A model generated the notes under the pieces. It saw nothing but the letters and a program-made list of their open reading frames with translations. It had not been told where the DNA came from and searched no databases. The translations under genes were made by a program, and so were the position numbers. Of a DNA stretch of 64,000 nucleotides, positions 1-64,000 are shown piece by piece. Source of the DNA: Kiloniellaceae bacterium (lineage in GTDB: Bacteria; Pseudomonadota; Alphaproteobacteria; Kiloniellales; J153); assembly GCA_021776095.1 (NCBI GenBank), contig JAJFGO010000055.1, positions 7,551 to 71,550 of the forward strand, in the 5' to 3' direction. Positions within the stretch are counted from its first letter, which is position 1, and each line of letters opens with the position of its first letter.

Positions 1-443
1 GCGGTTGGGTTGGGAAACTGCACGAAAGTCAGGGCGGTCATGGCGGCCGCGCCGGACATGGCGACGATCCGGCCCCTGGGCAGCAAGAGAAAGAAAACCA
101 GGCAGGTTTGAATCAGAGTAAGGGCCACGAGAGGATAGCGCAGGGCCACCATCTTCATGCCGAACAGCCCCATCGCTCCCGCGTTGACGAGGTTGATATG
201 GCCAGCGTGAATATCCTGAACGTCTCGATGGAGCACTTCGCCGGCCAGAATGCGTTCGGCGACATGCGCGTAGGCACCGTCTGCCTGCGGCCACCAGAAC
301 CGATCATGGAAATGAAACAGAACCAAGGCTGCAAAGCACACCACGGCCGCACAGGCGATGACGTCGGCCCGGTCGGTCAGGGCCTGACCCGGCCGGGCAC
401 GGACGGTAATCCACCCGAAATACCGATGACTGGTTAGAGTCAC
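1..443 (-). CDS. 5' part of a polytopic membrane protein running off the left edge, possibly an ArnT/PMT-like glycosyltransferase
   Basis: Hand translation of the minus strand from GTG at 443 gives an uninterrupted frame to position 3: VTLTSHRYFGWITVRARPG...DGAYAHVAERILAGEVLHRDVQDIHAGHINLV...LTLIQTCLVFFLLLPRG. It has hydrophobic segments. It is absent from the ORF track because no stop lies in the window. The family call is a guess. Confidence 0.4.
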   Translation of the reverse strand, partial: MTLTSHRYFGWITVRARPGQALTDRADVIACAAVVCFAALVLFHFHDRFWWPQADGAYAHVAERILAGEVLHRDVQDIHAGHINLVNAGAMGLFGMKMVALRYPLVALTLIQTCLVFFLLLPRGRIVAMSGAAAMTALTFVQFPNPT

Positions 444-586
444 GTGACGATCCGATCGAATGGGCCGGGCCGGCGAGGCGCGGCGGCCTCGACCGTTCGC
501 AACCTGGGCGGAAAGGCCCAGATTGGGCGCCGCTCGGTAAAATTTCCCCTAAGCCAGGTCTGCCTAAAACAGACGCACCCAGTGTT

Positions 587-1357
587 TCAGCCGGTTTTCG
601 GCCGTTTCTTACCGATCAAGGCACTAACGATGCCGTGCAGGCTGCGCACTTCCTGTTCGCTGAGATCTGCCCGGCCGAACAAGCTGCGTAGGTTGCGTAC
701 CATGATCGGGCGCCGCTCTGGCGGGTGCATGAATCCGGTCTCGTCCAGGGTCGTCTCCAGCCGCTCGAAAAAATTGAGCAGCTCTGCCTTGGTCGCCGGG
801 CGGCTGTTGCCCATGGGCAGAACCCGCGCCGGGGTCTCGGCGCCGGCCTGAAACCATTCATAACCGACCAGCAGCACCGCCTGCGCCAGGTTCAGAGAGG
901 AAAACGCCGGATTGAGCGGCACCTGAATCACCGCGTCCGCCAGAGCGACATCGTCGCTGGTCAGGCCGGAGCGCTCCGGGCCCATCAGCAGGCCGGCCGC
1001 CCGGCCCACCGCCGCACCGGCGCGCAATTCGGCCGCGGCCTGGCGCGGCGTGACCACCGGCTTGGTCAGATCGCGCGCGCGTGCGCTCGCCGCATAGAGC
1101 CGGTCCAGATCCGCGATCGCATCGCCCAGGGTGTAGAACAGGCGCGCGCGATCCAGCACCGAGGTTGCCCCCGAGGCCGCCGCCTCGGCCGCCGGGTTGG
1201 GCCAGCCGTCGCGCGGGCGCACCAAGCGCAGATCGTCTAGGCCGCAGTTCAGCATGGCGCGCGCGACCATGCCGATGTTCTCGCCCAATTGAGGATCGAC
1301 TAGGATGACCGCGGGGCCGCCGCCCGTTGCCGCTTTCGAATTATCGGTGCCAGCCAT
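587..1357 (-). CDS. SpoU/TrmH-family RNA 2'-O-methyltransferase (TrmJ-like group)
   Basis: 256 aa. ILVDPQLGENIGMVARAMLNCG and the C-terminal IPLNPAFSSLNLAQAV knot-region motif are typical of SPOUT methyltransferases. Confidence 0.8.
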   Translation of the reverse strand: MAGTDNSKAATGGGPAVILVDPQLGENIGMVARAMLNCGLDDLRLVRPRDGWPNPAAEAAASGATSVLDRARLFYTLGDAIADLDRLYAASARARDLTKPVVTPRQAAAELRAGAAVGRAAGLLMGPERSGLTSDDVALADAVIQVPLNPAFSSLNLAQAVLLVGYEWFQAGAETPARVLPMGNSRPATKAELLNFFERLETTLDETGFMHPPERRPIMVRNLRSLFGRADLSEQEVRSLHGIVSALIGKKRPKTG

Positions 1358-1366
1358 AATCCGCGC

Positions 1367-2986
1367 TCAAGCGGGTTGCGTCAGATTGCCGCCTGCCTCA
1401 GCGCCGTCCTGCATAAGCTTCCAGGTAATACCGTCGTGCAAGGCATTGAAGGACGCGTCGATGATGTTGGGCGACACGCCGACCGTGGTCCAACGCCGGC
1501 CGTCTCTGTCCGCGCTGTCGATCATGACCCGCGTCACCGCGCCGGTGCCGGCCTGGGGCGTCAGGATGCGTACCTTGTAGTCGGCCAGGCGCATGTCCTC
1601 GAGGCTCGGATAAATCGGCAGGAGCGCCTTGCGGATCGCGGTGTCTAGGGCGTGCACCGGCCCGTTCCCCGCCGCGACCTCCATGCGCTGTTGACCGGCG
1701 ACATCGAGGGTCACCGTCGCCTCGGATTCCGTGACCAGTTCACCGCGCGCGTTCCAGCGCCGGTCGTCCATGATCCGAAAACGGGTCAGCGTGAAGTAAC
1801 CGGGCACGCCGCCGAAAGCGCGCCGCGCCAGAAGTTCGAAGCTCGCCTCCGCGCCGTCGTAGGCAAAGCCCTCGAACTCGCGCGCCTTGACCTGATCGAT
1901 CAAGGCATTCAGGCGCGTGTCCTTGAGGTCAACGTCGATATCCAGATCGCGAAACCGTGCCAGCACGTTGGAGCGCCCGGCCTGATCGGACATCACGAAA
2001 TGTCGGCGATTGCCAACCAGGGTCGGATCGACATGCTCGTAGGTGCGCGGATCTTTCTCGACCGCGGACACATGCAGCCCGCCTTTATGGGCAAAGGCAC
2101 TATCGCCGACATAAGCCGCGTTACGCGCGGGCGCCCGGTTCAAAAGTTCGTCCAGAAGATGCGACGTGCCGGTCAGTTTTTCCATCTGTGCATCCGACAC
2201 GCCTATCTCGTAGTTCGTCTTCAACTTGAGGGTCGGAATCAACGAGACCAGATTGGCGTTGCCGCAGCGCTCGCCCAGGCCGTTCAAGGTGCCCTGGACC
2301 TGGCATACTCCGGCATTGAGCGCGGCCAGGGAATTGGCGACCGCGTTCTCGGTGTCGTTGTGGCTGTGAATGCCCAGAAGATGTCCGGGAATTTCCTTCG
2401 CCACTTCGGCGACAATGGCCGCGACCTCGTCCGGCAAGGTGCCACCATTGGTATCGCACAGAACCATCCAGCGGGCGCCGCCATCCTGGGCGGCTTTCAG
2501 GCAAGCGAGGGCATAGGCCTTGTCGGACTTGTAGCCGTCGAAGAAATGCTCGGCGTCGTACATGGCCTCGGCCTTGCGCGCATTAGCCACGGCGATGCTA
2601 TCGCCGATCATGGCCAGGTTTTCCTCACGGCTGATGCCGAGGGCGATTTCGACATGAAAATCCCAGGCCTTGCCGACCATGCAGATTGCATCAACCTTGG
2701 CATTCAACAGGGCCGCCAGGCCGGGGTCGTTCTCGGCGCTGCGCCCCGGCCGCCGGGTCATACCAAAGGCGACGAGGCGGGCGTTGCTCATGGCCGGCGG
2801 CTCCGCGAAGAAGACATCGTCGGTCGGGTTGGCGCCGGGCCAGCCACCCTCGACGTAGTCCACGCCCAAGCTGTCCAGCGCCCGGGCGATAGCCGCCTTG
2901 TCGGTCGCGCTGAAATCGACGCCCTGGGTCTGCGCCCCGTCGCGCAGGGTCGAATCGAAGAGATGAATACGTTTGTCGACGGTCAT
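1367..2986 (-). CDS. cimA: Citramalate synthase / 2-isopropylmalate synthase family protein
   Basis: IHLFDSTLRDGAQTQGVDFS and HSHNDTENAVANSLAAL are HMGL-like motifs, with a LeuA-dimerisation-like C-terminus. Start moved to the internal MTVDKR (Met17 of the track ORF). Confidence 0.75.
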   Translation of the reverse strand: MTVDKRIHLFDSTLRDGAQTQGVDFSATDKAAIARALDSLGVDYVEGGWPGANPTDDVFFAEPPAMSNARLVAFGMTRRPGRSAENDPGLAALLNAKVDAICMVGKAWDFHVEIALGISREENLAMIGDSIAVANARKAEAMYDAEHFFDGYKSDKAYALACLKAAQDGGARWMVLCDTNGGTLPDEVAAIVAEVAKEIPGHLLGIHSHNDTENAVANSLAALNAGVCQVQGTLNGLGERCGNANLVSLIPTLKLKTNYEIGVSDAQMEKLTGTSHLLDELLNRAPARNAAYVGDSAFAHKGGLHVSAVEKDPRTYEHVDPTLVGNRRHFVMSDQAGRSNVLARFRDLDIDVDLKDTRLNALIDQVKAREFEGFAYDGAEASFELLARRAFGGVPGYFTLTRFRIMDDRRWNARGELVTESEATVTLDVAGQQRMEVAAGNGPVHALDTAIRKALLPIYPSLEDMRLADYKVRILTPQAGTGAVTRVMIDSADRDGRRWTTVGVSPNIIDASFNALHDGITWKLMQDGAEAGGNLTQPA

Positions 2987-3088
2987 GTCATGTGCCTCGG
3001 GGGGCCAATGAGCATAGCCGGGGCGTGCCGTCAACGCCCCCGCCCGGTTGAATCGCCCCGGCGATTGACCCCCAGTCGGCTCGGTGAC

Positions 3089-3150
3089 TAGAGCAATACC
3101 TGAACGAATAGAACCGATACGGTTCGATTCGTTCAGGTGAAATTGCTCTA
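3089..3150. repeat. 62-bp imperfect palindrome bounded by CTAGAGCA.../...TGCTCTA
   Basis: tagagcaatacctgaacgaatagaaccg / cggttcgattcgttcaggtgaaattgctcta. The arms pair over about 27 bp with one 3-nt bulge. It lies in the divergent cimA/LysE intergenic region. Confidence 0.75.
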
Positions 3151-3162
3151 CTCTTCAATGAG

Positions 3163-3229
3163 CTAGAGCAGCTTTATCCGGTCCCTTGGATCGCTGAAAG
3201 CGATTCCAATGGACCGGATGCTGCTCTAG
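3163..3229. repeat. 67-bp imperfect palindrome bounded by CTAGAGCAGC / GCTGCTCTAG
   Basis: ctagagcagctttatccggtcccttggatcgct-gaa-agcgattccaatggaccggatgctgctctag. It ends 10 nt before the LysE-family start codon. Confidence 0.75.
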
Positions 3230-3239
3230 GATCGCGGTT

Positions 3240-3899
3240 ATGCCGAGCGATCTTTCCTTCCTGCCCGACTGGGGCACCCTGCTGCCGTTCTTTGCCGCCA
3301 GCTTTGCGCTTTATCTGACTCCGGGCGTGGACATGGCCTTCATCGCCGTGACCAGCACGCGCCAGGGGGTAAGGGCGGGCGCCACAGCGGCGCTGGGTAT
3401 CGTGGGCGGCTGCATGGTGCACACCCTGGCCGCCGCGGTGGGCATCTCGGCCTTGATCATGGCCTCGCAGGAGTTGTTCACGGTCATCAAGATCGCCGGG
3501 GCGCTCTACTTGGTCTATCTGGCTTTGAAGATGCTGCGCGCCCCCGCCGCCCAACCCGGCGATGCGGGCACGCAGATCGCGCCGGCACGCAGTCATGTGA
3601 AGATCTTCGGCCAGGCCGCCTTGATCAACCTCCTGAACCCCAAGGTCGGCATCTTTATGCTGGCCTTCCTGCCCCAATTCGTGGATCCGGCACGTGGCCA
3701 TATTGCCTGGCAGATCCTGGCCCTCGGCCTGCTGTTCAACCTGGGCAGTATCCCGAGCAACACCGGGGTCGCGGTTCTAGCTGCTGGCCTAGGCCGCCGC
3801 CTTCGCGGCTCGGCCCTCGCCGGTCGTCTGGCCCGCTGGCTCGCCGCCGGCATACTGGGCGGTCTGGCGCTACGCCTGGCCCTGTCGGAACGGACCTAG
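3240..3899 (+). CDS. LysE/RhtB-family amino-acid efflux protein
   Basis: 219 aa with about 6 TM segments. The N-terminal [28 protein letters not shown] is typical of the LysE family. Confidence 0.8.
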
Positions 3900-5299
3900 G
3901 CTCGGCGCCAGGTGGTCCCTTGGGGCCCGTCCTCTAGAACGATGCCGCGTTCAACTAATTCATCGCGGATACGGTCGGCCTCGGCGAAGTCCTTGGCCTT
4001 GCGCGCGGCAAGGCGCGCCGCAATCAATTTTTCGATCTCCTCGGCCTCGGCATCGCCGCCGCCACCGCCTTGGAACCAATCCTCCGGGTCCTGGCCCAGG
4101 AGACCCATGAGCCGGCCAGCCGCTAGAAACACGCCCTTGAGCCGCGCCTGTTGCGATTTGTCCTTGGCCTTGTTGAGCGCCGTGCCGATCCTGTGCATCT
4201 CGGCCAGGGCCTCGGGCGTGTTGAGATCGTCGGACAGAGCCGCGACCACAGCGTCGGGCGGCGGCAGATCCAAAGGCGCGATGTCAGGCACCGCGCGCAG
4301 GGCGCCGTAAAAGCGGTCGAGCTGCGCCTTGGATTCCTTGATCTTCTCACGGGTGATGTCCAGAGGCTGCCGGTAGTGGCCGGACAGCAGCGCCAGGCGA
4401 ATCGCCTCGCCCGGCCAGCCTTCCTCGAGCAACTGGCGCACGGTGAAGAAGTTGCCGAGCGACTTAGACATCTTCTCACCCTCGACCACCACGTAGCCGT
4501 TATGCATCCAGACATTGACGAAGGGCCGGCCGTCATGGGCGCAGAGCGATTGCGCGATTTCGTTTTCATGGTGCGGAAAAATCAGGTCCTGGCCGCCGCC
4601 GTGAATATCGAAGTGCTCGCCCAGGTGTTCCTCCGCCATGGCCGAGCATTCGATGTGCCAGCCGGGCCGCCCACGGCCCCAGGGGCTGTCCCAGCCCGGC
4701 TGTTCCGACGTGCTTGGTTTCCACAGCACGAAATCCGCCGGGTCTTTTTTGTAAGGCGCGACCTCGACACGGGCACCGGCGATCAACTCGTCCCGGCTGT
4801 GCCCGGATAGCCGTCCATAGTCGGGCATGGATTGCACCGAAAACAAGACGTGCGAGCCTGTCCCGGCCTCCGAGCCGGGAGCGGCATAGGCGTGGCTGCG
4901 TTCGATCAGGCGCTCGATCATGACGATCATTTGCGCGATGTGATCGGTCGCGCGCGGCTCGACGCTCGGCGGCAGGGCGCCCAGCGCCGCCATGTCCTCG
5001 TGAAAGGCCTTGGTGGTGCGCGCTGTGACCGAATCGATCGGCTCGCCGCTTTCCTTGGCGGCAACGATGATCTTGTCCTCGACGTCGGTGATGTTGCGCG
5101 CGTAGGTCACATGCTCCGCGCCGTAAAGCCGGCGCAGCAGGCGGTACAGCACGTCGAAGACCACGACCGGACGGGCATTGCCGATATGCGCCAGGTCGTA
5201 GACCGTCGGCCCGCAGACATAGACCCGCACGTTCTTTGGATCGAGCGGCTCGAAGGCCTGCTTGGCGCGAGTCAGGGTATTGTGAAACTGAAGGGTCAC
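3896..5299 (-). CDS. cysS: Cysteine--tRNA ligase
   Basis: 467 aa. HIGN (HIGH) and KMSKS motifs, WHIECS zinc site. Confidence 0.95.
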
Positions 5300-5327
5300 G
5301 GCTTGTCCGTCATCGTCGTGCTTTTCC

Positions 5328-7013
5328 TCACACCGGCCCTCGAAACCGGTTCACCATGGGATAGCGCCGGTCGCGGCCGAAGGCGCGGCGGGTGATCTTG
5401 ACCCCGGGCGCGGCCTGGCGGCGTTTGTACTCGGCGCTTTCCAGCATGTGCCAGACGCGCCGCACCGTCGCGCGTTCGTGGCCGCGCGCGACGATCTGGT
5501 CGACGCCCATCTCCTCCTCGATCAGGCACTCCAGGATATCGTCCAGCTTGTCGTAAGGCGGCAGGCTATCCTGGTCGGTCTGGTTCGGCTTCAACTCGGC
5601 GGTCGGCACCTTGTCGATGATGCGTTCCGGGACGACCCGCCCGCCGGGTCCCAGCGCGCCGCGCGGCAGCGATTGATTGCGCCAGCGCGACAAGGCGTAG
5701 ACAGCCGTCTTGTAAACATCCTTCAGCACGTTATAGCCGCCCGCCATGTCGCCGTAGAGGGTGGCGTAGCCGACCGACATCTCCGATTTGTTGCCGGTCG
5801 AAAGCACCATGTGACCCAGTTTGTTGCTGATCGCCATAAGCGTGATCATGCGCGAGCGCGCCTGAATGTTTTCCTCCGTGGTGTCGGGCGCCAGCGCATC
5901 GAAAACCGGCGCCAGCATGCCGTCGAAGGCCTGCATGGCCGGCTCGATTCCCACGGTGTCCAGGTGGACTTGGAGCATTTCAGCGCAGTCCGCCGCGTCG
6001 TCCAGGCTCTCCCGGCTGGTATAGGGCGAGGGCATCATGACGCAATGAACCCGATCCGGACCCAGGGCATCGGTCGCGATCGCCGCAGAGAGGGCCGAAT
6101 CGATCCCGCCCGACAAACCCAGGATAACGCCCTTGAAGCCGTTCTTGTTGACGTAGTCCCGCAGGCCCAGCATGAGCGCGCTGTAGACCGGCTCCAGGCC
6201 GGTATCGGGCGCCTCACGTTGAGCGTCGGCACAGCTCCAAACGCCGTCCGCGCCGCGCCGCCATTCCGTCACCACCAGGGCCTCGCGAAAGGCCGGCAGT
6301 TGGGCGCGCAGGTTGCAAGCGGCATCGAGCACGAAGGAGCCGCCATCAAAGACCAGTTCGTCCTGGCCGCCAACCTGATTGATGTACACAAGCGGCAAGC
6401 CGGTTTCGGTCACGCGCTGGACCGCGAGCTGGATGCGCTGATCCGATTTGCCCATTTCATAGGGACTTCCGTTCGGCACGATCAGGATCTCGGCCCCGGA
6501 TTCCGCCAGGCACTCGCACACGTCGCCGGTCCAGATATCCTCGCAGATCGGCACGCCCAGGCGCACGCCCCGAAAGTTGATCGGCCCGGGCATGGGTCCG
6601 GGCTTGAAGACCCGCGCCTCATCGAACACGCCGTAATTCGGCAGGTCGTGTTTGTCGCGCCGGGCCGCGATCTCGCCGCCATCGAGTAGCAGGATCGAGT
6701 TGGTGACATGCTGGCGCAAGGGACCGGAGACCTCAGGACCGCACCAGGGCGTGCCGATGATCAGGCCCGGGCCGCCGTCCGCCGTCTCCGCCGCCAGCGC
6801 CTCGACCGCGCGGCGCACCTCCTCCAGGAAGGCCGGCTTGAGCACCAGATCCTCGGGCGGATAACCGCTGACCACCAGTTCGGTTGTGACCAGAAGCTCG
6901 GCGCTCAGGGCCGCCGCTTGGGCCCGGCGCTTGCGAATCAGCTCGACGTTGCCGGCGATGTCGCCGACTGTCGGATTGAGTTGGGCGAGCGCGATGGAGA
7001 GCCGATCGGTCAT
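5328..7013 (-). CDS. nadE: Glutamine-dependent NAD+ synthetase (CN-hydrolase + NAD synthetase domains)
   Basis: 561 aa. N-terminal nitrilase-like domain (ICEDIW) and SGGIDS PP-loop. Confidence 0.95.
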
Positions 7014-7022
7014 GGCGGTTTC

Positions 7023-7841
7023 TTACGCTCCCAAGGCCCCGGGTGGCAAGCCGCCCTCCTGGCTCAGGTAGGCGCGCGGGCTGGTGCCCAGGGCCTTGCG
7101 GAACATGGCGATAAAGGCGGAGGGGCTGTCATAGCCCACGGCGAAGGCGACGCTGGTCACCGCCTCCCCGGCACTCAGGCGGGCCAAGGCCGCGTGCAGG
7201 CGGACCTGCTGACGCCAGGCCCGAAAGCCCATGCCGGTTTCGGCCTCGAACAGACGTGCCAGAGTGCGCGCGCTGGCGCCCGCGACCCGGGCCCAATCGG
7301 TCAACCCCCGCGGATCGGCCGGGTCTGCCAGAATCGCGTCGGCAATGGGTCGTAGACGCGCCGCGCGGGGTATGGGTAGGTGAAGGGTGGCCAGCACCGG
7401 CGCGCGCAACTGGTCCAGGATGACCGCCGCCAAGCGCGCCTCCGGCCCATGGGGCCCGAAGTCCAGAGATGCCGTCGAGAAGGCCGCGATGAGTTCGCGC
7501 AGCAAGGCGGAGACCGAGATCACCTGACAGGCCCCTGGAAGCCCCTCAAGGCCCTCCAGGACATAAAGCGAACGCATCTGCACCTCGCCCACCATGGTCA
7601 CCTGATGGGCCATGCCGGCCGGGATCCAGACCGCGCGCTGGGGCGGTACCACCCAGACCCCCAGGGCCGTCTCGACCCGCATCAGGCCAGAGAGGGCGTA
7701 GAGCAATTGGGCATGGGCGTGATCGTGCCGCTCGGTGTCATGGCCATCGGGATAGCGCCGGGCATAGCCAACGACCGGATGCTCCGGGTTGGGCAAGGGC
7801 CTGTCTTGGGCATCCCTGGCGATTTGTCCATTGTCCGACAT
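7023..7841 (-). CDS. AraC-family transcriptional regulator with N-terminal cupin domain
   Basis: 272 aa. Cupin-like H-rich N-terminus and C-terminal AraC HTH (GYDSPSAFIAMFRKALGTSPRAY). Confidence 0.85.
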   Translation of the reverse strand: MSDNGQIARDAQDRPLPNPEHPVVGYARRYPDGHDTERHDHAHAQLLYALSGLMRVETALGVWVVPPQRAVWIPAGMAHQVTMVGEVQMRSLYVLEGLEGLPGACQVISVSALLRELIAAFSTASLDFGPHGPEARLAAVILDQLRAPVLATLHLPIPRAARLRPIADAILADPADPRGLTDWARVAGASARTLARLFEAETGMGFRAWRQQVRLHAALARLSAGEAVTSVAFAVGYDSPSAFIAMFRKALGTSPRAYLSQEGGLPPGALGA

Positions 7842-7938
7842 TGATTGGCATTATGCCGATAGAATGACATTCGAGCCAAGCTTATCTTGGCATCTTCGAG
7901 AAGGGACCGCCGCGAAGGGCAAGTTCATCGCGTCATCA

Positions 7939-8100
7939 TCCTTCGACAAGCTCAGGATGAGGCCGCTGGTGGTGCGACCCAAACGGATGGTTCCCATCCG
8001 TTTGGGTAAGTCGCCCCACTAGGGCCAGGAGCGGATCAAGGTTACGTCTTGGCTGGGGTGTTGAACGCGACCTTGTCCTCATCCTGAGCCTGTCGAAGGA
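7939..8100. repeat. 162-bp element with 24-bp terminal inverted repeats and a central hairpin core
   Basis: Left end tccttcgacaagctcaggatgagg (7939-7962). Right end cctcatcctgagcctgtcgaagga (8077-8100), 23/24 complementary. Core gcgacccaaacggatggttcccatccgtttgggtaagtcgcccc (7974-8017) recurs inverted at 55732-55775. Confidence 0.75.
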
Positions 8101-8147
8101 GAGGACAAGCCCGTCCCACAAGCGGCTCCAAGGGGAAAACAACTGCC

Positions 8148-9371
8148 GTGCTAAAACGCCTCGCCGAGATATGGAACAGCTTGCGACGCCACGGCTGGCG
8201 GTCGCCGGAGGCATTGCTTCTGCTGTTCGGCGCGGCTGGGTCGCTCTCCTTCGCGACCTGGATGTCCTTGCTCAACAACTTCGCGGTCGAGCGCGCGGCC
8301 TTCACCGGCGCCGAAATGGGTATCCTGCAAAGCCTGCGCGAGGTGCCGGGCTTCCTGGCCTTCACCGCCGTTTTCGTGCTGCTGGTCTTGCGCGAGCAGA
8401 CCTTCGCGATCCTGGCGCTCGCCCTGCTCGGCCTGGGCACGGCGCTGACCGGGTTCCTACCCAGCTTTTTCGGCCTGATCTGCACGACCATGATCATGTC
8501 GATCGGCTTTCATTACTACGAGGCTTTGCAGCAGAGCCTGGCCCTGCAGTGGGTCGGCAAGGACCGGGCGCCGATCGTGCTCGGCCGGGTGCTGGCAGCG
8601 GCGAGCGCGGCGGCGCTGCTTGGCTATGGCTTGATCTGGGCCGCCTTCGACGTGATCGGCATGGATTACCTGCCCGTGTACCTGATCGGCGGCGGCCTGA
8701 CCGTCGGTGCCGCGGTGTTTGCCTGGTTCGCCTATCCGCGCTTTCCCGGCAAGGTCGAACAGCACAAGAAGCTGATCTTTCGCAGGCGCTACTGGCTTTA
8801 CTACGCGCTGGTCTTTGTCTCGGGCGCCCGGCGGCAGATTTTTATGGTCTTCGCCGGCTTCATGATGGTCGAAAAATTCGGGTACTCGGTCGGCGACCTC
8901 ACGTTGCTGTTCCTGATCAACAACGCCGCCAACATTTGGTTCGCGCCGCTCGTCGGCAAGCTGATCGTACGCTGGGGCGAGCGCAAGGCACTTACTTTCG
9001 AGTACCTGGGATTGATCGTCGTATTCACAACATATGCCTTCGTCGAGAACGCGACCTTGGCGGCGGCGCTCTATGTGGTCGATCACCTGTTCTTCGCCAT
9101 GGCAATCGCGATCAAGACCTACTTCCAAAAGATCTCCGACCCGCGCGACATCGCGCCCACGGCCGCGGTCTCTTTCACCATCAGCCACATCGCCGCCGTG
9201 GTCCTGCCCGCTGTGCTGGGCCTCTTGTGGCTGGTCAACCCGGCGGCGGTGTTCCTGACCGGCACCGGGTTCGCGGTTTGCTCGCTGATCCTGAGCCAGA
9301 TGATTCCGCCGCGCCCGGAACCGGGCAACGAAACCCTACTCGCCCGTCCCGCCCCGCAACCGGCGGAGTGA
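8148..9371 (+). CDS. MFS-type transporter
   Basis: 407 aa with about 12 hydrophobic segments. No specific subfamily recognised. Confidence 0.65.
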   Translation: MLKRLAEIWNSLRRHGWRSPEALLLLFGAAGSLSFATWMSLLNNFAVERAAFTGAEMGILQSLREVPGFLAFTAVFVLLVLREQTFAILALALLGLGTALTGFLPSFFGLICTTMIMSIGFHYYEALQQSLALQWVGKDRAPIVLGRVLAAASAAALLGYGLIWAAFDVIGMDYLPVYLIGGGLTVGAAVFAWFAYPRFPGKVEQHKKLIFRRRYWLYYALVFVSGARRQIFMVFAGFMMVEKFGYSVGDLTLLFLINNAANIWFAPLVGKLIVRWGERKALTFEYLGLIVVFTTYAFVENATLAAALYVVDHLFFAMAIAIKTYFQKISDPRDIAPTAAVSFTISHIAAVVLPAVLGLLWLVNPAAVFLTGTGFAVCSLILSQMIPPRPEPGNETLLARPAPQPAE

Positions 9372-9379
9372 ATTCGTTT

Positions 9380-10549
9380 CTACCGCGTCATATCGCGCAG
9401 CAGGAATTCGCGGCCGACCTTGACCCGTGGCTCGCCGTCGTATTCGACGATGTCGGCGGTGGCATAGGTCTCCGACCAGATATCCGGCAGATAACTGCCC
9501 GTGCCGATCACGTCGATCGGCGCGTTGGCCTCGGCCATCAGCTTGCATTTGGCTGGACCGAAGCCGGATGAAGCAACGATTTTGACTCTGTCGAAGCCTT
9601 CGGCGTTGAGGGCCTCGCGCAAGGACCAGATGGCGGCGGCGGAAACGCCGGGCCCGACCAAATAACGCAACTCGGTCTCGGTGCGGTAACCGCGCACGGC
9701 GGCATGGCTGTTACCCTCCAGCACCGCGTAGGAGGCCGGGGGATCGAGACCTTCGATAAAGCGGCTGCCCGGGGTATCGAGGCGGATCGACAGGCGGCCC
9801 TCGGCGGCGCGCTGAGCGAAGCGCCGGCACACGGTTAGGGAATCGGTGACCTCGCGCGCGAAATAGTCGACCAGAACGGTCATCGACTCGTACGGGAAGC
9901 AGGTATCGAACATCTCGGCCGCGCGCAGAGTGGAACCGGCATAGCCGATCAAGGCATGGGGCATGGTGCCCAAGCCCTGGTCCTGGCCGAAGTAGTGGGC
10001 GGTCGCATCGGTCGCATTGCCGATAAAGCCGACGGCGCCGACCTTGCGTTTAGCGCGCGCAGAGCCGACGGCGGCGGCGTAGGCCATGATCTCGGCCATC
10101 TCGGTCCCCGCGCAATGACGGGCGTCCATGGCCAGAAAGGCGACCTGCGGCAGGTCGGCGCACATGGTATAGGCGTTGTAGGCGGCGACGCAGGCCGGCC
10201 CCAACTTTTGCAGCAACAGGGTTTCCAGGTCCGCCAGATGTTTGAGCGAACCGGTGATATACATGATCGGTTCGCCGGCCCCGACCCAGCGGCCCTCGGC
10301 ATGCCGCAAATCGATCTTGAACTCGGCCTTGCGCTTCAACCCGATCGCTTGCAGCCAATCAAGCGCCAGGCGCGGCGCGGAGACCACCGGACGGCGCATG
10401 AAGACCGCGTAGGTGACCTCGGCATCCCCGAAACGCTCGACCGCCTGCTTGGTGCGCTGAAAGTAGTGGTCGGTCCAGTCGGCAATGTCGGCGTCTTCGG
10501 CCGGCCAAACGGGCCGGGCGGGGTGCGCTCGGGCGGAGTCAGCGGACAT
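9380..10549 (-). CDS. Nicotinate phosphoribosyltransferase-like protein (type II PRTase fold)
   Basis: The composition and motif pattern (DWTDHYFQRTK..., GTMPHALIGYAG, RLDTPGS) resemble archaeal-type NAPRTases. Start set at MSADS, preceded by GGAGAC. Confidence 0.6.
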   Translation of the reverse strand: MSADSARAHPARPVWPAEDADIADWTDHYFQRTKQAVERFGDAEVTYAVFMRRPVVSAPRLALDWLQAIGLKRKAEFKIDLRHAEGRWVGAGEPIMYITGSLKHLADLETLLLQKLGPACVAAYNAYTMCADLPQVAFLAMDARHCAGTEMAEIMAYAAAVGSARAKRKVGAVGFIGNATDATAHYFGQDQGLGTMPHALIGYAGSTLRAAEMFDTCFPYESMTVLVDYFAREVTDSLTVCRRFAQRAAEGRLSIRLDTPGSRFIEGLDPPASYAVLEGNSHAAVRGYRTETELRYLVGPGVSAAAIWSLREALNAEGFDRVKIVASSGFGPAKCKLMAEANAPIDVIGTGSYLPDIWSETYATADIVEYDGEPRVKVGREFLLRDMTR

Positions 10550-10627
10550 ACCGGGTCTCCATATTCTTGCCCGTCCCCCGGGCCTTGTCCGGATCATAGG
10601 CTCCGGACACGCCCTCTGGATGAGCCG

Positions 10628-12013
10628 TCAGGACGCGGCCGCGACGCGGCCGTTGTTGCGGGCCACACGCTCGGTCTTGAGCTGCTCCGCGATCAGGAAC
10701 GCCAATTCGAGCGCTTGGTCAGCGTTGAGACGCGGATCGCAATGGGTGTGGTAACGGTCGCCCAAGCTGGCCTCGCTGATGGCCCGGGCACCGCCGATAC
10801 ACTCGGTCACGTTCTGACCGGTCATCTCGAAGTGCACGCCGCCGGCGTAGCTGCCCTCGGCCCGATGGACCGCGAAGAAGCCCCGCACCTCGGCCAGGAT
10901 ACGGTCGAAGGGCCGGGTCTTGAAGCCGGTGGTCGATTTGATCGTGTTGCCGTGCATCGGATCGCAGGCCCAGACCACCTTTCGTCCGGCGCGCTGCACC
11001 GCGCGCACCAACGGCGGCAGTGAGGCCTCGACCTTTTCGGCGCCCATACGCGCGATCAACGTCAGGCGGCCCGGCTCGTTCTCCGGGTTCAGCACCTCGA
11101 TCAACCGGACCAGTTCGTCGGGGTCCAGGCTGGGTCCGCACTTCATGCCGATCGGATTCTGCACACCGCGCAGGAACTCGATGTGCGCGCCGTCCAGTTG
11201 CCGGGTCCGATCGCCGATCCACAGGAAGTGGGCCGAACAATCGTACCACTGACCGCTCAGGCTATCGACCCGTGTCAGGGCTTGCTCGTAGTTGAGCAGC
11301 AGGGCCTCGTGGCTGGTGTAGAAATCGGTTTCGCGCAGCTTGCTGACGTCGTCCGGCGTGATGCCGCAGGCCTTCATGAAATCCAGGGTCTCGTCGATCC
11401 GGTCCGCCAGTTCCATGTAGCGCTTGCCCTGGGGGCTGTCGGCGACGAACTGCAGGTTCCACTGATGAACCTTGTGCAGATCGGCGAAGCCGCCCTGAGC
11501 GAAAGCCCGCAGCAGGTTGAGCGTCGCCGCCGCCTGGTTGTAGGCGCGCATCAGACGCTGCGGGTCGGGTCGCCGGGCGGCCGCATCGAACTCGATCCCG
11601 TTCACGATGTCGCCGCGATAGCTGGGCAGCTCGACACCGTCCTGCACTTCCGTGGGCGCCGAGCGCGGCTTGGCGAACTGCCCCGCCATGCGCCCCAGCT
11701 TGACCACGGGGCAGCCAGCGCCAAAGGTCAGTACGACCGCCATCTGCAACATGACCTTGAAGGTGTCGCGGATGTTGTCGGCCCGGAATTCGGCGAAGCT
11801 CTCGGCACAGTCGCCGCCCTGCAGCAGAAAGGCCTTGCCCTCAGCAACGCCGCCAAGCTGCTGCTTCAGGCGGCGGGCCTCGCCAGCGAAGACCAGGGGC
11901 GGGACCTCCGCCAAACTCCGTTCCACCGCTGCCAATTCGACTGGGTCCGAATAGGTCGGTACCTGTCGAACTTCCTTGCCGCGCCAGCTATCCGGCGCCC
12001 ATTTGTTAACCAT
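10628..12013 (-). CDS. Class II 3-deoxy-7-phosphoheptulonate (DAHP) synthase
   Basis: 461 aa. WAPDSWR...QVPTY...[12 protein letters not shown] is diagnostic of plant-like class II DAHPS. Confidence 0.9.
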
Positions 12014-12207
12014 CTTACCTCTCTCGCACCTCGCGCGCCGCGACCGTTGGCACGCGGCGGGGGCTTGTTTCTAGTCTGCTTGGGGATAGTTTTCCACAGT
12101 AAAGCTCGGGTGCCAAGCGGCGGGCCGGACTACCGGATGAGCGCCCGAGGGATTATGCTGGCGCCATTGCCCCACATAGGGCCCGACACAAGGACCGGAC
12201 CGCCGCC

Positions 12208-12603
12208 ATGACCTCTCCCCTGTTCCATATGATCGCCGGCGCTCCGGCCCCGGTCGCCCCCTTCAGCCACGCGGTGGAGGCCGACGGCTGGGTCTTCGTA
12301 ACCGGCCAGATGCCGACCGACCCGCACGACGACCCGGCGCCCTTGCCAGAGGGGATCGAGGCCCAGACCCGCCGGGTCATGGACAACCTGAAGATCGTGC
12401 TCGGCGGCCTCGATCTGGGCTTGGAGCATATTGTCTTCGCGCGGGTCTATGTGACCGAATTCAAGCGCGACTATGCGGCCATGAACGCGGTCTATAAGTC
12501 CTATTTCCCGGCCGACCGCCTGCCGGCGCGGACTTGCATCGGGGTGACCGGCCTGGCCCGCGACGCCCTGGTCGAGATCGACCTGATCGCCAAGCGGCCC
12601 TAA
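12208..12603 (+). CDS. RidA/YjgF-family reactive-intermediate deaminase
   Basis: 131 aa. PFSHAVEADGWVFVTGQ and ARTCIGV...ALVEIDLIA. Confidence 0.85.
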   Translation: MTSPLFHMIAGAPAPVAPFSHAVEADGWVFVTGQMPTDPHDDPAPLPEGIEAQTRRVMDNLKIVLGGLDLGLEHIVFARVYVTEFKRDYAAMNAVYKSYFPADRLPARTCIGVTGLARDALVEIDLIAKRP

Positions 12604-12627
12604 GAACCGGGCCGGGAGAGACAACCC

Positions 12628-13080
12628 ATGGTCAAACCCGCCGTGGAGATACGCCGCCCCGGGCAGGACGATTGGCCAAGGATCCTGGAAATCCTGGAAC
12701 AGGCCAATTTTCATCGCATCGGCAGCCGCGAAATGCCGTCGTTCCCCTTGAGCGATTGCTTCGTCGCGGTGGTTGCGGGCCGGGTGATCGGCGTCGCGGG
12801 GTATCGGGTGCTTGACCCCAAGACCGCCAAGACCACGCTGATGGCGGTCGATCCGGACTGCCGCGGCCAGGCGGTCGGTGCCGCCCTGCAGAACGTCCGC
12901 CAAGATTTTCTCCGCAAACAGGGTATCAAGACCCTTTACACCAACGTGGACGACCCAAGAGTCGCGGCCTGGTACCAGCGGCAGTTCGGCTATAAGCCGA
13001 CGGGAAAGAGGATTCCCAAGGTCGAGCCCTTCGGCCGGTCGGATATGCCCGAGTGGATCAACATCGTGGTCACGCTATGA
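12628..13080 (+). CDS. GNAT-family N-acetyltransferase
   Basis: 150 aa. The acetyl-CoA-binding segment RGQAVGAALQ is typical of the Q/RxxGxG/A motif. Confidence 0.8.
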   Translation: MVKPAVEIRRPGQDDWPRILEILEQANFHRIGSREMPSFPLSDCFVAVVAGRVIGVAGYRVLDPKTAKTTLMAVDPDCRGQAVGAALQNVRQDFLRKQGIKTLYTNVDDPRVAAWYQRQFGYKPTGKRIPKVEPFGRSDMPEWINIVVTL

Positions 13081-13165
13081 TCGTGCGGCCGCTTCGGCGT
13101 CTTGCCGCCGGTGGCGCCCTGCGCCACAGTGCGTACGCACCGGAACCGCGCGGAAGGACAAAACC

Positions 13166-13552
13166 CTGACCATTACCATCAAGGGCCTTGACCATGTGGT
13201 GCTGCGTGTCGCCGATACGCGGCGCGCCATTCAATTCTATTGCGATGTCCTGGGCTGCAGCGTGGAGCGTCGGGTCGAGTCCATCGGGCTGGTGCAGTTA
13301 CGCGCCGGCGCCTCGCTCATCGATCTGGTCCCGGCCACGGCACCGCCGGGAAGTGCCGACGGCAATATGGATCATTTCTGCCTGCGCATCGAAGATTTCG
13401 ACGAGGCCGCCTTGCGCGCGCACCTGCAATCCCATGGTATCGCGGTCGGTGAGGTCGCGCAGCGTTATGGCGCAGACGGCAGCGGGCCCTCCCTCTACAT
13501 CGAAGACCCCGACGGAAATAGCGTCGAGTTAAAGGGCCCGCCGAATGCCTGA
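13166..13552 (+). CDS. VOC-family (glyoxalase/bleomycin-resistance fold) protein
   Basis: GLDHVVLRVADTRRAIQFYCDVLG...HFCLRIEDF...LYIEDPDGNSVEL. There is no in-frame ATG near the domain start. CTG 13166 (or ATT 13172) lies 7 nt after GGAAGGA. The start is uncertain. Confidence 0.65.
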   Translation: MTITIKGLDHVVLRVADTRRAIQFYCDVLGCSVERRVESIGLVQLRAGASLIDLVPATAPPGSADGNMDHFCLRIEDFDEAALRAHLQSHGIAVGEVAQRYGADGSGPSLYIEDPDGNSVELKGPPNA

Positions 13553-13985
13553 GCTGCCGCAGGTGCCGGGCGCGTATGTCCTGATAGTCGATTTGGACCG
13601 GCCGCTACGATTGACGCTGCCCGGCAGGACTGGCGCGGTGCTTGAACCGGGGCGCTACGCTTATTGCGGCAGCGCCCGCGGGCCGGGTGGCATTCGCGCC
13701 CGGGTCCTGCGCCACCTGCGCCGGGACAAACGGCCGCACTGGCATATCGATCGCTTAACCGGTACCGGGCGCATCGTCACCGTCCACGCCGTGCCGAACG
13801 GGCGCGAGTGCGCCCTGCTCGATCGTATCCTGGCGGTCGAAGGCGTGACGACGCCAGTCCCCGGCTTCGGCAGCACGGACTGTCGCCGCTGCCCGGCGCA
13901 CCTGGTGCGTCTGCCGGGGCAAACAGATGAGGCTGATATGGCCCGATGGTTGGGCAAGATCCCGCAGAGGAGAGAACCATGCTAA
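13545..13985 (+). CDS. DUF123 / GIY-YIG-superfamily protein
   Basis: 146 aa. GAYVLIVDL...GRYAYCGSA...RHLRRDKRPHWHIDRL matches my recollection of the DUF123 pattern. It overlaps the upstream gene by 8 nt. Confidence 0.65.
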   Translation: MPELPQVPGAYVLIVDLDRPLRLTLPGRTGAVLEPGRYAYCGSARGPGGIRARVLRHLRRDKRPHWHIDRLTGTGRIVTVHAVPNGRECALLDRILAVEGVTTPVPGFGSTDCRRCPAHLVRLPGQTDEADMARWLGKIPQRREPC

Positions 13986-15355
13986 GCGACGTGCGCGGCT
14001 TGACACTTTCGACCGGCAAGGAGGCGGCCGTCCAGCACTTCAACGCCGCGATCGACGACTATTTCCAGTACCGCGTCAGCGCCGGCAAGCACGCCAAGGC
14101 GGCCGTGGAGGCCGACCCGGAGTTCGCCTTCGGCCATTGCCTGCGCGGCTATCTCTTCATGCTGTTCGGCTCGACCGCGTTTCACGATCACGCCCGCGCC
14201 GCTCTAGACCTGGCCCGGGCCCACGCCGAGGGCATCAGCGAACGCGAGGTGGCGCACATCGCGGCGCTGGAAACCTGGCTCGGCGGCGATACCACCAAGA
14301 CCTGCGCCATGTGGGAAGACATCATGGTCGCCTATCCGCGCGACCTGCTCGCGGTTAGGCTCCAGCATTTCGCTCTGTTTTGGCTGGGCCGAAGCGCCGA
14401 TCTGCTCGGCGGTCCGGCGCGGGTTCTGCACGCCTGGGACGACAAGGTGCCCGGTTACGGCAACATCCTGGGCATGATGGCCTTCGGCCATGAGGAATGC
14501 GGCGCTTACGCCGAGGCGGAGACGGCCGGAAAGCGCGCGGTCGAGATCGACCCGGAAGACCTTTGGGCGGTTCACGCCGTTGCCCATGTACTGGAGATGC
14601 AGGGCCGCCTGAAGGAGGGTCTGGCCTGGCTCGACTACCCCGCCGACGCCTGGGACGACCGCAATCCGTTTCGCGGGCATCTGTGGTGGCATCGCGCGCT
14701 GTTCCTTTACGAGCGCGGCGAGTACGACGCGGTCCTGGCGCTCTACGATCGCTCTATCCGGTCGGAAAAATCCGATTTTTACTTGGATATTCAAAATGCC
14801 GCGGCCTTGCTGGTCCGCTTGGAGTTCGCCGGCGCCGATGTCGGCGACCGCTGGGGCCAATTGGCGGACCACGTGGAGACCCGCCTGGACGATCATGTCC
14901 TGGCCTTCACCGACGCCCACGCCATGATGGCGCTGACAGCGACCGGGCGGGACGAAACCGCCGGGCGCCTGTTGACCTCCTTGGAAGCCTTCGCCGGCAC
15001 GCCGGGCAATTCCTGCGCCCGCACCCTCAAGCCCGTCGCGATTCCTGTGTGCGAGGCGATCCGGTGTTTCGCCCAGGGCGACTACACCCGAACGGTCGAG
15101 CTCTTGATGCCACTTCGCCCCGATTTCATCCGGGTCGGGGCCAGTCACGCCCAGCGGGATATCTTCCACCAGTACCTGATCGAGGCGGCGATGCGCGCCG
15201 GACACCTGCCCTTGGCCCGCGCCCTCCTGTCCGAACGCGCCCTGCTGAAACCCAACAGCCTGCCGAGCTGGCGCAAATATGCCGAAGTCCTGAGCGGACT
15301 GGGCGACGCGGCAGGCGCGGCAAAAGCCAGCCGGAAAGCGGCCAACGCCGCCTAG
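13979..15355 (+). CDS. TPR protein of the TTC38-like family
   Basis: Start at MLSDVRG after GGAGAG. All-helical TPR-like sequence. It overlaps the DUF123 gene by 7 nt. Confidence 0.65.
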   Translation: MLSDVRGLTLSTGKEAAVQHFNAAIDDYFQYRVSAGKHAKAAVEADPEFAFGHCLRGYLFMLFGSTAFHDHARAALDLARAHAEGISEREVAHIAALETWLGGDTTKTCAMWEDIMVAYPRDLLAVRLQHFALFWLGRSADLLGGPARVLHAWDDKVPGYGNILGMMAFGHEECGAYAEAETAGKRAVEIDPEDLWAVHAVAHVLEMQGRLKEGLAWLDYPADAWDDRNPFRGHLWWHRALFLYERGEYDAVLALYDRSIRSEKSDFYLDIQNAAALLVRLEFAGADVGDRWGQLADHVETRLDDHVLAFTDAHAMMALTATGRDETAGRLLTSLEAFAGTPGNSCARTLKPVAIPVCEAIRCFAQGDYTRTVELLMPLRPDFIRVGASHAQRDIFHQYLIEAAMRAGHLPLARALLSERALLKPNSLPSWRKYAEVLSGLGDAAGAAKASRKAANAA

Positions 15356-15489
15356 GTTCGATGGCTATCGGCGACCGGACACCATTGATCCGCCGACTCT
15401 ATTCGTATGCGAGCGGCTTGCACTCCGCGCCGAAGGGTGAAAACATTGCTTCGGTAAAGAACGCATGACCCACGCGGACTCGCTAGACC

Positions 15490-17235
15490 ATGGCAGAGAT
15501 AAGCGTAAACGGGGTACTGCAACTCGCCCTTGGAGTTGGCGCCAAGGTCGCCTACACGGTGATCCTGGCCGGCATCGTTGTCTTGTGCGTCTCCGAGGGT
15601 CACAAGATCTGGTTCGATCGATCTCCGGTTCTCGCGGTTTTCGATTACAGCAAGGACGGCGCCGCCGCCCCGGCCAGTGGCGAGGGGTTTACCCGCGGCA
15701 TCCAGCAACAACAAAGCCTGCTGCGCGGCATATACGAAGGGCGCGGCCAAATAAGAACCAACCGAATCCTGCCTCAGGCGGCCGGCCAACAGTTTGCCGG
15801 CCTTAGCGTCACGCCGGAGCTCAGGACCTCCGACCTCTCCGAACTCAAAATCGAAGCGCAGGGCATCAACCTGACAGCCATCTTGGGCCGCTTGCGCAAT
15901 TGGATCCGACAGCCGAACGAAATCCGCGGCCGGGTCGACGAGGTGGGTGGCCGATACCACGTTTACGCGGAGTGGCGTCAAGCGAAGGCCGCAGGCGGGC
16001 AAGGAAAGCGCCACTACAGCGAAATCCATACCGAAACCGGCCGCGCCATCTTCGAAGTCGCGGCCCGTCTTTTGTGGCAGGACATCGGTGCGCTCAGCGA
16101 CGCGCCGCCCCTGGCCCAGCGCCTGATCGATAAGGTGACCGAGGACAATTTCGTTAAATTCATGCGCGCCTGGGTCACCTATCAAACCCACGCGGCGGCC
16201 CGCGGCCGGCAAGAAAACCTCGACCCCTATAAGGCCCAATTGGAAACCGCGATCAACGACGCGGACAACCTGGTCAGTCAGAACGTCGACTTTCCGCTGG
16301 TCTACAACTTGGCCGCGCGCCTCCACTTGGAAGCCACAGCCTTCACGGACATGGATGCGGAGGAACAGGCCGAGGTTCGCGGCCTGGCGGCCAGGTACGT
16401 CAGGTCGATGGCCGCCCTCGGCCTGCCCGACCCGGAGACCGAGCAGTACTTCGCCGCCCTGGACAAGAACGATCAGGCAGCTCAGCGGGTCGCGACGGCT
16501 CAAACCACGATCGCGCCAAGCGTGACTGTTTCAACCGCCACTGTGGCGCCGTCCCCGGCGCCGGCCGCGACCACGCCCGGAGCGCCCCCGGCCACGCCGG
16601 CCCAGCCCGCCCCTGCCGTACCGGCGCGCGCGGTCGCCCTGGCGGGCGCCAGCATCGGCCCGGAGGGCGTCTCGACCGCCGCGTCCGCCTGCTGTATCGC
16701 GCAGGATGCCGCGGGCAAGAGGTTTCTCCTGACCGCCGACTACCTGTTCTCCCCAGAGCTCCAGGGGCGGAAAGCCAAGCCGGTCGTCATCTCTCCGGCG
16801 GCGCTCGACGGCGGCACGGAGCCGATCGGGGCGCTGAGCCGGGTGCGAGACCTGGACCCGGCGGCGGGCGTCGCCCTGATCGCCCTCGATCCGGATGTCG
16901 AGGCCCGCAACGAGATTCCCGGAGTTGGCCTGGTAACCGAGACCGCGCCCTTCCCGGGAATTGGCGAGACGGTGCGCTTGTTTGGACGCTCGTCCGAGTT
17001 GCGATCGGGCAAGGTTCTGCTCGAAATGGACGTGCCCATGCAAAAGCAGTCCGCGATCACCTCGGCCATGGTCCCGGTCGAGCGGATCAGCGGCCCCGGC
17101 GACGGCGGGGCGCCGGTTGTGGATTCCCTGGGGCGGCTGGTCGGCATGGCCTATGCCGGCAGCGAGCTGACCAGTCTTATCCTGCCCATCGAGAAAGTCT
17201 TGGCCGACCTGGGCCTAACCTTGGTAACGCCCTAG
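15490..17235 (+). CDS. Membrane-anchored protein with helical middle region, Pro/Ala/Thr linker and C-terminal trypsin-fold domain lacking recognisable catalytic residues
   Basis: N-terminal TM segment (VAYTVILAGIVVLCV), PAPAATTPGAPPATPAQPAPAVP linker. C-terminal ...KRFLLTADYLF (Tyr where TxxH is expected), GVALIAL, GPGDGGAPVVD..LGRLVGM (Gly where the GDSGG serine is expected). Confidence 0.6.
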   Translation: MAEISVNGVLQLALGVGAKVAYTVILAGIVVLCVSEGHKIWFDRSPVLAVFDYSKDGAAAPASGEGFTRGIQQQQSLLRGIYEGRGQIRTNRILPQAAGQQFAGLSVTPELRTSDLSELKIEAQGINLTAILGRLRNWIRQPNEIRGRVDEVGGRYHVYAEWRQAKAAGGQGKRHYSEIHTETGRAIFEVAARLLWQDIGALSDAPPLAQRLIDKVTEDNFVKFMRAWVTYQTHAAARGRQENLDPYKAQLETAINDADNLVSQNVDFPLVYNLAARLHLEATAFTDMDAEEQAEVRGLAARYVRSMAALGLPDPETEQYFAALDKNDQAAQRVATAQTTIAPSVTVSTATVAPSPAPAATTPGAPPATPAQPAPAVPARAVALAGASIGPEGVSTAASACCIAQDAAGKRFLLTADYLFSPELQGRKAKPVVISPAALDGGTEPIGALSRVRDLDPAAGVALIALDPDVEARNEIPGVGLVTETAPFPGIGETVRLFGRSSELRSGKVLLEMDVPMQKQSAITSAMVPVERISGPGDGGAPVVDSLGRLVGMAYAGSELTSLILPIEKVLADLGLTLVTP

Positions 17236-17353
17236 TCCTTAGCCCTTTTGCGCCCCAAGGATTGCGGCTTTCTTAACTGTTCCTTGAAGCGGCCGGTCTA
17301 GCCTTCCCCGGCACGGTGCCCAGTCCAGGCCCGCGGCGGCAGGGAGGCAAAGT

Positions 17354-19081
17354 ATGACCGACTCGATCCGTTCCAACACACCCCCGAGGGCCCCCGGCGG
17401 CAACGGCCAGGTTCGGCCGACGGCCCCTGTGTCCGCGCCGGCGCAAGCACCGGCCCGCAGAAAGAGCGGCGGCGCGGTCACGACGTCGGCCCAGGCCAAC
17501 GGCCGTTTGGGCCGCATCGTTTCGGTGTCCGGCGCCAATGTCGTGGTGCAATTAGCGGCCAGTGCGAACGGCACCCAGGCGAGCCCCGCGCGCGCGCCTC
17601 AGATCGGTGCCTTGGTCCGTATGCCGACCCCGCAGTCCACCGTGTTCGGCATGGTCAGTGGCCAAAACATCCCGGCCCCGACCCAGGACGGCACCAGCCA
17701 CGAGGTACGCCTCATGGCGCTGGACCTGATCGGCGAATCCTTTGCCGTCGACGGCAAGCCGAAATTCCAGCGCGGCGTTTCCTTTTACCCGACCCTGGGC
17801 GACGAGGCCTTCGCCGCGACCCCGGATGACCTCAAGGCGATCTACGCACAACCCGATGTCCCCAACGCGCGAATCGGCACGGTCCGTCAGGATCAATCCT
17901 TGCCAGCTTATGTCACCATCGACGAATTGTTGGGCAAGCACTTCGCGATCTTGGGCACCACCGGTTCGGGCAAGTCCTGCACGGTCGCCTTGATCCTGCG
18001 GGCGATCCTTAGTGGAAACCCGGGCGGCCACATCGTTTTGCTGGACCCGCACAACGAGTACTCCCAGTCGTTTCCAGATTGCGCCGAGGTTCTGAATTCC
18101 GACAGCCTTGAGCTGCCCTACTGGCTGCTGAACTTCGAGGAAATGCAGGAGATCGTGGTCGGCAGCAACTTGGGCAATCGGGAAGCCGACATCGCGATCC
18201 TGAAGGACGCGATCTTGCAGGCCAAGCTCAAGGGCCAGACCGGCGCCGACAGGGACAGCAACCTGACCGCCGACACACCGATTCCGTACCGTCTTTCCGA
18301 TGTCGCGCGGCAGATCGACGATGCCTTGGGCAAGCTGGATAAGGCAACCGACTCCGCGCCCTATCTGCGCTTGATGGAGCGCCTGACCGCGCTACAGAAC
18401 GACCGGCGTTACGGCTTTATGTTTCCCGGTGTCAGCGTGCGGGATTCCATGGCGGCCATTCTATCGCGCATCTTTCGCGTGCCGGTCGGCGGCAAGCCGA
18501 TCACCATTCTCGACCTTTCCGGGGTGCCTTCGGAGATCATGAACGTGGTGATCTCATTGTTGTGCCGTCTGACCTTCGACTTCGCCCTATGGAGCGAGCG
18601 CGCGGTGCCGATCCTGCTGGTGTGCGAAGAGGCCCAGCGTTACATGCGCCAGGAAACCACCCAGGGCTTCGAACCGACCAAGCGTGCCTTGGCCCGGATC
18701 GCCAAGGAAGGCCGAAAGTACGGCGTGTCCCTGGGCCTGATCAGCCAGAGGCCGGCCGATTTGGCAATCGAGATCCTGTCCCAATGCAACACGGTCTTCG
18801 CCATGCGCATGAGCAACCAAAAGGATCAGGATTTCGTCCGCGCGACCTTGTCGGAATCGACCATCGGACTGATCGACGCGCTGCCGACCCTACGCACGGG
18901 CGAAGCGATCGCCGTCGGCGAGGGAATCCCGGTTCCGGTCCGCTTGATGTTCGACCTTCTGCCCGAAAACCTGCGGCCGCACAGCGGCACGGCCTCGTTC
19001 TCGAGCGCCTGGCAAGGCGATGGCAAGGATCAGAACTTCGTCGCCGCGGTGGTCGAACGCTGGCGCCAGAAAGGGCGTTAG
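17354..19081 (+). CDS. HerA-like / DUF87 FtsK-HerA-superfamily ATPase
   Basis: 575 aa. HAS-barrel-like N-terminus (GRIVSVSGANVVVQL), Walker A ILGTTGSGKS, Walker B ILLVCEEAQRY, GLISQRPADL...TVFAMRMSNQKD. Confidence 0.85.
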   Translation: MTDSIRSNTPPRAPGGNGQVRPTAPVSAPAQAPARRKSGGAVTTSAQANGRLGRIVSVSGANVVVQLAASANGTQASPARAPQIGALVRMPTPQSTVFGMVSGQNIPAPTQDGTSHEVRLMALDLIGESFAVDGKPKFQRGVSFYPTLGDEAFAATPDDLKAIYAQPDVPNARIGTVRQDQSLPAYVTIDELLGKHFAILGTTGSGKSCTVALILRAILSGNPGGHIVLLDPHNEYSQSFPDCAEVLNSDSLELPYWLLNFEEMQEIVVGSNLGNREADIAILKDAILQAKLKGQTGADRDSNLTADTPIPYRLSDVARQIDDALGKLDKATDSAPYLRLMERLTALQNDRRYGFMFPGVSVRDSMAAILSRIFRVPVGGKPITILDLSGVPSEIMNVVISLLCRLTFDFALWSERAVPILLVCEEAQRYMRQETTQGFEPTKRALARIAKEGRKYGVSLGLISQRPADLAIEILSQCNTVFAMRMSNQKDQDFVRATLSESTIGLIDALPTLRTGEAIAVGEGIPVPVRLMFDLLPENLRPHSGTASFSSAWQGDGKDQNFVAAVVERWRQKGR

Positions 19082-19087
19082 CGGCGG

Positions 19088-20467
19088 TTATTCGGCGGCT
19101 TTCTCTTCCGGTTCGGGAACCGCCTCGCGCATCGTGACGAACTCCTCGGCGGCGGTCGGATGAATGCCCACGGTGGCATCGAAAATTTGCTTGGTCGCAC
19201 CCGCTTTGATGGCAATCGCGATGCCCTGAATGATTTCCGGTGCGTCGGCACCCACCATGTGCGCCCCGATCACCTTTTGACTGGCCCGGTCCACGATCAG
19301 CTTCATCATGCTGCGCTCGTCGCGACCGGACAGGGTGTGCTTCAGGGCCCGAAAGGTACTGCGATAAATATCGAGCGTACCGTATTTCCCCCGCGCCTGA
19401 AGTTCGGTCAGGCCGACGGTCGCGACATTCGGATGAGCGAACACCGCGCTCGGCACGTCGCTGTGGTTCATGGCCCTGGGCGTGCCGCGGTAAACCGTAT
19501 CGACGAACGCCATGGCCTCCTGAATTGCCACGGGGGTGAGCGCGATCCGGTCGGTCACATCGCCGATGGCGTAGATGTTGGGCTGGTTGGTGCGCGAATA
19601 GGCATCGACCTTGACCGCGCCCTCGTCGGTCAGCTCGACCTGGGCCACGTCGAGACCCAGGTTCTGAACGTTCGGCCGGCGGCCGGTCGCCGCCATGACC
19701 AAGCCGGTTACCAGTTTCTCCCCATCGGAGAGATGAACGATCAGCCCGTCATCGGTTTTGTCGATGCGGTCGATAGTCGATTCCACGCGCAGGTCGATAC
19801 CCTTCTTGACCATCTCTGCGGCCAGGGTATCGCGTACGTCGTCGTCGAAGCCGCGCAAGATCTGCGGGCCCCGGTATACCTGGGTGACCTGGACGCCCAG
19901 CCCATTAAAGATGCTGGCGAACTCGCAGGCGATAAAGCCGCCGCCGTAGACCGCCGCGCGGTCCGGCAAGGTCTCGAGGTGAAACGCCTCGTTGGAGCTT
20001 ATGGCGTGGTCCCAGCCGTGGCCGGGCGGAAAAACCGGATGGCCGCCGGTCGCGATCAGGATGGTTTCGGCGCGCACCACGGTGTCGGCAACCTGCACCC
20101 GGTGGGTATCGAGCAGCCGGGCGTGACCGCGGTGGATCGCGACATCGGCGCCCTGCAGTAAGTTTTCGTAAACCTTTTCCAGGCGATCGATCTCAACGTC
20201 CTTGTTGGCGATCAGCTTGGCCCAATCGAACCGCCCGGCCCCGGCCTCCCAGCCGAATCCTGCGGCATCCTCAAACTCCTCGTGGAAATGCGCGGCATAG
20301 CTGAACAGCTTCTTCGGCACGCAACCCCGGATGACGCAGGTGCCGCCATAGCGGTACGACTCGGCGATGCCGACCCGCGCGCCGGTGCCCGCCGCCATGC
20401 GCGCGGCGCGCACCCCGCCCGAGCCGCCGCCGATGACAAAAAGATCGTAGTCGATTTCACAGATCAT
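19088..20467 (-). CDS. gor: Glutathione-disulfide reductase
   Basis: DYDLFVIGGGSGG, redox-active GGTCVIRGCVPKK, C-terminal HPTAAEE. Start at MICEIDYD (Met34 of the track ORF). Confidence 0.9.
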   Translation of the reverse strand: MICEIDYDLFVIGGGSGGVRAARMAAGTGARVGIAESYRYGGTCVIRGCVPKKLFSYAAHFHEEFEDAAGFGWEAGAGRFDWAKLIANKDVEIDRLEKVYENLLQGADVAIHRGHARLLDTHRVQVADTVVRAETILIATGGHPVFPPGHGWDHAISSNEAFHLETLPDRAAVYGGGFIACEFASIFNGLGVQVTQVYRGPQILRGFDDDVRDTLAAEMVKKGIDLRVESTIDRIDKTDDGLIVHLSDGEKLVTGLVMAATGRRPNVQNLGLDVAQVELTDEGAVKVDAYSRTNQPNIYAIGDVTDRIALTPVAIQEAMAFVDTVYRGTPRAMNHSDVPSAVFAHPNVATVGLTELQARGKYGTLDIYRSTFRALKHTLSGRDERSMMKLIVDRASQKVIGAHMVGADAPEIIQGIAIAIKAGATKQIFDATVGIHPTAAEEFVTMREAVPEPEEKAAE

Positions 20468-20673
20468 AAATGTCGTTCCTTTATACCGGCCCTTATGCCG
20501 CCGCTTAGACTTACCCCGCGCCGGGGCCCTTGTGAAGCATACCACGCCACCTCGCGCCGGAGGCACCGCGCCCGGCGGTCCCCGGGCATATATAGGCAGA
20601 ACCGGGCGGTAAGCCCATCACGCTGGCGCGAGCAGGCCGGGCCGGCACGGAGGCCCCGTGAGGCGATGATCCC

Positions 20674-21909
20674 ATGAACGCCGCGCTCCAAAAGTTTCGC
20701 GAAGATCCGCCGCGCGCTATTTGTATTCTGCTGGTGCTGAGCCTCGTGGTATATGCCGTAATCAATGTCGGCATGCTCTATGCCAAGCTGGACTTCACGA
20801 CCGGCGATTTGGGCGGATCGGATGAGACCGATTTCTTCGTGTACTATTCCAGTGCCCGGTTCCTGGAAGAGGTCGGCATGCTGACCGCGCTGTACGACCC
20901 TGAGGCCCTGAAGGTATTCCAGATATCGATCGGTTCCGCGCCGGGCGGGCTGCATCCCTTCAACTACCCGCCGACCTACGCGCTATTGATTCAGCCGCTG
21001 GCGGCCCTGCCCTATCCGGTCGCGCTGATTTGCTGGCAATGGGGTACGATGGCGCTCTTCGCGTTGAGCCTGCGGATCGCCGGCCTGCATTGGTTCGCGA
21101 TCCTGGCGGCCGTCGCCGCACCGGCTTCGATCATGAACTTCGCCGGCGGGCAGACCGGTTTTCTCACCTCCGCACTGTTCCTCGCCGGCGCTACATTGGC
21201 GGCCCGCAAACCCTTGGCGGCCGGCGCCCTTTTCGGGCTGCTCACGATCAAGCCACACCTTGGCTTGCTGATCCCCTTCGCCCTGCTAGCCAAGCGTCAA
21301 TGGCGGATCATCCTCGCGGCGACTGTCGTCACAGCCGCGCTGACCGGGCTTGCAATATGGGCCTTCGACATTGTGACTTGGGCAGATTACCTAGACTATC
21401 TGGCGTGGTTTACCGCGAAAGCAGCGAAGGAAAAGATCGGCGATTTCCTCCGCTATTCCATCAGCGTGACCCTCGCGGCACAGGTTCTTCAGCTTTCCGG
21501 GCCGATAGCACTCACGCTGCAAGCCGCCGTGACCATGCCGGTCTGCGTTTGTATCTACTGGGCCTTTCGTCAGCGGGCGGAACCGGACTTGCAACTGGCC
21601 CTGCTCTTTGCCGGTACCGGCCTAGCGGTGCCCTATGGCTATGTCTACGACATGCCGATTTTGGCGGTGGCGGCGATTTTGATGGCGCTCCGGGGCTTGC
21701 GCCACGGGTTCCGGCCCTATGAGGGTCTTTTTACCCTGTGGGCCTATCTTCTGCCCTTCGTCGGGCCGCCTATGAACCAGGTCGGGATTCCCGTGGCGCC
21801 CCTGATCCACCTAGTCTTTTTCGTATTTATCCTGACCCGACTGCGGTCCGGCCTGGCGGCCGCACCGCAAGTTGGCGAACGGCGCGTTGCCGAAGCCTTG
21901 CGCCTGTGA
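20674..21909 (+). CDS. Polytopic membrane glycosyltransferase, GT87/DUF2029-like
   Basis: 411 aa with more than 9 TM segments. DFFVYYSSARF near the N-terminus resembles the DUF2029 signature. Family call is moderate. Confidence 0.55.
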   Translation: MNAALQKFREDPPRAICILLVLSLVVYAVINVGMLYAKLDFTTGDLGGSDETDFFVYYSSARFLEEVGMLTALYDPEALKVFQISIGSAPGGLHPFNYPPTYALLIQPLAALPYPVALICWQWGTMALFALSLRIAGLHWFAILAAVAAPASIMNFAGGQTGFLTSALFLAGATLAARKPLAAGALFGLLTIKPHLGLLIPFALLAKRQWRIILAATVVTAALTGLAIWAFDIVTWADYLDYLAWFTAKAAKEKIGDFLRYSISVTLAAQVLQLSGPIALTLQAAVTMPVCVCIYWAFRQRAEPDLQLALLFAGTGLAVPYGYVYDMPILAVAAILMALRGLRHGFRPYEGLFTLWAYLLPFVGPPMNQVGIPVAPLIHLVFFVFILTRLRSGLAAAPQVGERRVAEALRL

Positions 21910-21943
21910 GCCAATCCATGGTTCGGCGGGCAGCTGGACGGAG

Positions 21944-23434
21944 TTAGATCCCGCCCATGCAGAGATACTTGATCTCCAAGAAATCATCCATGCCGTAGCG
22001 CGAGCCTTCGCGCCCGACGCCGGATTCCTTGACGCCGCCGAAGGGCGCCACCTCGGTTGAGATAATCCCGGTGTTGATGCCGACGATGCCGGTTTCCAAG
22101 CCTTCACCGACCCGCCAGACGCGGCCCAGATCGCGGGCGTAGAAGTAGGCGGCTAGGCCGAATTCGGTATCGTTGGCCATGGCAATGCCTTGTTCCTCGG
22201 TCGTGAAGCGGAACAATGGCGCCACCGGCCCAAAGGTTTCCTCGCGCGTGACCTTCATGTCGGTGGTCACCTCGGTCAGCACGGTCGGCTGGTAGAAGGT
22301 GCCGCCCCTTTCGTGACGCGCGCCGCCGACCGCGATCTTGGCGCCCTTCTCGGTGGCGTCGGCGACATGCTGTTCGACCTTTTCCAAACCCGCAACGTCG
22401 ATGAGCGGCCCCTGACTGACGCCGGCTTCCAACCCGAAGCCGACCTTCAGGCCCTTGACCGCTTCGGCCAGCTTGGCCGCGAAGGCGTCGTAGACCCCGT
22501 CCTGGACCAGGATTCTGTTCGCGCAGACGCAGGTTTGCCCGGTATTGCGGAACTTGCTCATCATGGCGCCTTCGACCGCGGCGTCGAGGTCGGCGTCGTC
22601 GAAGACCAGGAAGGGCGCATTGCCGCCCAGCTCCATGCTAACCTTCTTGACCGTGCCGGCGCACTGCTCCAGCAGAACCTTGCCGACCTCGGTCGAACCG
22701 GTGAATGACAGTTTGCGCACGATCGGGTTGGCGGTTAGCTCGCCCCCAATATCGCGGGCCGAACCGGTGACGACGTTGAGGACACCCGCCGGGATACCGG
22801 CCCGCGCCGCCAACTCGGCCAGCGCCAGGGCGGAATAGGGGGTTGCCGTGGCCGGCTTGATCACGACGGTGCAGCCGGCCGCCAGGGCCGGGCCTGCCTT
22901 GCGGGTGATCATGGCGTTGGGGAAGTTCCAGGGCGTGATTGCGGCAACCACGCCGATCGGCTGCTTGATGACGATGATACGCTTGTCGGCCTGATGCTGC
23001 GGGATGGTGTCGCCGTAAATGCGCTTACCCTCCTCGGCGAACCATTCGATGAAACTGGCGCCATAGGCGACCTCACCCATGGATTCGGCTAGGGGCTTGC
23101 CTTGCTCCAGGGTCATGAGGACCGCCAAGTCCTCTTGATTTTCCATCATGAGATTGAACCAGACGCGCAGGATGTTGGCCCGTTCCTTGGCGGTCTTGGC
23201 GCGCCAGGCCGGCCAGGCGCGGTTCGCGGCCTCGATCGCCCGGGCGGTCTCGTCCCGGCCCATTTTGGGGATCGTGCCCAGAACCTCGTCGGTCGCCGGA
23301 TTGGTGACCTCGATCGAGGCGCCGCTATCGGCGTCGGCCCATTGGCCGTCGATGTAGCATTGCCGCCGGAACAGCGCGCCGTCTTTCAGTTGCGGCGTGC
23401 CATCGCCGGATATGGTCTGCGCTTGCGCGGACAT
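21944..23434 (-). CDS. gabD: NAD(P)+-dependent succinate-semialdehyde dehydrogenase
   Basis: 496 aa ALDH. SMELGGNAPF, FRNTGQTCVCANR, EETFGPVAP. Confidence 0.9.
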   Translation of the reverse strand: MSAQAQTISGDGTPQLKDGALFRRQCYIDGQWADADSGASIEVTNPATDEVLGTIPKMGRDETARAIEAANRAWPAWRAKTAKERANILRVWFNLMMENQEDLAVLMTLEQGKPLAESMGEVAYGASFIEWFAEEGKRIYGDTIPQHQADKRIIVIKQPIGVVAAITPWNFPNAMITRKAGPALAAGCTVVIKPATATPYSALALAELAARAGIPAGVLNVVTGSARDIGGELTANPIVRKLSFTGSTEVGKVLLEQCAGTVKKVSMELGGNAPFLVFDDADLDAAVEGAMMSKFRNTGQTCVCANRILVQDGVYDAFAAKLAEAVKGLKVGFGLEAGVSQGPLIDVAGLEKVEQHVADATEKGAKIAVGGARHERGGTFYQPTVLTEVTTDMKVTREETFGPVAPLFRFTTEEQGIAMANDTEFGLAAYFYARDLGRVWRVGEGLETGIVGINTGIISTEVAPFGGVKESGVGREGSRYGMDDFLEIKYLCMGGI

Positions 23435-23831
23435 GATTTGCCTCCGATTGGTGTGATGACGAGCTTTGGGTTCCCTGGCTCGATGAGCCTTGGAGCCAAT
23501 ATAGGCCCGCCCCGGAAGCAGCGAAAGGGGCGCCCAATTCGGGGGGCGCCTTAGTTTGGGCTCTTATGCGCTCGTTGCGCGGGATGGGCGGCAAGAAGAG
23601 TCGGAGGTGTGCCGGCAACGGGCCCGATCGACGGCCATAATCATGGGATTGGAATGGCGGCGTCTCGTTACCTATATCCGAGCCAAAAAAGGGGTTATGT
23701 TGTTGATATTATTTATATGGTGCGATGCAATATTTCCTTGCTGCACTGCACAATAACCTTTATATGGAAAGGGATAACGAATAAGCGTCTCGACAACGCG
23801 AGGCACAGGCAGCCAGGATTGGAGATTAGTC

Positions 23832-24650
23832 ATGAGAATCAATGGGAAAGTCGCAGTCGTCACCGGTGCATCCGGCGGTATCGGGTACGCGGTGTGCGAG
23901 GAACTCGTCGGGCGCGGCGCCGAGCATGTGGCTCTGGTCGATCTCGACGACGGCGTCATCGATTCAGCTGACCGACTCAATCGTGGATCCAACCGAAACG
24001 TCGCCACAGCCTATCAAGGCAACACGACCGACACGGATTTCCGCAAAGGCGTTTTTGACGATATCTGCGCCAAATATGGGCAGGTCAATATCTGTGTGCC
24101 GGCGGCGGGAATCGTTCGCGACGCCTTGGCGGTGAAAATAAACAAGGCCACGGGGCGGGCTGAAATCTATGACGAGAAAAATTTCCGCCTGGTCGCCGAG
24201 GTGAACTACATCGCGCCGATTTACTGGGCCATGGAAACGGTCGGCCGCATTGTCGAAAGTCGGTTCAAACGCGGCCTGGGCAAGTGGGGCCCCACCGAAG
24301 AGATGGAAGGGGCGATCATCTTCATTGGCTCCGTCGCCTCACAGGGCAACAAGGGTCAAATCTCCTATGCCTCCACCAAGGCTGCGCTGGAAGGCGCGGC
24401 ATCGACCCTGATGAAGGAAGCCATTTTCCATGGCGTTCGGTGCTCAATCATTCATCCCGGTTTCACCGACACACCGATCTTGCGGGCGATGGGCGAGGAA
24501 TACTTGGCCAAGTACGTCCTTCCCGACACGCAATTGGGTCGTTTGATCAAGCCCGAAGAAATCGCCGACGCGATTTGCTTCATGATTACGAACCAAGCCG
24601 TAAGCGGCGAAATCTGGGCGGATGCCGGCTGGCATCCGGCGGCGGCCTGA
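23832..24650 (+). CDS. SDR-family oxidoreductase
   Basis: TGASGGIG cofactor motif and YASTKAA catalytic motif. Confidence 0.85.
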   Translation: MRINGKVAVVTGASGGIGYAVCEELVGRGAEHVALVDLDDGVIDSADRLNRGSNRNVATAYQGNTTDTDFRKGVFDDICAKYGQVNICVPAAGIVRDALAVKINKATGRAEIYDEKNFRLVAEVNYIAPIYWAMETVGRIVESRFKRGLGKWGPTEEMEGAIIFIGSVASQGNKGQISYASTKAALEGAASTLMKEAIFHGVRCSIIHPGFTDTPILRAMGEEYLAKYVLPDTQLGRLIKPEEIADAICFMITNQAVSGEIWADAGWHPAAA

Positions 24651-24688
24651 ATTCCGAAGCGCCCGCGCGGTTCCCCCTTGCGGGCCGC

Positions 24689-25252
24689 TCAGTAGGCCCA
24701 GGACGCGGCGCAGGGCTCCGGCTCTAGGCTGAGGGCCGGTGTCCGTGCCTGGGCCGGGCGAACCGCCTTGCGGCTCAAGCGCCCGGCGGTTGAGCGATGA
24801 TCGGCGGCGCTCTGGTAGCGGACCTTGATCTTGGCCAAGGCGGCGCGCCAGGCGTCCGGCGAGGTATCCGGCGCAACCTCGAAGGCATCGAAGCCGCAGC
24901 GTAGCAGGAACAGGGCCTGATCGCGCAGCACATGGCCCACGGCGCGAAGCTCCCCGGTGAAGCCGTAACGCTCGCGCAGGAGGCGGGCGCTGGAATACGG
25001 TCGGCCGTCGGTGAACTTGGGAAACGCCAACGCAATGACGCCGAAATGCTCCAGCTCCTCGGCGATGGCCCGGGGCGATTGATCGCTACGCAAGCGCAGC
25101 CCGATCGGCACACCCGCCTCCATCAGCGTTTCGCGCTCTGCTTGCCAGCGCTCCAGGCTGACGATCGGCCAGACGCCGGGCGCCAGCGGCGCGCCGTCAT
25201 CGAGCGAGGTCCAGACATCTTCGACGATCTGCGAATCCTTAATGAGGGGCAT
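24689..25252 (-). CDS. DUF934 protein (sulfite-reductase-associated)
   Basis: Start at MPLIKDSQ. FPKFTDGRPYSSARLLRERYGF is the DUF934 hallmark. It overlaps cysI by 14 nt. Confidence 0.8.
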   Translation of the reverse strand: MPLIKDSQIVEDVWTSLDDGAPLAPGVWPIVSLERWQAERETLMEAGVPIGLRLRSDQSPRAIAEELEHFGVIALAFPKFTDGRPYSSARLLRERYGFTGELRAVGHVLRDQALFLLRCGFDAFEVAPDTSPDAWRAALAKIKVRYQSAADHRSTAGRLSRKAVRPAQARTPALSLEPEPCAASWAY

Positions 25253-26894
25253 AGAGCTTCTCCTTGAAGGGATCGAATCCGACCCGGGCGAGGGTTTGGT
25301 TGAAGGCTTCACCGTTCCGGCGCTGGCCAAGATAGGTATCGACGATGGTCTCGACCGCGTCGACCACGGTGTCGTAGGAAAATGCCGGTCCAACGATCCG
25401 CCCGAGTACCGCGTTCTCGTCGGCGTTGCCGCCCAGCGTGATTTGATAGAATTCTTGGCCTTTCTTATCGACACCCAGAATGCCGATATGGCCGACGTGA
25501 TGATGCCCACAAGCATTGATACAGCCGGAAATCTTGAGCTTCAGGCCGCCGATGTCGTGTTGGCGTTCGATGTCCGCGAATCGCCGGCTGATCCGTTGCG
25601 CCACGGGGATCGAGCGCGCGGTGGCCAGATTGCAGTAATCCAGCCCCGGGCAGGAGATGATGTCGGAGATCAGGCCCGCATTGGCGCTCGCCAGCTCGGC
25701 CGCGATTAAACCCTGCCAGACGGCATAAAGATCCGCTTGGCGGACATGGGCCAGGACCAAGTTCTGTTCGTGGCTAACGCGAATTTCGTCGAAGCTGTAA
25801 CGCGCCGCCAAGTCGGCCACGGCCTCCATCTGCGCCGCCGTGGCGTCGCCCGGCACGCCGCCTTCCGGCTTCAACGAGACCGTGACGATGGCATAGCCCG
25901 GTGCCTTGTGAGCGTCGACGTTGTTGCGCACCCAGCGGGCGAAATCCCGGTTCTCGAAACGCTGCGCCTCGAAGCTCGCGGTGACCGCCGGCAGGTCGTC
26001 GAAGGGCGGCGGCGCGAAATAGGCCTGAATGCGCGCAAACTCTTCGTCCGGCAGGTCGACGTCCCAATCCTTGAGGAATTGCCATTCTTTCTCGACCATC
26101 TCGGCGAAGGCCTTGGCGCCGATCTCCTTGACCAGGATCTTGATGCGCGCCTTGTAGATATTGTCGCGCCGGCCGAGCTCGTTATAGACCCGCAGGATGG
26201 CTTCCAAATAGGACAAGAGATAGCGCTTGGGCAGGAACTCGCGGATCGTCTCGCCGATCAGCGGCGTGCGGCCCAGGCCGCCGCCCACGATAACCTTGAA
26301 CCCGGCCCGCCCGCGCGCGTCGCGCACCATCTGCAGGCCGATGTCGTGAACCTTGATCGCCGCGCGATCGTTCGAGGCACCCGTCACCGCCACCTTGAAC
26401 TTGCGCGGCAAGAACGAGAACTCGGGATGCAGGCTCGACCATTGCCGGATCACCTCGGCGGTGACGCGGGGGTCCTCGATTTCGTCCGCCGCGGCACCCG
26501 CGAAATGATCGGCGGTCACATTGCGGATGCAATTGCCGCTGGTCTGAATCGCGTGCATCTCGACCTCGGCCAACTCAGCCAGGATGTCGGCTGCTTCTTC
26601 CAATTTCGGCCAGTTGAACTGGATGTTCTGGCGCGTCGTGAAATGGCCGTATCCCTTGTCGTAACGCCGCGCGATGTGCGCCAGCTTGCGCATTTGCTGC
26701 GACGACAATGTGCCGTAGGGCACAGCGACCCGCAGCATGTAAGCGTGAAGCTGAAGATAGAGGCCATTCATCAGGCGCAGGGGCTTGAACTCATCCTCGG
26801 TCAGTTCGCCGCTCAAACGGCGGGCGACCTGTTCGCGGAACTGCGCGACCCTTTCTTCCACAAATGTATGGTCGAACTCGTCGTAACGGTACAT
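25239..26894 (-). CDS. cysI: Sulfite reductase hemoprotein (nitrite/sulfite reductase family)
   Basis: Start at MYRYDEFD. TTRQNIQFNW, and siroheme/4Fe-4S cysteines SCPGLDYCNLA...SGCINACGHHH. Confidence 0.9.
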   Translation of the reverse strand: MYRYDEFDHTFVEERVAQFREQVARRLSGELTEDEFKPLRLMNGLYLQLHAYMLRVAVPYGTLSSQQMRKLAHIARRYDKGYGHFTTRQNIQFNWPKLEEAADILAELAEVEMHAIQTSGNCIRNVTADHFAGAAADEIEDPRVTAEVIRQWSSLHPEFSFLPRKFKVAVTGASNDRAAIKVHDIGLQMVRDARGRAGFKVIVGGGLGRTPLIGETIREFLPKRYLLSYLEAILRVYNELGRRDNIYKARIKILVKEIGAKAFAEMVEKEWQFLKDWDVDLPDEEFARIQAYFAPPPFDDLPAVTASFEAQRFENRDFARWVRNNVDAHKAPGYAIVTVSLKPEGGVPGDATAAQMEAVADLAARYSFDEIRVSHEQNLVLAHVRQADLYAVWQGLIAAELASANAGLISDIISCPGLDYCNLATARSIPVAQRISRRFADIERQHDIGGLKLKISGCINACGHHHVGHIGILGVDKKGQEFYQITLGGNADENAVLGRIVGPAFSYDTVVDAVETIVDTYLGQRRNGEAFNQTLARVGFDPFKEKLYAPH

Positions 26895-26910
26895 GGCGGC
26901 TGGTCCTCGC

Positions 26911-27219
26911 TTACCTACGCCCAGGTATCTCGGCCTGACGGCCAAGATCGCTGCGCACCGTCGGGCCAAGGGCGCGGATATTTTCGCGGTTGCTGGCCGG
27001 GCGCGGGGCCGTCGCCTCGTCAATCACGTCCATCAGGTAAGGGCCGACCACATTGGTCCTGTGCGCCGGCGCCTCGGCGCGGGCCAAAAGGGCCGCGGCC
27101 TCGTCCTGGCTTCGGGCGACGGCGGCACCGCCCAAACGTTCGCCCCAGATGTCGTCTCGCCCCAGGTAAATCACGGCACCGTCGCCCAGGCGGTTCGCGG
27201 TCACGATCTGCGCGGTCAT
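26911..27219 (-). CDS. DUF2849 protein
   Basis: 102 aa. VTANRLGDGAVIYL... in the position between cysG and cysI that is typical for alphaproteobacteria. Confidence 0.7.
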   Translation of the reverse strand: MTAQIVTANRLGDGAVIYLGRDDIWGERLGGAAVARSQDEAAALLARAEAPAHRTNVVGPYLMDVIDEATAPRPASNRENIRALGPTVRSDLGRQAEIPGRR

Positions 27220-27236
27220 TCCCTAGATCTCCTTAC

Positions 27237-28640
27237 TCAGACGGCCAGCGCGTGCGGCGCGGCGATGTGCGTGGCGGCGTCCGCGTGACGGGCGACCTCG
27301 CCGATCACGATGATCGCGGGACCGCGCACACCGTGGTTACGAAGCAGCGCCGGAAGCCCCTGCAACGCGCCCAGGATCACGCGCTCGTCGCTTCGGGTGC
27401 CATTCTCGATCACCGCAAGCGGTGTGTCCCCGGACAGGCCATGAGCGATCAGGCGTTGCGTGGTACGCTCGGCCGTGGCGACACCCATGTAGATCACTAG
27501 GGTGTGGCGCGAGCCCGCCAGCGCCGCCCAGTCGGGCTCGGGGGCGCCGTCCTTGCCCTGGCCGGTGACCAAGGTTACCGCCGCCGCATGGTCGCGGTGC
27601 GTGAGCGGGATACCCGCCACAGCGCCGCAGGCCGTGGCCGCGGTGATGCCGGGCACCACTTGGACCGCGACTCCATGGCGGCGCAGGTAATCCCGCTCCT
27701 CCCCGCCTCGGCCGAAGACGAAGGGGTCGCCGCCTTTGAGGCGCACAACCCGCTTGCCAGCACGCGCGTAGGCGCGCAGCAAGGCATTGATCTCATCTTG
27801 GCTCTTGGCTTGGTGACCGCGCGATTTGCCGACATAAACACGCACCGCGTCGCGTCGCGCGTGCTCCAGAACGCCAGGCCCAACCAGGCGGTCGTAAACG
27901 ATGACCTCGGCATCCTGCAGCAGCGCAGCGGCCCGCAGGGTCAAGAGGTCCGGATCGCCCGGACCCGCCCCAACGATGGCGACCGAACCGGCCGGAACCA
28001 GTTTCTTGGGCCGACGGTTGACCAAATCCAGGATCTTCTCCCGGGCCTGGCTCTCGCGCCCAGCCAGCGCGTCTGCGGCCGCTGGCCCATCGAAGAAATT
28101 CTCCCAGAACCGGCGGCGGGCGGATTCGCTGGGATAGGTCGCCTTGACCGAGTCCCGAAAGCTGTCCGCGAGCTCGGCAAGGCGGCCAAGGCGGGCCGGC
28201 AGCAAGGCCTCGATCCGGGCCCGCAGGCGGCGTGCCAGGACCGGCGCGGTGCCGCCGCTCGAGACCGCAACCACGATCGGATCGCGGTCGACGATGGCCG
28301 GCACCGTGAAGGACGAGAGCGCGGGCCGATCGACAATATTGACCGGCACGCCCCGTGCCGCCGCGGCCTCGGCCAGACGGGTATCGATCTCGTCCTGCCC
28401 ACTCGCACCGATGGCAAGGACCCGGCCTTGCAGGTCGCCATCGACAAAACCGCGCCGGACGAGGTCGACCTCGCCCGCCGCCGCCAGGTCCGCGATCTCC
28501 TCGATAGGATCGCGCGCCACCACCGTGACCCGTGCGCGGGCGCGGCGCAGCAGGCGGAGCTTTCGCGCCGCCGCTTCACCGCCGCCCACGACGAGGCAGG
28601 GTTTGTCGACCAAATCGAAAAAGGTGGGAAAAAAACGCAT
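27237..28640 (-). CDS. cysG: Siroheme synthase (precorrin-2 dehydrogenase/ferrochelatase + uroporphyrinogen-III methyltransferase)
   Basis: Start at MRFFPTFFDL. VVGGGEAAARK Rossmann motif. VGAGPGDPDLLT and GDPFVFGRGGEE methyltransferase motifs. Confidence 0.9.
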   Translation of the reverse strand: MRFFPTFFDLVDKPCLVVGGGEAAARKLRLLRRARARVTVVARDPIEEIADLAAAGEVDLVRRGFVDGDLQGRVLAIGASGQDEIDTRLAEAAAARGVPVNIVDRPALSSFTVPAIVDRDPIVVAVSSGGTAPVLARRLRARIEALLPARLGRLAELADSFRDSVKATYPSESARRRFWENFFDGPAAADALAGRESQAREKILDLVNRRPKKLVPAGSVAIVGAGPGDPDLLTLRAAALLQDAEVIVYDRLVGPGVLEHARRDAVRVYVGKSRGHQAKSQDEINALLRAYARAGKRVVRLKGGDPFVFGRGGEERDYLRRHGVAVQVVPGITAATACGAVAGIPLTHRDHAAAVTLVTGQGKDGAPEPDWAALAGSRHTLVIYMGVATAERTTQRLIAHGLSGDTPLAVIENGTRSDERVILGALQGLPALLRNHGVRGPAIIVIGEVARHADAATHIAAPHALAV

Positions 28641-28871
28641 AAGACTCGCTCCAGGTTCCAAACAAGGGCCCACGGAGCAAATCCGTGGCGCTTTAGCACT
28701 TGTTAACGCGGTTGCAAGCTGCCCACTCAAATTCCGCGGGTCCGTTTAAGGCCGGACCAAACCCAACAAAAAAACCGCCCCTCAGCGTTTGCCGGGCGGT
28801 TTATCCGTAAAACCGCCGCTTAGCTGTCTCTAGCCGGGCACCCGCAAGCAGACGGATCGAAATCGGTGCCT
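28641..28871 (-). promoter_or_regulatory. Conserved 5' leader, copy A (upstream of cysG operon), with attenuator architecture
   Basis: Near-identical to 29741-29968. Reading on the minus strand: AGGCACC...GGTGCC hairpin, GGCGGTT / AACCGCC / GGCGGTT alternative pairings, U-tract, CCACGGA-TTTGC-TCCGTGG hairpin, GGAGCG Shine-Dalgarno 8 nt before ATG. A TTGACT -35-like hexamer (28902-28907) lies 30 nt upstream of the first conserved base. Confidence 0.6.
28768..28802 (-). terminator. Intrinsic terminator hairpin + U7 inside leader A (also positioned to terminate cysH)
   Basis: Minus strand: AAACCGCCCGGCAAACGCTGAGGGGCGGTTTTTTT. Confidence 0.7.
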
Positions 28872-29002
28872 GGGGTTAGAGTTGTCCCTCCTTGTTGTGT
28901 AAGTCAAGTGGTAATTACGTATTTTAATAGCACAATGATGTAATTTTACGATAAAATTATGTGTTTTTTCTGATTTACGATGTCGAACCAGTAGGTTACC
29001 CA

Positions 29003-29740
29003 TCACGCGCTAGGCCCGACCGGCCAGTGAATGCCGCATTCGCTCTTGCCTAATCCGGCCCAGCGACCCGCCCGGGCTGCTTCCCCCGGTGCCGTGCATC
29101 GGGTGCAGGTTGCGCAACCGATCGAACGGTACCCTTCTTCGACCATGGGGTGACGCGGCAGATCCGAGGCCGCGAAGGCGGCCTCGACCCGATCCGAACT
29201 CCAGCGTGCCAAAGGGTTGACCCTGATCCGGCCATCGGCCGCCTCGACCGTCTCCAATCCGGTCCGGGCATCGCCCTGATAGCGTTTGCGTCCTGTGATC
29301 CAGGCGTCGAAGCCGGACAATGCCCGTTTGAGGGGCAGCACCTTGCGCAGATGACAGCAGTGATCGGGCCCGTCGCGCCAGAGTATGCCGAGGGGATCCA
29401 GATGAGCGGCCGCTAGAGGATCGGGCGTAACGATGCGAAGGTCGCGCAACCCCAGGCGCGCGGTCACTTCCTCGCGATAGGCCAGGGTTTCTGGAAAATG
29501 CTTGCCAGTATCCAAAAAGACTACCGGAGTCGCCGGTTCGATCTCGGCAACCAGGTGCAAGAGCACGGCCGCCTCGGCCCCGAACGAGGACACAACGGCA
29601 ATGCGCCCGGGAAACTCGCGATGGATCAGGGGGGCCAGGAGGGCGCCACCGTCCAGGCCCGCGTAGTTGGCCTTCAGGCGGTCAACACGGCGCCACGCCC
29701 GGTCGTCCAAGTCATCGCGATCGACAGTGGATGGGGTCAT
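29003..29740 (-). CDS. cysH: Phosphoadenosine/adenosine 5'-phosphosulfate reductase, Fe-S type
   Basis: Start at MTPSTVDR. VSSFGAEAAV, CCHLRKV, C-terminal CATCT...KSECGIH cluster motif suggests the APS-reductase type. Confidence 0.9.
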   Translation of the reverse strand: MTPSTVDRDDLDDRAWRRVDRLKANYAGLDGGALLAPLIHREFPGRIAVVSSFGAEAAVLLHLVAEIEPATPVVFLDTGKHFPETLAYREEVTARLGLRDLRIVTPDPLAAAHLDPLGILWRDGPDHCCHLRKVLPLKRALSGFDAWITGRKRYQGDARTGLETVEAADGRIRVNPLARWSSDRVEAAFAASDLPRHPMVEEGYRSIGCATCTRCTAPGEAARAGRWAGLGKSECGIHWPVGPSA

Positions 29741-29968
29741 CGGGATCGCTCCAGGTTCCAAACAAGGGCCCACGGAGCAAATCCGTGGCGCTTTAGCGCT
29801 TTTTAGCGTGGTCGCAAGCTGCCCGCTCAAATCCCACGGGTCCGTTTAAGGCCGGACCGGGCCCAACAAAAAACCGCCTCGGCGTTCGCCAGGCGGTTTG
29901 TTCCTCGAACCGCCGCTTAGCTGAACCTAGCTAGGCACCCGCAAGCAGACGGATCGAAATCGGTGCCT
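29741..29968 (-). promoter_or_regulatory. Conserved 5' leader, copy B (upstream of cysH), with attenuator architecture
   Basis: Same element as 28641-28871. TTGACA (29999-30004) lies exactly 30 nt upstream of AGGCACC, as in copy A. No minus-strand gene lies immediately upstream that its terminator could serve. Confidence 0.6.
29868..29898 (-). terminator. Intrinsic terminator hairpin + U6 inside leader B
   Basis: Minus strand: AAACCGCCTGGCGAACGCCGAGGCGGTTTTTT. The stem base pair T-A here is C-G in copy A, a compensatory change. Confidence 0.7.
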
Positions 29969-30150
29969 ATCGCTACAATTGGCCAACTTGGGTGCGGGTG
30001 TCAACTATTTTGCACGCGACGGCGAAAATTCACCCGACGTCTCCACATATGTTTCGCAGCGGGAACGCGCGAGCACCCAGCCGCGTATCACGGGTTGAAA
30101 GCCGCGCGAGGGCTACAAAGCTCCGCGCGCGCCAACCCGAGGAGACTTCC

Positions 30151-30390
30151 ATGACCCGACCCTGGAGACGGCTCTTACAGCTCGGCGCCGCGCTTGGCTT
30201 GGCCGGCCTGTTGTCCGCCTGCCACTACTACGCCCCGGGACCCCACGTCGCCTACCGCGGCCACTACGGGTATAGTCATGGCTACGGCCATGGGTACGGC
30301 GGGCACGGTTACCGGCATTACCGTCCCTATCGCTACCGGAACCATGGCGGATATCATCGCCGGCACTACGGCTACCGGCACGGCTATTGA
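30151..30390 (+). CDS. Small lipoprotein with Gly/Tyr/His/Arg-rich mature region
   Basis: MTRPWRRLLQLGAALGLAGLLSAC lipobox, then HYYAPGPHVAYRGHYGYSHGYGHGYGGHGYRHYRPYRYRNHGGYHRRHYGYRHGY. GAGGAG lies 7 nt before the ATG. Confidence 0.6.
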   Translation: MTRPWRRLLQLGAALGLAGLLSACHYYAPGPHVAYRGHYGYSHGYGHGYGGHGYRHYRPYRYRNHGGYHRRHYGYRHGY

Positions 30391-30403
30391 CGCCGCTCGG
30401 CGT

Positions 30404-31003
30404 TCAGCCGGTTACTTGATCGAGGCTGTTGGCGATCATGGCGAAGCGGTCCGAAAGGGCGGCCAATTCGACGCGGTGCAATTCCGCCGCCGACACCACG
30501 CCGCCCTGGCCGTCCGGCAGGTCGCGGGTCGCGCAGGCCGGCGCCAAGACCGTGCAGCCATAGCCCAGATCCAAGGCCGCGCGCACGGTGGTGCTGACAC
30601 ACATATGAGTCATGAAGCCAGCGACGATCAGCGTCTTTGCGCCCGAGTCCTTCAGCAGCGCGTCCAAATTGGTGTTGGCGAAGGCGTTGGGCACGACCTT
30701 CTCGACCACGGCTTCGCCGGTTTCGGGCGCGACCGGCGCGGCGATGGCAAAATATTCGCTGTCGCCATCGAACAGGCCGCCTGCCTTGCCTTTGTGCTGC
30801 ACGTGAATGATCGGCCGGCCCGCTTTGCGCGCCGCATCCAATAGTCCGGCCCCCTGCGCCAAGGCCGCATCGACGCCAGGCAAGGCCAAGCGTCCGGTGA
30901 CGTATTCCATCTGCGCGTCGATCATGACAACAGCGGACTCCGCCAGGCGGTGCGGCGCCAGCGTGGCGCCGGAAAGCTCGAAAAGCGTCTTAGGTGTTGT
31001 CAT
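30404..31003 (-). CDS. Isochorismatase-family cysteine hydrolase
   Basis: Start at MTTPKT. VVMIDAQMEY, LIVAGFMTHMCVSTT (catalytic Cys). Confidence 0.8.
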   Translation of the reverse strand: MTTPKTLFELSGATLAPHRLAESAVVMIDAQMEYVTGRLALPGVDAALAQGAGLLDAARKAGRPIIHVQHKGKAGGLFDGDSEYFAIAAPVAPETGEAVVEKVVPNAFANTNLDALLKDSGAKTLIVAGFMTHMCVSTTVRAALDLGYGCTVLAPACATRDLPDGQGGVVSAAELHRVELAALSDRFAMIANSLDQVTG

Positions 31004-31100
31004 GTCCCGGTCCCTATTTGAGCGCGGACCGTACACCGGCCGCATCTGGAATCAGGAGCCTACAAGGGCATGGCAAGAGAGGAAAGACTAGCCTGCGCCG

Positions 31101-32924
31101 TTACTCCACCGTCACGCTTTTCGCCAGGTTGCGCGGCTGATCGACGTCGGTGCCTTTGATCACGGCTGTATGATAGGCCAGCAACTGCACCGGCAAGGAA
31201 TAGAGGATCGGCGCGACGAAGGGATGAATCTTGGGTAGCTCGATCGCGGAGACAGCGTGGCCCCCGACCTTGGCGATGCCCTCCTTGTCGGAAAAAAGGA
31301 TGACCTGCCCGCCGCGCGCCACAACTTCCTGAAGGTTCGAAGCGGTCTTTTCGAACAAGGGGCCGGAGGGCGCGCAGATGATCACCGGCACGTTCTCGTC
31401 GATCAAGGCAATGGGCCCGTGCTTCATCTCGCCGGCGGCGTAGCCTTCGGCGTGGATGTAGCTGATTTCCTTTAGCTTGAGCGCGCCTTCGAGGGCGATG
31501 GGGTACATATTGCCACGGCCCAGATAGAGCACGTCGCGTGCTTCGGCCACGAATTGCGCGATCTTGTGAATCGCCTCGTCGTGATTGAGGATCTCGGCGG
31601 CGCGCGCCGGCACCTCGGTCAGGGCGGTCGAAAGTTCGGCCTCCATCTCGCGGCTAATGGTGCCGCGCGCGCGCCCGGTGGCGAGCGCCAGGCAAGCCAG
31701 GACCGTCAACTGCGTGGTGAAGGCCTTGGTCGAGGCCACACCGATTTCCGGCCCCGCGAAGGTTTGCAAAACTATGTCGGATTCGCGGGATATGGCGCTG
31801 TCCGGCACATTGACCACGGACAGGATCTTATGCCCCTGTTCCTTGGCGTACCGCAGGGCGGCCAGGGTATCGATGGTTTCGCCCGATTGGGAAATGAAAA
31901 CCCCGATGCCGCCGTCCGGCATGGGCGCCTCGCGATAGCGGAACTCCGAGGCGATATCGAGCTCGACCGGCTGACGCGCGAGTTGCTCGAACCAGTACTT
32001 CGCGACCCAACCCGCGAGATAGGCGGTACCGCAGGCGCTGATGGTCATGCGCGAGATCTTGCCCAGGTCGAACGGCAGATCGGGCACCTCGATCGTGCGC
32101 CGCAGCGGATTGAGGTAGCTATGCAGGGTGTCGCCGATCACCGCCGGTTGCTCGAAGATCTCCTTCTGCATGAAGTGGCGGTACTGGCCCTTGCCGATCA
32201 TGGCACCGGAGACGGCGGTCTGCTTAATCTCGCGTGCAACGGTTGCGCCGCTGGCATCGTGCACGGTCGCCGCATCCTTGGTCAGCTCAACCCAGTCGCC
32301 TTCTTCCAAATAGGTGATCCGATCGGTCAGCGGCGCCAGGGCCAAGGCGTCGGAGCCCAAATACATCTCGCCGTCGCCATAGCCGACCGCCAGCGGGCTG
32401 CCGGCACGCGCGCCGATCATCAGGTCCTGCCGCCCGGCAAACACGATGGCCAGGGCGAAGGCGCCATGCAGACGCACCAGAGCCTTGGATACGGCCTCCT
32501 GCGGCATCATTTGCTGGTTCAGGTGTTCGGCCACAAGATGGACAATGACCTCGGTATCGGTTTCCGTTTCGAAGACGTGCCCCTTGTCCGTAAGCTCCGC
32601 ACGCAGCTCCTGAAAATTCTCGATGATGCCGTTGTGGACCAGCGCCACTCTCTCGTTGGCATGGGGATGGGCGTTAGCCTCCGTCGGCCGGCCATGGGTG
32701 GCCCAGCGGGTGTGTCCGATGCCGATAGTGCCCTCGACCGGATCGGTTTCGAGCAAGCTGGCCAAGTTGTTGAGTTTCCCCTCTGCGCGGCGGCGCGCGA
32801 TGCTGCCGTTTACCAGGGTCGCGATGCCCGCGGAATCGTAGCCGCGGTATTCAAGCCGGCGCAGCCCGTCGACCAGCAGAGGCGCGACCGGGGCCTTCCC
32901 GATAATTCCGATTATGCCGCACAT
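31101..32924 (-). CDS. glmS: Glutamine--fructose-6-phosphate aminotransferase
   Basis: Start at MCGIIGIIG (N-terminal nucleophile Cys). Two SIS domains. C-terminal LAKSVTVE. Confidence 0.95.
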   Translation of the reverse strand: MCGIIGIIGKAPVAPLLVDGLRRLEYRGYDSAGIATLVNGSIARRRAEGKLNNLASLLETDPVEGTIGIGHTRWATHGRPTEANAHPHANERVALVHNGIIENFQELRAELTDKGHVFETETDTEVIVHLVAEHLNQQMMPQEAVSKALVRLHGAFALAIVFAGRQDLMIGARAGSPLAVGYGDGEMYLGSDALALAPLTDRITYLEEGDWVELTKDAATVHDASGATVAREIKQTAVSGAMIGKGQYRHFMQKEIFEQPAVIGDTLHSYLNPLRRTIEVPDLPFDLGKISRMTISACGTAYLAGWVAKYWFEQLARQPVELDIASEFRYREAPMPDGGIGVFISQSGETIDTLAALRYAKEQGHKILSVVNVPDSAISRESDIVLQTFAGPEIGVASTKAFTTQLTVLACLALATGRARGTISREMEAELSTALTEVPARAAEILNHDEAIHKIAQFVAEARDVLYLGRGNMYPIALEGALKLKEISYIHAEGYAAGEMKHGPIALIDENVPVIICAPSGPLFEKTASNLQEVVARGGQVILFSDKEGIAKVGGHAVSAIELPKIHPFVAPILYSLPVQLLAYHTAVIKGTDVDQPRNLAKSVTVE

Positions 32925-32928
32925 GGTG

Positions 32929-34338
32929 TCAGGACCCTTTCTTGTCTGAAGTTTGTGCCGCGCGCTCTTGCTTCTCGGCGCGCCGGCGCTCTCGGAACCG
33001 CTCCGCGCCGCCCGGGTGGCTTTTCTTCTGGCCGCGAACCACGACCAGTTCGTCCGGTGCGACCTCGCCGCCAATCGTACTGCCCGCCCCGACGATGGCA
33101 CCGGCACCCACATTGGCCGGCGCGAGCAGTGCGGTGTTCGAGCCGATGAAGGCACCGGGCCCAACCGTGGTGCGATACTTGGCGATGCCGTCGTAGTTGC
33201 ACACGATGGTGCCGGCGCCGATATTCGCGCCCGCGCCGATTTCGGAATCGCCGAGATAGCTAAGGTGGTTCGCCTTGGCGCCGGCTCCGAGAACGGAATT
33301 CTTGATCTCGACAAAGTTGCCGATCCGCACGTTCTCGCCGATCACGGTGCCCGGACGCGTGCGGGCGTAGGGCCCAACGATGGCACCGCGCCCAATATGC
33401 GTCTCTTCAAAATAACAAAAGGCGCGGATATGAACCTCGTCGTCGACGGTCACCCCGGGGCCGAAGACCACGTTCGGCTCGACGGTCACGTCGCGGCCAA
33501 TTTTCGTATCCCAGGAGAACCAAACCGTACCGGGATCGACCAGGCTAGCCCCGCCTTCGAGCGCATGGGCCCGCAGGCGGGCCTGGATCGCCGCCTCGGC
33601 GCGCGCCAGCCCGGCCCGCGAATCCGCACCCATGACCTCGTCCGGGTCGGCTTCGGCGCTGCGCGCCACTAAGCCGGCCTGGTGGGCCAAGGCGAAGACG
33701 TCCGTCAGGTAGTATTCGCCCTTGGCGTTGGCGTTGCTCAAGCCGTCGACCAGGCCCATGAGACTGGGCCCGTCGCCGAGCAAGATACCGGCGTTGCACA
33801 GGCCGATGCGCCGCTCGTCCTCGCCGGCGTCGGCGAATTCGACGATGCGCCGCACCTGCCCGCCGGCGTCGGTGACCACCCGGCCGTAGCGCGCCGGATC
33901 GGCCGGCCGGAAGGCCATACCCAACAGGGCTGGGGAGTCCGGCCCGCGCCGCTCGGCGCACAGGGCGCTTAGAGTCTCGGGGCGCAGCAGTGGCGTGTCG
34001 CCGAACACGATCAGCACGTCGCCGGACCCATCCGCGCCGTGATAGCCGCCTAGCGCAGGCTTGGCGCAGGCCACGGCGTGGCCGGTACCCAGGCGCTCTT
34101 CCTGCACCACGACCCGGTACGGCACATCGGCCTCTGTGGCGACCGCCTCGACCGCCGGCTCCATCCCCGGCCCGGCCACGATCACGACCCGCTCCGGCGC
34201 CAGATGCCCGACCGCGCCCAGCACGTGGCCCAGCATGCTGCGCCCGGCAACCGGGTGCAGGACCTTGGGGCGGCTCGATTTCATTCGAGTCCCAAGTCCG
34301 GCTGCTAGCACGACAACGGCAAGTTTACGATCTGACAT
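32929..34338 (-). CDS. glmU: Bifunctional UDP-N-acetylglucosamine pyrophosphorylase / GlcN-1-P acetyltransferase
   Basis: Start at MSDRKLAVVVLAAGLGTRM. C-terminal hexapeptide-repeat LbH domain. Confidence 0.95.
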   Translation of the reverse strand: MSDRKLAVVVLAAGLGTRMKSSRPKVLHPVAGRSMLGHVLGAVGHLAPERVVIVAGPGMEPAVEAVATEADVPYRVVVQEERLGTGHAVACAKPALGGYHGADGSGDVLIVFGDTPLLRPETLSALCAERRGPDSPALLGMAFRPADPARYGRVVTDAGGQVRRIVEFADAGEDERRIGLCNAGILLGDGPSLMGLVDGLSNANAKGEYYLTDVFALAHQAGLVARSAEADPDEVMGADSRAGLARAEAAIQARLRAHALEGGASLVDPGTVWFSWDTKIGRDVTVEPNVVFGPGVTVDDEVHIRAFCYFEETHIGRGAIVGPYARTRPGTVIGENVRIGNFVEIKNSVLGAGAKANHLSYLGDSEIGAGANIGAGTIVCNYDGIAKYRTTVGPGAFIGSNTALLAPANVGAGAIVGAGSTIGGEVAPDELVVVRGQKKSHPGGAERFRERRRAEKQERAAQTSDKKGS

Positions 34339-34506
34339 GGATGCTCGAGCGGAGGCTCTTGTGGTCGCTGATCGGGACTGGCAATAAGGCCCGGGAAAAC
34401 CGGCTGGAACTTGCCATACGCGCCGGTGAGCCCGCAAATCACCATTTATTAACTCAGATTACATCATGCCCGTTATTTTTAGCTTAACCCTGTGCCCCGG
34501 CCTCCC

Positions 34507-35196
34507 ATGGCCCTGAGCCCCGTGGCGCAGGCCCCGGTCCTGCTCTGCGACCTGGACGGCACCTTGGTGGACAGCTTGCCGGACCTGGCCGATGCCCTGT
34601 CCGACTTGCTGACCCGGAATGGCCGGCGTGCCGTCTCCGAGGCCGAGGTCCGGGTGATGGTCGGGGACGGCGTCGCGGTTTTGGTCCAGCGCGGTTTCGC
34701 CGCCACGGGCGAGGTGCCGGCGCCGGAGGACTTGGCGGCCCGGATCGCCGACTATATCGCCGTCTACGAAACCCGCATGACGGCACGGACCCAGCCCTAT
34801 CCGGGCGTGCTGGAGGCCTTGGGCGCCGTGCGCGCCGCTGGGTGGCGCTTGGGGGTGTGCACCAACAAGCCGGAGCACGCCAGCCAGGCCATCGTCAACG
34901 CCCTGGGCATGGGCGATCTGATCGAGGCCGTCGCCGGCGGTGATACCTTCGCGGTGAAAAAGCCCGATCCGGGGCACATCCTGCGGCTGCTTGAAGCCAT
35001 GGGCGCGCGCCCGTCGCGGGCGGTCATGTTGGGCGACAGCGGCAACGATGTCCGCGCGGCGCGCGCCGCCGGCCTGCCGTCGATCGCGGTCAGCCACGGT
35101 TACGGCGCGATCCCGGCCCAGGACCTGGGCGCCGACCGGGTGATCGACCACTTCGACGAGCTGCCGGATGCCCTGGCGGCCCTGGTCGGGGTTTAG
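34507..35196 (+). CDS. gph: Phosphoglycolate phosphatase (HAD superfamily)
   Basis: Start at MALSP. LLCDLDGTLVDS, CTNKP, GDSGNDVRAARAAG. Confidence 0.8.
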   Translation: MALSPVAQAPVLLCDLDGTLVDSLPDLADALSDLLTRNGRRAVSEAEVRVMVGDGVAVLVQRGFAATGEVPAPEDLAARIADYIAVYETRMTARTQPYPGVLEALGAVRAAGWRLGVCTNKPEHASQAIVNALGMGDLIEAVAGGDTFAVKKPDPGHILRLLEAMGARPSRAVMLGDSGNDVRAARAAGLPSIAVSHGYGAIPAQDLGADRVIDHFDELPDALAALVGV

Positions 35197-35294
35197 GAGG
35201 CAATAGGTCGGGCCCCGCTCCACCGCCGGTCCTTGACACCGCTTGGCGCCCTGCCCTACATCAAGGCGCTTCGATATCAGCCCCTCAACGGGCC

Positions 35295-35369
35295 GGGCGC
35301 GTAGCTCAGCGGGAGAGCACTGTCTTCACACGGCAGGGGTCGCTGGTTCAATCCCAGCCGCGCCCACCA
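35295..35369 (+). tRNA. tRNA-Val (anticodon CAC), CCA encoded
   Basis: Hand-folded cloverleaf: GGGCGCG-TA-GCTC-AGCGGGA-GAGC-A-CTGTC-TTCACAC-GGCAG-GGGTC-GCTGG-TTCAATC-CCAGC-CGCGCCC-A-CCA. Confidence 0.9.
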
Positions 35370-35378
35370 TCGCCTGTT

Positions 35379-36656
35379 TTAGCCAGCTTCGCCGCCGTCC
35401 GGCATTGGGTGACGCAGGTAGGCCGCCTCGCGGTCGCCGTCGTCGTGGTCGCGGATGAAGCGCTTGATGCGCGGCGCGATCTGTTCGCGCCACTTGCGGC
35501 CGTTGAAGACGCCGTAGTGACCGGCGCCCGATTGCAGGTAATACAGCTTTTTGTCGTCCGGCAGGTTGGGCGTGATTTCCAGGGCCGCCTTGGTCTGGCC
35601 GATTCCGGAGATGTCGTCGAGTTCGCCCTCCACGCACATGAGCGCGGTTTGCGCGATCCTGTCGGGCAGCACCGGATGCCAGCGCGCGATCATCTTGCCG
35701 TCGGGCAACTCGTGTTCCTGGAACACGGTCTTGACGGTCTGCAGGTAGAACTCCGCCGGCAAGTCCATGACCGAACGGTATTCCTCATAGAAGTCCCGCT
35801 TCTTTTCGGCGGCTTCGTCATCGCCTTGCACGAGGTGATCGAACAACTCGCCATAGGACTGAATATGCTGGTCCAGGTTCATGGAGATGAAATTGGTGAG
35901 CTGAATAAAGCCCGGATAGACCTTGCGGAACATGCCCGGATAGGGCGGCGGCACGTCGACGACGACGTTGCGCTCGAACCACTCCAGCGGTTGCTCCTTG
36001 GCCAGCTGGTTGACCTGGGTCGGCGATTTGCGCGTGTCGATCGGGCCACCGATCATGGTCAGCGAGGCCGGCACGCAGTTATCGCCCCAGCCCGACATGA
36101 CCGAGACGGCGGCGAGCGCGGGCACCGACGGCTGGCACACCGCCAGCACATGGGTGTTCGGCCCCAGCATGTGCAGAAAGTCGATCAGGTAGTCGATGTA
36201 GTCGTTGAGGTTGAAGCGGTCCTGGTTGACTGGAATCATCCGGCAATCCTGCCAGTCGGTCACATAGACCTCGTGATCGGGCAACATGGTCTCGACCGTG
36301 CCGCGTAGCAGGGTCGCGAAATGGCCCGACAAGGGCGCGACCACCAGCAGCTTGGGGTCCTTGGTTTCGGCCGCCCGCTTGAAGTGCAACAGGTGGCAGT
36401 AGGTCCGTCTGATGAGGACCTCCTCTTCGACCGCGACCGGCCGGCCATCGATCTGAGTTTCGTCCAGGCCCCAATTCGGCTTGCCGTAGGCGCGCGTCAA
36501 GTGTTCGAAAATCTCCGCCGCGGAGGCCATGGAGCGGCCCATGGGCGTCATGGACATGGGGTTCATGGGGTTGTCGAGCAGGACGCGCAGGCCCTCGGAC
36601 ATGGCCCGCGCCGGGGTCATGGAAAGCCGCGCGAATTCGTGCATGTAATAGAGCAT
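35379..36656 (-). CDS. phaZ: Intracellular polyhydroxyalkanoate depolymerase
   Basis: 425 aa. MLYYMHEF...MTP...NWGL N-terminus and overall pattern typical of the PhaZ (PHB_depoly_PhaZ) family. Confidence 0.85.
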   Translation of the reverse strand: MLYYMHEFARLSMTPARAMSEGLRVLLDNPMNPMSMTPMGRSMASAAEIFEHLTRAYGKPNWGLDETQIDGRPVAVEEEVLIRRTYCHLLHFKRAAETKDPKLLVVAPLSGHFATLLRGTVETMLPDHEVYVTDWQDCRMIPVNQDRFNLNDYIDYLIDFLHMLGPNTHVLAVCQPSVPALAAVSVMSGWGDNCVPASLTMIGGPIDTRKSPTQVNQLAKEQPLEWFERNVVVDVPPPYPGMFRKVYPGFIQLTNFISMNLDQHIQSYGELFDHLVQGDDEAAEKKRDFYEEYRSVMDLPAEFYLQTVKTVFQEHELPDGKMIARWHPVLPDRIAQTALMCVEGELDDISGIGQTKAALEITPNLPDDKKLYYLQSGAGHYGVFNGRKWREQIAPRIKRFIRDHDDGDREAAYLRHPMPDGGEAG

Positions 36657-36816
36657 CTTGGCACCTGTGCGACCGGCGGTTCTCGCCGGCCCAAAGGCGC
36701 GGGGGCAAGGCGGACGGCCGGATAGGGCAGCTTAGCCGCGCAACTCTTTAAGCAAGCATAAGCTCAACCGGCACCCGGGAAGCGGCTTTGATTGGCGGCA
36801 CCGAAGGGCGCGCCGC

Positions 36817-37980
36817 TTAGCCTAGGGGCTCCAAACGCAGAAGCGCGCCGTCCGGCGAATCCGTCAGCAGGTAGATAAGGCCGTCGGGGCCTTGGCGAAC
36901 GTCGCGAATGCGCTCGTCGAGGCTGTGCAGCAGCCGTTCCTCGTACACCACCCGCGTGCCCTCGACCTCCAAACGCACCAGCGCCTGTCCGGACAAGGCC
37001 CCGATAAAGAGATTATTGCGCCAGCGCGGAAACGCATCGCCGTCGTAAAACGCCATGCCCGAGGGCGAGATGGAGGGGACCCAAAAGGCGACCGGTTGCG
37101 CCATGCCCGGCTTGGCCTTGCCCTCGCCGATGGAGAAGCCGGAATAGGCCCGGCCATGGGTGATGATCGGCCAACCGTAGTTGACGCCCGGCTCTATCCG
37201 GTTGAGCTCGTCGCCGCCGCGCGGGCCATGCTCGACCGCCCAAATTTCGCCGGTCGCGGGATGCCGGGTCAGGCCCTGCGGATTGCGATGGCCATAACTG
37301 TAGATCCACGGATTCACGCCGGCTTGGCCAACAAAGGGATTATCCGGCGGCACGCTTCCGTCGGGCGCGATGCGCAGGATGGAACCGGCCATGTCGGTGA
37401 GATCTTGGGCGCGGTCCGGGCTGCCGCGCTCGCCCGCCGTGACGTAAAGCATGCCGTCCGCGCCGAAGGCCAGGCGCGAGCCGAAATGGCGCCCGCCCCC
37501 GGATTTCCGCGCGACCGCCAGAATTCGGCTCAATCCCTCCAGGCCCCCGTCGCCCAAGCGGGCGCGGGCCACCTCGGTTCCACTGCCGCCGTCACCGGGG
37601 CCGGCGTAGGAGAGATAGATCAGGCGATTGCGGGCGAAATCGGGGTCCGGAAGCACGTCCAGCAGACCACCCTGGCCGCGCGCGGCGACCCTGGGCGTGC
37701 CCGCGACCGGCGCCGGGTCCAGAACGCCGTCGCGCACCACGCGCAAGCGGCCGGGGCGCTCGGTCACCAATATCGCACCGTCCGGCAGGAAGGCCATGGA
37801 CCAGGGATGCTCCAAGCCTTCGGCCAAGGTGACCAGGCGAAAGCCATGGCGTTCGCTTTCCATAACCTGGGCACCCGCGGTGCCGCCATGGAGCGCAAAT
37901 GCGGCCCACAGGCCGGCAGCCAGGCCGAGCACTCGAACACGGGACGACAGGCCGGGTCTCCGCATCCAGTTACCTCCCAA
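36817..37980 (-). CDS. PQQ-dependent soluble sugar (aldose/sorbosone) dehydrogenase
   Basis: Signal peptide, then HPWSMAFLPDG, HFGSRLAFG..LYVT, GHRNPQGL, EHGPRGGDELN beta-propeller motifs. Confidence 0.85.
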   Translation of the reverse strand: MGGNWMRRPGLSSRVRVLGLAAGLWAAFALHGGTAGAQVMESERHGFRLVTLAEGLEHPWSMAFLPDGAILVTERPGRLRVVRDGVLDPAPVAGTPRVAARGQGGLLDVLPDPDFARNRLIYLSYAGPGDGGSGTEVARARLGDGGLEGLSRILAVARKSGGGRHFGSRLAFGADGMLYVTAGERGSPDRAQDLTDMAGSILRIAPDGSVPPDNPFVGQAGVNPWIYSYGHRNPQGLTRHPATGEIWAVEHGPRGGDELNRIEPGVNYGWPIITHGRAYSGFSIGEGKAKPGMAQPVAFWVPSISPSGMAFYDGDAFPRWRNNLFIGALSGQALVRLEVEGTRVVYEERLLHSLDERIRDVRQGPDGLIYLLTDSPDGALLRLEPLG

Positions 37981-38070
37981 ACGGTCGCTGCAATCTCATA
38001 ACATGGGGTGCGCGCGCGGCGTTTTCCAAGGCCGGGCGGCGCCGGATCCCCGGTAAGGGCGGCGAGACCC

Positions 38071-38823
38071 CTATTTCGTGGTCAGGATGATCCTTTGGGC
38101 GCCGTCGTCAATGGTCAGGCGAAAGTGGTCGAGAAAGCTCATGCCCAGTAGGGCCCTCCGGCCCAGATGCTCGTCGGCGATAAAGGTCACCGGCACATCC
38201 TTAACTTCGGCATGACCGACCCGGACGGCGGCGAGCCGCCCCATGCGGGCCGGAACCTTACCGCCCGCAGTCTCGACCGTGCCCAGGGTCAAGTCGCTGT
38301 CGCGCAAGCCCAAGGACGAGATCGCCGAAACCGGCAGGACCACCGTGCTGGCCCCGGTATCGACGATCAGGCGGCGGCTGGCCCACAGCCCGGTGGGCCC
38401 GACGAGCACTGCATCGACCAGGTGATGGCCCCCCTGGCGGACGGTTGAAACGCTGGCCTCATTGAGCTCGGGCGGGCCGGCACGGCTGCGGCCCATGACC
38501 CGCAGTCCCGAGACCCGGCCCGCCGCATCGTGGAACAGGACGAAATTGTAGCCGAGCAAGAGAGCCTGCAGCCGCTGCTCGATGGGGCCGCTTTCGGCGC
38601 TGGATCGGGGCGCGCCAGGGCCGATCAGATCCAGGCCGGTCACCTTGATGCCCTCCGCTTGGGTCAGGGCCCGGAGCCGGTCGCGCAGCCCGTCGGCACC
38701 GCCCTGGGGCGTGTTCTGGGCGACGCCGGACGCCGCCGGGCCCACGGCTAAGATCAAAGCCAGGGCTAGTGCCAAGACGAGCCGAGTCGCTAGGTCCGGG
38801 GCCTGAGAATGCCGCTTTTCCAT
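38071..38823 (-). CDS. Retropepsin-like (clan AA) aspartic protease with signal/anchor
   Basis: Start at MEKRHS. LIVDTGASTVVL active-site motif, C-terminal LLGMSFL. Confidence 0.75.
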   Translation of the reverse strand: MEKRHSQAPDLATRLVLALALALILAVGPAASGVAQNTPQGGADGLRDRLRALTQAEGIKVTGLDLIGPGAPRSSAESGPIEQRLQALLLGYNFVLFHDAAGRVSGLRVMGRSRAGPPELNEASVSTVRQGGHHLVDAVLVGPTGLWASRRLIVDTGASTVVLPVSAISSLGLRDSDLTLGTVETAGGKVPARMGRLAAVRVGHAEVKDVPVTFIADEHLGRRALLGMSFLDHFRLTIDDGAQRIILTTK

Positions 38824-38858
38824 GGCACCCAGCCTACTGCGGAACGATGTAGGAAACA

Positions 38859-39126
38859 CTAGAGCATGTTCCGATCATATCGCACCATTTGATGGCGCCA
38901 AATCAGGTCACTCGGCTAGGCACGGAACGCCGCGCGATGTGGGGCATCGGGCAAGTTTCGTAACGACGCCGATGGGCTGATTTGGCCCACCGGAGGCCGG
39001 TTTTTCGCGCCCGCTGGACGTCGTTGCGGCCCACTTGCGGTCACCCGGACCGCAGCGTGGCCCGCGCCTAGCCAGCAGACGCGAAAAACCGGTCAAATGA
39101 CGCAATATGGTCGGAATATGCTCTAG
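38859..39126. mobile_element. 268-bp MITE-like element with ~25-bp terminal inverted repeats and nested internal inverted repeats
   Basis: Left ctagagcatgttccgatcatatcgc. The right end reverse-complements to ctagagcatattccgaccatattgc (22/25). Internal pairs: gccaaatcag/ctgatttggc and ccggtttttcgcgc/gcgcgaaaaaccgg. No credible coding capacity. Confidence 0.55.
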
Positions 39127-39343
39127 CCCGGCTGGGGCACGGCCCGGTGTGCCTGGGCGCGGAGCGCGCCCGCTGGCTGCCCTCCTAAGGGACCAGCGGC
39201 GGGCGAAAAAAAGGCGCCCCGCCGAGGCGGGGCGCACTAGGGTCGGGCGGGGAGTATCAGGGACGCGTAAAACGCGATCCCCTAATCGACCGAACGCGAG
39301 CTGGGGTTGAATGCCACGCCGGCCAATCCTTCTAGAAATCGGT

Positions 39344-39451
39344 TCAAAAGAACTGGTTCAAGGTTAGTCCCGAAGTCTGGATCAAGATGACCCAGATTAA
39401 AAATACAACCAATACCAACGCCAAGCTGGCGGTCAGGAGCTGATCTATCAT
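39344..39451 (-). CDS. Possible 35-aa hydrophobic peptide
   Basis: Hand-translated: MIDQLLTASLALVLVVFLIWVILIQTSGLTLNQFF*, with GAGAG 9 nt upstream. Below the ORF-track size cutoff. Speculative. Confidence 0.3.
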   Translation of the reverse strand: MIDQLLTASLALVLVVFLIWVILIQTSGLTLNQFF

Positions 39452-39507
39452 GGTGACGCGCTCTCAATGTTCCCCCGGGCCCTCTATCCAAAGTCGATCT
39501 GAGGGCC

Positions 39508-39666
39508 TCATACACCTTCGGTTCGCCTCTCTTCGTCGCGTGCGATAACCCTGACCTGCCGTTCCCGCCATTCCCGCAATGCCTGTTTCAAGGCGATGGC
39601 GCTTGGATAAGCGATCAAGATAATCATCGATACGACGATGGTGGCCTCCAGCGTTTGTCCTATCAT
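39508..39666 (-). CDS. Possible 52-aa single-TM peptide
   Basis: Hand-translated: MIGQTLEATIVVSMIILIAYPSAIALKQALREWRERQVRVIARDEERRTEGV*, with AAGAGGTGA 6 nt upstream. It competes with a 77-aa track ORF in another frame. Confidence 0.35.
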   Translation of the reverse strand: MIGQTLEATIVVSMIILIAYPSAIALKQALREWRERQVRVIARDEERRTEGV

Positions 39667-39811
39667 TGGGGGTCACCTCTTGCTCTCTCAACAGCATTCA
39701 AGCTGACTGATTCTGCGAGGCATGAGCGTGTCAAGGATGTGACAAAGATGAGTTAAGGCTAACGAAAATTAACCACGTTTTGGGCCGTTCTAGGCCCTCG
39801 GCGCCGCAGGA

Positions 39812-40333
39812 TTATTGCGATCCTCGGGCGCGCCGCCAATCCCAGGGCGCCTCGAAGACACCACGCCACATGCCGCGCCGAGCGGCCTGCGCGGCCGCCT
39901 CTTCCGCCACATAGGTATCGCCCACTTGGCGATCCGCCAGGGCCCAACCCTGGGCAACCAGCCAGGCCCCGACATCGTGCTGGCCGACCCCGGCCAGATA
40001 GCACGTGGCCCGCAGCCCCGCGGCATCGGCGGGGCCCTCCGGCACGCAGGTCACCCAGTGCCGCCCGATCCGGTTGAGCAAGGCCCAACGGGCCTCCATG
40101 CCGCAATTCCAGACGGCCACCCCCGTGCCGCAGGTCTGCCCATCCTCCAACGCGTCGATATGCGAAAGCTCGACCCGGTTTCCGGCGAAATCCAGGGTAT
40201 CGCCATCGACGACCTTGGGCTGGCCGACCAGGTGATCGTCGCGCGCCTGGGCCGCCAAGCCGTCGAAGAATGCCATAGCGAGCAGGACAAGGGCCGTTAA
40301 TCCGGCCCGGGTGGGGATGTTAAGTTGACTCAT
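39812..40333 (-). CDS. Secreted thermonuclease (SNase)-family protein
   Basis: Start at MSQLN. Signal peptide, VVDGDTLDF..., ARRGMWRG. Confidence 0.8.
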   Translation of the reverse strand: MSQLNIPTRAGLTALVLLAMAFFDGLAAQARDDHLVGQPKVVDGDTLDFAGNRVELSHIDALEDGQTCGTGVAVWNCGMEARWALLNRIGRHWVTCVPEGPADAAGLRATCYLAGVGQHDVGAWLVAQGWALADRQVGDTYVAEEAAAQAARRGMWRGVFEAPWDWRRARGSQ

Positions 40334-40432
40334 GGCCGTATCAGTATACGACGACCCTGGCACGCGGTACGAAAATTAGGTAAATCTGCAAGATCGTTGC
40401 ATTGCAAGACTGTCTCGAGGAAGGAGCCATCG

Positions 40433-40816
40433 ATGAATCGCAAAGTCGTAAACCTGGGCCTGGCCCTATTCGCCGCCACCGTTCTGGCGAGTGGGCCAGC
40501 TTTCGCCGATGGCGACGCGGCCAAGGGCAAGAAGGTCTTCAACAAGTGTAAGGCCTGCCATGCCCTAGAAGCGGGTAAGAACAAGATCGGCCCATCGCTG
40601 CACGGCGTCATGGGCCGCGCCGCCGGTGCCGTCGAAGGCTTCAAGTATTCGAAGGCCATGATGGAATCCGGCCTCACTTGGGACGAAGAAACCTTGGCGA
40701 ATTACCTGGAAAAGCCCAAGAAGGTAGTCCCGGGCACGAAGATGGCCTTTGCCGGCCTAAAGAAGGAAAAGCAGCGGGACGACGTCATCGCCTATATCAA
40801 GGAAAATGCCATGTAG
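40433..40816 (+). CDS. Class I c-type cytochrome (c2/c550-like)
   Basis: Start at MNRKV after AAGGAG. Signal peptide, CKACH heme site, GTKMAF Met ligand. Confidence 0.9.
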   Translation: MNRKVVNLGLALFAATVLASGPAFADGDAAKGKKVFNKCKACHALEAGKNKIGPSLHGVMGRAAGAVEGFKYSKAMMESGLTWDEETLANYLEKPKKVVPGTKMAFAGLKKEKQRDDVIAYIKENAM

Positions 40817-40943
40817 GGCTCAAGGCCCTTCGTCAAGCCTTGGCCGCATCGGACCGATGCCGCGGCCACGCGCCGGCGACCAATTCTTACCCTCTCTTAA
40901 CTGCGGCGAGGTTAGGCTCCACCCTTGGTAAGGAGCCTGGTCA

Positions 40944-41285
40944 ATGCCGTTTGTCGTCCGCGACCAATCCGGACAAATCGCCGAGGTCCACCACGCCCGC
41001 AGCCAGCGCGCGCAGGAGGAGCTAACGCCGCAGGATCCGGACCTGCAGCAGTTTCTGGTGACGGCGGGCGGCAGCCGCGTCCGGGACGCGCTGAGCGACT
41101 CCGATCACGGACTAATCCGCGTCCTCGAGGACGTGATCTCGGTGCTGATCGACAAGCGCATCATAGCCCTGACCGACCTACCTGCCGCGGCCCAAGAAAA
41201 ACTGGCGCTCCGCTATAGCCTGCGTAGTCGGCTCGCAGACCTTCGCGGCATTGTTGGCGATTCGGACGAATTGCAATTGCCCTGA
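40944..41285 (+). CDS. Hypothetical protein
   Basis: 113-aa ORF with plausible composition. No motif recognised. Confidence 0.45.
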   Translation: MPFVVRDQSGQIAEVHHARSQRAQEELTPQDPDLQQFLVTAGGSRVRDALSDSDHGLIRVLEDVISVLIDKRIIALTDLPAAAQEKLALRYSLRSRLADLRGIVGDSDELQLP

Positions 41286-41392
41286 GCCTGCCAGGCGGTC
41301 TTTTCAAACGACGAAAGCTACAATTGCACGACCTGATACTGCACAATCTTGCCGGCAAGCACATAATATTGTATGAGCCTTGACCTCGTACC

Positions 41393-42085
41393 GTGCCATA
41401 CGCATCGCCAAGGAATGCCCAGTTGCCCGATGCCCCGAAGCCCGGCCCGCGCCTGCAGGAGCCAAAGCCGCGGGTCGTGCAGTACGACAATCGGCGGTTT
41501 TCGATCCGGCTGGAGCCAATTTTCTGGCAACAGCTGGAGCGTCAGGCCGCGCGCAAGAACCTGCGCCTGGGCAAATACGTCGGCGAGCTGGCGGGGGCAT
41601 TCACGGGCAAGAATTTCTCGTCCTACCTGCGCGTCCTGTGCATGCTGGACAGCGAGCATGACCTGGCGCGGGCAAGCCTAACGTCTGGCCGCACAAGCAT
41701 CCTCGATCTGGTGCTGACCGCCTTCACGCCGGGGCTTCTGATCTCGCGCTACCGCACGATCATCGCCTACAACGCGGCCTTTCTGGCTTGGCTGGGCCGC
41801 GACCGCCGGCCAGCCGCGGGGAGCGAACTGACTTCGGTGGTTCAGTTGCGGACACGACGGCCCTTGAACGACATCTGGCTTGACCTGATCGCGGGGACGA
41901 TCGTATCGGCCGAGGTCAACATCCTGCACGTCGTGCCGGGGCGCGTGCTGGCGGCCCCAGCCCGCTTTGTCGCCGCGCCGGCCCGTGGCGAAGGCGAGTT
42001 CTATGCGGTTCTATGGATTTCGACCAATCCTCGCCCGACCGGCGAGTTGGCGGCGCGGCAGCCACCGCGAATTCAAGCTTCGTAA
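41393..42085 (+). CDS. Ribbon-helix-helix (RHH_4-like) domain protein with uncharacterised C-terminal domain
   Basis: RRFSIRLEPIFWQQLERQAARKNLRLGKYV resembles the aryl-sulfate-associated RHH domain. GTG start uncertain. Confidence 0.5.
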   Translation: MPYASPRNAQLPDAPKPGPRLQEPKPRVVQYDNRRFSIRLEPIFWQQLERQAARKNLRLGKYVGELAGAFTGKNFSSYLRVLCMLDSEHDLARASLTSGRTSILDLVLTAFTPGLLISRYRTIIAYNAAFLAWLGRDRRPAAGSELTSVVQLRTRRPLNDIWLDLIAGTIVSAEVNILHVVPGRVLAAPARFVAAPARGEGEFYAVLWISTNPRPTGELAARQPPRIQAS

Positions 42086-42095
42086 GAGCTAAGGT

Positions 42096-42551
42096 TCAGC
42101 CGCCGTTCGGGTCGTCAAGGATCAAGAGATCGACTGGGCTATAAACGGTCAGGCCGCTTTCGAAGTTGTAATAGTGCAGGCCAGCCACTTCCATACCGCC
42201 AGCGGTCACGTGCGCCGGCGCGATCCCGGCCTCGGTCACCAATTCGCTGGATAGCAGATTGATCGGCAGGTTATCGGCGGCAACCAGCACAACCTCGCCC
42301 GCGTCGTCGGGCAGCAAATCGTCTAGGGTCAAGGAAACGAGTTGATCGGCGATCTCCGACGGCCCGGAAGTCCCGCCGAAAAGAGCCTCGTCCAAGGCCG
42401 CCTGGTCGATCAGCATAGCCTGAGGCCCGTCCTGAAACACCTGAGCGTCCAAGAGGGCAGACTCGCTCTCAGCGCCGATCCGGGACGCAGGACCGGGACT
42501 TGGGAGGCCGGTTTTGTCTAGCGATTTCGCCATTATGTCGCACTGTTTCAA
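42096..42551 (-). CDS. Acidic hypothetical protein
   Basis: 151-aa ORF (or 145 aa from MAKSLD at 42533), Asp/Glu/Leu-rich, with no signal peptide seen. Confidence 0.4.
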   Translation of the reverse strand: MKQCDIMAKSLDKTGLPSPGPASRIGAESESALLDAQVFQDGPQAMLIDQAALDEALFGGTSGPSEIADQLVSLTLDDLLPDDAGEVVLVAADNLPINLLSSELVTEAGIAPAHVTAGGMEVAGLHYYNFESGLTVYSPVDLLILDDPNGG

Positions 42552-42723
42552 TTCGCCCTTGAAGGCGTATTCTTACTCGCTCGATAGTAGTATATCGAAT
42601 CACACCCAGCCAATTCGCGCAAGTTAAATTAGTTTCAATACGTTAACCATGAAATGGCCGCATGGTCGGCACGGACTGGGCACCACCCGGGCGGGCCGAG
42701 GTGCGGCTGAAGGGCCCGCAAGC

Positions 42724-42754
42724 CAAAAAGCCCAGCCTATTTCTAGGCTGGGCT
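42724..42754 (-). terminator. Intrinsic terminator downstream of the TolC-family gene
   Basis: Minus strand: AGCCCAGCC-TAGAAATA-GGCTGGGCT followed by TTTTT. Confidence 0.7.
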
Positions 42755-42789
42755 TCGCTTGGTGGGTTTCGACTGTCGCCAGACGCGGT

Positions 42790-44181
42790 TTACTGACCGG
42801 CCGGGCTGAGGCCCCCTAGCCAGGACTGGTGATTGACCGCTGCCTGCTCTGGGGCTCGGACGTTGAGGGTGTCCAGCAACAAGCCGCCGACTGCGAGAAT
42901 TCGGTAGGAGGCCAGAAGCTCATTGGTCTGCGCGGTTACCAGCAGGCCACTGGAAACGAATAGTTCGTTCTCCGAGTCGAGCACATCGAGCAGTGTACGC
43001 TGCGCGACCTCGAACTGTTGGCGATAGGCATCGCGCGTTTCCATGTTGAACTGCACCGCGTCGGACAGGTCTTCGACCCGCTGCCTATTCGCCTCGAAGG
43101 CAAACCAAGACTGGCGCATCTCGCGCTGCGCCTCAAGGTAGGAGCGCATGCGTCGGTTCTTGTTCTCGGCCACACGCGACAAGGCCTCCTGACGCGCCGC
43201 CCGATCAATGCCGCCACGGAACAGGTTCCACCGCAAACGCAGCATCACCTGATTGTTGAACTCATAGGTTTGGATGCCATCGCGGCCGTCGTTGTATTCG
43301 GATTCGGCCTCCAAGCTAACGGCGGGATAGAACGGCGCCTCGGCCAGGGTGACCTCCGCCTTCGAGGTGCGCACGTCGGCTTCGAAGATCTTGATGGTCG
43401 GATTGTTGGTGCCGGCCAAGGCGACCGCCGTTTCCAGATCCGGCGGCAGGACGCCTTGCGGGAACTCGACCGGCTCTAGACCGTCCGGGAACTGTCCAAC
43501 AATGCGCGTGAAGGTAGCTTCGCTGTCGCGCAGGTCATTCAAGCTCTGGGTCAAGGTCGAGCGGGCCCGCGCCGTGCGGGCCTCGGTCTGCACCACGTCG
43601 GCGCGGCTGCCGCCGCCGCCGGACTGGCGCTGGCGCACCGCGTCGAGAATCGTCAGATGAACGTCGAGATTGATTTCCGCCAATCGAACGAGTTCACGCT
43701 GGCGAACGACTTCCAGATAGGTGCCGACCGCGTCGAGGGCCAGGAACTCTGAATTCTCCTCAACCCGGCGGGCCGCCGATTCGACCCGTGATTTTTCTCG
43801 CTCGATCGTGCTGTTGGCTTCGAAGCCATCGAAAATCCGCTGCTGCAAAGTTACCGAGGCCTCTTGCCGGGTTAATGTCAGCGGATCCCGGTTGTTGACA
43901 TCGGCCCGGGTTGTCCGGTCGTTGGTCCGCTCCTTGCCGATCCCCGCGGCGGCATCGATCTGAGGCAGCCACAAGCCACGGGCCTGTCTCAGCTCTTCGT
44001 CGACCGCTTCACGGTTGCTGGCGACGATACCGATGTCGGGATTAGTCGACACCGCATGGTCGACCGCTTCCGTCAGCGACAGGGCCTGGGCCGCGTAGGC
44101 CCCAGGAAACGCAAATACCGTTGCAAGTAATACTGCCCTAAAGCAGCGCGTCGCCTGAACCTTGGCTAAGCGTGATCGCAT
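42790..44181 (-). CDS. TolC-family type I secretion outer-membrane protein
   Basis: 463 aa. Signal peptide, LSLTEAVDHAVSTNPDI start and duplicated OEP repeats. Confidence 0.9.
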   Translation of the reverse strand: MRSRLAKVQATRCFRAVLLATVFAFPGAYAAQALSLTEAVDHAVSTNPDIGIVASNREAVDEELRQARGLWLPQIDAAAGIGKERTNDRTTRADVNNRDPLTLTRQEASVTLQQRIFDGFEANSTIEREKSRVESAARRVEENSEFLALDAVGTYLEVVRQRELVRLAEINLDVHLTILDAVRQRQSGGGGSRADVVQTEARTARARSTLTQSLNDLRDSEATFTRIVGQFPDGLEPVEFPQGVLPPDLETAVALAGTNNPTIKIFEADVRTSKAEVTLAEAPFYPAVSLEAESEYNDGRDGIQTYEFNNQVMLRLRWNLFRGGIDRAARQEALSRVAENKNRRMRSYLEAQREMRQSWFAFEANRQRVEDLSDAVQFNMETRDAYRQQFEVAQRTLLDVLDSENELFVSSGLLVTAQTNELLASYRILAVGGLLLDTLNVRAPEQAAVNHQSWLGGLSPAGQ

Positions 44182-44642
44182 TCCCCCACCCCTCCGTTCG
44201 GATATCGCCCCACTCTAAGGGCATGTGTTTAAGGCGAATCAACAGATTAACAAAGGTTATTACGCCGCCGGGGCGTACTTTGTCAACGCGTTCCATAACG
44301 TGTGGCTTACGCGTAGATAGCGAATATCAGGTTAACCGGACCCGGGAATCTATCAATCGACGGACAGGCCAAAGCATCGACTAGACAAGCGCTGTCCTGG
44401 GCAACTATCAATGCTAAACGGTGAAATTAACTTTTTCCGAAGGCTACTCGTATAATCGTTATTCTTGATGGTACTGTGATAATTCACGATATTCGGGCGG
44501 GTCACCATCTACGGAAGGGCCGGAACGTGTCCGGTGCCGGGCCGAGGCACTAGCCGCGGCCCGCAATGCAATGCCAGCCATCCTAAAATTTTAGGGGCGG
44601 GAGCGAGGCGGGCGGATAAACAAGAATGACAGTTCACGTGGC

Positions 44643-47405
44643 ATGACGGCCGGAAACAGCAAATCCGACATGATCGCAGCGCTTGCCCGCCGCGAAACGG
44701 AGCGCCGGGGCGAAGCGCCGTCTGGCGCCGCCCCGAGCGAACCAAACGCGCGCCCTGACCAGGATTCCGAGACCCAATCCGGCGCCGACGCCCCCGGCGC
44801 GGCGCGGCGCAGCCATCCGACGCACCGGCTGATCCAAGCCCTGGCCGCCGCATCGCGCCCGGCCGAGGCGCCCGAAGGGGCCGAGGAAACGACCGAGTCA
44901 ACGAACCAGACCCCAGCCAAAACGGCATCACAGGTTCCCACCCTTACCCCCGCCCAAGGTGCAGCCGGTACCGCCGGTGCGAAAGCGCCCGCCCCGCGGG
45001 ATCCTGCCCCCAAGGCCCCGGTGCCCCGCCCCAAGGACCCGAGCGCGGGTCCAGGGACCGAATCGGGAACCGCCAGCCGGCCGACCTCCACCGACCGCCC
45101 CCAGCCCGCCGCGCAGGCAAGTGCCGCCGCCCGGCCAGGGCCGACGGGCCCGGCGCCTGCCGCGGCCCGGAATGCGCCCCCCGCCCCGGCTGCCCCGGCC
45201 GCAAACGCTGGCGCAGGCGGCGCAATCGCCCCGGAAGACGTGCTCGAAGAAAAGGCAGACTGGCGCGTCGCGCCTTCGGCAATCGATTTCATAGACCCCT
45301 TGTTGTCGTCGCTGACCACGCTGGCGGCAATTTTGGAGCGGCCAATCTCAGCCGAAGCACTGAAGGCGGGGCTGCCTCACGGCGCCGAGCACTTCACGCC
45401 GGAGCTGGCGGTACGCGCGGCCGAGCGCGCGGGCCTGAGCGCGCGGGTGACGCGCCGGCCCCACCTATCCCAAATTCTGCCGGTCACCCTGCCTTGTATT
45501 CTGATCCTGAAGGGCCAGAACGCCTGCGTCCTGCTGAAATATCCGAAAGCCGGCATGGCGGAGGTGCTGATTCCCGAAGGGGGAACGGCTGAGAAGACGG
45601 TGCCGATCAAGGACCTGGAAGAGCAGTACACCGGCTACGCCATCTTTGTCAGGCCTGAGTACAAGTTCGATCAGCGCGCCTCGGACATTCGCCTGAGCCA
45701 GCCGCGGGCCTGGTTTTGGGGCACACTGGCCAAGTTCTGGCCGATTTACAGCCATGTCTTGATGGCCTCGATTCTGATCAACCTCTTCGCGATCGCCAGT
45801 CCGCTGTTCATCATGAACGTCTACGACCGTGTGGTGCCCAACAACGCCTTGGAGACCCTGTGGGTCCTCGCCTTGGGCGTGGTCACTGTCTTCGTGTTCG
45901 AATTCATCATGCGCAATCTGCGCACCTATTTCGTCGATGTCGCAGGCAAGAACGCCGACGTCATCATCGCCAGCCGGCTGCTGCAGCAACTCATGTCCAT
46001 GAAGCTGGCGAGCAAGGGCCCTTCGACCGGCGCCATGGCGAACAACCTGCGCGAGTTCGAATCCCTGCGCGAGTTCTTCACCTCCGGCACGCTGGTCGCC
46101 TTGGTGGACCTGCCATTTATTTTCCTTTTCGTGGCCGTGATCTACCTGGTCGCAGGCCCGGTCGCCTTCATACCCTTGGCGGCAGTCCCGATCGTCATTT
46201 TCGTCGGCGTGATCATGCAGTTTCCGCTGCGCAATGTGATCGAGAAGACACACCGCGAGCAGAGTCAGAAGCATGCGCTTCTGGTCGAAACCATTGACGG
46301 GCTGGAGACCATCAAGGCTGCCGCGGCCGAGGGCCGTGTGCAACGAAGCTGGGAACGTTTCGTCGGCCTGACCGCCGAGTCCTCCGGCAAGGCGCGCTTT
46401 CTTTCCGGTCTGGCGACCACCTTCGCGCAAGTCTCTATCCAGCTCTGCACCGTGGTGGTCGTCGTCTACGGCGTGCACCTGATTGCCGCCGGCGATATCA
46501 CCATGGGCGCCTTGGTGGCGGCGACCATACTGGCCGGCCGATCACTGGCTCCGCTCGGCTCGGTCGCGACCATGCTAACCCGCCTGCAGCAATCGCGGGT
46601 CGCACTGCGGTCTCTCGATGCGATCATGAAATCTCCGGTGGAGCGGCCTGAGGGCAAGACCTTCCTGCACCGGCCCCGTCTGAGCGGCGAGATCGACGTC
46701 AACGATGTCGGCTTCAGCTACCCCGCTCAGGAAGCCAAGGCCCTGGACGGCGTGTCGTTCCAGATCAAGCCGGGCGAGCGGGTTGGCGTCTTAGGCCGCA
46801 TCGGCTCCGGCAAGAGCACCATCGCCCGTTTGCTGATCGGCCTCTACGAGCCGGCCGAAGGTGCCATCCTGGCGGACGGAACCGACATCCGGCAGATCGA
46901 CCCCGCCGATCTGCGACGCAATGTCGGCTATGTCTCGCAAGATAACTATCTCTTCTTCGGCACGGTGCGCGACAATATCGCCTTTGGCGCCCCCCATCTG
47001 GACGACCAGACGATCATGCGCGCGGCGGAGGTCGCCGGAGTCACGGAGTTCGTTCGCACCCACCCGCTGGGCCTCGATCTGCAGGTCGGGGAACGGGGTA
47101 TGAGCCTGTCGGGCGGACAGCGCCAATCGATCGTGATCGCGCGCGCCTTGCTGCTCGACCCGCCGATCATCGTGCTCGACGAGCCGACCAGCAACATGGA
47201 CAACTCTTCCGAGGCCGCCTTCAAGCGGCGCATGGGCGCAATCCTGGAAGACAAGACCCTGGTGCTGATCACCCATCGAAGCTCGCTCCTGACCCTGGTC
47301 GACCGCCTGATCATCATCGATGGCGGCAAGGTGGTCGCGGACGGCCCGAAAGAGCAGGTGTTGGCCGCCCTGAAACAAGGCCAGATCCGGTCGAACCGGA
47401 ACTGA
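44643..47405 (+). CDS. Type I secretion ABC transporter (C39-like domain + TMD + NBD) with ~200-aa Pro/Ala-rich N-terminal extension
   Basis: C39-like IDFIDPLLSSLTTLAAILERPISAEAL (no Cys). Six TM segments. Walker A GRIGSGKST, LSGGQRQ, Walker B IIVLDEPTS. An alternative in-frame GTG at 45240 would remove the extension. Confidence 0.85.
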   Translation: MTAGNSKSDMIAALARRETERRGEAPSGAAPSEPNARPDQDSETQSGADAPGAARRSHPTHRLIQALAAASRPAEAPEGAEETTESTNQTPAKTASQVPTLTPAQGAAGTAGAKAPAPRDPAPKAPVPRPKDPSAGPGTESGTASRPTSTDRPQPAAQASAAARPGPTGPAPAAARNAPPAPAAPAANAGAGGAIAPEDVLEEKADWRVAPSAIDFIDPLLSSLTTLAAILERPISAEALKAGLPHGAEHFTPELAVRAAERAGLSARVTRRPHLSQILPVTLPCILILKGQNACVLLKYPKAGMAEVLIPEGGTAEKTVPIKDLEEQYTGYAIFVRPEYKFDQRASDIRLSQPRAWFWGTLAKFWPIYSHVLMASILINLFAIASPLFIMNVYDRVVPNNALETLWVLALGVVTVFVFEFIMRNLRTYFVDVAGKNADVIIASRLLQQLMSMKLASKGPSTGAMANNLREFESLREFFTSGTLVALVDLPFIFLFVAVIYLVAGPVAFIPLAAVPIVIFVGVIMQFPLRNVIEKTHREQSQKHALLVETIDGLETIKAAAAEGRVQRSWERFVGLTAESSGKARFLSGLATTFAQVSIQLCTVVVVVYGVHLIAAGDITMGALVAATILAGRSLAPLGSVATMLTRLQQSRVALRSLDAIMKSPVERPEGKTFLHRPRLSGEIDVNDVGFSYPAQEAKALDGVSFQIKPGERVGVLGRIGSGKSTIARLLIGLYEPAEGAILADGTDIRQIDPADLRRNVGYVSQDNYLFFGTVRDNIAFGAPHLDDQTIMRAAEVAGVTEFVRTHPLGLDLQVGERGMSLSGGQRQSIVIARALLLDPPIIVLDEPTSNMDNSSEAAFKRRMGAILEDKTLVLITHRSSLLTLVDRLIIIDGGKVVADGPKEQVLAALKQGQIRSNRN

Positions 47406-47418
47406 CCGGGAAAGCGCC

Positions 47419-48738
47419 ATGGTCAGCAACCAGGAAGACCTGCACTTCATGCCCGACGTTCACGCGGCGGCGCGGCGCCGTGGGCACCGCTTCGCCAGTA
47501 TTCTGACGTTCCTGACCTTCCTCTTCATAGGGATCATGGGCGTTTGGGCCCACTACGCGGTCCTGGACGAAGTGACGCGTGGGGAAGGCCGGGTCATTCC
47601 CTCAAGCAAAATCCAAGTCATCCAGAACCTGGAAGGCGGCATCCTGGCCGAAACCCTGGTCCGCGAAGGCGACATCGTTCAGGCGGGCGATATCCTGGTA
47701 CGGATCGACAACACCGCGGCGCAGGCGAGCTTCCGCGACCTGCAGGCCCAACACTACACCCTGCTCGCCACGATCGAACGCCTGGACGCCCAGCAGTCCG
47801 GCCGCGACATGAAGATCGACCAGGACTTGCGCGACAAGGCACCCGCCGCCGTGGCCGACCAGGAATCCTTATTCGATTTTCTCCGGCGCCAATTGACGGC
47901 GCAGATCTCGGTGCTCGAGTCCCAAGCCTTGCAGCGCACACAAGAAATCGCGGAGATGAATAGTAGGACCAAGCAGCTGCGGCGCAGCCTGGCGCTGACG
48001 CGTGAAGAGCGCGCGATCACCGAACCCTTGGTGCGTAACGGCGTCATGCCGCGCGTGGAATTGATTCGAATCGACCGCCAGGTGTCCGACCTGGAGGGCG
48101 AGATCGGAACCATCCGCCTATCGATCCCACGGTTGCAATCCGCGGTCAAAGAGGCCGAGCAGCGGATCGAGGAAGTCCGCCTGAGCGCCAAGAGCGAGAT
48201 CACCAACGAATTGAACCGGGCCCGCGCGGAGCTGCAATCGATTCGCCAAACCATGTTTGCCGGCGCGGATCGGGTCACCCGGACCGAAGTCCGCTCGCCG
48301 GTGCACGGCACCATCAAAGAACTCATGCACACCACGGTCGGCGGCGTGATCCGGCCGGGCGAGGATATTCTGGAAATCGTGCCCTTGGACGACCGGCTTT
48401 TGATCGAGGCCCAGATCCGGCCGACCGATATCGCCTTTCTGCGGCCCCTGCAGAACGCGGTCATCAAGGTCGCGGCCTATGATTTCTCGATCTACGGCGG
48501 GCTCAAGGCCACGGTGGAGCAGATCAGCGCCGATACCATCAAGGACGAACAGGGCGACAGCTTCTACCGGGTCTACCTGCGGACCGATCAGAACACCATT
48601 GTCCACCAGGGCAACGAACTGCCGATCATCCCGGGCATGACCACGACGGTGGAGATCCTGACCGGCAAGAAGTCGGTCCTGGACTATCTCCTCAAGCCGA
48701 TCCTCAAGGCCCGCGATCGCGCCCTAAGGGAACGCTAA
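47419..48738 (+). CDS. HlyD-family type I secretion membrane-fusion protein
   Basis: 439 aa. N-terminal TM segment, long coiled-coil, C-terminal GMTTTVEILTGKKSVLDYLLKP. Confidence 0.9.
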   Translation: MVSNQEDLHFMPDVHAAARRRGHRFASILTFLTFLFIGIMGVWAHYAVLDEVTRGEGRVIPSSKIQVIQNLEGGILAETLVREGDIVQAGDILVRIDNTAAQASFRDLQAQHYTLLATIERLDAQQSGRDMKIDQDLRDKAPAAVADQESLFDFLRRQLTAQISVLESQALQRTQEIAEMNSRTKQLRRSLALTREERAITEPLVRNGVMPRVELIRIDRQVSDLEGEIGTIRLSIPRLQSAVKEAEQRIEEVRLSAKSEITNELNRARAELQSIRQTMFAGADRVTRTEVRSPVHGTIKELMHTTVGGVIRPGEDILEIVPLDDRLLIEAQIRPTDIAFLRPLQNAVIKVAAYDFSIYGGLKATVEQISADTIKDEQGDSFYRVYLRTDQNTIVHQGNELPIIPGMTTTVEILTGKKSVLDYLLKPILKARDRALRER

Positions 48739-48986
48739 GCCCCCCCGGGGCCATCCCACACACCGATCCAAGCGTCGGGGAACCGGCCGGCACGCGGTCG
48801 CCGCCGGTCCAAGGCTCGCGCCGCCGTCGCGCCAGGACCCGGCGACCCTCATGTTATAATGAAGGTCTATTAACCATTGATTTGTTTATATGTTCTATCT
48901 GTGACTAACCATAAGCCGAAATCCTTCCTTCACCAAAACCAGCCACTCTAAGGGGCCCTATCCCGTGCCGGTCAAGCGATCGAATT

Positions 48987-49796
48987 GTGAGCGAATTTCT
49001 GGTGTTGTTTTGGCGCAGCGCATCTGTCGTCTGCACCGCCTTCTTACTGACTTTGGCGGTCGCAGGTGGGCGGGCGGCTCAAGCGCAAACCCTGGGCGAT
49101 CTCGCCCGCGCCAGCCAGAGCGCAACCGGCGCCACGATAAGACCCCAGGCCCTGAACGGCTCCAGTCCAATAACCGGCAACGGCCTATTTGGCACCGCCG
49201 AGTTCGTGTCCGACTCACTCAAGGGTCTGCCGCAGTGGACTCGCGTTCTGGCGGAGATGGGCCGTGAGCGCCCCAAGTTCGACGCCTGCGCACGCGACGT
49301 CTCGCGCTGTACCTCCCCGACCTTGCGTAACTGGCACCATATCATCAACTCGGCGGCCAAGCTCAACCGCGCCGGCAAGATCCGCGCGGTCAATGAGTTC
49401 TTCAATCGCTGGCCCTACAAGGAAGACCGTGAGATTTACGGACGCAGCGAGTATTGGGCGGCGCCGAGCGAGTTCATGGCCCGCTCCGGCGACTGCGAAG
49501 ATTACTCCATCGCGAAGTACTTCGCGCTGCGCCAACTCGGCTTCGGCGAAGACGAATTGCGGGTGGTGATACTGATGGATGAGATTCGCGGTATCGGGCA
49601 CGCCGTTTTGGCGATATACGAAGAGGACAAGATTATTGTTCTCGACAGTTTATCCAATTTGATCCTGCCCCATGATCGCTATAAGCATTACCGGCCGCAG
49701 TACTCGATGAACGAATCGAGGCGCTGGGCCCATGTCGGCGGTTTCCGGAACCAGCCGACGGCACCCTATCGAGGGCTGGCCGCCCGTCAAAATTGA
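48987..49796 (+). CDS. Periplasmic transglutaminase-like cysteine protease (BTLCP, LapG-type)
   Basis: Signal peptide. YWAAPSEFMARSGDCEDYSIAKYFALRQLGF (Cys), GHAVLAIY (His), VLDSL (Asp). Confidence 0.85.
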   Translation: MSEFLVLFWRSASVVCTAFLLTLAVAGGRAAQAQTLGDLARASQSATGATIRPQALNGSSPITGNGLFGTAEFVSDSLKGLPQWTRVLAEMGRERPKFDACARDVSRCTSPTLRNWHHIINSAAKLNRAGKIRAVNEFFNRWPYKEDREIYGRSEYWAAPSEFMARSGDCEDYSIAKYFALRQLGFGEDELRVVILMDEIRGIGHAVLAIYEEDKIIVLDSLSNLILPHDRYKHYRPQYSMNESRRWAHVGGFRNQPTAPYRGLAARQN

Positions 49797-49810
49797 GTCG
49801 GAGAGCGAAG

Positions 49811-51931
49811 ATGGACTCGGCGGCGGGCGTTGAGAGCCCTGGAGCCATTAATTTGTTATCGTCGGACCTGCCGGCCACCGAGGCGAAGCCGGGCGGCCCG
49901 CGGGCGCTCATGGCCCGCGCCATCTGGGTCCTGGCGATCATTGCCACCCTGGCCGTGATCGTGCCCGCGATTCAGATTTACAATGAGCGTGCCAGCTTGC
50001 TGACCGATCTGGAGCGGCGCCTGGGAATCTTGGCCAGGGGCCGGGCCGAGGTCATCGATACTTGGCTGGAGGGCTTGGCGCACCCGGTCGACAAGGTGGT
50101 CAACAGCGAGATGTTCCGCCTGTTCGCCACCGAGGTCGATCTGTCGCTGACCGACATGGCCGATCTGGCGGCTGGCAACCGGCGCCCCAAGGCAGAATCG
50201 TCCGGCAGCGATATCAGCGTGCCCCTGAGCGCGCAGATCCCCTTCATGTCGCAGGTCATGACCGATTTCGCGAAAAGCGAGGGCTTTGCCTCCGGTCACT
50301 TGATCAACCGCCGCGGCGTGGCCTACGTCGGTAGTGCCGGGGCGCCTGAACTCGGCCCGGCCCAGGCCGAACTGGCCGCGCAGGTCGTCAAGAGTGGCGT
50401 GTTGCGCTACGGTCCGCTGCGCGACACGGCCGGCGGCTTGATCCTCGATATTTTCGCCCCTGTACGCAGCGCGCAAAGCGGCAGCGACCGCGCCAGCCCG
50501 GTCGGCGTGGCGCTTTTGAGCGTGCCGGTCAGCCCGCGCCTGCAACAATTCCTGGCGCCGCCCCCGCTCACCGAGCCAGGCGAGCGGCTAAGGCTGCTTC
50601 AGTTCACCGACGGCAAAGCCTACGAGATCGCGCCGGGCGAGACGCCCGCGCTGCGTCCGGTCAGCGGCCTGGCCGCGGAACGGACCGGGCCGGTCATCGG
50701 CTTTGCCCGGCGCGCCGGGCTCGCCGGCGGATCGGTCTATTCAGTCGGCGCACCCTTGAGCGGCCCCGGCTGGTGGGCTGTCCAGGAGATCAAAGCCGAG
50801 GCCATGAGCCAGCGCCTGGGCGGATTCATTGCGACCGTGGTCACCCTGGCGGTTTTGGTGATCCTGGCGATCGGCGCCGTCTTCGGGGCCTTTTGGTGGC
50901 GCCTGGCCAACGAGCACAGTTCGGCCCTGGCCCAGCAATACCGCCGCCTGGCGGCACGCATCGAGACTCAGAAACACCTTCTCGACAGCATCAACAACAC
51001 AATTACAGACCACATCGGATTGAAAGGCCCGGACGGCGCCTATCGCTACCTGAACCCGGCCTTCGCCCGCACCATCGGCAAGGATGTCGATCAAGCGATC
51101 GGCCTGGACGACGCCGCCATCTATGGCCAGGGCACGGCCGCGCGCCTAAAGCATTCGGACCAGCGCGCCCTAGCCTCTGGCGCGGCAGTGACGGTCAACG
51201 AGGAGGTCTACCTGGGCGGCAAACCGCGCCACCTACAGATCACCAAGATTCCCCACCGCGACGATTCGGGGGTCTTCTCGGGCATCGTGGCGGTGACCCG
51301 CGACGTGACCGAACTGGTCGAGGAACAGAAAAAGCGCGAGCAAGCTGTCCGCCAGACGGTTTCCGCCCTGGTTCGCGCGGTCGAGCTGCGCGATCCCTAC
51401 CTGGCCGGGCATTCCCAACGGGTGGCCGGATTCGCGGCCGCGGTCGCCCAACGCCTGGGCGCGTGTCCCGAAGACATCGCGACCGTGGAAATTGCGGCCG
51501 ATTTATCGCAAATCGGCAAGCTGGGCGTACCGCGCGAAATCTTGAACAAGCCGGGCCGCCTAACCCCGGACGAGATCGTGCAGATGCAAAGCCATCTCGA
51601 TCACGCCGCCGCCGTCCTGCGCGGCATCGAATTCGGGCTTCCCGTCTTGGAAACTGTCATGGCCATGCACGAGCGCCTGGACGGCCAGGGCTATCCGGCC
51701 GGGTTATCGGGCGAGCACATCTCCCTGGCGGCTAGGATCCTTGGCGCCTGCGACGTTTTCTGCGCCCGGCTGGAGCCCAGGTCGTACCGCCGGGGCATAA
51801 CCGCCGCGGCAGCCTTGGATATCCTGGAAAGCAACGCGGAGCGCTATGACCCACGGGTCATCACTGCCCTGCGCGAGGTGGCGCAATCGGTCGCGGGCGA
51901 AAAACTCCTGGCCGACCTAGGCTCCGCCTGA
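49811..51931 (+). CDS. Transmembrane sensor: TM - ~290-aa periplasmic domain - TM - PAS - degenerate HD-GYP
   Basis: ATG 49811 after GGAGAG (the track start 49793 is a TTG overlapping the upstream stop). HSQRVAG..., ADLSQIGKLGVP (canonical LHDIGK), MHERLDGQGYPAGL (canonical HHExxDGxGYP). Confidence 0.8.
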   Translation: MDSAAGVESPGAINLLSSDLPATEAKPGGPRALMARAIWVLAIIATLAVIVPAIQIYNERASLLTDLERRLGILARGRAEVIDTWLEGLAHPVDKVVNSEMFRLFATEVDLSLTDMADLAAGNRRPKAESSGSDISVPLSAQIPFMSQVMTDFAKSEGFASGHLINRRGVAYVGSAGAPELGPAQAELAAQVVKSGVLRYGPLRDTAGGLILDIFAPVRSAQSGSDRASPVGVALLSVPVSPRLQQFLAPPPLTEPGERLRLLQFTDGKAYEIAPGETPALRPVSGLAAERTGPVIGFARRAGLAGGSVYSVGAPLSGPGWWAVQEIKAEAMSQRLGGFIATVVTLAVLVILAIGAVFGAFWWRLANEHSSALAQQYRRLAARIETQKHLLDSINNTITDHIGLKGPDGAYRYLNPAFARTIGKDVDQAIGLDDAAIYGQGTAARLKHSDQRALASGAAVTVNEEVYLGGKPRHLQITKIPHRDDSGVFSGIVAVTRDVTELVEEQKKREQAVRQTVSALVRAVELRDPYLAGHSQRVAGFAAAVAQRLGACPEDIATVEIAADLSQIGKLGVPREILNKPGRLTPDEIVQMQSHLDHAAAVLRGIEFGLPVLETVMAMHERLDGQGYPAGLSGEHISLAARILGACDVFCARLEPRSYRRGITAAAALDILESNAERYDPRVITALREVAQSVAGEKLLADLGSA

Positions 51932-51981
51932 TCGCCGCGGCGGTTTCGCGGCGCGGGCCCGCTCTGCTATATCAAAGCTGC

Positions 51982-53070
51982 ATGCCAAACTGTCCTTCCC
52001 CTCATCGATCTCCGCGCCGCGGCGGTTCCGCCGTGCAGTATCTTGGGCCCTTTGTCCTTTGCCTTGGCCTCGTACTCGATTTGGTGCCGCTCGCTCCGAC
52101 CGAGGGCGCCCTGGCGGCCAGCCGGAATTTGGCCGAGGAAACCGGGCGAATCGAAGTCAACGCCATGGAGTATCCCTGGAGCGCGATCGGCCGGGTGAAT
52201 GCCGGGGGCCGGGGCCACTGCACCGGGTTCCTAGTCGGCGAGCGCGCCGTTCTGACCGCCGCGCACTGCCTCTACGATATGCGTGAGCAGCGCTGGCGCG
52301 GCGCCACGGAACTGCACTTCGTGGCCGGCTATCAGCGCGATACCTATACCCTCCATTCGCCGGTCGCCAGCTATGCCCGGGGTGCCGGTTTCAAGCCCGG
52401 CCCGGCAAGCGGCACGGCGAGCGCGTTGCACGATTGGGCGGTCCTGACCTTGGCACGGCCGATCGGGCGGCACGCCGGCTGGATCGGCCTGGGCCAGGCA
52501 AGTAAAGACCTGATCTCGAAAGTCGGGCGCGGCCAGGCCCGGATCCTGCAGGCCGGATACCGGCAGGGCTGGACCCATATCATGTCGGTCAGTTTCAACT
52601 GCAAGATCCTGGGACAATTTGGCAAGGGTCGGGGACTAGCCCATGCCTGCGACGTGGCCAAGGGCGATTCCGGCTCGCCCCTCCTGGCGCTGGCCGGCGG
52701 CAAGTTGCGGGTGATCGGCCTGCATGTCCTGGATATGCAGACCAAGCAGGGCCACGTGGCGGGCGCCCTCTCGGCCGCACTGTTCCGGCCCGGCACCGGG
52801 CGTGAGGAAGCAGTCAGCGCCTTGCGCCGCGCCGGCAGCGACTGGGGCGGCGGTCGGCCGCCCAAAAGCGGCAGCCCAGCGGCGTCAGCGCCGGTCAAGA
52901 CCATCGAGGACCTGCTGAGTGAGCTCGGCCTCTTGGACCCGCGCCGGGGAGGCCCCGATACGACGCGCCGCCGGGCCGCGATTGAGGCCTTCCAGGCAGA
53001 TGCCGGCCTACCGGTAACCGGGGAGCCCTCCCTGACCCTTCTGGGCCACCTGATCTCGGCAAGGGAATGA
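51982..53070 (+). CDS. Secreted S1-family (Glu-specific-like) serine protease with C-terminal peptidoglycan-binding domain
   Basis: Intact triad context: LTAAHCL, DWAVLTL, KGDSGSPLL. The C-terminal RRRAAIEAFQADAGLPVTGEPS is PG_binding_1-like. Confidence 0.8.
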   Translation: MPNCPSPHRSPRRGGSAVQYLGPFVLCLGLVLDLVPLAPTEGALAASRNLAEETGRIEVNAMEYPWSAIGRVNAGGRGHCTGFLVGERAVLTAAHCLYDMREQRWRGATELHFVAGYQRDTYTLHSPVASYARGAGFKPGPASGTASALHDWAVLTLARPIGRHAGWIGLGQASKDLISKVGRGQARILQAGYRQGWTHIMSVSFNCKILGQFGKGRGLAHACDVAKGDSGSPLLALAGGKLRVIGLHVLDMQTKQGHVAGALSAALFRPGTGREEAVSALRRAGSDWGGGRPPKSGSPAASAPVKTIEDLLSELGLLDPRRGGPDTTRRRAAIEAFQADAGLPVTGEPSLTLLGHLISARE

Positions 53071-53190
53071 TAACGACCCCCGGTCTATACCCATACGCCG
53101 GGCCCCGAACGCTAAGCCCCACGCGCGAGGCCAAGGCATGGGCTTACGAGTTCGCAAGCGCCCGGACACAGACTCGACAGGATAACGGAC

Positions 53191-53460
53191 ATGAATGACA
53201 TTTTTGTCGATGGCGTGCGCGCCGTTGCGGTCGCGAACGGCGTGGCGCGTATCGAGCTCCTGCAGCTCAAGCGGAGCACGGAGGCCGCCAAATTGGAGCC
53301 GCAGGTGGTCGCCACCTTGTTGATACCGGTCGGCGGATTGCGCGAGCTGGCGGCTCACCTTTCGACCAGCATTGAGCGAATCGAGGCGAGCCAAAAATCC
53401 AATTCGGCGGACCCGGCCAGCAAGGCCGGAGAGGTCGAATCCGCGCTGCAAAACCTCTAG
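53191..53460 (+). CDS. Hypothetical small protein
   Basis: 89-aa ORF. No motif recognised. Confidence 0.4.
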   Translation: MNDIFVDGVRAVAVANGVARIELLQLKRSTEAAKLEPQVVATLLIPVGGLRELAAHLSTSIERIEASQKSNSADPASKAGEVESALQNL

Positions 53461-53479
53461 GAGAGGCCGCCCCGGGGGT

Positions 53480-55405
53480 CTAACCGAACGGCGCGCTGAG
53501 GTCGATGGCGCCATCCTCCAACAACTGATCCGCGTCAAGGCCACTCGCCCGGCTCAGGATCGCGGCGGCGGCAAAGTTCTCACCGCTTCCGGTCGCATCG
53601 ACTTCAATCACCGTGTTTCGGCCATCGACGTTGAGACGCAAATAATCGTCCAGGTTATCGGCGTCCACCGCCGGCACGGCCCCGCCATTCCCGGAAAGGA
53701 TGTCGTAAAGGTTCAAGACGTCGCCCCTCGAGGCATTGAAATCGAAGATAAGGTCCGGCGCGCCGCCTAAATCCAGCACAAAGACATCGGCACCGCGTCC
53801 ACCGACCATGCGGTCGGCGCCGTCACCGCCGAAGAGAATGTCGTCTCCCGTGCCACCGTTGAGATAGTCGTTTCCCTCGCCTCCCAGCAAGAGGTCGTCG
53901 CCGGTACCGCCGATCAACCGGTCGTTGCCGGTCCCGCCATCCAGGGCATCGGCGCCGGAGCCGCCATTGAGATAGTCGCCGTGTTCGCCACCGCGCAGCA
54001 AATCGTCGCCGCTATCGCCAATAAGACTATCGCAGCCGGCACCGCCTTCCAAAGTATCGTCGCCGGAACCGCCGCGTAGTCGGTCATTCCCCTCGCCGCC
54101 TCGCAACACATCGGCGCCGCTATCGCCACGCAGGTTGTCGTCGCCGGTGCCACCATCCAAGTTGTCCGCGCCGGGGCCGCCTCGCAGGGAATCCCGCCCG
54201 GCCCCGCCCAACAGGGTGTCGTCGCCTTGGTCGCCGCGCAAATCGTCGTTGCCGTCGCCGCCCATAAGGGTGTCGTTGCCGCTATCGCCGCGGAGACTAT
54301 CGTTCCCCAAACCACCTTTCAGGACATCGTCACCAGCGCCACCACGAAGGCTATCGTCGCCACAACCCCCATCCAGCGTATCGGCCCCGTCGTCGCCGCG
54401 CAGCTTGTCATTGCCGGAGCCACCTAACAGGACGTCATCGCCAGCGCCGCCACGCAGATCATCCCGTCCGCCCCGGCCCACAAGCAAATCTGCCCCAACT
54501 CCGCCGCGCAGCGTGTCGTTTCCCCGATCGCCAATCAGCGTTACGCCGGGAGCTTCACTCGGTCCTTCAGGATCGCAGGGATCTTCAGGTTCGGGTTCAG
54601 GTTCGGGCTCTGGTTCCGGCTCGGGATCCGGCTCTGGCTCTGGTTCCGGGTCCGGCTCGGGGTCCGGCTCGGGTTCGGGTTCCGGCTCGGGCTCGGGCTC
54701 GGGCTCGGGCTCCGGCTCCGGCTCTGGTTCCGGTTCGGGCTCGGGTTCCGGCTCGGGCTCGGGCTCTGGTTCCGGCTCTGGCTCTGGATCGGGCTCAAGG
54801 CTGGCGGCCGGAACAGATTGCGGGTCCGCCCTCCCGCCGGGCCCCAACTCAAGGTTGCCGGCCGGACCGGCTTCACCGGGTTGAAAGGAAGAGTTTCGAT
54901 CAAAGTCCTGGATTCCGGTCTCGACCAGTCCCAAAGGTTCAGTATCTATCGGATCGATCGAACCCGAACGGTTCAACCCCACGCCGATCAATTCGCCGGT
55001 GTCGTCCTCGTAGGCGCCAGCCCCGGATGTCAAGGGCTGCGCATCGCCGGCGGCCGTCTCCGGCACCGCGTCGGCCTCCAGGCTCGTTATGGCCGCGATA
55101 AGTAGGGGAGCGGTCATGACCGAACCATCGCTCATCACAATGCTCGGCGGCTGGCTGGATTCGGCCGCTGCGACAAAACGGTCGAGACGAACCACACCGC
55201 CATTGCTGAACTGTAGATTTAACGACTCGCCGTCCAGGTGCGCCTGAATTTCAGCCGCCGGAAAGCCAAATGCCAAGGTATCGCCCGGTTCCACCGGGAT
55301 ACGCAGGGTCGCCCCTTCGTCCGGCGGGACGACCGCGATCTGTTGACCAGACGGCGTCTCAATAACGGCCCTGGAACCTTGCGCATCTAGGATCGTGTCT
55401 GCCAA
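53480..55405 (-). CDS. RTX calcium-binding type I secretion substrate with N-terminal TAAG-containing module and (PE)n stalk
   Basis: More than 20 GGxGxDxL nonapeptide repeats. The C-terminal [20 protein letters not shown]...[16 protein letters not shown] resembles the VCA0849-type T1SS signal domain. Likely TTG start at 55405, 6 nt after GGAGGAGG. Confidence 0.9.
54587..54797. repeat. Imperfect hexanucleotide tandem repeat (GGYTCN)n encoding about 35 Pro-Glu/Pro-Asp dipeptides
   Basis: ggttcgggttcaggttcgggctctggttccggctcgg... Read on the minus strand it gives PEPEPE...PDPE. Confidence 0.9.
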
Positions 55406-55675
55406 GAAACCTCCTCCAACTCCAGAGCAGTTGAGCAAACATCAAGCATACAATCAGATAGTACATCAGAATCGATAAATATTCGACTATTTAATTAAGT
55501 TAAAATATGATTATTATTTAGACATATTCTAAATAATTTTATTATTATTTTTCATTATATTGTCGTAGACTCTCAATTATACTTTGTGTATGAACCCTAG
55601 ACGGCTGTCACGGCTAGTTCGGAGCCGAATGTGGCAAGAGAACGGCGCCATCCCTCGGGGTCTAGTGGTCCGATC

Positions 55676-55702
55676 CTAACGCTTGGTTCCCAAGCGTTAG
55701 GT
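55676..55702. repeat. Perfect 12-bp-stem palindrome
   Basis: cctaacgcttgg-ttc-ccaagcgttagg. Confidence 0.7.
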
Positions 55703-55731
55703 GAATCGGCCCACCAAGCCGTTGATCTTGT

Positions 55732-55775
55732 GGGGCGACTTATCCAAACGGATGGGAACCATCCGTTTGGGTCGC
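55732..55775. repeat. Second, inverted copy of the hairpin core of the 7939-8100 element
   Basis: ggggcgacttatccaaacggatgggaaccatccgtttgggtcgc is the reverse complement of 7974-8017 with one mismatch. Confidence 0.75.
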
Positions 55776-56041
55776 GCCACTAGCGCACGATCGGACCCAA
55801 TTCGATGGGCTCATACGCTCTAACTTATTGATTAGGCTTATTTTCTTATACCGAACGACTTCACACCTTGTCCAAAACCGTCCCAGAAAGCTTGAATTAG
55901 AATTCGCGGCCGATTAGAAAAATCACCTCTTTCGTGACACTGTATTCCGTATTTGACATTGAAAATCCACAGAAGTTCTGCCAAGATACGGGTGCGGATG
56001 GGGTTCTTTTGATTAATCAATGAAGCCAGGACGGCTAGAAA

Positions 56042-56329
56042 ATGACCAAGACTTCGGAACCCGAAGGGACTAAAGTGGGGAGCGGTGTTCCGATGGAACA
56101 CGATTCGGCGGAGGCCAAGCGATTGGCCGCGCGCCGGCGTTTTCTTTTGGGCGGCGCGGCCGCCCTGCCATTGATCGTCACGCTCGGCCAAAAGGAGGCC
56201 TGGGCGGCGAGTGTGGCCGTTTGCCAGTCACTGGACATGAGCTACGACAAAAAGTATGTCAAGAATGAGCTCAAAGATGGCGGATGGAAAACGTCGTTGT
56301 ATTGTGATCCGGGCCGGCGCTGGAGCTAA
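56042..56329 (+). CDS. Small Tat-signal protein (about 40-aa mature part, two Cys, C-terminal Ser); candidate peptide substrate
   Basis: AARRRFLLGGAAALPLIVTLGQKEAWA|ASVAVCQSLDMSYDKKYVKNELKDGGWKTSLYCDPGRRWS*. AGGACGG lies 7 nt before the ATG. Confidence 0.55.
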   Translation: MTKTSEPEGTKVGSGVPMEHDSAEAKRLAARRRFLLGGAAALPLIVTLGQKEAWAASVAVCQSLDMSYDKKYVKNELKDGGWKTSLYCDPGRRWS

Positions 56330-56412
56330 GTCGGCTAAGAGGCGCGCCAGGCTGGGCTGCGTGACGGCTTCGGGATAATGCCATTACGGACGGAGATTCC
56401 TGGCGGCTCTGT

Positions 56413-56676
56413 GTGACCGGTCGCGAATTGGCTTGGCGCCAGTGGCAGGGCGAGTTGGTTGTCTTCAACCCGATATCAGGCGCGACTCATCTTTTAGATA
56501 TCGCCAGCGCCGAGATTTTTCATGCCTTAATGGCCGGGTCGACACGGCGCGGCGATTTGGCGGGTCGCCTGGCTGATCTGCTCGAAGTCGATTGCGACGA
56601 CGGGGTGCGGGCCGCGACCGACCGTATATTGGCGCGCCTGGACGACCTCGGCCTGGCGGAGCCGGCCGCCGCATGA
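56413..56676 (+). CDS. PqqD-family peptide-binding protein (HPr-rel-A system type)
   Basis: 87 aa. GELVVFNPISGATHLLDIASAEIFHAL is the PqqD/RRE pattern. GTG start. Confidence 0.8.
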   Translation: MTGRELAWRQWQGELVVFNPISGATHLLDIASAEIFHALMAGSTRRGDLAGRLADLLEVDCDDGVRAATDRILARLDDLGLAEPAAA

Positions 56677-57602
56677 TTCTGAGAGATCTATCCGTCGACG
56701 AGATCTTCCGGCACTTAAGCAGTACCGGCCTGGTGCTAGACACCGGCGCATTTCATGTTCACCTGCGCACCGATCTGAAAAGCCTGGCCCAAATGCTGGC
56801 ACGCAGTTATGGCGGCCACAAGGTCGAAGCCGAACCGGCGATCCATCACATGCAGGTGCGGATCGAACGGGGCAAATGGCGCGGCCCATGGCGCGACCGG
56901 GGTGTGCAAGCCTTCGTGAACGACCGGCAGATCTTGGGTCCCTTCCCAACTTACCTGGCCTATCCCATGCTGGAATCGATCCTTAACTGGTCGATCGCCA
57001 AGTTGATTCTGCGCTATGTCATTTTTCATGCCGGCGCGATCGAGCGCGACGGCCGAGCGCTCATCCTCACCGGGCCTTCGGGCTCGGGCAAAAGTACGCT
57101 CTGCGCCGCACTTTCCCAGACCGGGTGGCGCCTGTTATCCGACGAAATGGTGTTGCTAAACCCCACCGGGCCGGCAATCGCCGGCAACCCCCGGCCAATT
57201 TCGCTCAAGAACGATGCCATAACCCGGATCCGCGCCGTGGCCCCCGCAGCGACCTTTACCGACTCGTACGAAGGCACCGTTCGGGGCACGATCTCTTTCG
57301 TCTGTCCGACCCCCGATTCGGTCGTGCGGGCCGCAGAATCTGCACCGCCAAGCCGGGTCGTCTTTCCGCGCTTCCAGAGCGGGGCCGAGACCGAAATTAA
57401 GAAACTGGAAAAGGCCCAAGGCTTCATCCGCCTGATCGAGAATTCGGTCAATTACGTGGCAACCTTGCGCACCGGTTTCGAGGCGGTGGCGAACTTGACC
57501 GAGCAATGTCGGTTTTACGAAATCACTTTCGGCGATCTCGGTGCGGCGATGACGGCCATCGAAACCGTCGCCGCGCCGGAACCCGGCGACGGGGCGGCCT
57601 AG
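56673..57602 (+). CDS. HprK-related kinase A
   Basis: Start MILRDL in an ATGA overlap with the PqqD stop. HAGAIERDGRALILTGPSGSGKST...LLSDE resembles the HPr kinase C-terminal domain. Confidence 0.8.
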   Translation: MILRDLSVDEIFRHLSSTGLVLDTGAFHVHLRTDLKSLAQMLARSYGGHKVEAEPAIHHMQVRIERGKWRGPWRDRGVQAFVNDRQILGPFPTYLAYPMLESILNWSIAKLILRYVIFHAGAIERDGRALILTGPSGSGKSTLCAALSQTGWRLLSDEMVLLNPTGPAIAGNPRPISLKNDAITRIRAVAPAATFTDSYEGTVRGTISFVCPTPDSVVRAAESAPPSRVVFPRFQSGAETEIKKLEKAQGFIRLIENSVNYVATLRTGFEAVANLTEQCRFYEITFGDLGAAMTAIETVAAPEPGDGAA

Positions 57603-57604
57603 AG

Positions 57605-58705
57605 GTGACCCGAGGCGGTGAAATTCTGCTCGGGGTCCTGCGCGACCCGCGGCACGTCCTAGACCTTGGCCCGGCCGACTGGAACGCCTTAATGGCTTGC
57701 GCCGGGCGCCATACCTTGCTCGGGCGCCTAGCTGTCGTTCTCGAGGATGCCGGCTTGCTGGCGGAACTCCCCCAGATCGCTCAAGATTTGCTGGCCGACT
57801 CCGCCGCCATGGCGAAGGCCAATCAGACCATGCAACGTTACGAGGCAAACCGGGTGCAGCATGCCCTGCGGGGGATGGATATCCCGGTGGTGCTGCTCAA
57901 GGGCGGTGCCTATCTGCTGGCCGGCTTGCCGCCATCGCGCGGCCGGCTGTCCGGCGATCTGGACATACTGGTGCCGCGCGAGCGCATCGAACAGGTTGAG
58001 CACGCTTTGCTGGAGCAGGGCTGGCAGAGCCCGGCCATGAACGCCTACGACCAACGCTATTACCGGGAATGGAGCCATCAGATCCCGCCTTTGCGCCACC
58101 TCGAGCGGAAGAGCGAACTGGACGTTCATCACACCATCGCCCCGCCGACCGGCCGCGCCGGCCCGGATACCCAGGCAATTCTGCGCGATGCCCAGCCATT
58201 GAAGGACGGCGGCCTGCGCGTGCTCTGCCCCCCCGACATGGTGCTGCACAGCGCCGTGCATTTGTTCAACGAGCAGATGATCATGGCCCTGCGCGACCTG
58301 ATCGATATGCACGATCTGCTCAGCCACTTTGGCGGCGACGAGGCTTTTTGGCCGGAATTGGTAAGCCACGCCGCCACGCATAATTTGCAGGGCCCGTTGT
58401 ATTATTGCACCCGCTATTGCCGCCGCTTCTTGGGGACATCCATACCGGCCGGGGCCCTGAGCGAAATCGAGGCCTTTGCGCCCAATCCGCTCGCACGCCG
58501 GGTCATGGATTGGCTGGTCGCCGCGACCTTGGTGCACGAGCCCCCGGACCGCCAATCGCCGGGGGCAGCGTTTGCGCGTTGGCTCTTATTTGTGCGATCG
58601 CATTGGCTGCGCATGCCGCCGGGCATGCTGATCCGTCACATCCTGGTCAAGACCTTCCGCCGCGCGCGGCCCGATCCCGAGTCCGAGCCCTTGCCGCAAC
58701 CTTGA
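57605..58705 (+). CDS. Uncharacterised nucleotidyltransferase-family protein (NTP_transf_5-like)
   Basis: LKGGAYLL...SGDLDILVP...ELDVHHTI pattern. Probable GTG start 3 nt after the kinase stop. Confidence 0.7.
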   Translation: MTRGGEILLGVLRDPRHVLDLGPADWNALMACAGRHTLLGRLAVVLEDAGLLAELPQIAQDLLADSAAMAKANQTMQRYEANRVQHALRGMDIPVVLLKGGAYLLAGLPPSRGRLSGDLDILVPRERIEQVEHALLEQGWQSPAMNAYDQRYYREWSHQIPPLRHLERKSELDVHHTIAPPTGRAGPDTQAILRDAQPLKDGGLRVLCPPDMVLHSAVHLFNEQMIMALRDLIDMHDLLSHFGGDEAFWPELVSHAATHNLQGPLYYCTRYCRRFLGTSIPAGALSEIEAFAPNPLARRVMDWLVAATLVHEPPDRQSPGAAFARWLLFVRSHWLRMPPGMLIRHILVKTFRRARPDPESEPLPQP

Positions 58706-60014
58706 TGCCGGAAAGCACTGCAACGACCGAGGCCGCTAACGCGAGTCCGATCAGATCCGCCACCAGATCCGGAACCGCGCTGTTGCGGCTGACGACAAAC
58801 CATTGCAGGCTTTCGGTAGCCAGGGCGAAGCTTGACAGACAGACCAAGCGGCCAGCCCAGGGCGCCTGGGGAAACGCGGCAAAGCCAGCAAGGCCGAGCA
58901 GGAAGAACGCGGCGAAATGGCCAATCTGCTTTGGATTGAAGGGATAATCGATCTGCGGCGGTGCCCGTGCGGCAGAAGTTTCCGCGGTCGCGTTGGCGGT
59001 TTCGGATTCGGATTCGACTTCGGCGCGCCCTTCGGACCGGTCCTTCGGCGGAGTCTGTCCTGAGCCGTTTGCGGCGCTGGTTTTCGGCGCGGCATTTGAC
59101 GGCGCGGTCCCGAGATCCTTAGCAAGGTCGCGCGGCTCCGCTGTGCCGGGCGGAGTTCGGATCCAGCTCCGCAGCCGGTCGACAGTGTAGTCGGCCACCG
59201 CCAAGGCCAGCCCCTCAAGTGGCGCCGTGACGCTGCGAAAATAGGGCTGTGGGGTTAGGGTTCCAACCAGCGCAAAGACCATCAGACCGAGCAATAGGCC
59301 AGCGCGCAGGCGACTTGTCACCCGGCGAAGCAGCGCGCGTGCGAGGAACAAGCCGCCGACCACCCAGGCCAGAACCAAGGCTCCCCTCATGAACACGAAG
59401 GCCGGCCGCTCGCTTAGGGCAGCAACTTCCGGCGCCCCGGCCCGCAGCACACCCGATTCGGCCCCATTGTAAATGCGCAGGACCGCGTGCTTGGGGCCAG
59501 CTTCGATCGGCAAAACCGCCGTGACCGGACTGAACGGCTGGTCGCTCGACAGGACCGCGACCTCTCTCGGCCAATACCATAGAAAATCACCGGACTGACC
59601 GAACCCCAGGAGCTCAACCTTCGCGGTCTGCCAAGACCGTCGGCCGGGCCTAAGCTTCTCGGCGCCAAGCTTGAGGGTAATGCGAAGGGCATCGACATTG
59701 GGCGGCAACGCAACGGGCGCCTGCAGCACGGCGGATTGGCCAGCGCCTCTGGGCATGAGACGCGCGATGACCATATCGGCCTCCTCATCGAACGTGATTC
59801 CGGCCGTCGTCTGCTGCCAGAGTCGCAGGTCCAGCGGCGGCGCGACTCCGGCAGTGACCTCGGCAGGTGCATCGACATAGCGGGCAGCGGTATTGAGGAC
59901 GCCATAGCTCGCTGCACAAAGTACCGCCAAGGCTAAGATAAACCCCAGGGGCCAGGGCCGGTCAGCAATCCATTGGCAACGCAAAGCGTTTAGCACCCTA
60001 TCCATAGCCACCAA
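58647..60014 (-). CDS. Large membrane protein with C-terminal VanZ-like domain
   Basis: GHFAAFFLLGLAG...ATESLQWFVVSRNSAVPDLVADLIGLALA is VanZ-like. The N-terminal ~300 aa are unrecognised. The 3' end overlaps the convergent nucleotidyltransferase gene by 59 nt. Confidence 0.6.
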   Translation of the reverse strand: MVAMDRVLNALRCQWIADRPWPLGFILALAVLCAASYGVLNTAARYVDAPAEVTAGVAPPLDLRLWQQTTAGITFDEEADMVIARLMPRGAGQSAVLQAPVALPPNVDALRITLKLGAEKLRPGRRSWQTAKVELLGFGQSGDFLWYWPREVAVLSSDQPFSPVTAVLPIEAGPKHAVLRIYNGAESGVLRAGAPEVAALSERPAFVFMRGALVLAWVVGGLFLARALLRRVTSRLRAGLLLGLMVFALVGTLTPQPYFRSVTAPLEGLALAVADYTVDRLRSWIRTPPGTAEPRDLAKDLGTAPSNAAPKTSAANGSGQTPPKDRSEGRAEVESESETANATAETSAARAPPQIDYPFNPKQIGHFAAFFLLGLAGFAAFPQAPWAGRLVCLSSFALATESLQWFVVSRNSAVPDLVADLIGLALAASVVAVLSGIKVAARARTRDRAARGGRS

Positions 60015-60470
60015 TATAAGAACTAAGAAAATTAAGTATAGTAAATAAAACGTGTTGAGACATTAAGCTTAACAACTAACTACTTTTCCATTTATTTTTC
60101 CGCATATCTATGTTATATAGTTTGTCGAATTTAAAGGCTCTTAGGGCAATGTTACCTGTAGGGGAGCCTTCACGGTTGAAGGCGATGAGGGAACAATGGG
60201 AGGGCGCACGCCATCGGGCGTGGTGGGAGTACAAGAAAATCCCAAGGCCGAATACTTGGAGTGCACTTGGCGCCAATTCATGTTTGGTTAGTCGAGTCCT
60301 TTCGAAACGGACATGGGGGTCCCCAAGTTAAGTCCATTATCAGTCAACGGTCTTGCGTTTAGCCTCATTTGAAGTGCATGGTTCATTTGTTATCTTTGTT
60401 TTGTGTGGCCGATTCCCTCTTTGGAGCACGTCGGCTTAGGAATGTTAAGCGATCATCCGGAGACCACCCG

Positions 60471-61103
60471 ATGTCATTTGGCCTGACCGACTTTGGAAAA
60501 TCCCTGCGGCGACTGGCTGTCGTCGCTGTGTTTGCGCTTGGCGCCTGCTCCGGGCACCAGGAACTACCCGGGGTCGGCGAAGCCGAAGCGGGTAGCGAGC
60601 CCCTTTACAAGATCGGCCCGGGCGACAGTCTACAGATATTCGTGTGGCGCAATCCGGATCTTGGTATTTCGGTTCCAGTCCGCCCGGACGGTCGCATTTC
60701 CGTGCCGCTCTTGGAAGACATCGTCGCCGCCGGAAAAACGGCGACCGATTTATCCCGCGAGATCGAAGGAAAGTTGGGCGAATATATCCAGGATCCCCTG
60801 GTGACCGTGATTATCACGGGCTTCATCGGGAACTACACCGAGCAGGTCCGGATTGTCGGCCAGGCGACAAATCCACAGGCGATCCCGTATCGCGCTAAGA
60901 TGACCTTGCTGGACGCCATGATCTCGGTCGGCGGGCTGGCGGAATTCGCGGCCGGTAATCGGGCCACCTTGGTGCGCCGGGTGGGCGGCGAACAAAAGCA
61001 ATACCGCCTGCGCATCGCCGATCTGATCAAGGACGGCGATATTTCGGCGAACGCCGACCTTTTACCGGGCGACGTCATCATTATCCCGGAGAGCGTTTTC
61101 TAG
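60471..61103 (+). CDS. Polysaccharide export outer-membrane lipoprotein (Wza/EpsA-like, PEP-CTERM-locus type)
   Basis: Start MSFGL. Lipobox FALGAC. YKIGPGDSLQIFVW Poly_export motif. SLBB-like C-terminus GDVIIIPES. Confidence 0.85.
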   Translation: MSFGLTDFGKSLRRLAVVAVFALGACSGHQELPGVGEAEAGSEPLYKIGPGDSLQIFVWRNPDLGISVPVRPDGRISVPLLEDIVAAGKTATDLSREIEGKLGEYIQDPLVTVIITGFIGNYTEQVRIVGQATNPQAIPYRAKMTLLDAMISVGGLAEFAAGNRATLVRRVGGEQKQYRLRIADLIKDGDISANADLLPGDVIIIPESVF

Positions 61104-61341
61104 CGGAAACGTAGTAAGAGGAGCGAGTTCGCACAGGGGAAAACGGGAGCATGATCGCGAGGCAAGGTTCTCGCGCGTGATCGCGCCTCGATTGGGATAG
61201 CCCGATGCTGGCCTCATAGCCTGATTGTCAGGCCCCGGATAGAATACGGCACCGTATCTCTGGCAACGAAACGCAAGACGACTTGAATTTGGTGAAGACG
61301 TCCTTCGTTGATTTGAGCTTGAACATAGTCAGGTAGGCTAT

Positions 61342-62988
61342 ATGGCGGAAATCATCACACAACTCCTGACCCACGCCTTTGCGGCGTGGCGGAACCGGGG
61401 TTACGCGATTGCGGTTGCTTGGGTCGTGGCCCTGGGATCTTGGACTGCGGTATCCCTCTTGCCCGACAGCTTTCGCTCGGAAGCGGTCGTTCATGTCGAC
61501 ACGGCGAGCATTTTGGAGCCCTTGCTCCGCGGCTTGACCGTCGATCTCGATCGCGTGTCGGAAATCGGGCTCATGCAGAAGACCCTGTTGAGCAGACCCA
61601 ACATCGAAAGGGTGATACGCGACACAGATCTGGATCTTAAAGCACGCAGTGTGTCGGACAGCGAAAGGCTGATTGAGGACCTCGCAGGCCGGATCAAGGT
61701 GGAGCGGCAAGGTCAGCGACAGGGCTTGGATCTCTTTGCCATCTCCTTCAAAGACAAGAACCCGCAATTGGCGCACGACGTGGTTCAGTCCCTGCTGACC
61801 ATCTTCGTCGAAAGCAATCTGGGGCAAAGCCGGGGCGATATGGATACGGCGCGTCGCTTCATCGAAGACCAGATCATCCTCTACGAGACGAGGCTCGCGG
61901 AGGCCGAGCGCCGCATCTCCGAATTCCGCCAGGCAAACATCGGCCTCTTGCCACGCGACGGGGCTCAGACACGAACCCTCGAAGCCACACAAGACCGTTT
62001 GGCGGACGTGGAGGCGGATTTGCGCGACGCGCAATTGCGGCGCACGACACTGCTACGCGAGCTCAAGAGTATCCCACGCTTCTTTGCCGCCGAATCCGGC
62101 TCTGGGTTTGGCGCCGGACCGCCCACGGATACCGCCGTGCAGATCCTCGAAGCCCAATCGGTGCTCGACAACCTCTTGGCCAGCTATACTGAGAAACACC
62201 CCGATGTCGTCGTCGCGAAACGGCGCCTGGAGACCCTGTTCGAACAACAGAAGAAAGAGCTTCAGGCAGCAGCCGCCGCCCTCGATGCGGGGCCGCAGAC
62301 CAGCGAAGAGCCGGTGGAAGCAACCGGCATTTCGAATCCGATCTACGAACAGATAAAGATCCAGGTGGTCGAGGCAGAAGCCAAGGTGACGTCGCTCAAA
62401 GACAAGGTGGCCAATGTCACCAAGGACGTGGAGCGGGCCAGGAAAACGGCATCGCGCGGACCTGAGTTGGAAGTCGAATTGGCCCGGTTGAACCGCGACC
62501 ACGAGGTTTTGATGGTCAGCTACAATCGGCTCGTGGCCAGCCGCGAGACCGAGCAAATTTCGCGGGCGCGTGAAAACCAGGCCGAATCGATCCAGTTCCG
62601 CGTGGTGGAACCGCCGACAGTCCCCACTCTCCCTGCCGGTCTTAATCGGCTCTTGTTGCTTGTGATCTCACTCGTTGTAAGTCTTGCTTCCGGCATCGGC
62701 GTCGCCGTGCTACTTGCGTTGTCGAGCGAGACCTTCACCAGCACGGCCGAGCTGAAGGCCGTTTTAGGCGTCCCTGTTCTGGGCAGTGTCTCGATCACCG
62801 AAAATACTGGCGGCGGCATTCTATCCCATGGCAAATCGGTGTTGTTTTGGGCCATGACCTTTGCCCTTTTCGCAACCTTTGCCGCCTTATGGTTCATTGA
62901 AGTCCGGCTTGGATTGAACGATTTCGCAATGGGTGGATTGCTGGACCGCTTGCCCGCCAGTATCTTGCAGCGCCTGCCGGTATTTTGA
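61342..62988 (+). CDS. Polysaccharide chain-length determinant (Wzz/GumC-like)
   Basis: N-terminal TM + Wzz motif (FRSEAVVHVD), long coiled-coil, C-terminal TM segments. Confidence 0.8.
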   Translation: MAEIITQLLTHAFAAWRNRGYAIAVAWVVALGSWTAVSLLPDSFRSEAVVHVDTASILEPLLRGLTVDLDRVSEIGLMQKTLLSRPNIERVIRDTDLDLKARSVSDSERLIEDLAGRIKVERQGQRQGLDLFAISFKDKNPQLAHDVVQSLLTIFVESNLGQSRGDMDTARRFIEDQIILYETRLAEAERRISEFRQANIGLLPRDGAQTRTLEATQDRLADVEADLRDAQLRRTTLLRELKSIPRFFAAESGSGFGAGPPTDTAVQILEAQSVLDNLLASYTEKHPDVVVAKRRLETLFEQQKKELQAAAAALDAGPQTSEEPVEATGISNPIYEQIKIQVVEAEAKVTSLKDKVANVTKDVERARKTASRGPELEVELARLNRDHEVLMVSYNRLVASRETEQISRARENQAESIQFRVVEPPTVPTLPAGLNRLLLLVISLVVSLASGIGVAVLLALSSETFTSTAELKAVLGVPVLGSVSITENTGGGILSHGKSVLFWAMTFALFATFAALWFIEVRLGLNDFAMGGLLDRLPASILQRLPVF

Positions 62989-63066
62989 GATGGCGGCGAC
63001 AAACAGCCCCATCCAAAGAGGGGGCCAAGAGCTGTTCATTGGTGTAACAACCCGTTCGGGGTCAGG

Positions 63067-64000
63067 ATGAACGAAACGCGAGAAAAAGTTGGTCAACCGG
63101 GATGGCGCGAGCGCCTGCCGTTGATTGAGCGCGCCGTCGGTTCGATTCGGCCAGGCGACGCTCCGAAGCCGGCTCGGCCTCAGGGCACGCCCACACCCGC
63201 CAGGCCTCCGGTCGGACCGGCCCAGCCCCCCCACGCAGCCTCGGCCCCCGCGGCAAGCCACGAAGGCCCTGCCGCCGCGCGGACCAGCCGCTACGCCGAG
63301 ATCGACCTAGAAAGGCTCAAGGAATTGGGGATCCTTACGCCCAACTCCGCGCGAAGCCGAATCCAGGAAGAATTCAGAGTCATCAAACGGGGCATCTTGC
63401 AACACGCCTTCGATCGAAGCGCGCGGAATCCGGGGATGCCTAACAATCTGGTCATGGTCACCAGCGCCAAACAGAACGAAGGCAAGACCTTCACGGCCGT
63501 AAATTTGGCCATAAGCGTCGCCCTGGAACGCGACTATACGGTCCTTCTGGTCGACGGGGATTTTGCCCGTCCCAGCGTCTTAAACACGCTCGGTCTGGAA
63601 TCGACAAAGGGCATGATCGATATTCTGGAAGATCCCTCGATAGACATGGCGGATGTTATGATTCGCACCAATATCGACAAGCTTTCGGTTCTCCCGGCAG
63701 GCTCCCTGCACAACTTGAGCACGGAACTTCTGGCCAGTCACCAAATGAGTAAGTTGGTGACGGACATCGCCCAGCGTTATCACGACCGGATTGTGATATT
63801 CGACGCGCCGCCGATTCTGGCGACCAGTGAACCTTGTGCCCTGGCCATGCATGTCGGTCAGGTCATCATGGTGGTGGAAGCGGAGAAGACGCCTAAATCG
63901 GCGGTCAAGGAAGCCTTGAGCATGATCGACACCGGCGCGCGTATTGGCGTGGTCTTGAACCGCTGTTCGTCGCGCGCGCGGCAAGCCCAGTTCGGCAGCT
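63067..64000 (+). CDS. Exopolysaccharide tyrosine autokinase (BY-kinase, EpsG-like), 3'-truncated by window edge
   Basis: Hand-translated from ATG 63067: MNETREKVGQPGW...VMVTSAKQNEGKTFTAVNLA (Walker A), VLLVDGDFARP (A'), IVIFDAPP (Walker B). Absent from the ORF track because no stop lies in the window. Confidence 0.8.
   Translation, partial: MNETREKVGQPGWRERLPLIERAVGSIRPGDAPKPARPQGTPTPARPPVGPAQPPHAASAPAASHEGPAAARTSRYAEIDLERLKELGILTPNSARSRIQEEFRVIKRGILQHAFDRSARNPGMPNNLVMVTSAKQNEGKTFTAVNLAISVALERDYTVLLVDGDFARPSVLNTLGLESTKGMIDILEDPSIDMADVMIRTNIDKLSVLPAGSLHNLSTELLASHQMSKLVTDIAQRYHDRIVIFDAPPILATSEPCALAMHVGQVIMVVEAEKTPKSAVKEALSMIDTGARIGVVLNRCSSRARQAQFGS

Follow-up and report, generated by a model that had tools for sequence, protein, structure and literature searches.

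A twin-arginine-signal protein as the candidate substrate of an HPr-rel-A kinase cassette

What does the HPr-rel-A cassette modify? Annotation pipelines list the system and homologues of its kinase number in the thousands, yet it has no assigned substrate or function, and our search of the literature found no paper on the cassette. In this article, we discuss an example from a Kiloniellaceae bacterium, located on a stretch of 64,000 nucleotides of contig JAJFGO010000055.1 (the window), where the ORF coordinates place a four-gene unit at 56042-58705 (+) consisting of a Tat-signal ORF, a PqqD-like gene, a kinase and a nucleotidyltransferase (NTase). New here are a specific candidate substrate family and a candidate motif for the HPr-rel-A cassette.

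The unit opens with the gene for a 95-aa Tat-signal mini-protein (56042..56329, +), the candidate precursor or substrate, and continues after a spacer of 83 nt with an 87-aa peptide chaperone of the PqqD family, which forms a discrete RiPP recognition element (RRE) and starts at a GTG (56413..56676, +; TIGR04353). The TGA of this gene (56674-56676) overlaps the ATG (56673-56675) of the 309-aa HprK-related kinase A (56673..57602, +; TIGR04352) in an ATGA, and the unit ends with a 366-aa NTP_transf_5 nucleotidyltransferase-fold protein that has a GTG start at 57605 (57605..58705, +; PF14907). A preliminary description of this DNA had located the four genes, the spacer and the overlap correctly; the 3-nt gap it gave between kinase and NTase is in fact 2 nt, because the kinase TAG ends at 57602. 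Ahead of the unit are ~600 bp (55439..56041, +) that hold no convincing ORF and have a GC content of 0.28-0.42 vs ~0.62 in the flanks. Sigma-70-like hexamer pairs occur there at 55483-55548 on the + strand, a consensus search found no sigma-54 site and Rfam gave no match; the stretch probably acts as a promoter or regulatory region.

The assignment to HPr-rel-A, which the preliminary description had suggested and proposed to check by profile search, holds for all three enzymes, with scores above the curated cutoffs for the PqqD protein (46.4 bits against TIGR04353, cutoff 35), the kinase (264.6 bits against TIGR04352, cutoff 200) and the NTase (187.6 bits against PF14907, gathering score 31.2). 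The catalogued system, however, takes its name from two proteins (plus the NTase) and is without a known substrate, whereas here a Tat protein is a near-universal fourth gene. Against the Pfam PqqD model PF05402 the PqqD protein reaches 20.3 bits, just below the gathering score of 23.4, and the best solved structures found in the PDB with its family profile are the leader-binding lasso RREs TbiB1 (5v1u/5v1v, E 5e-4) and TfuB1 (6jx3, E 2e-3), the alignment being full length (profile positions 12-90). The kinase, which has more than 4141 homologues, carries the P-loop GPSGSGKST (nt 57072-57098) and a conserved S-D-E (aa 156-158, nt 57138-57146); G137, G139, K140, S141, T142, S156, D157 and E158 are invariant in its family, and its profile reaches the HPr kinase/phosphatase structures 1ko7 and 1jb1 at E ~3e-5. 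It also has a weak, specific P-loop similarity to ScmC of the SynChlorMet cassette (TIGR04249, 31 bits) and to HprK-related kinase B (TIGR04355, 26 bits), and its homologues bear the precomputed Pfam tag PF27840 'ScmC', but these scores are far under the respective cutoffs of 125 and 200 bits and the two kinases have other partner genes (radical SAM/SPASM and ATP-grasp). For the NTase, sequence search found no solved structure; D118-x-D120 (nt 57956-57964) is predicted to be catalytic, and the motif LKGaAY...GR.f.D.Dilvp is kept across 85 cassette homologues. Read from the sequence, the catalytic motifs of kinase (P-loop, SDE) and NTase (DxD) are intact. Inspection of the N-termini by eye shows a signal peptide on none of the three enzymes, and since they also need ATP or another NTP, modification would have to precede export.

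The protein encoded ahead of these enzymes (...AEAKRLAARRRFLLGGAAALPLIVTLGQKEAWA, then, past the predicted cut, ASVAVCQS...SLYCDPGRRWS) has a signal/leader of aa 1-55 (nt 56042-56206), with the twin arginines at residues 31-32 (RRRF, nt 56132-56143), and a predicted mature part of 40 aa (nt 56207-56326) containing C61 (56222-56224), S63 (56228-56230), C88 (56303-56305) and, as the last residue, S95 (56324-56326). We judged the signal by four features, namely a motif of the S/T-R-R-x-F-L-K type, an h-region of moderate hydrophobicity, a basic residue in the c-region and an AxA site for cleavage, and find A-R-R-R-F-L-L, the uncharged h-region GGAAALPLIVTLG, K51 and A53-W54-A55, so that by motif rules the protein is as first read, with an RR signal, AxA site, 40-aa mature part, two Cys and a terminal Ser. 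The Tat call rests on these rules, given that the curated Tat-signal HMMs TIGR01409 and PF10518 matched neither the mini-protein nor nine relatives even at E<=10, TIGR01409 being passed by L035 only (19.2 bits vs a cutoff of 16.7); this test has low power because the model is short and HMMER filters drop weak matches. No Pfam or NCBIfam model matches the upstream Tat-signal protein and our literature search found no paper on it, but relatives exist, namely 52 word-index homologues, 134 representatives at 50% identity and a family of n=174, in which RR.[FLIVM] is present in every member, the number of Cys is exactly two in 132 of the 174, and a Ser stands at Cys+2 in 111/169. Column conservation drops from 0.84 in the leader to 0.29 in the variable core, a RiPP-like pattern. 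Codon comparison with six alphaproteobacterial-type homologues (L003, L004, L083, L085, L087, L089) indicates a real gene with a leader under purifying selection, there being 12-17 synonymous vs 5-8 non-synonymous differences among 33 leader codons.

Could such a small ORF stand beside the cassette by coincidence, as an unrelated secreted protein or a spurious reading frame? The silence of the curated Tat HMMs and of all family libraries would suit this idea, which is nevertheless exceedingly improbable when 174 homologues exist, gene callers in independent assemblies predict the ORF, and purifying selection acts on its leader. Furthermore, among 76 related cassettes spanning Proteobacteria, Planctomycetota, Terriglobia and Gemmatimonadota, 74 have a strict Tat-motif ORF upstream of PqqD on the same strand, ending 30-303 nt before it, compared with a background rate for this motif of 91/1201 ORFs (~8%), and reciprocal look-ups from four mini-protein homologues gave the same order in 4/4 (mini gene, small ORF, ScmC/HprK, NTP_transf_5) as far as the contigs reach, L089 stopping inside the ORF that follows the small one. 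Chance adjacency is effectively refuted by this synteny, the look-ups and the leader codon differences. The same gene order and tight coupling recur in 80 other loci, NTP_transf_5 is present in 81/83, and the kinases of these related loci, from several phyla, have just 34-51% identity to that of the window; the four-gene synteny is conserved. Because a Tat-signal gene precedes the cassette in almost every cassette-bearing genome, the Tat protein is a likely substrate, and we lean, with modest conviction, to a unit of four genes in which the 95-aa protein would be the cognate substrate of the HPr-rel-A enzymes.

For a characterised analogue of this arrangement, the closest in our reading is the system producing linear polyphosphorylated peptides (LPP) in Bacillota, of which the cassette may, by analogy, be a Gram-negative variant (Popov et al., Nat Commun 2026; PMC13381572). 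LPP clusters combine an RRE, an HprK-like kinase and an NTP-transferase within polysaccharide loci, and act on precursors of 35-200 aa with a conserved N-terminus and variable C-terminus, in which core Ser3, next to an SpI-type cleavage site, becomes polyphosphorylated; LppN was silent in that study (PMC13381572). A cyclase-free relative that phosphorylates peptides, as suspected for our locus, does exist (PMC13381572). The window cassette likewise groups a discrete RRE with an HprK-like kinase and an NTP-transferase and has no lasso cyclase, both systems are embedded in polysaccharide biosynthesis loci, and where LPP has its phosphorylated Ser a few residues past a signal-peptidase-type site, the family here has a conserved Ser/Thr pattern past the predicted one. 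However, LPP also has LppS, a leader peptidase of SpI-like (SipW) type, and LppD, an exporter resembling MsbA, and the cassette has neither: there is no LppS-like peptidase near it in the window or among the conserved neighbour clusters of 80 loci, and no LppD-like exporter is conserved next to the cassettes of related loci. The leader of LPP precursors, which bears YxxPxVLxHQxIxFETxxS, does not serve as an export signal, whereas the leader here is a twin-arginine signal; neither the window protein nor the family consensus contains the LPP motif. Finally, LPP has been described as restricted to Bacillota (PMC13381572), in contrast to a cassette found in Gram-negative phyla and XrtA/PEP-CTERM loci; the comparison with LppK, LppB and LppN is by description only.

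The upstream proteins vary considerably, from ~35 to 250 aa after the RR, with a signal consensus that stays conserved past this motif (TLxS[RK]P[VA][LM][AG]) and a basic c-region residue in 60/74 in the 74-locus consensus. Many of them, the long forms, have a conserved ~110-aa helical domain in confidently predicted structures; such well-folded proteins look functional in their own right rather than like classic RiPP cores, and this counts against the substrate reading, as do a leader without the [Y/W]xxP motif on which known lasso and LPP RREs rely and, for the part given to NTP_transf_5, the silence of LppN (PMC13381572). One might then propose that the Tat protein is a conserved partner, a co-regulated periplasmic effector, sensor or matrix component, and that the enzymes modify another peptide, PEP-CTERM proteins or an EPS/lipid-linked intermediate. 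This is unlikely, though it deserves real consideration: a conserved folded domain in the long forms and a leader missing the YxxP motif would be natural for a partner, PEP-CTERM proteins and many glycosyltransferases are encoded nearby, and LppN may require partners from outside its cluster (PMC13381572), but PEP-CTERM proteins do not adjoin the cassette in most loci, and PqqD-type RREs bind peptides, the Tat ORF being the sole conserved small-peptide gene in the unit. Moreover, the mature domains are unrelated between subfamilies of upstream proteins and yet the signal and C-x-S segment are retained, which is hard to explain by an activity of the mature protein. Leader type is tracked most by PqqD identity (+33% vs +4% for the kinase and +12% for the NTase), a co-variation that is weak and confounded by shared ancestry, all three enzymes being closer within leader type 1.

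If the Tat protein is the substrate, which residue would be modified? The preliminary description had pointed to the C-terminal Ser, by comparison with phosphorylated lasso peptides, where an HprK-family kinase acts on a precursor Ser, possibly before other maturation, and the leader is bound by a PqqD-like B1 RRE; for pseudomycoidin, PsmK phosphorylates Ser and PsmN, an NTP_transf_5 homologue, is needed for placing a hexose on the phospho-Ser (PMC6993621). The PqqD family of the window is indeed nearest to lasso B1 structures, but the cassette is without macrolactam synthetase, B2 protease and ABC exporter, and its leader is a Tat signal; the absence of a lasso cyclase and B2 protease, already remarked upon, was borne out, with no Asn_synthase/AsnB-like cyclase or transglutaminase-type B2 gene in the cassette or its immediate flanks. 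Phosphorylation of S95 by the kinase with decoration by the NTase, as in paeninodin and pseudomycoidin, would agree with a window protein that ends in Ser, with Ser being the commonest last residue of the family, and with the C-terminal Ser as the target of lasso-associated HprK homologues (PMC6993621). We nonetheless regard it as very unlikely, since only 24/174 members (14%) have this residue and 86% end otherwise, close homologues finishing in ...RWP, ...RWG, ...CDP, ...CRQ or ...CRN. Conservation is lowest in the tail that follows the second Cys (0.25), and no other part is missing as often (gaps in up to 48% of sequences); the C-termini of long forms are unrelated, and the LPP site is core Ser3, not the C-terminus (PMC13381572). 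S95 was accordingly rejected as a conserved phospho-acceptor, and the earlier expectation of a small upstream Tat ORF ending in Ser/Thr survives in its co-oriented Tat-signal ORF but not in its ending.

What the upstream proteins do have in common is the signal and a directly following Cys-x-Ser/Thr-(Pro/Ala)-Ser-Gly-x-x-Ser, with a second Cys ~20 aa on, and when the short and long families are compared with hhalign the aligned part is RRRF...VC.S only (E 1.9e-5). Ser/Thr is conserved at Cys+2, +4, +8 and +12 with frequencies of 0.58, 0.62, 0.60 and 0.45 against a background of 0.16, some upstream ORFs being without the Ser motif. In the long forms the segment precedes the confident helical domain as a flexible stretch (pLDDT 53-69).

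Tat proofreading chaperones such as TorD, DmsD and NapD are small cytoplasmic proteins that bind specific twin-arginine signals and delay export until maturation, and the role proposed here for PqqD would be analogous, although their fold family is unrelated to PqqD and we know of no PqqD/RRE protein that binds a Tat signal. The same analogy leads to a cofactor-type maturation, in which PqqD would proofread while kinase and NTase make or attach a prosthetic group that is linked through a phosphodiester and derived from a nucleotide or sugar phosphate, or assist in loading a metal on the two Cys, with export only afterwards and a holo-protein, not a natural-product-like peptide, as product. Tat is typical for cofactor-bearing or pre-folded proteins, the NTase fold is suited to nucleotidyl or phosphodiester transfer, the two Cys are near-invariant, and the folded domain of the long forms has invariant His, Asp, Asn and Tyr. 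We still find this scheme distinctly unlikely, because no stable fold is predicted for the 40-aa mini forms (pLDDT 58.6) and their middle is hypervariable, six of the 74 upstream ORFs are without Cys, and the sole characterised relatives produce phospho-Ser peptides.

Returning to the Tat protein as substrate, a fuller account, which we offer tentatively and at less than even confidence, is that its Tat signal doubles as a RiPP-style leader read by the PqqD/RRE protein, that the cytoplasmic HprK-like and NTP_transf_5 enzymes put (poly)phosphate, perhaps with sugar or nucleotide, on the Ser-rich C-x-S-P-S-G-x-x-S, and that Tat and a housekeeping signal peptidase replace a dedicated exporter and leader peptidase, in a new, widespread Gram-negative class of secreted peptides and small proteins with phospho-decoration, active in XrtA/PEP-CTERM matrix or floc formation. 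The route that we infer covers binding of the signal by the RRE, where and how the precursor is modified, its export by Tat and the link to EPS function. It would begin with synthesis of the precursor in the cytoplasm, where the PqqD-like RRE would bind its unusually conserved N-terminal signal/leader region, keeping it from the Tat translocase and presenting it to the enzymes. The HprK-like P-loop kinase would then phosphorylate, possibly iteratively, a Ser just past the signal-peptidase site, the best candidate here being S63 in V-C-Q-S and in the wider family the C-x-[ST]-[PA]-S-G-x-x-S segment, and the NTP_transf_5 protein would extend or cap the phosphate. No longer able to thread through Sec, the decorated product would leave by Tat, and ordinary signal peptidase I would cut after A53-W54-A55, freeing the 40-aa two-Cys peptide into the envelope to act with the XrtA/PEP-CTERM exopolysaccharide machinery. 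With the Tat signal as leader, this LPP-like variant would need neither a peptidase nor an exporter of its own.

If this is true, the chemistry of Bacillota LPP reaches into Gram-negative bacteria, a Tat signal would for the first time serve as an RRE-recognised leader, and peptide or protein phosphorylation would be tied to the XrtA/PEP-CTERM exopolysaccharide systems that cause flocs and biofilms to form, as in activated sludge; with > 4000 members in the kinase family, the class would be very widespread. Dechloromonas denitrificans ATCC BAA-841, Noviherbaspirillum denitrificans and several Massilia species are suggested as culturable hosts.

The setting at such a locus, as the preliminary description had it, is evident on the downstream side, where an XrtA/PEP-CTERM exopolysaccharide locus starts (60471..62988, +) with an EPS export protein (60471-61103, +; TIGR03027, 234.9 bits) and an EPS chain-length determinant (61342-62988, +; TIGR03007, 452 bits), and related loci share it, their cassettes being flanked by the TIGR03027/TIGR03007 families plus PrsT, PrsK, PrsR, TIGR03016, TIGR03013 and TIGR03018. 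Between cassette and EPS genes is a VanZ-like membrane protein (58647..60014, -), recognised over residues 356-433 by NF037970 and PF04892, whose gene converges on the NTase and shares 59 nt with its 3' end; a convergent VanZ-like gene also lies downstream of the cassette in L001, L083 and L085/L086, and it is possibly an accessory gene of alphaproteobacterial-type cassettes. On the other side, 9 kb upstream of the cassette, the sole ABC exporter in the vicinity, of the LssB-type T1SS kind (44643-47405), is encoded beside RTX and Lap genes, and a LapG-like protease at 48987-49796 is part of the Lap module.

Four genes follow one another on the forward strand of the window, beginning with an ORF for a 95-aa mini-protein (56042-56329, from sequence reading) and, after a spacer of 83 nt, continuing with the PqqD ORF (87 aa, GTG start, 56413-56676), the kinase ORF (309 aa, 56673-57602) and the nucleotidyltransferase (NTase) ORF (366 aa, 57605-58705). 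The PqqD protein scores 46.4 bits (cutoff 35) with TIGR04353 'HPr-rel-A system PqqD family peptide chaperone', the kinase matches TIGR04352 'HprK-related kinase A' at 264.6 bits (cutoff 200) and the NTase matches PF14907 NTP_transf_5 at 187.6 bits. With all three models recovering their proteins, from NCBIfam for PqqD and kinase and from Pfam for the NTase, the identification offered in the preliminary description holds, and these matches place the cassette in the HPr-rel-A system. The tight coupling described there stands for the gene order and for the ATGA overlap, in which the kinase ATG (56673-56675) overlaps the PqqD TGA (56674-56676), and needs correcting for the kinase-NTase gap, since the kinase stop TAG (57600-57602) is followed by 2 nt, not 3, before the NTase GTG at 57605. 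The 83-nt spacer carries no significant RNA structure (z 0.25) and no credible terminator was found. A cluster look-up gave no annotation for the window proteins, and PADLOC returned P-loop noise only and therefore no link to a defence system.

The kinase family comprises more than 4141 matches, and the comparison drew on the best 80 genome loci from a set of more than 485 confirmed matches; an alignment of kinases was needed as query, a genome scan with a single kinase sequence yielding no loci. The kinases of these 80 loci are 34-51% identical to that of the window and come from Alpha-, Beta- and Gammaproteobacteria, Planctomycetota, Terriglobia and Gemmatimonadota, and in 81 of 83 sequences the kinase is accompanied by PqqD and NTP_transf_5. 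Under a strict rule for Tat signals (RR.[FLIVM] plus a 14-residue uncharged stretch of hydrophobic or small residues), and with ORF starts set mechanically and possibly over-extended, a matching ORF ends 30-303 nt before PqqD in 74 of the 76 cassettes with sufficient upstream DNA, compared with a background of 91 out of 1201 (7.6%) among the remaining ORFs of those loci. In one exception (locus L073) a signal-like sequence with RR.L is present but does not pass the strict filter, and the other (L008) has about 540 nt of sequence before its PqqD ORF. All matches to the family HMM of the mini-protein within the related loci are ORFs that immediately precede PqqD in the same orientation, and a reverse look-up from four mini-protein homologues on metagenomic contigs found downstream of each a further small ORF, a ScmC/HprK-like gene and NTP_transf_5, as far as the contig ends allowed. 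The small Tat-signal ORF noticed upstream of this one cassette is accordingly conserved beside its orthologues, and because forward synteny and reverse look-up agree, the unit is a four-gene cassette; that such an ORF stands beside the enzymes by coincidence is scarcely credible.

The mini-protein reads MTKTSEPEGTKVGSGVPMEHDSAEAKRLAARRRFLLGGAAALPLIVTLGQKEAWA up to the predicted cleavage site and ASVAVCQSLDMSYDKKYVKNELKDGGWKTSLYCDPGRRWS beyond it, with the RR motif, AxA site, 40-aa mature part, two Cys and terminal Ser all present as first described. A word-indexed search gave 52 homologues, whose profile, run over 1.84 billion proteins, reached 134 representatives at 50% identity, and the ORF is also called as a gene in independent assemblies. 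Over 33 leader codons the window differs from six homologues of alphaproteobacterial type (L003, L004, L083, L085, L087, L089) by 12-17 synonymous and 5-8 non-synonymous changes, and on such comparisons the small upstream ORF is a gene. The curated Tat HMMs did not report the window mini-protein, Pfam and NCBIfam gave no family for it or for the scanned upstream proteins, short or long, and its AF2 model is of low confidence (pLDDT 58.6), with no interpretable fold.

Conservation within the mini-protein is strongly asymmetric, with a mean column conservation of 0.84 for residues 23-57 (EAKRLAARRRFLLGGAAALPLIVTLGQKEAWAAS), 0.29 for the middle of the mature part and 0.25 for the last five residues, where gaps reach 48%. 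Residues R27, A30, R31, R32, F34, L35, G37, G38, A39, C61 and C88 are invariant and S63 nearly so; among 174 members of the short family, the RR motif is found in all, exactly two Cys in 132, and Ser at Cys+2 in 111 of 169. The preliminary description had proposed the C-terminal Ser (S95) as the target of modification, and the window protein does end in that residue, as do 24 of the 174 members (14%), so that a terminal Ser is not a family feature and was rejected as a conserved acceptor; contradicted by the conservation, the C-terminal model is now very unlikely. The conserved hydroxyl residues instead sit just past the predicted signal peptidase site, in the window at S63 together with S57 and S67.

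Across the 74 loci the signal consensus [AS]-R-R-R-[FL]-x-[KR]-x-G-...-T-L-x-S-[RK]-P-[VA]-[LM]-[AG], with a basic residue in the c-region in 60 of 74, fits the Tat consensus of S/T-R-R-x-F-L-K, a 'Sec-avoidance' charge and a cleavage site with small residues at -3/-1, and the h- and c-regions are unusually conserved. In most loci the first Cys follows 25-31 residues past the RR, the second mostly comes 20-22 residues after the first, and Ser/Thr frequencies at Cys1 +2/+4/+8/+12 are 0.58/0.62/0.60/0.45 against 0.16 elsewhere in these proteins. A Cys right after a signal raises the possibility of a lipoprotein, a reading that was rejected: the residues before Cys1 are mostly V, T, M or I, and most loci therefore have no lipobox, with few exceptions such as L037, L076 and L042. 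Six of the 74 upstream ORFs have no Cys, and the Cys-free short Tat ORFs of L005, L025, L057, L063 and L064 end in Gly/Ser-rich or Gly/Arg/Lys-rich tails (e.g., ...TTSGALSGSVSPPP and ...GGGHGKGGGKGGGRGSS), which suggests further substrate diversity.

Beyond the N-terminus the upstream proteins have very little in common. Their length from the RR to the end ranges over 35-254 aa (median 176, 74 loci), with a short class of about 35-95 aa, to which the window belongs at 65, and a long class of up to about 160-250 aa; when the profiles of the two families, short and long, are compared, RRRF...VC(Q/K)S alone aligns (E 1.9e-5). At least 224 proteins belong to the long class, each annotated 'hypothetical' and without a Pfam or NCBIfam family. 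This uncatalogued family, seen for instance at 9087-9671 of L075 and in the long-form protein P0174, combines a Tat signal, a Ser-rich C...C segment and an invariant motif of the type S-P-G-Y-W-K. AlphaFold places a confident helical domain of about 110 aa at residues ~80-190 of P0174 (pLDDT >90) and gives low confidence to the segment directly after the signal (pLDDT 53-69), and Foldseek gave no fold match in the PDB for the long-form model (best E 3.8).

Kinase and NTase retain their catalytic motifs. Both the P-loop (GPSGSGKST, residues 134-142) and an invariant S156-D157-E158 are present in the kinase, whose profile reaches HPr kinase/phosphatase structures weakly (E about 3e-5), and the NTase keeps the polymerase-beta-type G-x-A-Y...D-x-D (D118, D120) across 85 homologues, the equivalent Asp pair being required in the pseudomycoidin NTP-transferase PsmN (PMC6993621). 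For a PqqD profile built from 35 cassette proteins, the only significant solved relatives, matched over the whole domain, are TbiB1 (5v1u/5v1v, E 5e-4) and TfuB1 (6jx3, E 2e-3), the leader-binding RREs of lasso peptides; T25-H26 of PqqD are invariant. None of the three enzymes has a signal peptide apparent when the N-termini are read by eye, and as users of ATP or NTP they should act in the cytoplasm. An extended leader 'E-x-K-R-x-A-A-R-R-R-F-L' is common to the window, to L003 and L004 (Alphaproteobacteria) and to L006, L014, L035 and L041 (Betaproteobacteria), and the PqqDs of these cassettes are 33% more similar to one another than to other PqqDs, whereas in the same comparison kinases and NTases gain 4% and 12%, a slight further support for the Tat-signal protein as substrate; co-evolution of PqqD and leader is no more than suggestive and is confounded by shared ancestry, because kinase and NTase cluster by leader type too. 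The Tat protein could also be a co-regulated partner while something else is modified, which I regard as rather unlikely.

Two characterised relatives are relevant here. The kinase of pseudomycoidin and paeninodin biosynthesis, a member of the HprK family, (poly)phosphorylates Ser in the precursor, and in pseudomycoidin a hexose on the phosphate requires PsmN (PMC6993621). The linear polyphosphorylated peptides (LPP), described in 2026 from Bacillota clusters within capsular-polysaccharide loci, derive from precursors of 35-200 aa whose N-terminus is conserved and whose C-terminus varies, and their clusters also encode the RRE LppB, the HprK-like kinase LppK, the NTP-transferase LppN, an MsbA-like pump and LppS, a signal-peptidase homologue of the SpI type. 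LppK polyphosphorylates core Ser3, immediately past the cleavage site, the role of LppB is to present the leader to LppS, and LppN was silent in the heterologous host (PMC13381572). The authors consider LPP and paeninodins restricted to Bacillota and mention neither Tat nor Proteobacteria (PMC13381572).

The Tat-signal protein is, somewhat more probably than otherwise, the substrate, modified in the cytoplasm and exported by Tat. PqqD would bind its conserved signal/leader, the kinase would phosphorylate Ser in the segment just past the cleavage site, the NTase would extend or cap the phosphate, Tat would export the decorated product and ordinary signal peptidase I would cut off the leader. 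Tat would suit a modification that depends on ATP or NTP in the cytoplasm and that would yield a large, strongly charged cargo, and its use would explain the lack of LppS and LppD equivalents in a Gram-negative version. A variant of this model with different chemistry, in which maturation is of a cofactor type and PqqD is a Tat proofreading chaperone, is, in my view, decidedly unlikely. Set beside the published descriptions of LPP, the cassette would work alike without belonging to that class: a search for three LPP features, LppS (peptidase), LppD (exporter) and the leader YxxP...FETxxS, found none of them. Nor is it a lasso cluster. The conserved neighbours of the cassette in the 80 loci include no signal-peptidase-like gene, no ABC exporter and no Asn-synthetase-like cyclase. 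Literature searches found no paper naming HPr-rel-A, HprK-related kinase or NTP_transf_5, and nothing relevant tying a Tat signal to a PqqD/HprK cassette or PEP-CTERM to an HPr kinase; the new element would be a near-universal Tat-signal precursor, its signal serving as leader and its C-x-S-P-S-G-type segment as putative acceptor, which makes the substrate question of this widespread, uncharacterised system directly testable.

The exopolysaccharide setting first proposed for the cassette is borne out by the XrtA/PEP-CTERM export protein (TIGR03027, 60471-61103) and XrtA chain-length determinant (TIGR03007, 61342-62988), and in related loci too the cassette is embedded in an XrtA/PEP-CTERM exopolysaccharide locus, to which its product may be tied. 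Neighbours among the 80 loci include PrsT (27), PrsK (17), the chain-length determinant (16), PrsR and the export protein (15 each), the TIGR03016 outer-membrane protein (13), the TIGR03013 glycosyltransferase and tyrosine autokinase (11 each), and polysaccharide deacetylase and PEP-CTERM proteins (10 each). A VanZ-like membrane protein of about 450 aa with a C-terminal VanZ-like domain is encoded convergently (58647-60014, reverse strand), overlapping the NTase by 59 nt; the arrangement recurs in alphaproteobacterial-type cassettes (L001 2893-4251, L083 7651-9045, L085 7856-9157), which makes this protein a possible fifth functional partner.

In 19 of the 80 loci (e.g., L009 7420-8196, L075 8009-8800, L065 12019-12786) the cassette has beside it, either about 2.5 kb upstream or straight after the NTase, a gene for a trypsin-like serine protease of about 260 aa with a Sec signal, which could process the exported product. 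The trypsin-domain protein of the window (51982-53070), which has a peptidoglycan-binding domain and lies 3 kb upstream of the cassette, was rejected as its counterpart for want of BLAST similarity. On the side of the cassette away from the exopolysaccharide genes, the window carries a Lap-like adhesin module (42790-55438) of TolC (42790-44181, reverse strand), an LssB-type T1SS ABC protein (44643-47405), HlyD (47419-48738), a LapG-like cysteine protease (48987-49796), a c-di-GMP phosphodiesterase/LapD-like protein (49793-51931) and an RTX calcium-binding protein of 652 aa that bears a long (Pro-Glu)n repeat (53480-55438, reverse strand).

XrtA loci are usually regulated by PrsR/sigma-54. No sigma-54 promoter was found in the intergenic region upstream of the mini-protein gene, the window-wide count being at chance level, and Rfam gave no match over 55300-56500. 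That region (55439-56041) spans 600 bp, falls in GC to 0.28 against about 0.62 in its flanks, and has sigma-70-like hexamers at 55483-55548. In L087, a second PqqD-family gene (PF05402, 4219-4506, reverse strand) lies about 1.2 kb downstream of the cassette, beyond a LysR regulator and on the other strand.
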